Positions 1 through 32,000 of a stretch of DNA of 32,000 bases are shown here, piece by piece. Positions within the stretch are counted from its first letter, which is position 1; each line of letters begins with the position of its first letter. Below the pieces are notes generated by a model. That model was given only the letters and a program-made list of their open reading frames with translations. It was not told where the DNA came from and made no database searches. This DNA is from Promethearchaeia archaeon. GTDB lineage: Archaea > Asgardarchaeota > Lokiarchaeia > Sigyniarchaeales > SOKP01. The DNA is taken from the NCBI GenBank assembly GCA_046497275.1, contig JAWOFX010000134.1:1-32000 (forward strand), in the 5' to 3' direction. A program made the position numbers and the translations under genes.

Positions 1-752
1 CCCCCTTTTCGAACAACATCTATGGCAGCATTTACTAATACAGGCACTCCTGAACATTCAAATACAAAATCAGCTCCAGATATTCCTTTTTTATTTGCTC
101 TTTTGATTTTAGATAATTTGAGCTTATTTAATGCGACATCAGGATCAAATTTCTTTGCAATCTCTAATCTATAAGGATTTTTTTCTACAACTACAATGGT
201 TCGGGCTCCTGCCAACTTCAAACATTGTAATGTAAACTGCCCCATTGTGCCCATCCCTAGAATAACAGCAGAATTTCCAGCAGTAAAATTTATTTCTCTT
301 AAGCCCATTAATGGAGTAGCAATCTGATCAAATACCGTACCATATTTATCGGGAATTGAATCTGGTAAAGCAATAAGAGTTTCCTCATTTACTAATATGT
401 ATTCGGCTAGTCCTCCATTCGCACCTATTCCAATTTCATCGGCAAAGGCACAAAGATTAATAAGACCTTTTTTACAAAAATAACACTTACCACATGCTAT
501 TGCAGGAAAAATTGTAACTCGATCTCCTATTTTCCATCTTTTTACCTCAGATCCAAGTTCTGCAATTGTTCCACAAATTTCATGCCCTAATACAACATGA
601 GCAGGATAAAGCCCTGTTTTGTAGGCTTCAAGATCCGAACCACATATTCCAGCGTATTTTACTTTGACCAAAACTTCCTTTCCCTTAGGTGTTGGTTTTG
701 GAAGGTCTACTAGTTCGATCTTTTTTTTACCTTGATATTTTGCGCCTAAAAT
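1..752 (-). CDS. Zn-dependent medium-chain alcohol/polyol dehydrogenase (MDR family), 3' end truncated by window edge; no in-frame ATG, probable ATT start at 752
   Basis: Not in the ORF track; translated by hand: (I/M)LGAKYQGKKKIELVDLPKPTPKGKEVLVKVKYAGICGSD...VLGHEICG...CGKCYFCKKGLINLC...ILGMGTMG...VFECSG. Catalytic Zn motifs (GICGSD, GHE), structural Zn Cys cluster and a Rossmann GxGxxG are present. In-frame TGA at 761-759 bounds the 5' end. Confidence 0.92.
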   Translation of the reverse strand, partial: MLGAKYQGKKKIELVDLPKPTPKGKEVLVKVKYAGICGSDLEAYKTGLYPAHVVLGHEICGTIAELGSEVKRWKIGDRVTIFPAIACGKCYFCKKGLINLCAFADEIGIGANGGLAEYILVNEETLIALPDSIPDKYGTVFDQIATPLMGLREINFTAGNSAVILGMGTMGQFTLQCLKLAGARTIVVVEKNPYRLEIAKKFDPDVALNKLKLSKIKRANKKGISGADFVFECSGVPVLVNAAIDVVRKG

Positions 753-758
753 ACCTCC

Positions 759-763
759 TCACC
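759..763 (-). promoter_or_regulatory. Archaeal Shine-Dalgarno GGTGA, 6 nt upstream of the ATT at 752
   Basis: Minus strand reads GGTGA-GGAGGT-ATT-TTA-GGC. The same GGTGA motif lies 7 nt before the ferritin ATG (14752-14756). Confidence 0.5.
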
Positions 764-1054
764 ATCCTTTTTAACTTCTAAATCAATTAATTGCACATTA
801 TTTACTTTTATCATAGCTCTCTCCACCTAACTTTTATATTTTAATTATTTTTTCTTTCTAATTTATTTTTAATTCATCATAATTTCTTAAAATTATCTCT
901 CCACTGAAAATTGAGTCGATTCAACTCTCGTTTTATTATTGATGTTTTGATATTTAATATTTTATATTTTTTCTAATGATCTTTCAAAAATCTCCTGTTG
1001 AATCTTTAGAACTATTAAAATAATTTTTAAAAATAAAAACAAATTTTTCTAAGT

Positions 1055-3100
1055 ATGAGCGAACAAGAATATGAATTTCAAGCAGAAATAAGAAAATTAC
1101 TTGATATTTTGAGTAAATCATTATATAAACACAAGGAGATTTTTCTACGAGAATTAATAAGTAATGCTGTTGACGCACTGAAGAAAATTAAATTTATTCT
1201 TTTAACAAACAGAGATATTGAGGATCCAGATGAGGATTTGCGAATTGAACTATATTTTAATCCAAAAGAAAAAACTTTGACCATAAGGGATTATGGGGTT
1301 GGTATGGGAAAAAACGAACTCATCAATGATTTAGGGACTATAGCAGGTAGTGGAACTGAAAAATTTATTAAAAAATTAAAAGAGATGAAAGATAAAGAAG
1401 ATAAAACAATAGATTTGGATATTATAGGTCAATTTGGTATAGGATTCTATTCGGTATTTATGGTAGCTAAAAATGTAAAAGTACGTACAAAATCTTATTT
1501 AAAAGAAGAAGACGCCTATGAATGGGAATCCAAGGGTACAGGAAAATTTAATATTAAGACTATTGAAAAGAAAAAACGAGGTACTGATGTAATTGTTTAT
1601 TTACAAGAAGAAGAGGAAGAGTTTCTCAATGAATTTCGTCTTGGGAATATTATTAGAAAATATTCAAACTTTGTACCGTTTCCTATCTATATTTATGAAT
1701 TGGAGGAAGGGATCATTCCAGAAGAGGGCAAGATAAAAGTCGAGGAGGAAGAAGAGGAAGAAGAGGGAGAAGAAGAAAAAAAGAAAGAACCCGCTAATAA
1801 AGTCGAACCACTTTGGAAGAAAAAAAAGGATGAGATAACTGAGGAAGAATATAAGGAATTTTATCACTATATTTCGAATCGCTACGATGATTATCTTCAT
1901 GTAATAAATTATCAAGTAGGTGGACGCATACGATTTCGGTCTCTTTTATATATTCCAGAATCACCTTCTCAAGATATTTTGCAGCCTGAAACAGACTATG
2001 GATTAGCACTGTATTCGAAAAATGTAATGATTATGGAGAATTGTAAAGAATTAATCCCACAATGGATGAGATTTGTGAAAGGAGTGCTTGAATCGGAAGA
2101 TATTCCATTAAATATATCACGAGAAACCATTCAATCCAATCGCTTAATGATGAAGATGAGCGGTTTAATTGTAAAAAAACTTATTCGGGAATTGAAGGAT
2201 CTTGCTAAGAATGATAAAGAGAAATACTTGAAATTTTGGAATGAATTTGCTCATTTTATTAAAGAAGGAATTATTACAGATGTCGCTCGCAAGGATAAAC
2301 TTAAAGATTTACTACGAGTTAAGTCATCAAAAACAGATAAAGATGAGTTAATTGGACTTCAAGATTACGTAGATCGCATGAAGGATGATCAAGAAAAAAT
2401 TTTCTATCTGGTAGGGGAAGATTTAGAGATTATGAAAAGTTCTCCACATTTGGGATATTATAATGAGAATGATCTCGAGGTTATCCTATTAGATGAGCCA
2501 ATTGATAATTTTTTAATGATGAACATGAATGATTACAAAGTGGAGATGGAAGAAGGTGAGGGCGAAGAGAAAGAAATGAACTATATTAAATTTTCACCCA
2601 TCGATGTTGCTGAACCAGAGGAAGAAGAAAAAGAAAAAGAGGAAGAGGAAAAGGAGAAGAAAGAGAAAGAAGAAAAAGTCTCCCAAGAAGTTAAATCATT
2701 TTTGGAATATGTAGAATCGATATTAGAAGAGAAAATTATTAATGCAAAACCATCTGATAAGTTATACGGAAGCCCTTGCAGATTAGCAAACCCAGCTGGT
2801 GGTCCCACTTCAAGTCAACAACGAGCGATGCGTTATTGGACGCAAAATATTTCTGGAGAAAAATTCACTATCCCCAAAAAAATTCTTGAATTTAATCCAA
2901 AACATCCTATTGTGGAAAATTTAATTCGAATTTATAATGAAGACAAAGATAATGAAATTGTAAAACCCATTGTTACTCAGTTGTTTGAAAACTGTCTCTT
3001 ATCTGAAGGAGATTTACCAAATCCCTCTTCAATGGTTCCAAGAATAAATCAATTGATAGAGATGCTAATAGCGAGAAAATCCGATCAAGAAAAATCTTAA
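1055..3100 (+). CDS. htpG: Hsp90-family molecular chaperone HtpG
   Basis: Signatures KEIFLRELISNAVDAL, IRDYGVGM, DLGTIAGSGT, IIGQFGIGFYSVFMVA, RGTDV, FVKGVLESEDIPLNISRETIQ (catalytic Arg loop) and ILEFNPKHPIV; 681 aa; no MEEVD C-terminus. Confidence 0.98.
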   Translation: MSEQEYEFQAEIRKLLDILSKSLYKHKEIFLRELISNAVDALKKIKFILLTNRDIEDPDEDLRIELYFNPKEKTLTIRDYGVGMGKNELINDLGTIAGSGTEKFIKKLKEMKDKEDKTIDLDIIGQFGIGFYSVFMVAKNVKVRTKSYLKEEDAYEWESKGTGKFNIKTIEKKKRGTDVIVYLQEEEEEFLNEFRLGNIIRKYSNFVPFPIYIYELEEGIIPEEGKIKVEEEEEEEEGEEEKKKEPANKVEPLWKKKKDEITEEEYKEFYHYISNRYDDYLHVINYQVGGRIRFRSLLYIPESPSQDILQPETDYGLALYSKNVMIMENCKELIPQWMRFVKGVLESEDIPLNISRETIQSNRLMMKMSGLIVKKLIRELKDLAKNDKEKYLKFWNEFAHFIKEGIITDVARKDKLKDLLRVKSSKTDKDELIGLQDYVDRMKDDQEKIFYLVGEDLEIMKSSPHLGYYNENDLEVILLDEPIDNFLMMNMNDYKVEMEEGEGEEKEMNYIKFSPIDVAEPEEEEKEKEEEEKEKKEKEEKVSQEVKSFLEYVESILEEKIINAKPSDKLYGSPCRLANPAGGPTSSQQRAMRYWTQNISGEKFTIPKKILEFNPKHPIVENLIRIYNEDKDNEIVKPIVTQLFENCLLSEGDLPNPSSMVPRINQLIEMLIARKSDQEKS

Positions 3101-3223
3101 TATTATATAGTAAGGAGATTCAGGTTTTTATTTTACTTACTTTTTTCATATCTTTTTTTACCATTATTTTTTTCAAATAAAAGATAAATAGAATTAATAA
3201 GAAAATAAGTTAATAAAAATATC

Positions 3224-4114
3224 ATGCAAAATATAAATAATTCTCTCATTGAAGTTGATAGAGATAAATGTACGAAATGTAAAGCATGTATTAAAGCATG
3301 CCCTGCTCAGTTATTTTTCATAGAATCTGATAATCTTGAAATAACGGGCATTTTTGAAGATACTTGTATTCAATGCGGTCATTGTGTAGCAATTTGTCCA
3401 GTTGAAGCTATTAGATTAAAAAAATATGATCAAGATCTGCCTAAAGTAAAACAGATTAAAAAAAATCTACCTAATTTTGACTCATTTCGAAATTTAACCT
3501 TGATCCGTAGATCCAAAAGGCAATTTAAGGATAAAGTAATCCCTAAAGGAGATATTGAGACACTTCTTAATTTAACACGACATTCGCCCACCGCAAAAAA
3601 TACTCAAAATGTCTTCTTCTCAGTCGTCCAAGATAAAGAAGTAGTTTCAAAAATTTCAAAAGAAATAACCAATAATATGCAGAATTTTGTAAATATGGCA
3701 GAGAACGAACGAGGAAAGGAGATTTTGAAAACCCAAATGTCAGAAAAAGGATACAATGAAGCAATTGAAATGTTACCTCAAACAAAATGGATTTTAGAAA
3801 AAGTGAATCAAGGAGTTGATTTTTGGTGTTGGAACGGACAATTAATTAGTATTCATGGTAAGGAAGAAATCGGAGGAATCTCCCAAGATTGTTCTTTAGC
3901 AGCCACTTATATTATGCTCGGAGCAGAATTGCTTGGCTTAGGAACGTGTTCATTAGGCTATCTTACGTATTTCTCGAATAGATCAAAAAAAATCAAAAAG
4001 CTTATGAAAATTCCAAATGATCATCGTGTTGGCTATTCTTTAGCAATTGGATATCCAAAGGCTAATTATACGAGAGTTCCGCCCAGAGAAGATATAAAAA
4101 TTGAGTGGGTTTAA
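3224..4114 (+). CDS. Nitroreductase family protein with N-terminal 2x[4Fe-4S] ferredoxin domain
   Basis: CTKCKACIKACP and CIQCGHCVAICP, then nitroreductase motifs RRSKRQF, SPTAKNTQ, LGAELLGLGTCSLG and LAIGYP. Confidence 0.92.
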   Translation: MQNINNSLIEVDRDKCTKCKACIKACPAQLFFIESDNLEITGIFEDTCIQCGHCVAICPVEAIRLKKYDQDLPKVKQIKKNLPNFDSFRNLTLIRRSKRQFKDKVIPKGDIETLLNLTRHSPTAKNTQNVFFSVVQDKEVVSKISKEITNNMQNFVNMAENERGKEILKTQMSEKGYNEAIEMLPQTKWILEKVNQGVDFWCWNGQLISIHGKEEIGGISQDCSLAATYIMLGAELLGLGTCSLGYLTYFSNRSKKIKKLMKIPNDHRVGYSLAIGYPKANYTRVPPREDIKIEWV

Positions 4115-4126
4115 GGTAAATAATTA

Positions 4127-5623
4127 TTATCGATTCAATTTTTTTCCTTTAATCATATCAAAGGTTATATCATCGTTGGTTTTATCGCGCCAAGATCGTA
4201 ATCTGGTTTTCATATCTTTTAACATATCGCTATAGTCTTCTATATCAATTAAATTATTTAACTCGTAAGGATCTTCTTTCAAATCATAAAACTCATCCAT
4301 ATAACCTTCATTGTAAATATATTTATAACGTTCCGTGATTAATGCTCTTCCTACATTCGTTGTAAAATGCCCATGCGTTTCAACGAATTGTTCCTCTTTC
4401 CATTTGCTGTTAGGATTCTTTAATAATGGTACTAAACTCATTCCATGGACGGAATTCCTAAATTTTGTTCCAGCTATATCTAAGAAAGTAGTTGGATAAT
4501 CTACATTACTCACGAATTTATCACATTTTTTCCCTGGGGAGACCATATCAGGCCATTTAATAGCTAAAGGAACACGTATCACCTCTTGGGGCATGTAAGC
4601 ATCTTTATCAAAATGACCCCCATGAGAAGCTACAGCATCACCATGATCTGCCGCCCAAATAATGACGGTATTGTCCGCTAACCCAAGATCTTCCAGAGTA
4701 TCTAAAAAATTTCCCACCGCATCATCAATGAGAGTTTGCTCTGAATAATTAATAGCTAATATTTTTTGCCATTCTGACCAAGGTAAGGGATTCGGCAATA
4801 TTAAATGCTTATCCTCACTGAGAAGATCACCATTTTGCCTTCGATATAATTCTGGTTTAGTGTCTAAATTGTCTATAAAATTTGGGTGTTGAGGAATTTT
4901 TTCTGGCTCGTATAAATCTAAATACTCTTGTGAAGTGATGTAAGGTTCATGGGGCCCCCAAAAATCAATTCTCATATGAAAGGGGTGCTTATTTTCATCT
5001 TTAGCGATTTCTTTTAGTTTCTCGCAGGCCATATGTGTAAGAAAAAATGCTTCATGTGTTTCTTTGGGAGTGGTCATAATTGCTGTGAAATATTCTGAGT
5101 ATACCGGAAATCGCGGTTCATATAACTCCCCCTCTTTTATCCCAAGATTTTTCGAGATCGGGTCTTCAAAGTTCTTTTGAATTCTAACTTGAATATAATC
5201 TAAATTATTTTGCTCTAAGTATTTTTTATATTCCGGAGTCAAATAAGGATTTCCATACCCTGGTAAAGAGAACCCTTCGCAACCGAAATCTAGAGCAGTT
5301 CCAGCTCCCGCATGCCACTTACCAAAATAATAATTTTTATATCCTTGTTCTGCTAGTTTTTCAAAATATATTTCATTACGATAATCTTCATTTGTTTCAT
5401 TTTTGATTTCTCCATGACTATGTGGATATAACCCAGTAAGGAGTGTTCTTCGCGCTGGACCACATAATGGACAAGCGGTATAAGATTGTGTAAATTCAAC
5501 TCCCTCGTTAACTACTCTTTCATAATTTGGTTTATGAATCTTAGGAGCATTTGCTTGCTGTCCATGTCCATAAAATGCTTTATGGTCTTCAAAAATTAGA
5601 ATAATATTAGGTTTCTTGCTCAT
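4127..5623 (-). CDS. Formylglycine-dependent (Cys-type) sulfatase
   Basis: KKPNIILI start, FTQSYTACPLCGPARRTLLTGLYP (CxPxR), FGKWH, DFWGPHEP, ADHGD, YDLKEDPYELNNL. Confidence 0.93.
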   Translation of the reverse strand: MSKKPNIILIFEDHKAFYGHGQQANAPKIHKPNYERVVNEGVEFTQSYTACPLCGPARRTLLTGLYPHSHGEIKNETNEDYRNEIYFEKLAEQGYKNYYFGKWHAGAGTALDFGCEGFSLPGYGNPYLTPEYKKYLEQNNLDYIQVRIQKNFEDPISKNLGIKEGELYEPRFPVYSEYFTAIMTTPKETHEAFFLTHMACEKLKEIAKDENKHPFHMRIDFWGPHEPYITSQEYLDLYEPEKIPQHPNFIDNLDTKPELYRRQNGDLLSEDKHLILPNPLPWSEWQKILAINYSEQTLIDDAVGNFLDTLEDLGLADNTVIIWAADHGDAVASHGGHFDKDAYMPQEVIRVPLAIKWPDMVSPGKKCDKFVSNVDYPTTFLDIAGTKFRNSVHGMSLVPLLKNPNSKWKEEQFVETHGHFTTNVGRALITERYKYIYNEGYMDEFYDLKEDPYELNNLIDIEDYSDMLKDMKTRLRSWRDKTNDDITFDMIKGKKLNR

Positions 5624-5858
5624 TTATTTTATTCTCTTAATATCTATGAATTAAAATTAAAATGCTACTTAACTTCCTATAAAGATATTTAGGATTATTA
5701 TGAATTCTATAAATAACTTATCATCAGTATGGTTTCTATTTTAGAATTAAGAGAATCATAATATTTGAAGAGAAAATATATTATACTTAAGAACAATAAG
5801 ATTTAATTAAAATTTAAGATAAATTAAGTAAAAAACCAAATGTATTTATCAATTAAAG

Positions 5859-6959
5859 ATGACACCTAGAAGAGAATTGAACCCGGCGGCACGTATGCTA
5901 AAATCGATGGCATATTTAAAGCCGGATAGAGTACCCGTTTTATTTTTTCCCGAATTCGACCTTATGGCAGATTTCGCTGGCAAGAAAGTGAAAGAATACC
6001 TTAATGATGTAGATTTACAAATTGAGACCGGAGAGAGATTTAAAGAGAGATTTTCTGATGCCTATTGCGCAGTTTCTATATACCAACCATACGCAGTTGC
6101 AGAAGCATTGGGCTGTAAATTAATGGAACCGGAGGATTTAATCCCATCCGTGCTAGAAAGGGCTATTCAATCACCCAAAGAAATTGAAGAGTTAAAAGTC
6201 CCAGACACTTTATGGGATTTGCCCGGTACGGGAGACTGGTTAGAAAAAATCGAATATTCCTTAGAATCTGGTATAAAACCCGCTGGTACAGGTGAATTTG
6301 GTCCAGTAGAATTAGCAACTTTAATTTATGGTTATAACAAATTTTTATTTCATATGGTCAAAAAACCTGAGTTGATTCATACTCTATTGGAAAAATGTAC
6401 TGAAGTTGTTATAAAATTCCAAAAAGAATGGATTGAACTTATTGGTGGGTATGCGACTATTATACTTATAGCAGATCATGTCAGCGGTTTCATGCGAAGG
6501 AAATATATTGATGAATTTTTTGCTCCGTATCATAAGAGAGTATGTGAAGAACTGACGCCAATGACTGGAGCTATGTTTTATCATTCAGAAAATGAAAGTG
6601 AGCATTTTTTGGATGAAATAGGCGATTGGGGATATGCGATGTTCCATGGACAAGAATGGGGTCCTCATAAAAAAGCAAAAGAAACAGTTATGAATTTAGA
6701 AAACAAATTTACTTTAGTAGGACAAATACCTGGTCGAGATGTAATGCTCAGAGAACCTGATGATGAAGTTTTAAAACAAAAAATTATTGAAAATATTACC
6801 ATCTATGGTCCGGGAAGTGGTTATATCCTCTCGACGGGTGGTGGTGTCAATAGAGGTACTCCATTTGAGCGAATGGATATGATGATTGAACTGACTAAAA
6901 AATACGGAAGATATAAAACAAAGAGAAAGCTCTATGGACCAGAGGAAGGTTTAGATTAG
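5859..6959 (+). CDS. Uroporphyrinogen decarboxylase-like / MtaA-CmuA methylcobamide methyltransferase family protein
   Basis: PDRVPV, VAEALGC, FGPVELATLIYG...F..HMVKKPELIHTLLEKCT, IADHVSG, VGQIP and GYILSTGGGVNRGTPFERM follow the URO-D TIM-barrel superfamily pattern. It lacks the RQAGR motif of true HemE. Confidence 0.85.
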   Translation: MTPRRELNPAARMLKSMAYLKPDRVPVLFFPEFDLMADFAGKKVKEYLNDVDLQIETGERFKERFSDAYCAVSIYQPYAVAEALGCKLMEPEDLIPSVLERAIQSPKEIEELKVPDTLWDLPGTGDWLEKIEYSLESGIKPAGTGEFGPVELATLIYGYNKFLFHMVKKPELIHTLLEKCTEVVIKFQKEWIELIGGYATIILIADHVSGFMRRKYIDEFFAPYHKRVCEELTPMTGAMFYHSENESEHFLDEIGDWGYAMFHGQEWGPHKKAKETVMNLENKFTLVGQIPGRDVMLREPDDEVLKQKIIENITIYGPGSGYILSTGGGVNRGTPFERMDMMIELTKKYGRYKTKRKLYGPEEGLD

Positions 6960-7071
6960 TCTATAACTGATCTTAAGCATATCCTATACAGTTTTTTAAA
7001 TCTTACTTTTATAGGATGCGATCTAACTAAAAAATAAGTAAGAAAAAATTAGATTAATTAAAAATTTAAAT

Positions 7072-8043
7072 TTAAGGTTGCACTCGCACTAACGATGCCC
7101 GAAATTCCTTTTTACGTTTCCAATTTTTGTAAAAAGCATATACCACTACGGCAATAATTACTGCTCCAACAATACTTACTGTAAGCCAAACCGCCCATTC
7201 TGTACCATAAGGCGTTATCTTGTAAAAAACATTCTCATCACTATCTAAAAAAGTTATAGTTGATTGTAATCCTGTTTTTTCAAAGTTTATTTGAACACTA
7301 TAATTATCTTCACCTTGAATGTCTAATATGAGGGTATTTGCTTCACTAGAAACATTTACATTATTTAAAGTGTTCACCATTTCTGTTAAATAGGAATCAA
7401 TTGGGCTAGCAACCGCGAATCTAGTGCGGAACAGTTCAAATAAGAAATTATTAGCGGTATAATTTGATAAAATCTTGAGAGGCGCTGTATAATTATTAAC
7501 TTCTTCCGTGAATGAATTATAATCGTCTAAGAGTGTTTTAAAACCTTGTGGATCTTTAAGGATGTATGAAACGCTATTAGGGTAGGTTGCGCTTTCTGGT
7601 AAATTTTCTGGGTGAAAACTCCATTTTGCGGTTAATATAAGATTTATCTCATAAGTTGTAGTATAATTTTCATCCACAAAACTCTGATTGAACCCTAACC
7701 CTATCAGAGTTGGTATTCTATCTGGGGGAATAAGTAGGCTGAAAAATAGTTCTGAAGTATTATAAGTAACATCATACCACCCACGAAAAATACTTTTACT
7801 CTCTGAACCTGTGATGTTTGCATTCTCCCCAAAATATTCTTCTGGTCCGAATTCTTCACTAACGGTTGCATTCCATATTTCTTCATCATATGAATCTATC
7901 CTATACCTCATCGAACCTTTTTGTAGTGAAACAGAATAATTTGCTGCTGATATAAAAGAAGGAGTAAACAACCAGATAATAATCCATCCAAGCATTACAA
8001 AGACTTTAAATTTTCTATTTATCTTAATTCTTTTTGTTGTCAT
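7072..8043 (-). CDS. Membrane-anchored extracellular glycoprotein, last gene of the ABC operon
   Basis: N-terminal basic and hydrophobic signal, C-terminal TM helix with basic tail, 10 N-x-S/T sequons counted; start is 1 nt from the permease stop. Confidence 0.75.
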   Translation of the reverse strand: MTTKRIKINRKFKVFVMLGWIIIWLFTPSFISAANYSVSLQKGSMRYRIDSYDEEIWNATVSEEFGPEEYFGENANITGSESKSIFRGWYDVTYNTSELFFSLLIPPDRIPTLIGLGFNQSFVDENYTTTYEINLILTAKWSFHPENLPESATYPNSVSYILKDPQGFKTLLDDYNSFTEEVNNYTAPLKILSNYTANNFLFELFRTRFAVASPIDSYLTEMVNTLNNVNVSSEANTLILDIQGEDNYSVQINFEKTGLQSTITFLDSDENVFYKITPYGTEWAVWLTVSIVGAVIIAVVVYAFYKNWKRKKEFRASLVRVQP

Positions 8044-8044
8044 T

Positions 8045-8881
8045 CTATAATTGCCTCCTTTTGAAAATTATAGCCGCAAATAATAAACTAAAGAACGTAT
8101 ATATAAGCATAATAGAGATTCCTGCGAATATTGTGGGCGTATTCCATGTTCTGAAAGTGAAATTTCTTACAGAAATTTGAGTGTATCGTTCCGCTACGGT
8201 TTCTGGAAAATCTAAATATAAAATAGATGACATTAAATTTCCCGCATATTGTAATGAGTAGAGTGGTTCAATATCAGGATTAGCTAAGACAACGAATTGG
8301 GTAATTACGTTAAAAGCGATTAACAGAATTAGAATTGTAGTAATTATTGTTATATTTTCTTTTTTCATGAACGAACTGAAAAAGGTTATGAAACTACTTA
8401 CCGCTAAAATATATAAAAGAGCCATCCCAAATGATTGAAAGAATCTAAAGTTAAGAGGGCCACCATAATAATATAATCCAAGTAATCCTAAAGTGAAATA
8501 AAATACACCACTTATGCCCATTACTAAAGCATAACTGCCGATATATTTCCCAATAATTAGTTTATATTTGCTTATCTTGGGAAAGAGGATGAATCCAGTC
8601 TCTTTATCATATTCGGAGCATATAATTCCTGAAAAAAAGAAACAATTCGCAAAGATCAGGATAAATGAAAGAAAAGTCTGATTTGTTCTGAAGTATTCCG
8701 TTTGGATCGATGGTAGCGAGTTTCCAGGAAAAAACGCATAAGGTAACCAACTTGCTAATAGGACTAGTCCAACAGTAATAACTGAAAAAGCAATAAATTT
8801 CTTCCATTGTTTTTTTAATTCAAATATAAACGTATGTCCAATCGGTTTCATTCCTATATATAATTTATTAAAAAAGTCCAT
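8045..8881 (-). CDS. ABC-2 type transporter permease
   Basis: About 6 hydrophobic segments; ICSEYDKETGFILFPKISKYKLIIGKY is a typical ABC-2 EAA-like loop; adjacent to the ATPase. Confidence 0.9.
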   Translation of the reverse strand: MDFFNKLYIGMKPIGHTFIFELKKQWKKFIAFSVITVGLVLLASWLPYAFFPGNSLPSIQTEYFRTNQTFLSFILIFANCFFFSGIICSEYDKETGFILFPKISKYKLIIGKYIGSYALVMGISGVFYFTLGLLGLYYYGGPLNFRFFQSFGMALLYILAVSSFITFFSSFMKKENITIITTILILLIAFNVITQFVVLANPDIEPLYSLQYAGNLMSSILYLDFPETVAERYTQISVRNFTFRTWNTPTIFAGISIMLIYTFFSLLFAAIIFKRRQL

Positions 8882-8885
8882 TTTT

Positions 8886-9953
8886 CTAATTAAACCTCCT
8901 TCTATTCATTTCTTTTTGTGCATCTGTTCCTATTAATTGTTCATAGATACGTTCTAATTGGGATGTTCTAGGTTGTGAAAATGATACGATATTTAGCTCA
9001 GGAAAATCATTGACCAGAATCTTGAGTATTTTTGCTCGTGATTCTCTTTTTCCATCATAATATATGTTAAACTCCTTATCTTTTATGTTATAGGATATTG
9101 GGATTTTCGATATTTTTGGATCTAAATCCTTATCTAAATAAGGCTCAAGTTCCTTAGTTAATTTGTCTATTATTGGTTTTAACTTATCTGAAGATATATC
9201 TTTTAAAGGTTGGAATACCAATTCGTTAGTTTTTAAATTTAGTTCCAAATTTTCAATCGTATCGAATGCGACGATTTGTCCACGGTTTATTAACGCAATC
9301 TTATCACAAATTTCTGAAATCTCGTGTAATAGATGTGAAGCAACGAAGATAGTTTTTCCTTGTTTTTGTAAAGATCGAATAAAACGCCGAACATCAATGC
9401 GAGCTTTCGGATCTAGTCCCGTTTGTGGTTCATCAAGGATAATAAAATCGGGATCATGAATAATAGCTTGTATTATCCCTAGTTTTTGCTTCATCCCCTT
9501 TGAGAATTCATCAACGGTTTCATATTTCCATTCATATAAATTGAATAATTGGAGCAATTTGTTCATTCTGTCTTCAATTTGATCGTTTGGATAATTCTGT
9601 AATTTCGCAAAATATTTTAATAATTGAGCTGGTGTCATTTCATAAAATGAGGGAATATCTATGAGAAACCCCCTCGGAACGAGGTTTCTATCATTTTCAA
9701 ATAAGTTTTGAAGCTCTCCGTGTTTATTTTGAACAAAGATTTTTCCACTTGTAGGTTTCATAATGGTTGAGATCATCTTAATTGTTGTCGTTTTTCCTGC
9801 TCCATTAGGCCCTACCAATCCAATTGTTTCCCCTCTTTTGACTTCTATATTTATATTATCAACTGCTTTCAGGTTCCCAAAATGTTTACTCAAATTCTCG
9901 AGTTTAATGATAGTTTCTAAAATTCTTTTCACCTGCTTTGATTTTTTTATCAA
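8886..9953 (-). CDS. ABC transporter ATP-binding protein (exporter type)
   Basis: Walker A GPNGAGKTT, signature FSKGMKQK, Walker B IILDEP, SHLLHE. Confidence 0.97.
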   Translation of the reverse strand: MIKKSKQVKRILETIIKLENLSKHFGNLKAVDNINIEVKRGETIGLVGPNGAGKTTTIKMISTIMKPTSGKIFVQNKHGELQNLFENDRNLVPRGFLIDIPSFYEMTPAQLLKYFAKLQNYPNDQIEDRMNKLLQLFNLYEWKYETVDEFSKGMKQKLGIIQAIIHDPDFIILDEPQTGLDPKARIDVRRFIRSLQKQGKTIFVASHLLHEISEICDKIALINRGQIVAFDTIENLELNLKTNELVFQPLKDISSDKLKPIIDKLTKELEPYLDKDLDPKISKIPISYNIKDKEFNIYYDGKRESRAKILKILVNDFPELNIVSFSQPRTSQLERIYEQLIGTDAQKEMNRRRFN

Positions 9954-9958
9954 ACATT

Positions 9959-10516
9959 TTATTTTTTGTTTTTCAAATTTTCAAGTTCATTCTCAATATT
10001 TTGTAGAAAACCTTCTAATTTTTGGATTCTCATCTTAACAAATCGTTTTCTTCTTTCTAAGAGTTTTATCTTTTCTTCCTTCGGGATTTTTTGTGATTTT
10101 CTAAAAATCATTGGGGGGAACATAATGCGTTCGATATCATCATCAAACAAATCATCTTCTTCCAATCCAAATGATGTAATAATTATTGAACGCATTGCCT
10201 TCATCATATCTCTCTGTTTTTGGATCAGTCTTTTTAAAGTTTCCTCGCCTTTCAGTGTTAATTTATAATTTTTCCTTGGACGTTTGTCTTCTTTCTCCTC
10301 TTCAATTATCTGTATTAAGTCATTTTTGCATAAATCATCTAAAAGCGGATACATTGTCGAGGCTGAAGGTTTCCACATGCCAAGCGTAAAATTCTCGATT
10401 TCCTGCATAATTTTATAACCGTGCATCGGTTTTTTTTCCAGAATCGTGAGCACTAGCATACTCATAAATCCTTTTTTCATTGCTCTTTCAAACCGTTTAA
10501 CATGCTCTTCTGTCAT
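9959..10516 (-). CDS. PadR-family transcriptional regulator
   Basis: LVLTILEKKPMHGYKIMQEIE...SASTMYPLLDDL...RPRKNYKLTLKG is the PadR wHTH; C-terminal coiled coil. Confidence 0.93.
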   Translation of the reverse strand: MTEEHVKRFERAMKKGFMSMLVLTILEKKPMHGYKIMQEIENFTLGMWKPSASTMYPLLDDLCKNDLIQIIEEEKEDKRPRKNYKLTLKGEETLKRLIQKQRDMMKAMRSIIITSFGLEEDDLFDDDIERIMFPPMIFRKSQKIPKEEKIKLLERRKRFVKMRIQKLEGFLQNIENELENLKNKK

Positions 10517-10549
10517 TATTCAGGACCTAAAATATTGAGATTAAATTCT

Positions 10550-10598
10550 ATATATCGATCTACGATATATCATTATTATATATAAGTTACCGATATAT
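10550..10598. promoter_or_regulatory. Tandem 8-5-8 inverted-repeat operators upstream of padR, overlapping a TATA-like box
   Basis: ATATATCG-atcta-CGATATAT (10550-10570, perfect) and ATATATaa-gttac-CGATATAT (10578-10598, 2 mismatches). Minus-strand TTATATATAA lies at 10585-10576. Confidence 0.65.
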
Positions 10599-10985
10599 AT
10601 AAAAACTCTTAAATTAAGCTATTGAAAAAAAAATAGGTTCTCTTAGAAATTAAAATTAAATTTCAACTAAATTGAACTAAAGATGAGGAATATAATTTCA
10701 CATATTTCACGATATTAATAAATTCTGATTACTTTTTCCATTCCATTCCAAATAATTTATAGCTATCTGATACACCCATTAAATTTTCTACTTGAATACG
10801 GAATCCTTCAATATTTGAGACAAAAGGCACGAAATCCATAAAATCTCTTTTTTTATTTTTTTTAATACTAGGAATGAGATTTCTAAATTCTATTGTTATC
10901 TAAAAGAATTCTGATCACATAAAATTATGAAATATTACTATAAGATATAAATTGAACGGAGAGTATTTGTAATAAGAGAGTCAAT

Positions 10986-11450
10986 ATGAGTGAAATCGTT
11001 CCAGAAAAAATTCATATAAAATATCTTGATTCGATTGAGAATAGAGAATCATTTTTGCCGCGAAAATATACTCTCACTCATTCAGATTTTACGGGAGATC
11101 TCTTTTTAACAATTAGTAAAGAATATGATACTGAAGAGTTTTCAGATTTCTATACGAAATTAATGAGGGATGAAGTGTTAGCAGAATGGAAGAAGAATGA
11201 GGATGAATATGAGCTTCATGTGTATCTCCACGTAAGCGGCGGTTTTGCTTTTGGTGGGGCATGGCTGCGAGATAAGATATTTCGACATCATATGCCTCAT
11301 GTCTTAAAAGTAATTAGATATGGGGATAATGAACTTTTTGAAGCGATTCCAGAACTTGATAACTGTAATATTATAGTCCATTTTCAATCGCAAAAAAAGA
11401 AATATGACACTGTTGAAAACTTTGGGCAATTTAGAGAGTATAAAGAATAG
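10986..11450 (+). CDS. Stay-green (SGR) family protein, Mg-dechelatase homolog
   Basis: LPRKYTLTHSDFTGDLFLTI, LMRDEVLAEWKK, LHVYLHVSGG and KVIRYGD match the plant/bacterial Staygreen motifs (PRxYTLTHxD, RDEVxAEW). Putative metal ligands H32, D34 and D62 are intact. Confidence 0.9.
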   Translation: MSEIVPEKIHIKYLDSIENRESFLPRKYTLTHSDFTGDLFLTISKEYDTEEFSDFYTKLMRDEVLAEWKKNEDEYELHVYLHVSGGFAFGGAWLRDKIFRHHMPHVLKVIRYGDNELFEAIPELDNCNIIVHFQSQKKKYDTVENFGQFREYKE

Positions 11451-11504
11451 ATACCCATAATTAAACTTTTAGAATAAAACTTCCCTATTAAATTACTATT
11501 CATT

Positions 11505-12848
11505 ATGAATTCTAGACGAGTCCGGCAATTAAAAAAGGCACCTGAAAAAAAAGGACCAATTTTATATTGGATGAGTAGAGATCAGCGAATAAACGACAAT
11601 TGGGCGTTAATATATGCCCAAGAGAAAGCAATAAAAACAAAAAGTCCGCTTGTTGTTATTTTTAACTTATTGCCAGAGTTCAAGGAAGCAACCATGAGAG
11701 CATATAAGTTTATGGTAAATGGATTACAAAAATTAGAAAAAAAGTTAGACTCACTTAACATCTCATTTGTTCTCAAACAAGGATACTCCGAAGAAACCAT
11801 CCCAAATTTTATTGATGATTACAATATAAGTGTATTGATCACTGATTTCTCTCCCCTCAAGATAAAACAAGCATGGATTGATAAAATAAAAGACCTTATC
11901 TCAGTTCCCTTTTATGAAGTAGATGCTCATAATATAATCCCAGTCTGGGAAGCCTCGAATAAAAAGGAATATGCTGCCTATACATTACGTAGTAAGATTG
12001 AAAGCAAATTAAATCAATATTTAGATGAATTTCCAAAAATAAAAAAACATCCAAACCCCTGGAATGAAAATTTTTCTTCTATTGAATGGTCTAAAATCTT
12101 TAATAAAATGAATCTTCAACAAATTCAATCTAATAGCATTGATTTTATATCTGGAGAAGATGAAGCTCATAAAACTTTAAAAAAATTCCTTAAAACTAAA
12201 TTTCATGACTATAATAGGGATAGGAATGATCCAACCAAAGACGCGACTTCTAATTTGTCTCCTTATTTACATTTTGGACACATAGCGTCTCAGAGAGTGG
12301 TTTTAGAAGCTCAAAAAGTGAAACCAATAAAACAGTTAAAAAACTCCTTTTATGATGAGATTATTGTTCGAAAAGAATTATCTGATAATTTCTGCTTTTA
12401 TGAATCTAGCTATGATGCTTTTGAAGGATTTCATTCTTGGGCAAAAGAAACGTTAAATACCCATCGTAATAATGAAAGAGAATATATCTATTCGACAGAA
12501 GATTTCGAAAATGCAAAAACTCATGATGATGCGTGGAATGCTGCTCAACTTCAGATGGTCAAAACAGGAAAAATGCATGGATATATGAGGATGTATTGGG
12601 GGAAAAAGATTCTTGAATGGACGGAATCTCCAGAGCAGGCTCTTGATATTGCGATTTATTTGAATGATAAATACGAATTGGATGGGAGAGATCCAAATGG
12701 ATATACGGGAATTGCATGGTCCATAGGTGGTATTCATGATAGAGCATGGAAGGAGCGAAAAATCTTTGGAAAGGTAAGATATATGTCCTATAATGGTTTA
12801 AAGAGAAAATTTGATATTCAAAATTTTATAGATAATTATAATTCTTAA
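11505..12848 (+). CDS. phr: Class II CPD DNA photolyase
   Basis: ILYWMSRDQRINDNWAL, SNLSPYLHFGHI, EIIVRKELSDNFCFY, MHGYMRMYWGKKILEW and NDKYELDGRDPNGYTGIAWSIGGIHDRAWKERKIFGKVRYM are diagnostic of class II photolyases. Confidence 0.97.
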   Translation: MNSRRVRQLKKAPEKKGPILYWMSRDQRINDNWALIYAQEKAIKTKSPLVVIFNLLPEFKEATMRAYKFMVNGLQKLEKKLDSLNISFVLKQGYSEETIPNFIDDYNISVLITDFSPLKIKQAWIDKIKDLISVPFYEVDAHNIIPVWEASNKKEYAAYTLRSKIESKLNQYLDEFPKIKKHPNPWNENFSSIEWSKIFNKMNLQQIQSNSIDFISGEDEAHKTLKKFLKTKFHDYNRDRNDPTKDATSNLSPYLHFGHIASQRVVLEAQKVKPIKQLKNSFYDEIIVRKELSDNFCFYESSYDAFEGFHSWAKETLNTHRNNEREYIYSTEDFENAKTHDDAWNAAQLQMVKTGKMHGYMRMYWGKKILEWTESPEQALDIAIYLNDKYELDGRDPNGYTGIAWSIGGIHDRAWKERKIFGKVRYMSYNGLKRKFDIQNFIDNYNS

Positions 12849-12866
12849 AAAAAGAGGTAGATAGAT

Positions 12867-13859
12867 TTGAATGAGTTTGTAAAACCGACGGTAGTAAGCT
12901 CAAAATGCATTGAATTTGAGTATTGTCGTTATAATGCGAATATTATAAGTAGTGATGTAGTAAAAGAGATGAAGAGTTTTGTAAACTTTATCCCTGTGTG
13001 TCCAGAAGTTGAAATCGGGTTGGGTGTTCCAAGAGATCCAATTCGGATTATTCAAGAGGATGATTCTTTAACATTAATGCAAAGTTCCACGGGAAGAGAT
13101 GTGACATCCTCAATGATTAATTTTGCGGAAAATTTCTTAGATTCTCTGGATTATGTAGATGGATTTATTTTGAAATATAAATCACCGTCTTGTGGCACTA
13201 AACACACTCCATATTTGGCAAGCATCCAAAAAGGGGCAGCGAAATTAGGAATGGGTCCTGGTTTGTTCGGAAAAGTAGTAATGGAAAGATTTCCAAATTT
13301 ACCTATTGAAAATGAAGGGAGACTGAAAAATTTCAGAATACGAGAATATTTTTTAACTAAATTATACACAATTGCTAGGTTTAGAGAAGTCAAGAATTCT
13401 GAAAAAATGCGAAGATTAGTTGACTTTCAGGCAAACAATAAATTTCTTTTCATGGCATATAATCAGGCAGAGATGAGAGAAATGGGTCGTATAGTCGCAA
13501 ATCAAGAAAAACAATCTTTCTCAACACTCATAACAAAATATGAATCTCATCTTCTCAAACTTTTAGCTTATCCACCAAAATTTACTTCTCACATAAATGT
13601 GTTGATGCATATGTTAGGTTATTTCTCAGATGACCTTACAAAAGATGAGAAGGCATATTTTCTTGATGAATTGGAAAAATATCGAGCAGGATGGATCCCA
13701 TTATTCGTTATGAGAAGTCTACTGAAATCTTGGATAGTAAGATTTAATCAGCCCTATTTAAAAACTCAGACCTATTTCGAAATCTTTCCGGAAGAGCTCA
13801 TGAGATTTGATTTAAAAGATACTTGGCGGGGGAGAAGTTATTGGGAGAAACCAAAATGA
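12867..13859 (+). CDS. rudS: DUF523 (TudS thiouracil desulfidase)-DUF1722 (YbgA) fusion, RudS-like tRNA 4-thiouridine desulfidase; TTG start
   Basis: SSKC...CRYN, PVCPEVEIGLGVPRDPIR and KSPSCG supply the three TudS [4Fe-4S] Cys; the DUF1722 half has HINVLMHMLGYF and YLKTQTYF. AGAGGT SD lies upstream. Confidence 0.85.
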   Translation: MNEFVKPTVVSSKCIEFEYCRYNANIISSDVVKEMKSFVNFIPVCPEVEIGLGVPRDPIRIIQEDDSLTLMQSSTGRDVTSSMINFAENFLDSLDYVDGFILKYKSPSCGTKHTPYLASIQKGAAKLGMGPGLFGKVVMERFPNLPIENEGRLKNFRIREYFLTKLYTIARFREVKNSEKMRRLVDFQANNKFLFMAYNQAEMREMGRIVANQEKQSFSTLITKYESHLLKLLAYPPKFTSHINVLMHMLGYFSDDLTKDEKAYFLDELEKYRAGWIPLFVMRSLLKSWIVRFNQPYLKTQTYFEIFPEELMRFDLKDTWRGRSYWEKPK

Positions 13860-14548
13860 AATTAATTGGTCTCATTGGAGGTATGAGTTGGGAAAATACT
13901 ATTGACTACTACAGAGTAATTAATGAAATAGTTAATGAAAGATTAGGAGATTGGAATTCAGCAAAAATAATACTCTATTCAGTTAATTTTCAAGAAATTT
14001 TACCGCTTCAAAATAGTGATAAATGGGATATAATTACTGAAGAGATGATTGAAATCTGCAAAAAACTTGAATTGATAGGATGCAAAGCTATTGTAATTTG
14101 TTCAAATACGATGCATAAGATCGCCGATCAAATTGAATCACAGATTTCAATTCCCATCATTCATGTCGTTGATGAGACCTCAAAAGCAATAAAAAAGAAG
14201 AACATTAATAAAGTAGGGTTATTAGGCACTAGATTTACCATGGAAGGAGGCTTTTATGTTAGAAGACTAGAAGATAGGCACAATCTCTCTGTATTACTCC
14301 CAAAAAAGATGGAAAGAGACTACATTCACAATGCGATTTATACTGAATTTGCTAAAGGTATATTTAAGAATAAAACTAAGGAAAAATTTTTAGAAATTAT
14401 ACATGAACTAATAAATAATGGGGCAAAGGGAATAATCCTTGGCTGTACAGAGATTCCCTTAGTTATTAAGCCCAAGGATGTGAAAATTCCTTTATTTGAT
14501 ACTCTTAAAATCCACCTTCTGGGTGCTGTTGATTACATGCTAAATTAA
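13856..14548 (+). CDS. Aspartate/glutamate racemase family protein (YgeA/RacX-like)
   Basis: MKLIGLIGGMSWENTIDYY, CSNTMH, GLLGTRFTM, ILGCTEIPL. Start moved from 13823 to the ATG at 13856, which forms an ATGA overlap with the upstream stop. Confidence 0.93.
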   Translation: MKLIGLIGGMSWENTIDYYRVINEIVNERLGDWNSAKIILYSVNFQEILPLQNSDKWDIITEEMIEICKKLELIGCKAIVICSNTMHKIADQIESQISIPIIHVVDETSKAIKKKNINKVGLLGTRFTMEGGFYVRRLEDRHNLSVLLPKKMERDYIHNAIYTEFAKGIFKNKTKEKFLEIIHELINNGAKGIILGCTEIPLVIKPKDVKIPLFDTLKIHLLGAVDYMLN

Positions 14549-14763
14549 TCATTAGAGACCTCTAAACCTCTGACAACATTACGATTAGTATTCACACTAA
14601 TTATTATATTGATGAAATGAGCAGAGGAAATTGAAATTAAGTTTTTATAAACAATATATTAAAATTGCCTTTAAAAATAATAAAATCACCGGTAGAGTTT
14701 TTGAAATCATAAAAAAAACCTTTTTTATCAATTAACCGTGAATTAAAATAAGGTGAAAAAAAA

Positions 14764-15255
14764 ATGGTAAATTTTATTTCCCAAGAAATGAACGATTTAA
14801 TGAATAAACAAATCGTCGAAGAACTAAGATCAGCATATATATACTTAGGAATGGCTGCGTGGGCGGATCGAGAGGGTCTAAAAGGCTTCGCTCAGTTTAT
14901 GCGTACACATGCAGAACAAGAAGAATATAAACATGCAATGAAATTCGTAGATTATATCTTAGAAGCTGGAGGTAAAGTAGAATATGGAACAATTGAAAAA
15001 ATCTCGACTGACTGGCAGGATGTTGAAACCGTTTTAAAAGAGGCAATTTCCCATGAAGAACATATTACCAGCACAATAAAGAATTTAATGGATTTAGCTC
15101 AACAGAAGAATGAAGTATATGCATTTGAACTTTTAAATTGGTTTCTTGAAGAGCAAATGGAAGAGGAGAATCTATTCACTGATCTCTATGATGCTTTTAA
15201 ACTAAGTGGCAGAAATCTTCTTATGTGGGACAGAAATATTAAACATCCAGAATAA
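14764..15255 (+). CDS. ftn: Non-heme ferritin
   Basis: MNKQIVEELRSAYIYLGMA, EEYKHAMKFVDY, AISHEEHIT and LLNWFLEEQMEEE give the ferroxidase-centre pattern; GGTGA SD at 14752-14756. Confidence 0.93.
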   Translation: MVNFISQEMNDLMNKQIVEELRSAYIYLGMAAWADREGLKGFAQFMRTHAEQEEYKHAMKFVDYILEAGGKVEYGTIEKISTDWQDVETVLKEAISHEEHITSTIKNLMDLAQQKNEVYAFELLNWFLEEQMEEENLFTDLYDAFKLSGRNLLMWDRNIKHPE

Positions 15256-15306
15256 TATAAACAAATTTATGAGATATTCTTTTTTTTTATTATATTTAAT
15301 TTTTTT

Positions 15307-15990
15307 TTAGATAAACTCAAGAGAAAATTCTACAATATCATTTTCGAAATCCATTTTTTCAATCTGAGCCCTAACCTTCAAATTTAGCTTTTTTTGGATA
15401 GATTTTTCAATAACGCCCATCATAATATAAAAATGAATTTGCATAAATCTCCCAAGTTCTTTTATATTACTCAGACGATATATGGCTCTCTTCTTATGCT
15501 CATCTAATTTAGTAATAACATTTATTTTATTTCTATAGACAAATTGAACGAATGGAATCATGCTTCCAAAATAAGTTAAAAATTTATCCACGGACTTTCC
15601 GTTGTTTTTTGGGAGAACTTCTGCGGGTACTTTCGAACCGTAAGGAAAATCCATATAATCAGCTATTTTTTTTCCTATCATTTTTAATTTTTCTTTATCT
15701 TCAATGAACTGGTCTAACCCATTCAACAACCCCTCAAAATACGAAAAGACCATTTCTCTGGGAATTAACTGGCTTTTGGAACTATAATAGAGTTTATACG
15801 CACCAATTTCTTTGAAAAATACTTCTTGCCGTTCTAACAAAATCGCTATATATTTTCCAGCAGTAACGCGAGAGGTATTTATACCCTTTGCGATATCAGT
15901 GATGGTTACCCCTGAAGGATTATGATCAATGAAGGCGATAATTTCCTCTCTATACTCCTCAGCAGACTTTTTGTTCTTTGATTTTTTCAT
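15307..15990 (-). CDS. Winged-HTH regulator with C-terminal V4R/H-NOX-like alpha/beta domain (putative)
   Basis: N-terminal HTH GVTITDIAKGINTSRVTAGKYIAIL. The C-terminal GKKIA...YRLSN...HFYIMMGVIE...VEFSLEF resembles the V4R-like fold (by eye). Confidence 0.65.
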   Translation of the reverse strand: MKKSKNKKSAEEYREEIIAFIDHNPSGVTITDIAKGINTSRVTAGKYIAILLERQEVFFKEIGAYKLYYSSKSQLIPREMVFSYFEGLLNGLDQFIEDKEKLKMIGKKIADYMDFPYGSKVPAEVLPKNNGKSVDKFLTYFGSMIPFVQFVYRNKINVITKLDEHKKRAIYRLSNIKELGRFMQIHFYIMMGVIEKSIQKKLNLKVRAQIEKMDFENDIVEFSLEFI

Positions 15991-16025
15991 TTTAAAGTAG
16001 TTTATTTTTTTAATTAAAAATAATC

Positions 16026-17540
16026 TTAATTGTACGCATCTCTTTCTGGATACCGTGGATATAATCTAATTATTTCTCTTAACATTCGATCAGTCAATTC
16101 CTTTCTAAGATTTTCATCATCCCATAAATTATTCATTTCATCGGGATCTTCCTTCAGATTATAAATATCTCCAAACTCAGGTAAGCTTTCATATATTGTA
16201 TACCTAAAAGTTTCAGTAACGAGGGTGCGTAATCTCATAATCTTATCTTTGGCTATCTCCTCATCATGTTCTATTAAAATTTGGTCGCGAATTTTTTTAT
16301 CTGGATTCTCTAAAACTTCGGTAAAATCATACCCTTGCATTCGTTTTGGATGATATTTTTCTCTGATTCCTAACATATTTAAGATTGTTTTTGGCAGATC
16401 AATTGTTGAAATGAGTGAATTTGAAACCTTATTTACCGATTTACCAGGAACTTTCCATAAAAGTGGTATATTAATTAAATTATTGTAATGTGCGGGACCT
16501 TTCAATATTAAACCATGATCTCCACATAAATCCGCATGATCACTTGTGAAGATAATCATTGTATTTTCAAAAAGTCCTAATTCATTTAATTTTTCCAATA
16601 TCGCTCCGACACCATCATCAATCATGGAAATAGATCCATATGTTAATGCGGTAAATTTTTTAGCAGTTTTTTCATCAACTTTTTGAGGTAATAGATGTCT
16701 AAACCGAGCATCCTTTATATGTTGACCCAAAAATGGATGTTCAAGCAAATTTTCACCGTCTTTGAAACTAGGTGGTAATATGATATCTTCAGGTGAGTAA
16801 AGATCCTTATATTTTCCCGGAGGACAGACCGGATGATGTGGATCATTATAAGAACAATGCAAAAAGAAGGGTTTATCTCCATACTCTCCTTCTGAATATC
16901 TCTCAAAAAACGCAAGAGTTTGTTCGGTTATATAATGAGTAGGGTAAAGCTCCTCAGGCAACTCAGTCTCATAATAATTTTCATTTATAGCCAGAAATCG
17001 GTTTTTTAACTTATCTATATTTTCATAATTTTGCTCTTTTAGCCATTCAAAATAATGCCCTCCCATCACATCTCCATGTCCAACTGTTAATAAAACCTCA
17101 TCAAATCCATAATAAGGGGTCGGAAATGGATTTGGAATTTGTCCCATCATCCATGCGGAGATGTCTTCCAGAGAAGATACATTTCTACTAAAGGGATGAG
17201 AAAAAAAATTGAAATGGGTTTTCCCAATCGAAATTGTATGGTATCCTTTCTCTCTTAAGCTGTCTGCTATCGTTTTTTCTTCTGGATTTAAATTAATTCC
17301 ATTTGATCTGGTTCCATGAACACTTGGATAAGAACCTGTGAAAAAATTTGCTCTATTCGGCATGCAAATCGGAGTATTGCAATAATAATTCGTAAATCTA
17401 ACTCCATCCTCACCGATTTTATCAATATTTGGCGTCTTGAGAACTCGATTCCCATAACAACTTAAATGATCTGTTCTTTGCTGATCGGTAATTATAAACA
17501 ATACATTGATCTTTTTGCTCATTTTTGAATCATTTTCCAT
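16026..17540 (-). CDS. Formylglycine-dependent (Cys-type) sulfatase, paralog A
   Basis: NVLFIITDQQR, YCNTPICMPNRA (CxPxR), IGKTH, SYNDPHHP, FTSDHAD, YNLKEDPDEMNNLW. Confidence 0.93.
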   Translation of the reverse strand: MENDSKMSKKINVLFIITDQQRTDHLSCYGNRVLKTPNIDKIGEDGVRFTNYYCNTPICMPNRANFFTGSYPSVHGTRSNGINLNPEEKTIADSLREKGYHTISIGKTHFNFFSHPFSRNVSSLEDISAWMMGQIPNPFPTPYYGFDEVLLTVGHGDVMGGHYFEWLKEQNYENIDKLKNRFLAINENYYETELPEELYPTHYITEQTLAFFERYSEGEYGDKPFFLHCSYNDPHHPVCPPGKYKDLYSPEDIILPPSFKDGENLLEHPFLGQHIKDARFRHLLPQKVDEKTAKKFTALTYGSISMIDDGVGAILEKLNELGLFENTMIIFTSDHADLCGDHGLILKGPAHYNNLINIPLLWKVPGKSVNKVSNSLISTIDLPKTILNMLGIREKYHPKRMQGYDFTEVLENPDKKIRDQILIEHDEEIAKDKIMRLRTLVTETFRYTIYESLPEFGDIYNLKEDPDEMNNLWDDENLRKELTDRMLREIIRLYPRYPERDAYN

Positions 17541-17580
17541 TTATTGATTGATTTATTTTTAGAATAATTTTTATTATGAT

Positions 17581-18726
17581 CTATACTTCATTATCAGCCT
17601 TACTAAAGAATTCTTCTTCTGTTGGAGGGTAATATATCTCTACTTCACCTTCTTTATCGATCTTTTTTACGTATTCTCTTCCCTCCTCATCAATAAAGAC
17701 TTTTCCAGAAGTTTTTAATAATTTTAACAATTCGACTCTCTTTTTTGGATCAGCAACGCATATAAAATTACAATTTCCGCATCGAGGATTAGTATCTTTC
17801 AAAGGTCTTTCTGCCACATTTTCTGTGGAACCTACTTTCCCGTATGATTTAAGTATTTCCCTATTAAATTTCTTCAGATTTTCTGGAGTATTTTCATCTA
17901 ACAGGATTTTTCTCATTATTTTTTTAACAAGCATAGGATCATCTTTCCATTCTTGATTACTATATTCTTTCAAACAGATATGATCCGCACTCCAAGTGCT
18001 CCAATCTCCATCCTCTGATAAACCTGTCAATCCAGCACATCCAATAGCACATTTAGAATAAATCCCTCGTTTTGCATATACTTCTTTTTTTCCTCCAATA
18101 ATAACTTCTTGAGTTTCCTCTTCCTGTTTCTTATCAAAAAACCCAGTTGTACACGCTTGATAACATATCATACATTTATTACAGTGATTTTCTTCTGCCA
18201 TTGGATCTGGTTCCAAACGTGCTGTTGTTAAGACTCCTCCGAGATATAACGAGCCACCATATTCTTCAGTTATTAAATTCCCTGACCATCCTATATGTCC
18301 CAATCCTGCTGCAACTGCGCCGTATCTTAATGAAAAATCAGGGTATGACTTATCGTCCTTAAAAATATTCGAATAACCTCCCTTTTTTCTATATTTGCCA
18401 TTTGGAATAACCGCAAATGCTTTAAAGTTAGTATTCTCTTCAATAAATTCTTTAATTTTAACAGCTGTTTTCCATGCGGTAGTATAAGCAAAATGTTGGA
18501 ATTTTTTAAGACTCATTCTTTCTCTCTTGGCAAAATAATTTTCTAATGCTTCAATGGGATTGGGATATGCCCATATTATACAACTTTTTGCATCTGGTAA
18601 AGAATATTCCATATCTGCGGAAGGAGGAGCATCTTTTAACCTTTCTCTATTACCTACACCAACTAGTTTTGCGCCTGAATCTAAAACTATTTTCTTAATC
18701 TCTTCTTTCAATTCATTTAAATTCAT
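17581..18726 (-). CDS. Cobalamin/Fe-S reductive dehalogenase-epoxyqueuosine reductase superfamily protein with long insertion
   Basis: SGAKLVGV, LRYGAVAAGLGHIGWSGNLITEEYGGSLYLGGVLTTARLEPD, CNKCMICYQAC, KC and a distal CGNCNFIC; no Tat motif. Confidence 0.8.
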   Translation of the reverse strand: MNLNELKEEIKKIVLDSGAKLVGVGNRERLKDAPPSADMEYSLPDAKSCIIWAYPNPIEALENYFAKRERMSLKKFQHFAYTTAWKTAVKIKEFIEENTNFKAFAVIPNGKYRKKGGYSNIFKDDKSYPDFSLRYGAVAAGLGHIGWSGNLITEEYGGSLYLGGVLTTARLEPDPMAEENHCNKCMICYQACTTGFFDKKQEEETQEVIIGGKKEVYAKRGIYSKCAIGCAGLTGLSEDGDWSTWSADHICLKEYSNQEWKDDPMLVKKIMRKILLDENTPENLKKFNREILKSYGKVGSTENVAERPLKDTNPRCGNCNFICVADPKKRVELLKLLKTSGKVFIDEEGREYVKKIDKEGEVEIYYPPTEEEFFSKADNEV

Positions 18727-18744
18727 ATTAATTTATTTAACATA

Positions 18745-19671
18745 TTATTTTGGTTCGAGATGAAATTTCATTCTATCCTTCCCTAAGATGATCTCTCCAT
18801 CGAAAACTTCCTTAACTCCATTTAAATACATTTTTTCTGCCTTCTCATTGGGTAGATATGGAGTGATATGAACAAATACTAATTTTTTTGCATTTGCGTC
18901 TTTTGCTAATTCTCCTGCTTTTACTGGATTCATATGATAATTTTGAATATCAGTTAAGATCTTTGCGTATCTATCAAATTTAAGTTTCTTTGCCCCCGAA
19001 ACTATATTATTGAGCATTTTATAAGAAATAGCTTCACTAAAAAGGATGTCAGCATCTTGACAATGGTTTGCTAAATTTTCTGTTTTTACTGTATCCCCCG
19101 TGATCGCGATAACATTCCCTTTATATTCTATTCTATACCCAAATGCAGGTTCAATAGGTGAGTGATCGACTAAAAAAGCAAATACTTTTAATTTATTTCT
19201 TTCAAAACATAGTTTTCTTTCATCTTTATTCTCTATTAAAATTGGCTTGCTTATCATTTTACCATTTTCTAGTGAAAGAATCTCTAATCCATGATGTGCT
19301 ATTCTATATCCTGTATCTAACTCATATGCCATTTCGAATCCTTTAACTACTCTATCTACTCCTTTAGGACCATATACTTCCAATGCTTTTTCTCTTCCAT
19401 TTACCCATGAAAGCATATTTGCTTCTCCAAGGTCACCTATATGATCAGAGTGGAAATGAGTAAGGAATATTTTACTTAGTTTTCCTGCGGGAAGTCTCAA
19501 TACATCAACATTTCTATATGAACCCGGTCCCACATCAAAAAGAAGGAATTCTCCGTCTGCTATTATAGCAATACTAGAGGCTACTCTTTTATCATTATTT
19601 ATGGGACCTCCAGACCCCAACAAAAACACATGAAGTTTTCCGTCCATAAGAATTTTATCTTGACTTATCAT
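18745..19671 (-). CDS. RNase Z/ElaC-like metallo-beta-lactamase (arylsulfohydrolase AtsA-like subgroup possible)
   Basis: LLGSGGP, LFDVGPG, THFHSDHIGDL (HxHxDH), VDHSP, TGDT, YH, HI. Confidence 0.85.
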   Translation of the reverse strand: MISQDKILMDGKLHVFLLGSGGPINNDKRVASSIAIIADGEFLLFDVGPGSYRNVDVLRLPAGKLSKIFLTHFHSDHIGDLGEANMLSWVNGREKALEVYGPKGVDRVVKGFEMAYELDTGYRIAHHGLEILSLENGKMISKPILIENKDERKLCFERNKLKVFAFLVDHSPIEPAFGYRIEYKGNVIAITGDTVKTENLANHCQDADILFSEAISYKMLNNIVSGAKKLKFDRYAKILTDIQNYHMNPVKAGELAKDANAKKLVFVHITPYLPNEKAEKMYLNGVKEVFDGEIILGKDRMKFHLEPK

Positions 19672-19684
19672 CTCTTCTTATCTC

Positions 19685-20533
19685 TTATTCTTTTTTTTCC
19701 TCTACCAATTTTCTATCAATCAATTCTTTCATATATTTAAATCCTGGAGTTAAATTTTCTGTTAAATTTAGTGGGATCATTGATTTAATTGGAAAGCCAA
19801 GACCTTGCCTCCCTCCTGTTTTAAACAGATTTTGAAGTATATAAAAGATATGATCGGCGGGCATTCCAATTCCAATCTCATGATCTTGAATTCCAGCAAA
19901 TGATCTATCGCCTGATCCGGGAATAACAATTTGGGCTTTTCGAGTGAGAAACGGCATTAAACTTCCTTTTCCACAAGATTCTCCAAAACCTTCAAAACTT
20001 GAATTTATACTATATTTTTTTTTATGTTCAAAACAGAGAGCATGAATTATGTGAGTTATTTGTGCTCCATTCCCAAACACTAAAATAGTATCAGGAATGA
20101 GGGGTGATTTATGTAATGGATATGAAATCAATCCGCAATATCCAAGTTCCATGATATTCTTAAAATTACTTGAATATAATTTTTTAGCTCTTCTAATCTC
20201 TGCTTTTTCATCCTTATGCCATCCTTGACGGACTTGGCTTTCAATGAATTCCTCTTCTGAGATCTTTACCCAACCATGGGCAACCGTAGAAGGTGTACAA
20301 AAATTATCCGCTGCGGTAATGGCGTAATTGTTTCCAAATCTTCGAGACATATAGAATGCTTGGCATATACTCATTCTTTTATCTCTCTTAGAAGGTTGAA
20401 TTGCCTCTTTGGGTATTTCCGACTCATCTTTAATGTATTTTATTCCAATTGGATAACTTTGAAAATGAAGTTCATCGTAAAGCTCTTGACCTGCTTTTTG
20501 GAACTCCTCTAAATTCTTATTTTTACCTGACAT
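19685..20533 (-). CDS. DUF169 (COG2043) family protein, paralog 1
   Basis: YPIGIKYI, SICQAFYMSRR, DNFC, PDTILVFGNGAQI, GESCG, PGSGDR. Confidence 0.85.
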   Translation of the reverse strand: MSGKNKNLEEFQKAGQELYDELHFQSYPIGIKYIKDESEIPKEAIQPSKRDKRMSICQAFYMSRRFGNNYAITAADNFCTPSTVAHGWVKISEEEFIESQVRQGWHKDEKAEIRRAKKLYSSNFKNIMELGYCGLISYPLHKSPLIPDTILVFGNGAQITHIIHALCFEHKKKYSINSSFEGFGESCGKGSLMPFLTRKAQIVIPGSGDRSFAGIQDHEIGIGMPADHIFYILQNLFKTGGRQGLGFPIKSMIPLNLTENLTPGFKYMKELIDRKLVEEKKE

Positions 20534-20545
20534 TTCTAATTAATC

Positions 20546-21373
20546 TCAATTATCTTTTTTTATTCTTTTTCTTAAATATGGCCATACACCAGGTTCATTA
20601 GGACTTCCAAATATATCTAATGGACCCAATGAGGCGTTTAAATTTGGAATCCCAAAGGGTTTGGGATTGATCTTATTACCGGCTAAAAATAAATTATCAT
20701 TAACTTCTTTTAACTTAGATTCTGGAATAGAAAAAATCATCTCGAAATCTTGTACTCCCGCGAGAACGCGATCTCCCATACCCGGAGCTACAACTTGACA
20801 TTGATTTGTTGTAAAAGTTCTAATTATGCCCTCTTTACAAGAACTTTCCATTCCATTGAAATAACTTGTTATATAATCACCATTATAAGTAGCTGATAGG
20901 ATTAGATGGGATAATATTAACGGCGTACAATAAATCATTATCACATCGGGAATTATAATAGATGCGTGTAGAGGAGAAACAACTAAACCCTTGAACTCTC
21001 CAAATTCAAGCGTAGCATCACATTCTCTTGATCCTTTTTCTGCTACCATATTTTTTTTATATCCTGCTTTTTTTTCCCATGCTTCAAACACGACATTTGG
21101 ATCATCCACTTTTTCAAAGCCAAAATTACGAATAGAAATTGGTTTACACACAATATCTTCTCCTTTTAAAAAGAATGAAAATCCTGAACGACGACACCAT
21201 GTGTAACTTAAACAAGCGGGAATTTCTCTTCCAAATACATCGAGAGGTCTTAAGGCATTGGATGAGACTTCTTCATTTTCTTTAATCAGTTTAACTGCGA
21301 TCGGATAAGTCTGAAGTTTTAATTTATCAATTAGTTTTTGTCCTATTTTCTTATAGGTTTCTAAATGCTCCAT
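20546..21373 (-). CDS. DUF169 (COG2043) family protein, paralog 2
   Basis: YPIAVKLI, PACLSYTWCRR, DIVC, PDVIMIYCTP, ESSCKEG, PGMGDR. Confidence 0.85.
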   Translation of the reverse strand: MEHLETYKKIGQKLIDKLKLQTYPIAVKLIKENEEVSSNALRPLDVFGREIPACLSYTWCRRSGFSFFLKGEDIVCKPISIRNFGFEKVDDPNVVFEAWEKKAGYKKNMVAEKGSRECDATLEFGEFKGLVVSPLHASIIIPDVIMIYCTPLILSHLILSATYNGDYITSYFNGMESSCKEGIIRTFTTNQCQVVAPGMGDRVLAGVQDFEMIFSIPESKLKEVNDNLFLAGNKINPKPFGIPNLNASLGPLDIFGSPNEPGVWPYLRKRIKKDN

Positions 21374-21392
21374 TTCTATTCCTCCGAACTTT

Positions 21393-22667
21393 TTATTTTT
21401 TTTGAGATTTAATCCTCGATTTAATCTGTTTAGCTCCGTTATTTATAATATTACGAACGATAAATGAGGGTTCTTCTTTCATTTTCTTGTTTAAAATATC
21501 ATATTTAAGTTTTAACGCTTCCAATGATTTGTCTTCCCCTAAAGAATCCTCTCCTTGAATAATAACATCCAGCATATGAAGTGCTAGTTGATATTCCTGA
21601 TTATCATAAAGTTTTTTTGCATGGTTGAGATATTTTTCAGGTCTATTTATTTTCAAAAATTCTTGAGCGATTTTATGTGATTTCGCTGGAAAAAGGTCAG
21701 TTGGATTTCCCGTATCATACCAACCGTGATATAATCTATATACTGCATGTATGGCAAAACGATAGCTGCCATAAAGAGGCTTGAGATATTCATGATTCTT
21801 GAACTTATCAGGATATATTTCTAGCATTTCATGGAATATTTGTTCAAACCATTTTCCTTCATTCAATCGTTTAACAACTTCGTCATGAACAAAATGCATA
21901 GCTTCAGCGGTAATTTCTAAAACATCCCTTACTTTATCTTTTCCCTCTATCATTTTCCCATGACCTGGGATAATATATTTTGCATCTTTTTCCATCATAT
22001 GTTCCATTGCCATTGCCCATCCTTTCGGATATCGTTGCACTTTATAAGGATTTCCAACATTTGGATATGAGGAAATCATCAGATCTCCACTACAAATTAA
22101 CTCCTTCTCTGGAACCCATAACCAACTGGAATCGTCTGTCTCTCCAATATCATGATTAACTTCAAACTCTATTCCTCCAAATTCAAACACAAATGGTTCT
22201 TTACCATCGAGGATTATTGTTGGATATAAAACTTCATGGGGAGATATTACCTCATCATCCTTTCCCATAACGGAACCAAATTGCTGAGCATTTAGCCATT
22301 TATGATATCCATCAAGCATCTGATATTTCTTAAATCTTTTAACTACATTTTCATGCGCAATTATTTCCGGCATTTCCCATCCTTTCTCTTTAATTTCTGA
22401 AATAAATGGCTCAAACCCATAAGAATGGTCGAAATGACCATGACTATAAATAATGTACTTTATAGGTTTTTCAGTAATGCTTCTAATAGTCTTAAAATTG
22501 CGGGGACCGAACTGCTTTAATCCAATATCAAACATTACCAATCCATCGTCCGTTTCTATAATCCCAACATTTCCAAATGACGGGATCAAATGAACGGTAT
22601 TATCTTGTACACTCTTGGGAGGATACATACCGAGGAAAAACTTAATATCATCTTGAGAATAACTCAT
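21393..22667 (-). CDS. Alkylsulfatase (SdsA/BDS1)-like metallo-beta-lactamase with dimerization domain
   Basis: FGNVGIIETDDGLVMFD, YSHGHFDHSYG, HDIGETDD, YPNVGNP, IIPGHG, KPLYG...AVYRLYHGWYDTGNP...LFP; no C-terminal SCP2 domain. Confidence 0.87.
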   Translation of the reverse strand: MSYSQDDIKFFLGMYPPKSVQDNTVHLIPSFGNVGIIETDDGLVMFDIGLKQFGPRNFKTIRSITEKPIKYIIYSHGHFDHSYGFEPFISEIKEKGWEMPEIIAHENVVKRFKKYQMLDGYHKWLNAQQFGSVMGKDDEVISPHEVLYPTIILDGKEPFVFEFGGIEFEVNHDIGETDDSSWLWVPEKELICSGDLMISSYPNVGNPYKVQRYPKGWAMAMEHMMEKDAKYIIPGHGKMIEGKDKVRDVLEITAEAMHFVHDEVVKRLNEGKWFEQIFHEMLEIYPDKFKNHEYLKPLYGSYRFAIHAVYRLYHGWYDTGNPTDLFPAKSHKIAQEFLKINRPEKYLNHAKKLYDNQEYQLALHMLDVIIQGEDSLGEDKSLEALKLKYDILNKKMKEEPSFIVRNIINNGAKQIKSRIKSQKK

Positions 22668-22731
22668 TTTTTATCTTCTTTATTTATATTATGTAATTTT
22701 TTAAATTTGAAACAATTAATTTTAAAGATTT

Positions 22732-23595
22732 TTATTTTTTATATCCTTGCGGACAGATTTTTAAACAATAGGAACAGTAATTATTATCTAAAATACTTTG
22801 TATACATTTCGATCTGTCTATATGGGTAATATGTGGAGAATTATCGCGTTCGATGGGGTCCTTGTAGGCCGCATTTCCTTTACATTCTCTCACACAAGCA
22901 CCGCACCCCTCACAAAATTCTTTTAATGCATCTAGATTTCTTTTTTCAGATTCAGGTATCTCAGCATCAGTCGTTATAATGCTCCATCTTTGACGGGGTC
23001 CAAACTCAGGTGTAATGATTAATCCATTCTGTCCTTTAATGCCGAGTCCTGCTGCGACTGCGTGTGGACCATATAATAGTTTTCCACCAAATGGATGGTG
23101 CGCTTCGCTTTTATATCCCTTACTTTTTAAATACTCCGCCAGTCCAATAGTCACATCTCCCAATACTTTATAGACTCGAAATACTTCAATTTCACAAATT
23201 GCGCTTGGGGCTGTTTTAATTTTATCCCATTTCATCTCCATTCCCAACACAATCGCATTTTTTCCATATACTTTTAAATTATGAAAAATAAATCTCTCGT
23301 CTACTGGAGTATAACCAATAAAATCTACATTTAATTCTCTAGCTTTGGCTTCAAAATCTTTCCAAAATTGAGGAGTTGTTTGGGTTTTAGTATTATTTTC
23401 ATTCCCATATTTAGTCTTTCGAGCATCTTGAAATCCTTTAAACGTCCCTCTAATATATTTACTAAATTCTTTTGCCAAATCACGATCAATGGTTTCCGCT
23501 GGACCTGCACTCATATTAAAAAGCTCTTTAGGGACAATAAACTTGAGATCTTCATTCTTTCCTACATACGTCGGTTCTATTTCTATTTTTGACAT
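22732..23595 (-). CDS. Cytoplasmic reductive dehalogenase (RdhA)-like cobalamin/2x[4Fe-4S] protein
   Basis: KARELNVDFIGYT, NAIVLGMEM, AVAAGLGIKGQNGLIITPEFGPRQRWSIITTD, FCEGCGACVREC, IDRSKC-x9-CSYCLKICP; no Tat signal and no RdhB neighbour. Confidence 0.82.
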   Translation of the reverse strand: MSKIEIEPTYVGKNEDLKFIVPKELFNMSAGPAETIDRDLAKEFSKYIRGTFKGFQDARKTKYGNENNTKTQTTPQFWKDFEAKARELNVDFIGYTPVDERFIFHNLKVYGKNAIVLGMEMKWDKIKTAPSAICEIEVFRVYKVLGDVTIGLAEYLKSKGYKSEAHHPFGGKLLYGPHAVAAGLGIKGQNGLIITPEFGPRQRWSIITTDAEIPESEKRNLDALKEFCEGCGACVRECKGNAAYKDPIERDNSPHITHIDRSKCIQSILDNNYCSYCLKICPQGYKK

Positions 23596-23686
23596 TTCTT
23601 AATCAAATCAATTGTTCTTTTATTTTCAATAAAACTTTATTTTTGGAACTTTGTTAAATAATATTTTATATGTCAATCTTCGTGAT

Positions 23687-24799
23687 TTATTCTCGATTTT
23701 CTTCATATATTGTATTTTGTAGGATGGCGGGATTTTTAAATAATTTATTTCGATCTTCTCGATGAAGAGTAATAGCTTTTGTAGGACATGTAACCGCACA
23801 AACTCCACATCCATAACATTTATTTGGATTAACATCGGCTTTCTCATCGATTAATGTGACTGCGTCAAAAGGACATCTCTCTACACATAATCCACATCCT
23901 TTACAGAGACCTTTATCCACTTTTGATACATAATTTGATTTTGCTAAACAGTTCTCATTTTTATCTTCAAATCTCGTCATACCCCTCACGAAGGCACAAC
24001 AGCACTCACAACAGCAACATAAAACCTGGTGATTAATATTATCATGATTTTCCGTAGTAAAAACCAATCCTGCTTTTGCAAACTTATCAACTAACTCCTT
24101 CGCCTCTTTAATTGATAATTCTCTGCCCTCTCCTCGTCTAATAAAATATGATCCAAAGAATCCTAATTGAAAACATGAATCCTCTACAGGATATTTTCCT
24201 TTGCATTCTCTTTCGCCAAGAATCTCTTTCCGCTTCCTACAAGGACAATCTGTTATTACGATGGGCTTTTGACAATCCTCTAAGATTCTATGAACTTCCT
24301 CAACGTATAATATTTCTGTTTCATAATTTATTGACTGCTCTACAGGGACTACTCGCATTAATGAGGTGCCTTTATCAGATGTTTCATATCTCTTATAAAA
24401 TTGTTCATCTATAAAGAATCTATTATATAACTCTGCCCCCTTCTCTCCCAACCGTTCTAAGGCTTTGGAATATTTATATCCTACATTGAATAAATGCGCG
24501 ATGGTGAGAAAATACGAATATCCTCCAATATCTTGAATTATCCCCTTATCTGCCATATCTTCTAAGATTTTTTCAACTTCTTCTTTTTCTTTTCCAATTT
24601 TTTTCGCTAAAATTCTTACAGATTGTGGTTTAACTCGAAGATATTGTGCGATCTCAGCCTCTTCAGGAGTAAATAGTAATTCGATAAATTCTCTGAATGC
24701 TTTAGATACCTTTCCATCCGTAATAGGGATATCTTGTGGATATTCTCGCATATTTTCTATTATTTTTTCATAAGGGTTTTTATCTTGTGAGTTTGTCAT
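23687..24799 (-). CDS. Multi-cluster iron-sulfur protein (N-terminal HTH-like region, Cys-rich core, C-terminal 2x[4Fe-4S])
   Basis: FTPEEAEIAQYL, DCPCR...C...C, LCCCCECCCAF, CKGCGLCVERCP, CYGCGVCAVTCP. Confidence 0.88.
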   Translation of the reverse strand: MTNSQDKNPYEKIIENMREYPQDIPITDGKVSKAFREFIELLFTPEEAEIAQYLRVKPQSVRILAKKIGKEKEEVEKILEDMADKGIIQDIGGYSYFLTIAHLFNVGYKYSKALERLGEKGAELYNRFFIDEQFYKRYETSDKGTSLMRVVPVEQSINYETEILYVEEVHRILEDCQKPIVITDCPCRKRKEILGERECKGKYPVEDSCFQLGFFGSYFIRRGEGRELSIKEAKELVDKFAKAGLVFTTENHDNINHQVLCCCCECCCAFVRGMTRFEDKNENCLAKSNYVSKVDKGLCKGCGLCVERCPFDAVTLIDEKADVNPNKCYGCGVCAVTCPTKAITLHREDRNKLFKNPAILQNTIYEENRE

Positions 24800-24898
24800 T
24801 TTTCATAACTTAATTACTTTTTTTCAATTTAGAAGTGTTCTATATTACTTTCTTCTTGAACTATTTAAAGATTTACACTGCAGATTTACAATAGTGAT

Positions 24899-24941
24899 AA
24901 GATTTATAAATAAAAAAATTCAATATTAATTTATAAATCTT
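24899..24941. promoter_or_regulatory. 13-17-13 inverted repeat forming two face-to-face TATA-like boxes in the divergent promoter
   Basis: AAGATTTATAAAT (24899-24911) and ATTTATAAATCTT (24929-24941) are exact reverse complements; each contains TTTATAAA preceded by purines. Confidence 0.55.
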
Positions 24942-25050
24942 TTGTTTAGTATGAAAAATTAAAAACCTAAAGTGGCTTAAAAATATTATAACGTATACAA
25001 ATTTAATATTAAACTAGTATTTGTATAAAAAATTCCATGAGATTAAAAAA

Positions 25051-25902
25051 ATGTCAGAAATTATAGAAGAATTTAGAACAACGGGACAAAAATTCTATAA
25101 TAAACTCAGATTATTAACTTATCCAGTTGCGATAAAATTTATCAAGGATTACGAGGAGATTCCAGAAGAAGCCCACAGACCTTCCAAGATTGGACAAACA
25201 ATTACTTTATGTCAAGCCTTCACGATGGCACGACGCTGGGGAGAGCATGTTGCTATGGCCTATGAAGATAATGCATGCATAACTAGTTCTCTTGTTCATC
25301 AATGGAAAAAGGTTCCAATTAAAGATATAATTGAATCCCAGATAAAATCTGGCTATCATAAAGATGCAAAAGCTGAAATAGCGGTTCAATCTCAATATAG
25401 TGCTTTAGCAAAGAAGGAAAATTATCTCAAAATCAAGGATCATGTAGGATTCATCGTCTCTCCTCTCACTAAAACGATTGTGGAACCAGATGTTATTCTA
25501 GTTTATGGGGATCCCGCTCAGATGACGCATATCGTACAAGCATTAAGCTATGAGGGAAAATACCTTGTAAATTCTTCATTTATTGGATTTGGAGAGTCAT
25601 GTCTTAAAGGTGTCCTAATACCATATATTACAGATAAGCCGGAGGTTGTATTGCCTGGTACTGGAGATAGAACACTCGCATTAACAAAGGAAGAGGAGAT
25701 GGCCATAGGTATGCCAGCCAAACTCATTTCATATGTCAATGAAAATCTTTTCAAATCAGGAGAATCATTCAATATGGGAGAACCATCGAGATTTTTTGTT
25801 GGAAATATCCCCGAAGGGTTTGGACCACCAGCATGGAGCTTTTTAAAGAGAAAGGTAGAAAACCAAGAAAAGAAAAATGCAAAAAAAGAAAACTCAAGCT
25901 AA
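25051..25902 (+). CDS. DUF169 (COG2043) family protein, paralog 3
   Basis: YPVAIKFI, TLCQAFTMARR, DNAC, PDVILVYGDPAQM, GESCL, PGTGDR. Start moved to ATG 25051 so the N-terminus aligns with the paralogs. Confidence 0.85.
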   Translation: MSEIIEEFRTTGQKFYNKLRLLTYPVAIKFIKDYEEIPEEAHRPSKIGQTITLCQAFTMARRWGEHVAMAYEDNACITSSLVHQWKKVPIKDIIESQIKSGYHKDAKAEIAVQSQYSALAKKENYLKIKDHVGFIVSPLTKTIVEPDVILVYGDPAQMTHIVQALSYEGKYLVNSSFIGFGESCLKGVLIPYITDKPEVVLPGTGDRTLALTKEEEMAIGMPAKLISYVNENLFKSGESFNMGEPSRFFVGNIPEGFGPPAWSFLKRKVENQEKKNAKKENSS

Positions 25903-25960
25903 TTTTTCATACAAATCAAATTATATTTAATTAAAAAATTGAATAAGATGAATAAAAAAA

Positions 25961-27241
25961 ATGGAAAACAATAGTTCAGAGCCCGTGAGTAAAAATTATT
26001 TTAGATATCTCGTATTTGTTTTAGTTTTAGTCCAATTAATCGATTCCTACAGCACTTCTTTCCCAACATTAGTCCCAGACAGCATAATAAATGAATTTCT
26101 CTCTGGGTTTACCAATCCTGAATCTATATTTGCTTTTGTAATTGCATTAGCATCGGTTGGTATGTATTTTTGTGCATTTAACACCTATTTATCTGATAGA
26201 ATAGGAAGAAAAACCATGTTAGCAGTGACAGTCTTTGGAATGGTACTTATAGCAATTTTAATTAACTTTTCCACTAGCATCATTGATTTTACTATATATC
26301 TATTCTTTTTATGGTTTTTTACACGATCTGACGTATGGATGATATATATAGGAGAAGAAGCTCCCAAAGAAAAAAGAGCTTTTTGGACTAATATTATCTT
26401 AATTTTTGGATTAGCCGGGGCAATTTTAGCCCCAATTGTCCGATCTAGATTCATTACTGAAACAACTCAAAACTGGAGAGGTATAACGTGGTTGGTTATA
26501 ATAATAGGTGTTCCTTTAGGGCTATTAATTCTATTTACTCTAAAGGAGCCGGTTATCTACACTGATATGAAAAAAGATTTAGATTCAAAGCAGAGAATAA
26601 ATACTCTAAAAGAAAATATTTCCGGTATTTTTAAATCTTCCAATGGAACACAAATAAAAGTCTGTTTAATTATAAGTTTTATTTTCGGGATGAATTCAAT
26701 CTTCAGAAATTTAGTAGTACGAGCTGTTTCCTTAAGTCCATATTTAACCCAAGATCAAATTAGCTTAATGATGTTAATTGGAGTTGTTGCTGTATACATG
26801 GCGGTTATTTTGATCGGAACTCTTGCAGATAAGTTTGGTCGCCTTCCATTACTCTATTTCTTTTCAGTCATGATTCCTATTGCGAGAGTTATGTTTGCAT
26901 TAGTGGCATTTCAACCGCTTTTAACTTTTCCCCTGACCGTGATATTTACGAGCATGTCAGAATTTGGCTATTGGGGCGGATGGATTACTCTTAGTATTGT
27001 TATACTGGAACTTGTTCCAACAGAAGCTCGTGGGAGTGGAAGTGGATTAAAATCGTTCTTTGGTGCATTTGGAATAACAGTCGGCTTTCTCTCGACGAGT
27101 GTATTTACTTTATTTTTTGATCTAAGTATTTCATTCGTTATTCTGGGCCTATTTACAATCATTGCTATCCCACTAATATATAAATATTTGAAGGAAACGA
27201 AAAAGGTTGATATGAGAGAGATTTCCAAGTTAAAAACATAA
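25961..27241 (+). CDS. Major facilitator superfamily transporter
   Basis: About 12 TM; motif A twice (SDRIGRK, ADKFGRL); EEAPKEKRA; ELVPTEARGSGSG. Confidence 0.93.
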   Translation: MENNSSEPVSKNYFRYLVFVLVLVQLIDSYSTSFPTLVPDSIINEFLSGFTNPESIFAFVIALASVGMYFCAFNTYLSDRIGRKTMLAVTVFGMVLIAILINFSTSIIDFTIYLFFLWFFTRSDVWMIYIGEEAPKEKRAFWTNIILIFGLAGAILAPIVRSRFITETTQNWRGITWLVIIIGVPLGLLILFTLKEPVIYTDMKKDLDSKQRINTLKENISGIFKSSNGTQIKVCLIISFIFGMNSIFRNLVVRAVSLSPYLTQDQISLMMLIGVVAVYMAVILIGTLADKFGRLPLLYFFSVMIPIARVMFALVAFQPLLTFPLTVIFTSMSEFGYWGGWITLSIVILELVPTEARGSGSGLKSFFGAFGITVGFLSTSVFTLFFDLSISFVILGLFTIIAIPLIYKYLKETKKVDMREISKLKT

Positions 27242-27255
27242 AAAGTTGATTTAAC

Positions 27256-28764
27256 ATGAGTGAAAGGATGAATGTATTATTTATAATTACAGACCAACAG
27301 AGAGCAGATCACTTAGGATGCTACGGAAACCCAATATTAAATACTCCTAATATTGATAAGATCGCGGATGAGGGAGTACGCTTTACAAATGCGTATTGTG
27401 CAAATCCTATGTGCATGCCAAATCGTGCAACGTTGTTAACGGGTTTATTTCCTAATGCACATGGAGTCAGGAGTAACGGAATAAATCTTCCTGAAGATAT
27501 TCCTACTATTGCTGAAACTTTACGAGAAAGAGGATGGTATACGAAGTCTATAGGAAAAACCCATTATCAATTTAATTTTCCTCCTTATAAACGATCTTCA
27601 GAATCAGCGGAATTGATCTCTGAATGGATTCGACCTAAAACTGTGGAGAAAAAGAAAAAACGGTTTGAATCTCCTTATTATGGATTTGAAGATGTCGAAA
27701 TTACACTAGGTCATGGAGATTTAGTCGCTGGGCATTATCTTGATTGGTTAGAAGAACGATCTCCGAAACACGCTCTTGAGATTAAGAAACGATTTACTAA
27801 ATTTTTTGATAATCTTATGTATGAAACATCATTGCCAATAGAATTATATCCGACTACTTATGTAAAAGAGAGAACCATCAATTTCTTTGAAAAATATAAA
27901 AAAGGAGATTTTGAAGATAAACCATTCTTTCTTCATTGTTCTTTTCCTGATCCGCATCATCCTGTCTGTCCCCCCGGAAATTATTATGATATGTTTGATC
28001 AAGATAAAATTGAATTACCAGAAAGTTTCGATGATGCTGAGAATCTTTACGACCATCATTTTCTGGGAAGATATTTAAAAGACCCAATATTTCGTGGGGC
28101 TTTACTACGAGAATCCTCTGAAGAAGATGCTAAGAAATTCCTTGCACTTACATACGGTTCAATTTCTATGATCGATCATAGTGTAGGGGAGATATTAGCC
28201 TCCTTAAGTAAATTGGGATTAGAAGATAATACTATGGTGATTTATACGAGCGATCATGGTGATTTAGCGGGAGATCATGGACTATTGCTTAAAGGCCCAT
28301 CACCCTATAAAGGTATACTTAATGTTCCATTGATTTGGAAAGTGCCAGAGATAACAGAAAAAGGTATTTCGGATTCTTTAATCAGTTCAGTTGATATTCC
28401 AAAAACAATATTGGAATTATTGAACATAAAGGAGCGCCACCAACCACCCGATATGCAGGGTTATGATATGACACCCATTTTACAGAATCCAAACGAGACG
28501 GTTAGAGATTGTTGTTTGATTGAGGAAGACGAGGAAGTAACAAATATTCAAATACGACTACGTCATTTAATCACAGATAAATATAAATTAACGGTTTACG
28601 AGGGATTTGATAAAGGTGACCTTTATGATTTAGAAGCGGATCCGAATGAATTAAATAATTTATGGGATACACAGAAGGAGATACGTAAGGAGTTGGTTTA
28701 TAAGTTATTACAAGAAAATCTAAAAGTGCAAGCAAGATACCCAAAACGAGAATCTCTTACATAG
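27256..28764 (+). CDS. Formylglycine-dependent (Cys-type) sulfatase, paralog B
   Basis: NVLFIITDQQR, YCANPMCMPNRA, IGKTH, SFPDPHHP, YTSDHGD, YDLEADPNELNNLW; colinear with 16026..17540. Confidence 0.93.
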   Translation: MSERMNVLFIITDQQRADHLGCYGNPILNTPNIDKIADEGVRFTNAYCANPMCMPNRATLLTGLFPNAHGVRSNGINLPEDIPTIAETLRERGWYTKSIGKTHYQFNFPPYKRSSESAELISEWIRPKTVEKKKKRFESPYYGFEDVEITLGHGDLVAGHYLDWLEERSPKHALEIKKRFTKFFDNLMYETSLPIELYPTTYVKERTINFFEKYKKGDFEDKPFFLHCSFPDPHHPVCPPGNYYDMFDQDKIELPESFDDAENLYDHHFLGRYLKDPIFRGALLRESSEEDAKKFLALTYGSISMIDHSVGEILASLSKLGLEDNTMVIYTSDHGDLAGDHGLLLKGPSPYKGILNVPLIWKVPEITEKGISDSLISSVDIPKTILELLNIKERHQPPDMQGYDMTPILQNPNETVRDCCLIEEDEEVTNIQIRLRHLITDKYKLTVYEGFDKGDLYDLEADPNELNNLWDTQKEIRKELVYKLLQENLKVQARYPKRESLT

Positions 28765-28884
28765 GAGATCAATAAAACTATTCATAATTTTTAGAATTTC
28801 AATTTTTCTTTTAAAAAATATTTCTACTTTTTTTCTAAAAAAATAAAATGAGTATTTAGAATTATTAATTTAATTATTTGTGTT

Positions 28885-29598
28885 CTACTCTTCCTTAGTA
28901 ATAAAACGCTTCATCCAGTCAGGTAAAGCAAATCCTGCATATACTCCAAATAAACTTGGTATGAAAAATATCAGAGGTAACACCGAAATATTTGTAATTG
29001 AAAAGAAAACTCCTCCCACAGCAAACAATATGACTCCTAGTAATATCATTTTTGCTTTAAATCTAACTTCTGCGCTCGGAGAATCTTTAGATTTATACCA
29101 AATCAAGAATCCTGTTAATAATAAGATAACAAGTCGAATTAAATTGCGAATTCTTAGAAATAAGCCATGGGATGCCATAATCGTTCCACTTATGCTTCCT
29201 ATCAACGGTTGATTAGTAAATAAGAGTACATAAAATAATATTATTAAAATTATGAGATATACTGAATATATCCCAATAATTATTTTCTTTTTGCTTTTAT
29301 AAGTCATGTCTGTAAACGCCAAAAGCCAAAAGAAAATACCAAACGTAAATCCATAACCCAAGATGTAGTATATCTCAAATGGAAGTGCTTGACTAACGAT
29401 TAGAAACGAAATAAACGAAATAGATATAGGTAACCAAGGAAAGGACATGAAAAAGATTGCGATACCCGTGTATAATAAACGCTTATCTTTATATTTATAA
29501 TAATTCCTAAGAATTGATATTCCTATATAGAAGAAAAAAACGTTTATTATTATAGCGACGATTCCATTAAAAAATTCTATAGGTGGTAATGTTGCCAT
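28885..29598 (-). CDS. Uncharacterized ~7-TM membrane protein
   Basis: Seven hydrophobic segments separated by basic loops; no catalytic motif recognised. Confidence 0.75.
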   Translation of the reverse strand: MATLPPIEFFNGIVAIIINVFFFYIGISILRNYYKYKDKRLLYTGIAIFFMSFPWLPISISFISFLIVSQALPFEIYYILGYGFTFGIFFWLLAFTDMTYKSKKKIIIGIYSVYLIILIILFYVLLFTNQPLIGSISGTIMASHGLFLRIRNLIRLVILLLTGFLIWYKSKDSPSAEVRFKAKMILLGVILFAVGGVFFSITNISVLPLIFFIPSLFGVYAGFALPDWMKRFITKEE

Positions 29599-29602
29599 TT
29601 TT

Positions 29603-29618
29603 TAATCATTAATGATTA
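29603..29618. promoter_or_regulatory. Perfect 16-bp palindrome next to the 7TM gene start
   Basis: TAATCATTAATGATTA, 4 nt from the ATG at 29598, in the divergent 7TM/OsmC intergenic region; AT-rich, so chance is possible. Confidence 0.3.
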
Positions 29619-29775
29619 TTTTTGAACTACTTATATAAGTTTCAACATAAATATATTTCGAATACCATAAAGTCCAAATTTTCTATTAAGATGAAAATTT
29701 ATTTAGTCCAATGAAGAATTATATTAATTAATCTACCCAAATAATAGGTATTAAACAAAAAATAGAGTGAATAGT

Positions 29776-30234
29776 ATGGTACATGAAGAAAATACTAAGG
29801 TTAGTATTCAGCTTGATAAGGATTTAATTTTTAAGTCTCTTTTTGATTTTGAAAAAACAAGAGAAATTTTTATAGATGAGACATTAGAGGAGACCGAACA
29901 AATGATTGGTCCCGATGCAGCAACCTTATTAGGCATGACCGTTATCAGTTGCTTAAGCGCGAGCTTTATATTCTGCTTAAATAAAAGAAATCTCACGATA
30001 GATGATTTAGAAGCTTCAGCAGATATTTCTTTTTACAAAACAGAAAAGGGATATCAACGCATTGAGAATATAGATGTGAAAATGAAACCGAAAACAGATG
30101 ATCCTGATGTTTTAAAAAGGATAAAGCAATGTACTCGGGAGATGAGAAGCGGGGATATGTTTTTTGAGGAAACTTGCATAATCACTCCATCAGTAAGAGA
30201 AGGCATCAATATTAAGGTAAATGTTGATTTATAA
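29776..30234 (+). CDS. OsmC/Ohr family protein
   Basis: GPDAATLLGMTVISCLSASF and ETCIITPSV hold the two OsmC Cys; ATG 29776 preferred over GTG 29767. Confidence 0.82.
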   Translation: MVHEENTKVSIQLDKDLIFKSLFDFEKTREIFIDETLEETEQMIGPDAATLLGMTVISCLSASFIFCLNKRNLTIDDLEASADISFYKTEKGYQRIENIDVKMKPKTDDPDVLKRIKQCTREMRSGDMFFEETCIITPSVREGINIKVNVDL

Positions 30235-30344
30235 TCATCTAATTTTTTATAAAAATATAAGAAATAAAAATAGAAGTTAAAATTTTAAGATAAAATTTAG
30301 TTGTTAGAAATGGAGAATCAATTTTTAAAATTAAAGAAAAAGAG

Positions 30345-30824
30345 TTATTGGCTTTTATTTTTAATTTCTTGAACAAATTGATCGATTTTTTCTTGGTATT
30401 TATCTTCCTCTATTTCTTTTTGGATAATATGAGCTGTAGCGATAGGATCCTTTCCACAAAATTCACTAATGCTTTCGATCAATGGATCCCCTTTTTTTCC
30501 AGAAGATGTTATTAAAATGGCCACTTTATTTAGTTGATCCTTATATCTTGTAATATAAGTTCTAAGAGCAGGGGTCATTTTCCCAGCCCAAGTGGGCGTC
30601 CCTAAAATTATTAAACCATAATTACTCGGGTCTTTTTCCATATCTTCAATTTCTGTCAATTTTTCACGAACCGCCTGATATCCAGAATAAAACCATCTAA
30701 CAAATCCGGATCGTTTTGTCTTGTCAATTATCTCATCCAGCTCAGCATCTAATTTCGCCGCGATTTCTTCTGCCATTTTTTTTGTATTTCCCGTTCTTGT
30801 GTAGTAAACTACTAAAGTATTCAT
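30345..30824 (-). CDS. Flavodoxin
   Basis: VVYYTRTGNTKKMAEEIA (FMN phosphate loop), ILGTPTWAGKM; GAGGT SD upstream. Confidence 0.92.
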   Translation of the reverse strand: MNTLVVYYTRTGNTKKMAEEIAAKLDAELDEIIDKTKRSGFVRWFYSGYQAVREKLTEIEDMEKDPSNYGLIILGTPTWAGKMTPALRTYITRYKDQLNKVAILITSSGKKGDPLIESISEFCGKDPIATAHIIQKEIEEDKYQEKIDQFVQEIKNKSQ

Positions 30825-31004
30825 AATTATATACCTCTTTTTAAAAATTATTTATTAAGTAATTAATCCTTTATTCCTATTTTTTATAAATTAATTTTGT
30901 TGCCATGTCTTAAAAATTCTTAGAGGATAGTATCAAAATTTTATATTAACCAATAATTTCTTAAAATAGTTGAGTTTCACTAGTTTCTTATCATATGTGA
31001 TATT

Positions 31005-31814
31005 ATGAAGATTCTCGTTGCTGGATTGAGAGATTACAAATCGGGAAAAACGACACTTACCTTATCATTAATGAGGTTTTTCACAGAGAAAGATATATCT
31101 GTTTGTGGCTTTAAACCTAAATCAGGGAATAATCTATGGTATCATTGGAAAAATATTAAAAAAGCTCTTGAAGAAGGAACACTTTATGGAACAGATGCTA
31201 TAGCTTTACATGAAGAAATGGAAAGAAAAGTTCCTATAACCCTCATAAATCCAGTACATCGTTTATGGATGCCAAATAGCGATAAAATAAATTTTGGAGG
31301 ATTGCCTAACTTTATATTGGATCGATTAACTCTGGACAATGAACAAATCATTGCAATTAATAACCATATAAAATCTCCTGTTGATGATAAATATTTTAAA
31401 AAATTAATCTCGCACAGTAAAATTATGGATATACAAAATCGTGAGGATTTACAAAAATTAACACCTCTCTATGAAAAAGCAGATAAATCAGCAGAGAAAA
31501 AACTTCTTGAAGAGTTTGATATAGTCATTTGCGAAAGTTATGCGAATACTGGATTACCTTGGGACGGTATTAATGAAATTGATTATGTTTTCGTAATAGA
31601 ACCCTTTTATCTTAGAATATATGATGGAGAACGATATCTAGAAGCTTCTAGATTAGTTTCTACTATTAGAATAGAGCAAACCACACAAGAAATTGTGGAA
31701 CCTATTAAACCGTTAAAATCAGTTAAAATTCCTCCGTTCTCTGAAAAAATCATTGATGAGTTTAAAAAATATTTAGAACCTCAAATACAAGATCTATTCT
31801 ATGATTTTCTTTAA
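31005..31814 (+). CDS. Archaeal P-loop NTPase (COG4028-like, BioD/CobQ-type fold)
   Basis: ILVAGLRDYKSGKTT, GFKPKSGNNLW, INPVHRL, ICESY. Confidence 0.75.
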   Translation: MKILVAGLRDYKSGKTTLTLSLMRFFTEKDISVCGFKPKSGNNLWYHWKNIKKALEEGTLYGTDAIALHEEMERKVPITLINPVHRLWMPNSDKINFGGLPNFILDRLTLDNEQIIAINNHIKSPVDDKYFKKLISHSKIMDIQNREDLQKLTPLYEKADKSAEKKLLEEFDIVICESYANTGLPWDGINEIDYVFVIEPFYLRIYDGERYLEASRLVSTIRIEQTTQEIVEPIKPLKSVKIPPFSEKIIDEFKKYLEPQIQDLFYDFL

Positions 31815-31852
31815 AAAGGATTAATTGTTAAATAACGCTTATTAAAAGTTAT

Positions 31853-32000
31853 TCATCTAAGAATCCATTTTGGCACGGTTGCTTGATAGGATTTATACTC
31901 TTCTCCAAACATTTCAAATAAAATGTTTTCCTCAAAGTTAACCATTCTATTGTAAACCAAAAAGATCACAAGAATAAATGCAGCAGAAATCAGAGATATT
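31853..32000 (-). CDS. C-terminus of an isoprenylcysteine carboxyl methyltransferase (ICMT/PEMT) family membrane protein; 5' part outside the window
   Basis: Hand translation ISLISAAFILVIFLVYNRMVNFEENILFEMFGEEYKSYQATVPKWILR* matches the EExxLxxxFGxxYxxYxxxVPxW signature; TGA at 31855-31853. Confidence 0.8.
   Translation of the reverse strand, partial: ISLISAAFILVIFLVYNRMVNFEENILFEMFGEEYKSYQATVPKWILR

Follow-up and report, generated by a model that had tools for sequence, protein, structure and literature searches.

The main finding of this study is a gene association: in a non-photosynthetic Asgard archaeon, a homolog of Staygreen (SGR), the enzyme that removes Mg from chlorophyll in plants, is, as judged from sequence, encoded in one operon with a photolyase and a tRNA de-thiolating enzyme. 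The 32,000-nucleotide stretch of DNA analysed (hereafter, the window) holds, at positions 10986-14548 of the plus strand, four tightly packed genes for SGR, a class II photolyase (phr), a RudS-like desulfidase and an amino-acid racemase (Table 1). Gaps of 54 nt (SGR-phr) and 18 nt (phr-RudS) separate the first three, and the last two share an ATGA overlap, in which the racemase ATG (13856) overlaps the RudS-like TGA (13857-13859). An earlier sequence-only reading had described four co-oriented genes with these gaps and this overlap, and the coordinates of the open reading frames agree with it; the identities that it assigned to the four products were upheld by Pfam and NCBIfam and, RudS excepted, by PDB matches.

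Table 1. Features of the SGR region, in window coordinates.
Feature	Position	Strand	Supporting evidence
PadR regulator, divergent	9959..10516	-	PF03551 E 1e-20; heads opposite-strand ABC-transporter operon
Conserved upstream block, probably promoter	10924..10968	+	Alignment of five SGR upstream regions
Staygreen (SGR) Mg-dechelatase homolog, 154 aa	10986..11450	+	PF12638 E 6e-49
Class II CPD photolyase, 447 aa	11505..12848	+	DNA_photolyase; TIGR00591 phr2 621 bits (cut-off 550)
RudS-type desulfidase (TudS-DUF1722 fusion), 330 aa	12867..13859	+	PF04463 E 3e-35; PF08349 E 1e-41
YgeA/EcL-DER-like Asp/Glu-family amino-acid racemase, 230 aa	13856..14548	+	TIGR00035 asp_race 233 bits (cut-off 93)
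Non-haem ferritin	14764..15255	+	PF00210 E 7e-32; 3' neighbour across 215-nt AT-rich gap

Anatomy of the four-gene unit

Contigs from RNA libraries that are 99-100% identical to the window span the SGR-phr junction (X6, 11324-11692; X8, 11199-11565), and a metatranscriptome contig of the same identity range spans the phr-RudS junction (X6, 12764-13237); these contigs fall short of proving a single transcript, as RNA libraries can hold DNA, and they carry no light/dark contrast. Some stretches have no RNA contig (e.g., 10567-11067 and 14408-14741), which has no bearing on the transcript ends. We consider it reasonably probable that the four genes form one transcription unit and that this unit is the local version of a mosaic light and photo-oxidative-damage island, with putative roles for SGR and the racemase. 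An Rfam search of the window returned no RNA family, and scans for sigma-70 promoters and terminators, models that are not relevant to archaea, gave scores at the level of shuffled sequence.

The SGR family model covers residues 6-152 of the protein, its full length (166 bits against a cut-off of 27), and the match to AbSGR-h (PDB 7y5y; E 6e-49) is also full length, with identical residue numbering. Eight residues (R26, Y28, T29, H32, D34, R61, D62 and R95) are invariant in 11 Asgard SGRs, among which D114 is at least 90% conserved. The window protein keeps the catalytic D34 and D62 of AbSGR-h, together with H32 and the structural R26, Y28, T29 and D114. Published work has shown D34 and D62 to be indispensable in AbSGR-h (PMC8531759) and SGR homologs from bacteria to remove Mg from chlorophyll in vitro (PMC8531759, PMC11006732), an activity termed promiscuous by Obata 2019 (cited in PMC8531759). 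The window protein has every residue required of a Mg-dechelatase, and its active site is predicted to be intact and of the AbSGR-h type. The likeness to AbSGR-h, from Anaerolineae bacterium SM23_63 (7Y5Y), thus extends from numbering and these seven residues to a non-photosynthetic host; the accessible text of PMC8531759 and PMC11006732 states neither a native role nor a gene context for AbSGR-h, whereas the window SGR, whose activity is predicted, sits in a putative light-repair operon. With the SGR/NYE1 chlorophyll-degradation pathway of plants it shares the protein family and the catalytic residues; in contrast to plants, the archaeon has no chloroplast, endogenous chlorophyll or known downstream PAO/RCCR pathway, and the partners of SGR are DNA- and tRNA-repair enzymes. 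Searches of the source genome (98.9% complete) with Photo_RC and BchH gave no match. Since the genome shows no reaction-centre or BchH gene, any chlorophyll-type substrate of SGR would be exogenous. Inspection of the SGR N-terminus by eye revealed no hydrophobic signal-like or membrane segment.

The photolyase matches the class II enzymes of M. mazei (2xry, E 2e-159) and rice (3umv, E 6e-129). A TTG (12867), located 7 nt 3' of a GAGGT, is the start codon of the RudS-like gene, whose product combines a TudS domain (PF04463, residues 10-150) with DUF1722 (PF08349, residues 192-308). Its Cys14, Cys45 and Cys109 have the 31/64 spacing of Cys16/47/111 in RudS_TT, so that the three cysteines of the [4Fe-4S] cluster are present; a PDB sequence search with this protein gave no match at E <= 0.001. 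The source genome also encodes ThiI, the s4U synthase (PF02568, E 1.5e-50, C34:19904-20479). RudS has been found in light-responsive operons together with photolyase (PMC11417400), in agreement with the earlier view that the phr-DUF1722 neighbourhood is a known light-operon pairing. As in the light-inducible phrB-RudS operons that LitR/CarH controls in Pseudomonas and other bacteria, and as in E. coli ybgA-phr (PMC11417400), the photolyase gene lies directly beside the DUF1722 gene, and the likeness includes the three-cysteine fusion type of RudS, ThiI in the genome and a presumed defence against UV/UVA damage. The window unit differs from those operons in its archaeal host, its class II photolyase, the lack of a MerR/B12 regulator among the window ORFs scanned, and in being led by an SGR homolog and ended by a YgeA-like racemase. 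The racemase, matched over residues 1-229 by PDB 3ojc (E 1e-66) and 5hqt (E 6e-60), adjoins phr, RudS or heliorhodopsin in 11 related loci of family f1 besides the window; it is a conserved member of the cluster, which the sequence-only reading had left unexplained. A start at the upstream TTG 13823 was set aside because relatives align only from the ATG.

Upstream of SGR, the block aligned over five regions (A3) is almost invariant, while the SGR proteins are only 71-93% identical. It contains an invariant 14-mer (10924-10937) and a TATAAAT (10946-10952, -40 to -34 relative to the SGR ATG), and a purine run resembling a Shine-Dalgarno sequence lies immediately 5' of the ATG; the block is probably the promoter, with a putative TATA box or operator. 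It was not found 5' of the heliorhodopsin, methyltransferase, MFS-AKR, ATP10-like or ferritin genes of the same genome, where the 14-mer occurs twice in all. Because the block is not repeated at other light genes, no regulon can be claimed, and a shared operator was dropped as a candidate, the SGR promoter having no motif in common with the other light-gene promoters of the genome. The ferritin gene probably forms its own transcription unit: none of the RNA contigs among the matches listed spans its junction with the racemase. Its position is kept in L032, L146 and L147, and it lies farther downstream in L033. The divergent PadR gene was also considered as regulator of the unit and judged unlikely. 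It remains with the ABC genes in G274, where 2.7 kb are inserted between PadR and SGR, and it is missing from L143; since it travels with the ABC operon, PadR probably lies outside the light unit. A gene of 229-230 aa, without a match to any family and unrelated to the window ORF at 15307-15990, is found 5' of SGR in L143, L147 and G274 and is missing from the window.

Linkage of SGR to light-related genes

The order SGR-phr-RudS-racemase recurs in three related Lokiarchaeial contigs (G274/L032, L146 and L147), and a fourth, L143, has SGR followed by a cut phr. Two congeners (G275, G278) carry phr-RudS-racemase without SGR and two others (G273, G277) carry SGR without phr; SGR is a modular part of the cluster. 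Of 400 Asgard genomes surveyed, 108 have SGR, 132 have heliorhodopsin (HeR), 101 have photolyase and 45 have DUF1722 (41 above the cut-off). HeR or photolyase is present in 97/108 SGR genomes (90%) versus 88/292 SGR-less genomes (30%). Presence and absence of SGR and HeR also go together within genera (g12, 35/3/4/12; g13, 19/3/4/16; g49, 12/1/3/6), 2x2 tables that are descriptive only, since kin genomes are not independent. Photolyase is missing from most SGR-bearing genomes of g12 and g13, and in family f31 SGR, HeR and photolyase never share a contig. In 37 genomes SGR lies within about 10 kb of HeR or photolyase, in several gene orders and with two photolyase classes; the SGR-HeR distance is at most about 10 kb in 31/81 genomes with both, and the SGR-photolyase distance at most 6 kb in 16/43. 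The arrangements with photolyase comprise SGR followed by phrII, phrII followed by SGR, a convergent pair of SGR and a class-I-type phr, and HeR, racemase, phr, SGR and methyltransferase in succession. The possibility, raised with the sequence-only reading, that the linkage of SGR to phr is not conserved does not hold, since the link of SGR to light genes is strongly conserved.

Beyond Asgard, a search for related loci with the single SGR protein recovered nothing, and one with the SGR alignment A1 recovered loci. HeR, photolyase or RudS lies within 8 kb in 10/31 of these SGR loci. In Chloroflexota, Bathyarchaeia and one Thermoproteota cell, SGR stands beside genes for HeR, photolyase, RudS, TspO-like or CarH/LitR proteins; TspO-like genes adjoin it in four non-Asgard loci, and a regulator of the MerR+B12 (CarH/LitR) type lies beside it in three loci of Anaerolineales (L134, L107, L125). 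Our literature search found no paper on a link between SGR and light.

The window ORFs of at least 100 aa that were scanned include no MerR/B12 regulator, which bears out the earlier remark that no LitR/CarH photoreceptor is nearby. The missing photoreceptor is most likely heliorhodopsin, encoded elsewhere in the genome and a neighbour of SGR in 31 relatives. The source genome has one HeR gene (C51:36740-37486), with a pair of fused ABC genes as neighbours, on contig C51 and not on the SGR contig; its methyltransferase and AKR-MFS pair also lie on contigs other than that of SGR. HeR is known to bind photolyase (TfHeR; PMC9769723), and its partner operons include HeR-glutamine synthetase and the OcHeR-OmrDE ABC transporter (PMC11109279). 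SDR, photolyase and ABC groups figure among the ten into which HeR neighbours have been classified, and Staygreen is absent from these ten (PMC11109279). Similarly to these partner operons, HeR in relatives belongs to the same strand-run as racemase, photolyase and SGR (L043), or lies directly beside SGR; they differ from the source genome, whose HeR is on a separate contig, and the HeR-SGR partnership is putative. A complex prediction for the genome's own HeR with SGR (alignments A4 and A1) gave an ipSAE of 0.00, which has no weight either way.

Proposed function and alternative explanations

We hypothesize that the unit belongs to an island of Asgard, Bathyarchaeia and Chloroflexota that would join SGR with rhodopsins, photolyases, RudS, TspO-like proteins, CarH/LitR and antioxidant or lipid-modifying enzymes. 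Expression may begin at the conserved block 5' of SGR, and the single heliorhodopsin of the genome is the leading candidate for sensor or partner. From homology, the photolyase would use blue light to reverse cyclobutane pyrimidine dimers, and the RudS-like protein would use its three-Cys [4Fe-4S] cluster to remove the UVA-absorbing sulfur from the 4-thiouridine that ThiI makes in tRNA. SGR may take Mg off chlorophyll-type pigments, which would be acquired from the debris of phototrophs because the cell makes none. Mg removal would limit or redirect the photosensitiser load; the dechelation products pheophytin and pheophorbide are still photosensitisers. The MFS, SDR and methyltransferase genes beside SGR in relatives may move or further modify its substrate. 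The three-pronged photoprotection system claimed earlier is thus upheld in part: the conserved unit, the RNA contigs over two junctions, the phr-RudS pairing and the linkage of SGR to light genes speak for it, and the Mg-removing, protective role of SGR is one that we infer.

Among the alternatives, one holds that SGR is a rhodopsin-linked enzyme whose true substrate is not chlorophyll, Mg-dechelation of chlorophyll being a promiscuous side activity, as the term used by Obata 2019 would have it. SGR could then be a client regulated by HeR, like glutamine synthetase, photolyase or the ABC transporter, or work together with the neighbouring retinol-DH/LPOR-like SDR, the substrate being a different chromophore or metal complex. 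Its commonest neighbours are indeed HeR (31 genomes), a PRK06197-type SDR (25 loci) and a small methyltransferase (17 loci); SDR, photolyase and ABC groups are among the published classes of HeR neighbours, and family f19, which lacks HeR, has a type-1 rhodopsin 1.2 kb from SGR. However, neither the catalytic Asp pair nor the structural residues of the chlorophyll-active AbSGR-h vary, the TspO-like genes that adjoin SGR outside Asgard belong to a tetrapyrrole-binding family, and in the window SGR accompanies photolyase and RudS, not HeR; we regard this explanation as unlikely, if still worth serious consideration.

A unit for general oxidative or metal stress rather than light, in which SGR releases or handles a chelated metal and the photolyase link reflects shared stress regulation only, appears to us rather improbable. 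Such a role also fits the SGR genes outside light islands, whose neighbours are rubrerythrin and OsmC (G277, with rubrerythrin, SGR and an OsmC-like gene in succession) or a DtxR-type repressor and a ZIP transporter (G258, G262), as well as the conserved 3' ferritin and the AhpC peroxiredoxin that adjoins SGR in f19. These antioxidant neighbours are, however, accounted for by photo-oxidative stress itself, photolyase, RudS, heliorhodopsin and CarH/LitR have a specific relation to light, and HeR or photolyase is three times as frequent in genomes with SGR as in the others. Congeners that carry either part of the unit without the other would agree with a mere insertion of SGR 5' of an older phr-RudS-racemase operon in this genus, an adjacency without functional meaning. 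This we hold to be very improbable, since SGR adjoins photolyase in at least four arrangements, which span two photolyase classes and two domains of life, and a gene in a 3.5-Mb genome would, by a rough estimate, fall by chance within 8 kb of one of three single-copy genes in about 1-2% of cases.

Significance for SGR, heliorhodopsins and Asgard archaea

Extending the light-defence reading to the whole family, we tentatively propose, as a possibility that we rate below even chance, that prokaryotic SGR is a dedicated part of a rhodopsin-centred (mostly HeR) and photolyase-centred system against light and photo-oxidative stress, acting on exogenous Mg-tetrapyrrole photosensitisers and possibly under direct control of HeR. 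If this is true, the enzyme that plants later recruited to break down chlorophyll had served non-phototrophs in defence against light, and a new class of heliorhodopsin client has to be added. The finding bears on the role of SGR homologs in chlorophyll-less organisms, where the literature, in its accessible parts, treats the activity on chlorophyll as promiscuous, and on the purpose of heliorhodopsins; the cross-domain link of SGR to photolyase, RudS, HeR, TspO-like and CarH/LitR genes makes both questions testable at the bench. Fe-S-rich Asgard archaea, supposedly inhabitants of the dark, would retain a multi-part light defence, with consequences for views of where they live (shallow sediments, salt lakes) and for models of the niche of the eukaryote ancestor.

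Layout and products of the four-gene unit

The sequence-only reading had described four co-oriented genes separated by 54 nt, 18 nt and an ATGA overlap (-4 nt), and the junctions, when read, matched these values. A longer racemase ORF starting at an upstream TTG (13823) was unsupported, because the alignments of relatives begin only at the ATG. Upstream of the Staygreen homolog (SGR), at a distance of 469 nt, is a divergent PadR gene, and a ferritin gene follows the racemase after a 215-nt AT-rich gap.

Features of the proposed light unit and its surroundings in the window
Feature	Position	Strand	Remark
SGR	10986-11450	+	ORF listing, junction reading
Photolyase (phr)	11505-12848	+	ORF listing, junction reading
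RudS-like gene	12867-13859	+	TTG start, 7 nt 3' of GAGGT
Racemase	13856-14548	+	ATG overlapping RudS-like TGA as ATGA
Conserved block	10924-10968		45 nt, 5' of SGR
RNA-library contig X6	11324-11692		crosses SGR-phr spacer
RNA-library contig X8	11199-11565		crosses SGR-phr spacer
RNA-library contig X6	12764-13237		crosses phr-RudS spacer
URO-D-family gene	5859-6959		beside ABC/PadR genes

The window SGR scored 166 bits against PF12638 and aligned with identical residue numbering to the crystallised Anaerolineae homolog AbSGR-h (PDB 7y5y; E 6e-49). Residues R26, Y28, T29, H32, D34, R61, D62 and R95 are invariant across 11 aligned Asgard SGRs, and D114 is nearly so. The AbSGR-h study describes D34 and D62 mutants as inactive and still soluble, and R26, Y28, T29 and D114 as structural residues (PMC8531759). 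The photolyase exceeded the TIGR00591 cut-off of 550 with 621 bits and matched the class II enzyme of M. mazei (E 2e-159). The RudS-like protein contains both TudS and DUF1722 domains, its Cys14, Cys45 and Cys109 match the cluster-binding cysteines of Thermus RudS in their spacing, and ThiI is encoded in the host genome. Homology shows predicted roles in CPD photoreactivation for the photolyase and in tRNA s4U desulfidation for the RudS-like enzyme. In two other RudS-like proteins (L123:4558-5544 and L057:6858-7844), from Bathyarchaeia and the Asgard genome G019, the third cluster cysteine is missing (SPTSA instead of SPSCG). The racemase is of YgeA/EcL-DER type within the Asp/Glu racemase family; a second YgeA-like racemase of the host (G000:C60:10876-11562) is 50% identical to it.

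The order SGR-phr-RudS-racemase-ferritin is repeated in the congener G274 (L032) and at loci L146 and L147, whose SGR proteins share 71-75% identity with that of the window, while at L143 (93% identity) SGR and the start of phr reach the contig end. The 45-nt block is almost invariant in five genomes and includes TATAAAT at -40 to -34, so we infer it to be the probable SGR promoter. The spacer crossings by X6 and X8 come from one study; a contig from a second study contains the entire SGR-phr spacer, but just 11 nt of SGR. The presence of both spacers in RNA libraries follows from these contigs; a single transcript is not thereby proven. In close relatives, a 229-230-aa protein with hydrophobic N- and C-terminal ends and no family match is encoded directly 5' of SGR (L143:5201-5890; L147:4787-5479; two copies in G274, L032:10911-11603 and 12262-12951); this gene is absent from the 469-nt intergenic region of the window. 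The position of the URO-D-family gene, which may encode a true uroporphyrinogen decarboxylase or a paralog of corrinoid methyltransferase type, is kept in L032, L143 and L146.

Association of SGR with light genes in Asgard genomes

When the ORFs around SGR in relatives were clustered, heliorhodopsin (HeR; PF18761, E 1e-89) emerged, without having been looked for, as one of the recurrent neighbour families. One set of 400 genomes of the phylum was searched for four families, giving Staygreen in 108, photolyase in 101, DUF1722 in 45 (41 above cut-off) and HeR in 132. HeR occurs in 81 of the 108 SGR genomes versus 51 of the 292 without SGR, HeR or photolyase in 97/108 versus 88/292, and, at genus level, HeR in 10 of 12 SGR-bearing genera versus 20 of 73 others, figures that are descriptive only, since kin are not independent. 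Within three genera SGR and HeR are present or absent jointly (both, SGR only, HeR only and neither: 35, 3, 4 and 12 in g12; 19, 3, 4 and 16 in g13; 12, 1, 3 and 6 in g49). Two SGR-only cases, both HeR-less, carry pseudogenes interrupted by stop codons (G188:C1:1569031-1569264 and G059:C1:90359-90781), which fits joint decay of the pair.

Of the 81 genomes with both genes, 31 place SGR and HeR on one contig at a distance of about 10 kb or less, and SGR is linked to HeR or photolyase in 37 genomes. The neighbourhood of Staygreen with photolyase and DUF1722 genes, put forward from the window, recurs: 16 of the 43 genomes with both genes have SGR and photolyase no more than 6 kb apart, and phr-RudS-MFS-SGR is found in G190 and G245. 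The linkage is not universal; in family f31, SGR, HeR and photolyase never share a contig and are far apart on two complete chromosomes.

Varied arrangements within and beyond the phylum

SGR precedes a class II phr in genus g1 and in G256, and HeR, racemase, phr, SGR and a methyltransferase follow one another on one strand in G234. The G256 contig C16 (L114, DATKTW010000016.1) is labelled Nanopelagicaceae in the public record and Asgard in the genome collection, and its genes are 100% identical to those of L044. In the HeR-less family f19, SGR and a class-I/8-HDF-type photolyase are convergent, and a type-1 rhodopsin (PF01036, E 4e-22; L047:9931-10569 (-), also L046 and L048) is encoded ~1.2 kb from SGR, with genes for first an AhpC peroxiredoxin and then a fasciclin-domain protein in the intervening stretch. 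In f16, HeR, SGR, an SDR and a class-I-type phr lie within 6 kb; tocopherol-cyclase-like and DUF1295 (steroid-reductase/ICMT-like) genes flank the SGR-HeR pair (L051:12517-13467; L050:14499-15389), which hints at a lipid-antioxidant module. In f1, a divergent PRK06197-type (retinol-DH/LPOR-like) SDR is near SGR in 25 loci, a small class I methyltransferase is directly 3' in 17, an MFS transporter (adjoining SGR in Chloroflexota too), an aldo-keto reductase (AKR) and an ATP10-like protein are among the commonest neighbours, and the racemase is conserved beside HeR, phr and RudS. Outside light islands, SGR of G258 and G262 (L003, L012) adjoins a DtxR-type repressor and a ZIP metal transporter.

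In the host genome these neighbours are scattered: contig C51 has HeR, C84 the methyltransferase and C44 both AKR and MFS, and the ATP10-like gene comes shortly after the end of the window. Two congeners (G275, G278) lack SGR and carry phr-RudS-racemase; two others (G273, G277) carry SGR and lack phr. Therefore, the island is a shuffled set of modules rather than a fixed operon. At L055:2846-10502 (G000:C51), the only HeR of the host is just 3' of a pair of fused ABC transporter genes, 603 and 622 aa long, and a gene for a 778-aa EF-Tu-like GTPase, a layout repeated in G274 (L056, G274:C52) and reminiscent of the published HeR-OmrDE ABC pairing.

A pattern scan based on the SGR alignment gave 80 loci, 31 of them non-Asgard, and HeR, photolyase or RudS lay within 8 kb of SGR in 10 of the 31, the rough chance estimate for any of three single-copy genes being ~1-2%. 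HeR is the immediate neighbour of SGR in contigs from Anaerolineae (four) and from a Thermoproteota single cell (one), RudS adjoins SGR in Bathyarchaeia and Chloroflexi, and photolyase is within 2-6 kb in Anaerolineales, where three SGR loci also carry a MerR plus B12-binding (CarH/LitR-type) regulator. A TspO-like gene is present at four non-Asgard loci, directly upstream of SGR in two.

Possible function of SGR and novelty of the operon

Both the nearest SGR proteins and the syntenic contigs carry the label Promethearchaeota/Lokiarchaeia. The host does not appear to make chlorophyll, because its 98.9%-complete genome gave no match to reaction-centre (PF00124) or BchH sequences. Window DNA is present in freshwater-sediment and other sediment metagenomes, and parts of it occur at 99-100% identity in salt-lake metatranscriptomes. 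SGR may strip Mg from exogenous chlorophyll-type pigments, photosensitisers that settling debris of phototrophs would supply in abundance. A weak point of this photoprotection proposal is that the dechelation products remain phototoxic. The main rival explanation is a rhodopsin-linked function with a substrate other than chlorophyll; the second is a general oxidative or metal-stress role, and in G277, where SGR is likewise outside a light island, it is flanked by rubrerythrin and an OsmC-like gene (L149:5869-7614).

Full-text literature searches found no relevant paper on staygreen with rhodopsin or photolyase, none surfaced for staygreen with heliorhodopsin, and a 2026 preprint on prokaryotic chlorophyll degradation mentions neither operons, gene neighbours nor photolyase. 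Published HeR neighbourhoods include HeR-photolyase, HeR-SDR and HeR-ABC (PMC9769723, PMC11109279); Staygreen is not among the HeR-neighbour groups published. The phr-RudS pair is the known light-operon pairing (PMC11417400); we class the window operon as a variant of a known light-damage operon type, the variant itself being new.

Follow-up and report, generated by a model that had tools for sequence, protein, structure and literature searches.

A divergent, lineage-conserved gene island of a Lokiarchaeia-type Asgard archaeon and its possible role in organosulfate utilisation

Genes and layout of the island

The window, by which we mean the whole 32,000-nucleotide stretch of DNA that was analysed, comes from an uncultured Asgard archaeon of the Lokiarchaeia type and contains at 15307-28764 a divergent gene island that is real and conserved within its lineage. 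The island comprises 12 ORFs, of which nine form the minus-strand arm and three the plus-strand arm (Table 1); a sequence-only reading had described a 12-gene divergent cluster here, and each of its ORFs was present, with coordinates and strand unchanged. Gaps between neighbouring genes measure 91, 64, 19, 12, 13, 18, 40 and 35 nt in the minus arm and 58 and 14 nt in the plus arm. Hydrolase and redox genes are interleaved on one strand, with gaps of 12-64 nt.

Between the two arms, two inverted TTTATAAA(T) TATA-like boxes lie at 24899-24914 and 24926-24941, and the inverted repeat of this region (I3) spans 16 nt with 94% complementarity. The boxes are the best-conserved block when the intergenic region is aligned with those of L003 and L004, and the region as a whole is promoter-like and conserved. 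The length of its orthologues (281-282 aa) indicates that DUF169 paralogue c most likely starts at ATG 25051 rather than at TTG 25021. The putative regulator at the far end of the minus arm has no Cys and an unassigned C-terminal domain. Its orthologues in L003 and L004 are 62-73% identical, and more distant kin (31-33%) stand beside DUF169 or QueG-like genes in L021, L078, L043 and L110.

Table 1. Features of the island, with window coordinates, strand and the principal evidence for each assignment
Feature	Coordinates	Strand	Evidence
wHTH-type putative regulator, 227 aa	15307..15990	-	weak HTH_11, 17.7 bits
Cys-type FGly (type I) sulfatase, predicted cytoplasmic	16026..17540	-	PF00884 154 bits + SGSH_C; C59-M-P-N-R63
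RdhA/QueG/CblC-fold Fe-S protein (QueG-like), 381 aa	17581..18726	-	AF2 model + Foldseek
MBL-fold hydrolase, RNase Z/AtsA branch, 308 aa; putative MBL-type arylsulfatase	18745..19671	-	Lactamase_B_2; 8gyg
DUF169 paralogue a, 282 aa	19685..20533	-	PF02596 130.6 bits
DUF169 paralogue b, 275 aa	20546..21373	-	PF02596 112 bits
Putative type III (alkyl)sulfatase MBL, 424 aa	21393..22667	-	PF00753 + PF14863
Compact RdhA-like protein, 287 aa	22732..23595	-	Fer4; PceA/NpRdhA alignments
Poly-Cys Fe-S protein (FeS370), 370 aa	23687..24799	-	Fer4 families
Divergent intergenic region with two inverted TATA-like boxes	24800..25050		inverted repeat I3
DUF169 paralogue c, 283 aa	25051..25902	+	PF02596 147.6 bits
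MFS transporter, putative substrate importer, 426 aa	25961..27241	+	PF07690 91.9 bits
Cys-type FGly (type I) sulfatase, predicted cytoplasmic	27256..28764	+	PF00884 171 bits; C53-M-P-N-R57

Sulfatase relatives and a putative importer

Several sulfatase classes had been proposed to lie together at this locus, and domain and nearest-structure evidence agrees: we found two FGly type I sulfatases, one type III alkylsulfatase-like MBL protein and one AtsA/8GYG-like MBL arylsulfatase relative. Both type I sulfatases score above the PF00884 cut-off of 25 bits and carry the formylglycine motif CxPxR as CMPNR. The minus-strand enzyme, which scored 239 bits against the arylsulfatase model PRK13759 (cut-off 481), leaves no space for a signal peptide because its conserved core starts at residue 11. 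For the plus-strand enzyme, the nearest solved relative was 4upi ('sulfatase family protein', E 2.3e-51), and GlcNAc-6-sulfatase and choline sulfatase ranked next. An anSME maturase is encoded outside the island (G000:C171:13370-14440; TIGR03942 420 bits, cut-off 349), and sulfatase maturation is therefore possible in this genome.

The two MBL proteins both retain an intact HxHxDH motif (H76-G-H-F-D-H81 in the 424-aa protein, H72-F-H-S-D-H77 in the 308-aa protein). Besides its PF00753 match (66.6 bits), the 424-aa protein has the alkylsulfatase dimerisation domain PF14863 (Alkyl_sulf_dimr; 79.5 bits, cut-off 26). Its residues 32-414 align with residues 133-527 of Pisa1 (4av7, E 2.3e-17) and SdsA1 (2cfu, E 3.6e-15); the alignment stops near residue 527 of chains of 658-668 residues, the Pfam search gave no match to an SCP2-like C-terminal domain, and residue 424 is the last of the polypeptide. 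The 308-aa protein has as its best solved relative 8gyg ('Arysulfatase', E 1.6e-21), which it matches over its full length (residues 18-305 against 13-304). We rejected an RNase Z assignment for this protein (116-130 bits, cut-offs 252-293); the true RNase Z of the genome lies elsewhere, on C136, and scores 306 bits.

None of the island's hydrolases reaches a curated equivalog cut-off, and it could be argued that the locus instead serves phosphoester utilisation, with the alkaline phosphatase (AP)-superfamily proteins cleaving phosphonate or phosphate monoesters and the MBL proteins acting as phosphodiesterases or nucleases. The type I sulfatases do have phosphonate-monoester hydrolases among their kin (PehA, 194 bits against a cut-off of 900; PMH structures 2w8s and 4upk), PF01663 (Phosphodiest) matches occur, and the 308-aa protein matches RNase Z, cyclic-nucleotide phosphodiesterase and GntH models below their cut-offs. 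However, the nearest solved structures are sulfatases for all four hydrolases, the CxPxR motif and anSME are present, the alkylsulfatase dimerisation domain is above its cut-off and the housekeeping RNase Z is encoded elsewhere. We therefore regard a phosphoester island as very improbable.

The MFS importer that had been suggested is represented by the MFS_1 domain of the plus arm, and remains putative in that role. The gene is kept in L003, L004 (in two copies) and L008.

Cobamide-type reductase relatives and their partners

The 287-aa RdhA-like protein aligned with PceA (8q4h, E 1.4e-19) and NpRdhA (4ras, E 9e-14), scored 66 bits against the RdhA model TIGR02486 (cut-off 160) and gave no match to PF13486 in the Pfam search. 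Its residues Tyr142, Asn190 and Arg203 align with RdhA catalytic residues; counting by hand along a phmmer alignment, Tyr142 and Arg203 appear to correspond to Y426 and K488 of NpRdhA (Y246 and R305 of PceA). Two [4Fe-4S] motifs, C228xxC231xxC234xxxC238 and C264x9C274xxC277xxxC281P, lie C-terminal to the cobamide core. We saw no RR motif of a Tat signal in the N-terminus and no small membrane ORF of the RdhB-anchor type adjoining the gene. Its closest orthologues outside the genus, which are 65-81% identical and come from other Asgard genomes, have AOR or SNF2 genes as neighbours and neither sulfatase nor DUF169, and a PF13486-positive RDase-type gene of this genome, 33% identical to the 287-aa protein, is found on C75.

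The 381-aa QueG-like protein had no Pfam match and scored 48 bits against the QueG model TIGR00276 (cut-off 200) and 24 bits against TIGR02486. Its match to QueG 5d6s (E 1.6e-7) was confined to residues 137-200. A Foldseek search with its AF2 model (pLDDT 90) returned 46 matches at E <= 1e-3, all of them RdhA or QueG; CblC/MMACHC came next (E 0.008-0.012, probability 0.97-1.00), and the top 50 held nothing else. The model thus points to an RdhA/QueG/CblC cobamide-reductase fold at the superfamily level. Nine Cys are invariant in the family alignment (A2), including those of C182xxC185xxC188xxxC192 and C316xxC319xxxC323. Two proteins of the island had earlier been called RdhA-like, and these calls hold at the superfamily level, by the PceA match and by Foldseek, and fail at the family level, where TIGR02486 and TIGR00276 stay below cut-off.

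The ferredoxin-like Fe-S partner that had been predicted is present as FeS370, in which a wHTH-like N-terminus is followed by C185-P-C187, C261CCCECCC268 and two CxxCxxCxxxCP motifs. About 16 Cys are invariant in its family alignment (A5), it scores 73 bits with the MvhB polyferredoxin (9sw6_G), and the family occurs in Asgard archaea, Desulfobacterota and Chloroflexota. The three DUF169 proteins score 112-148 bits against a PF02596 cut-off of 27, and an alignment of 118 representatives of the family has three near-invariant Cys and a PGxGDR motif. The AF2 model of paralogue c (pLDDT 95) had no fold match among solved structures, and MJ0308 was its only match in AFDB Swiss-Prot. Orthologues of paralogue a (61-84% identity) occur in 16 of 68 sampled genomes of the same family, about half of them without sulfatase or QueG-like neighbours, for instance beside HypD. 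Those of paralogue b (50-86%) occur in L003, L008, L028, L091, L043 and L124, and C180 of this genome carries a second DUF169-MBL pair.

These families raise the possibility, which we consider unlikely, that the cell imports halogenated aryl sulfates such as bromophenol sulfates, removes their sulfate and passes the products to the two RdhA-family proteins for reductive dehalogenation, with the polyferredoxin-like protein as donor. The residues of the 287-aa protein that align with NpRdhA Tyr426/Lys488 and PceA Arg305 are consistent with this, arylsulfatase-type hydrolases would free phenols, and NpRdhA and PceA act on or bind ortho-halophenols, as the titles of structures 5m8u and 6zy1 indicate. 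In addition, Loki- and Thorarchaeota have previously been suggested to possess putative RDases (PMC6737245). On the other hand, the locus shows no halogen-specific feature, the 287-aa protein falls short of the RdhA family model and of PF13486 while the PF13486-positive gene lies on C75, its orthologues adjoin AOR or SNF2 without sulfatases, and the QueG-like family resembles RdhA at the fold level only.

Recurrence across genomes, interpretation and known systems

The full two-arm layout was found only on same-genus contigs (L003, L004 and L008), and since the whole layout recurs in these related loci, the arrangement is not due to chance. Shuffled subsets with four to seven of the nine families occur in other Lokiarchaeial genera (L021/L110, L078, L028, L043, L091, L116 and L124), sulfatase-DUF169-QueG-like triplets occur in L093, L094 and L109, and in L112-L114 and L116 sulfatases adjoin FeS370 orthologues (59-66% identical) on their flanks. 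In at least five gene orders and at least three genera, no more than a few kb separate sulfatase, DUF169 and QueG-like genes, counts that are biased because the loci were picked by anchor searches and that draw on related genomes, which are not independent. Synteny is thus conserved beyond this genome. The observations that the sequence-only reading had named as refuting it were not made: the gene order is not unique, the true RNase Z is a separate gene on C136, and this genome gave no match at the QueG level. We found no paper describing this combination of DUF169, QueG-like and sulfatase genes.

Parts of the island also occur in other contexts. The trio of DUF169, QueG-like and FeS370 genes appears without sulfatases in Desulfobacterota, in L128 (TetR|DUF169-QueGl-QueGl-C_GCAxxG-FeS370-FeS370) and in L118 (FeS370 60%, DUF169 51-59% and QueGl 30% identity), and it accompanies flavodoxin and AOR in L103/L107. 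Several 64-66% orthologues of the QueG-like gene, those in L079-L082, have no cluster neighbours, and orthologues of the alkylsulfatase-like MBL mostly stand alone among housekeeping genes. It is conceivable, although unlikely, that separate modules are merely juxtaposed here in an accessory-gene hotspot, the trio having its own substrate other than a sulfate ester and the sulfatases, MBL proteins and MFS forming an independent scavenging set. The sulfatase-free trios fit this explanation, as do the strong shuffling of gene order between genera and loci L009-L015, in which an MBL-alkylsulfatase relative and sulfatases occur without the trio. Against it stand the repeated proximity of sulfatase, DUF169 and QueG-like genes in different orders and genera and the same-strand interleaving of hydrolase and redox genes in this genome, with gaps of 12-64 nt.

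We favour, at a probability of about 0.5, a modular island for organosulfate utilisation that has a cross-domain cobamide-type redox module of uncharacterised families at its core. The island probably enables the cell to exploit natural organosulfates. Its first layer would consist of the MFS importer and four predicted cytoplasmic sulfate-ester hydrolases. These represent three mechanistic classes, with two Cys-type FGly sulfatases that anSME would mature, an SdsA1/Pisa1-like binuclear-metal MBL and an 8GYG/AtsA-like MBL. The second layer, a redox module kept on its own in both Archaea and Bacteria, would combine the DUF169 proteins with the two cobamide-type Fe-S reductase relatives of the RdhA/QueG superfamily and the poly-Cys 2x[4Fe-4S] protein. 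Under this reading, the MFS would bring in small organosulfates, cytoplasmic hydrolysis would remove the sulfate, and the freed aglycone would pass to the cobamide-type enzymes that reduce it, cleaving a C-X or C-O leaving group as RdhA and QueG do. The poly-Cys Fe-S protein, or in related loci a flavodoxin, may deliver electrons to the reductases, with DUF169 as a possible partner of these enzymes, and the genes may be co-transcribed. At least 19 ORFs with B12-binding domains point to cobamide use by this genome.

The earlier interpretation of the locus as one linear 12-gene desulfation-dehalogenation pathway over-reads this modular island, because the 287-aa orthologues, the alkylsulfatase-like MBL and the redox trio each occur in other contexts. 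Much of what went into that interpretation stands, namely the sulfatase classes, the RdhA/QueG superfamily, the Fe-S partner, the MFS and the synteny, whereas nothing specific to halogenated substrates or bromophenol sulfates was found in the locus.

The components resemble characterised enzymes in part. The 287-aa protein is homologous to RdhA (PceA 4uqu/8q4h; NpRdhA 4ras) in the cobamide-binding core as well as in the two [4Fe-4S] motifs and, like NpRdhA, is predicted to be cytoplasmic, without Tat signal or RdhB; unlike RdhA, it is some 180-400 residues shorter and lacks a fused reductase domain. With QueG (5d08, 5d6s), the 381-aa protein appears to share the B12-binding fold and the segment round the first Fe-S motif, but it has no match to the HEAT-like tRNA-binding domain and has a long insertion between its Fe-S motifs. 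Archaeal tRNA carries archaeosine and is not known to carry queuosine. The 424-aa protein has the HxHxDH-bearing MBL domain and the dimerisation domain of SdsA1 (2cfu) and Pisa1 (4av7), although it is shorter by about 100 residues at the N-terminus, is missing the entire SCP2-like C-terminal domain that recruits hydrophobic substrates, and is predicted to be cytoplasmic. Similarity of the putative 308-aa enzyme to the AtsA-type MBL arylsulfatase 8gyg extends over the full length with the metal motif intact, yet identity is moderate and RNase Z and GntH are also resembled below cut-offs.

At the level of gene clusters, sulfatase clusters of anaerobes pair type I FGly sulfatases with anSME, as in the polysaccharide utilisation loci of Bacteroides. 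The island shares with these its Cys-type CxPxR sulfatases, which would depend on a radical-SAM maturase, but it has no glycoside hydrolases or SusC/D, its enzymes are predicted to be cytoplasmic, and it adds MBL sulfatase relatives, DUF169 and cobamide-type reductase relatives. The Desulfobacterota loci L128 and L118 are like the island in that the same DUF169, QueG-like and poly-Cys Fe-S families adjoin one another.

Layout of the island and its divergent spacer

The sequence-only reading had described a divergent cluster at 15307-28764, and we recovered all twelve of its ORFs, with calls backed by Pfam and NCBIfam. The island lies on a 37.4-kb contig, of which the window is the first 32 kb, in a Lokiarchaeia metagenome-assembled genome (MAG) of 3.85 Mb that is 98.9% complete and has a GC content of about 32%. 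Its proteins have their close homologues in Promethearchaeota/Lokiarchaeota MAGs, which places the host among the Asgard archaea. Gaps within the minus arm, read outwards from the promoter, are 91, 64, 19, 12, 13, 18, 40, and 35 nt, and those within the plus arm are 58 and 14 nt.

Genes of the island, listed outwards from the divergent promoter within each arm
Product	Coordinates	Strand	Remark
370-aa poly-Cys Fe-S protein	23687-24799	minus	nearest the divergent promoter
287-aa RdhA-like protein	22732-23595	minus	
424-aa metallo-beta-lactamase-fold (MBL) and alkylsulfatase-dimerisation protein	21393-22667	minus	
DUF169	20546-21373	minus	
DUF169	19685-20533	minus	
308-aa MBL	18745-19671	minus	
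381-aa QueG-like protein	17581-18726	minus	
Sulfatase	16026-17540	minus	
227-aa winged-helix-turn-helix (wHTH) protein	15307-15990	minus	outer end of the minus arm
DUF169	25051-25902	plus	start at 25051 more likely than at 25021
MFS	25961-27241	plus	
Sulfatase	27256-28764	plus	

The arms are separated by a spacer of 220 to 250 nt containing two inverted TTTATAAA(T) elements (24899-24914 and 24926-24941), and the block holding both is the best-conserved part of the spacer across three same-genus sequences. We take this pair to fit back-to-back archaeal TATA boxes, which might also serve as an operator. The wHTH gene that ends the minus arm is a candidate regulator, as perhaps is the poly-Cys protein through its wHTH-like N-terminus.

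The plus arm is bordered by a gene for a 237-aa multi-pass membrane protein (28885-29598) that has no family match and more than 10 paralogues in this genome; it also adjoins the island at two related loci (L003 and L008) and a DUF169c-like gene at another (L110). Elsewhere in the window, 10986-14548 holds a co-oriented group encoding a Staygreen homologue (Mg-dechelatase family, 166 bits; unusual for an Asgard archaeon), a DNA photolyase, a DUF523/2-thiouracil desulfurase-DUF1722 protein, and an Asp/Glu racemase.

Predicted activities of the island proteins

Both island sulfatases carry the Cys-type formylglycine (FGly) motif (C59MPNR63 and C53MPNR57), and because their sequences begin directly at the conserved core strand we consider them cytoplasmic. 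A radical-SAM sulfatase maturase (anSME) is encoded on another contig, C171 (420 bits against an equivalog cut-off of 349), and the genome contains about a dozen sulfatase genes. Of the solved structures, that of the sulfatase-family protein 4upi comes nearest to the FGly sulfatases, with sugar, choline, and carrageenan sulfatases next. The 424-aa MBL retains HGHFDH, and its alignment to the sec-alkylsulfatase Pisa1 and to SdsA1 is confined to the catalytic and dimerisation domains; it lacks the SCP2-like domain. The 308-aa MBL retains HFHSDH and, among solved structures, is most like the MBL-fold arylsulfatase 8gyg, matched over the full length (E 1.6e-21). A role for it as the cell's RNase Z was ruled out, as that enzyme is encoded on contig C136 (306 bits). 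A rival reading is that these hydrolases are specific for phosphoesters; phosphonate-monoester hydrolases do appear among the solved relatives of the FGly sulfatases, ranking lower than the sulfatases. From the individual assignments, therefore, the island would encode a transporter and four candidate hydrolases for sulfate esters, which fall into three mechanistic classes.

A third sulfatase of the Cys-type family lies in the window (4127-5623, minus), divergent from an MtaA/CmuA-like methyltransferase of the URO-D family (5859-6959) and with a ferredoxin-nitroreductase fusion gene upstream (3224-4114), the whole region spanning 3224-6959. URO-D relatives also occur near alkylsulfatase-like MBL orthologues in another Asgard family (L036-L038).

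The 287-aa protein shows homology to PceA (E 1.4e-19) and NpRdhA (E 9e-14) that extends over the cobamide core and the two Fe-S motifs. Counting by hand along the printed alignment places Tyr142 and Arg203 opposite Tyr426 and Lys488 of NpRdhA, and Asn190 sits in a conserved G-x-N-G segment. It did not reach the RdhA family threshold (66 versus 160 bits), did not match PF13486, and is only 33% identical to a PF13486-positive reductive dehalogenase (RDase)-type protein encoded elsewhere in the genome (contig C75), whose domain composition is that published for putative Asgard RDases (PMC6737245). The sequence-only reading had proposed a desulfation-dehalogenation pathway for bromophenol sulfates. 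This proposal is compatible with our results, in that the RdhA-type Tyr/Arg is kept, but we found no halogen-specific support for it.

The 381-aa protein has no Pfam domain. An AF2 model built from 30 family members (pLDDT 90) gave 46 Foldseek matches at E <= 1e-3, every one of them an RdhA or QueG structure, and the B12-trafficking proteins CblC/MMACHC came next (E ~0.01, TM about 0.3-0.4). Nine Cys are invariant in the family, and a search of the genome found no true QueG. The 370-aa protein combines its wHTH-like N-terminus with a CPC motif, a CCCCECCC run, and two ferredoxin motifs, its likeness to known polyferredoxins being limited to the C-terminal part.

Cobamide enzymes are plausible in this genome, which encodes at least 19 ORFs with B12-binding domains. 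Neither CobS nor CbiB/CobD was found in this 98.9%-complete MAG, and the cofactor is probably imported; the host looks like a heavy cobamide user that relies on uptake.

The three DUF169 paralogues (a, b, and c) are 33 to 43% identical and share three Cys and a PGxGDR motif, which are near-invariant across 118 diverse representatives. A confident DUF169 model (pLDDT 95) had no significant neighbor in the PDB by Foldseek (best E 0.06), and a wide search with VIA-align gave a best Z of 4.7, to a thiolase-like fold and under the usual noise level, a lack of solved matches that is not proof of a new fold. In AFDB Swiss-Prot the sole match was MJ0308, itself a DUF169 protein, and the papers found to mention DUF169 assign it no function. 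A second, divergent DUF169-MBL pair (270 and 257 aa, 15 nt apart) lies at 7600-9200 of contig C180 (L193:3609-5210), adjoining an NAD(P)HX repair fusion gene.

Recurrence in Lokiarchaeia and across domains

The complete layout was found at three further loci (L003, L004, and L008), on two metagenome contigs from JGI and in one genome of the same genus, at 62 to 90% protein identity and with small changes: one DUF169 fewer, a second MFS gene, and a split sulfatase. In other genera of the same family, subsets of the island recur in shuffled order.

Island families at related loci
Locus	Content
L021/L110 and L078	sulfatases, two or three QueG-like genes, wHTH gene, DUF169, alkylsulfatase-like MBL
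L021/L110, additionally	56% paralogue of the 287-aa protein, two poly-Cys Fe-S genes
L028, L043	five and six island families, respectively
L091	QueG-like, sulfatase, 308-type MBL, DUF169
L093, L094, L109	sulfatase, DUF169, QueG-like genes
L116	QueG-like, poly-Cys Fe-S, 284-aa Fer4_16 protein, 287-type protein (64%), sulfatase
L124	sulfatase, poly-Cys Fe-S, QueG-like, DUF169

Sulfatases also directly flank close orthologues of the poly-Cys protein at three loci (L112-L114) and adjoin poly-Cys-like genes on two further contigs of the window's own genome (C172 and C183). Because the loci came from anchor searches in related genomes, these counts describe recurrence and are not statistics.

Alternatively, the hydrolases and the reductive genes may be independent modules that are merely co-located, and members of the island do occur apart. 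Orthologues of the 287-aa protein (65 to 81% identical) adjoin SNF2 helicase, aldehyde:ferredoxin oxidoreductase (AOR), and CCG/Fe-S genes in other genomes, namely a closed one from Promethearchaeota, a Thorarchaeota MAG, and a further MAG. None of these loci contains a sulfatase or DUF169. Four QueG-like orthologues (64 to 66% identical) are without cluster neighbors. The alkylsulfatase-like MBL is present in 55 of 68 sampled same-family genomes and in two other families, mostly with housekeeping genes (GluRS and HAD, for example) around it; a sulfatase shares the locus in 17 of the 43 cases retrieved. The loci at which AOR genes lie beside 287-aa RdhA-like orthologues include L002, L006, and L007.

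About half of the DUF169a orthologues are located elsewhere. Some of these, 62 to 68% identical (L100-L102, from genomes G057, G049, and G189), lie between genes for a hydroxyproline dehydratase, an acyl-CoA ligase, and a tryptophanase-like lyase. We rejected the idea that these glycyl-radical-enzyme and beta-eliminating-lyase neighbors make DUF169a a marker of aromatic or phenolic metabolism, since the former is trans-4-hydroxyproline dehydratase (1313 bits) and the latter is tryptophanase-like, scoring 536 bits with that subfamily model and not reaching the equivalog cut-offs for TnaA or tyrosine phenol-lyase. L102 also has a poly-Cys-like Fe-S gene. Others have flavodoxin, QueG-like, and AOR genes as neighbors. 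At L103, L107, and L109, DUF169a forms a conserved run with genes for a 169-aa flavodoxin and a QueG-like protein of about 360 aa; DUF1848 is present at all three loci and an AOR (596-598 aa) at L107 and L109.

We scanned the poly-Cys family alignment against one genome per species, which was also the only route by which we reached DUF169 neighborhoods outside Asgard archaea. Of at least 598 pattern matches, 385 were confirmed as relatives, and the best 80 loci were kept; the matches listed include Asgard archaea, Desulfobacterota, Chloroflexota, and others. On a Desulfosudaceae chromosome (L128), a TetR gene is followed, in order, by DUF169 (53%), two QueG-like genes, C_GCAxxG_C_C, two poly-Cys genes, a fumarate-reductase-like flavoprotein, and its Fe-S subunit. 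A Proteobacteria MAG (L118, 61% GC) has a poly-Cys gene (60%), two DUF169 genes (51-59%), and a QueG-like gene, and in a Desulfosudis MAG (L117) a poly-Cys gene (57%) lies near an MBL and a TRAP solute-binding protein. No relatives of the window's sulfatases were detected at these three loci at the tblastn threshold used. Because the poly-Cys and DUF169 proteins of these bacterial contigs (50-61% GC) are 51 to 60% identical to the Asgard proteins, a high value across domains, our comparison suggests that the redox module has moved by inter-domain horizontal transfer.

A two-layer reading and its relation to known systems

The best-supported reading of the island has two layers. In the first, the MFS transporter would import sulfate esters, which the four cytoplasmic hydrolases would cleave, two of them needing anSME. 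The second would be a portable reductive module of cobamide type, consisting of the RdhA-like, QueG-like, poly-Cys Fe-S, and DUF169 proteins, with the poly-Cys protein as the likely electron relay and DUF169 as a putative partner. Known members of the superfamily use Co(I) to expel a leaving group, which is halide for RdhA, an epoxide oxygen for QueG, and an alkyl or cyano group for CblC. By analogy, the module could act on the desulfated aglycone; the sulfate ester itself is a less likely substrate.

A bolder proposal, which we consider rather unlikely at perhaps one chance in four, is that DUF169 (an orphan fold), the QueG/RdhA-like proteins, and the poly-Cys protein together constitute an unrecognised cobamide-dependent reductase system common to Asgard archaea, Desulfobacterota, and Chloroflexota. 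Joined in Lokiarchaeia to three sulfatase classes, it would allow natural organosulfates, possibly halogenated ones, to serve as sources of carbon or even as electron acceptors; sulfate might also be expelled directly, in a reductive elimination driven by Co(I).

Among prokaryotes, Asgard archaea are the nearest relatives of eukaryotes, and the substrates they use in sediments are mostly inferred. The island offers a concrete hypothesis, testable by cloning, that ties cytoplasmic organosulfate use to B12-type reductive chemistry. Its recurring cross-domain context is also the best available lead to the roles of the DUF169, poly-Cys Fe-S, and QueG-like families, the last of which has hosts that lack queuosine. 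Should the reductases act on halogenated or sulfated natural products, the finding would matter for marine sulfur and halogen cycles and would extend the range of reactions known from the RdhA/QueG superfamily.

Our search of the literature on Asgard archaea and sulfatases, with or without reductive dehalogenases, found no description of the island's combination. The recurring combination is undescribed, as are the DUF169, QueG-like, and poly-Cys Fe-S families. Each island enzyme is a member of a known superfamily, sulfatase catabolic clusters and RdhA/QueG-type reductases both being known kinds.
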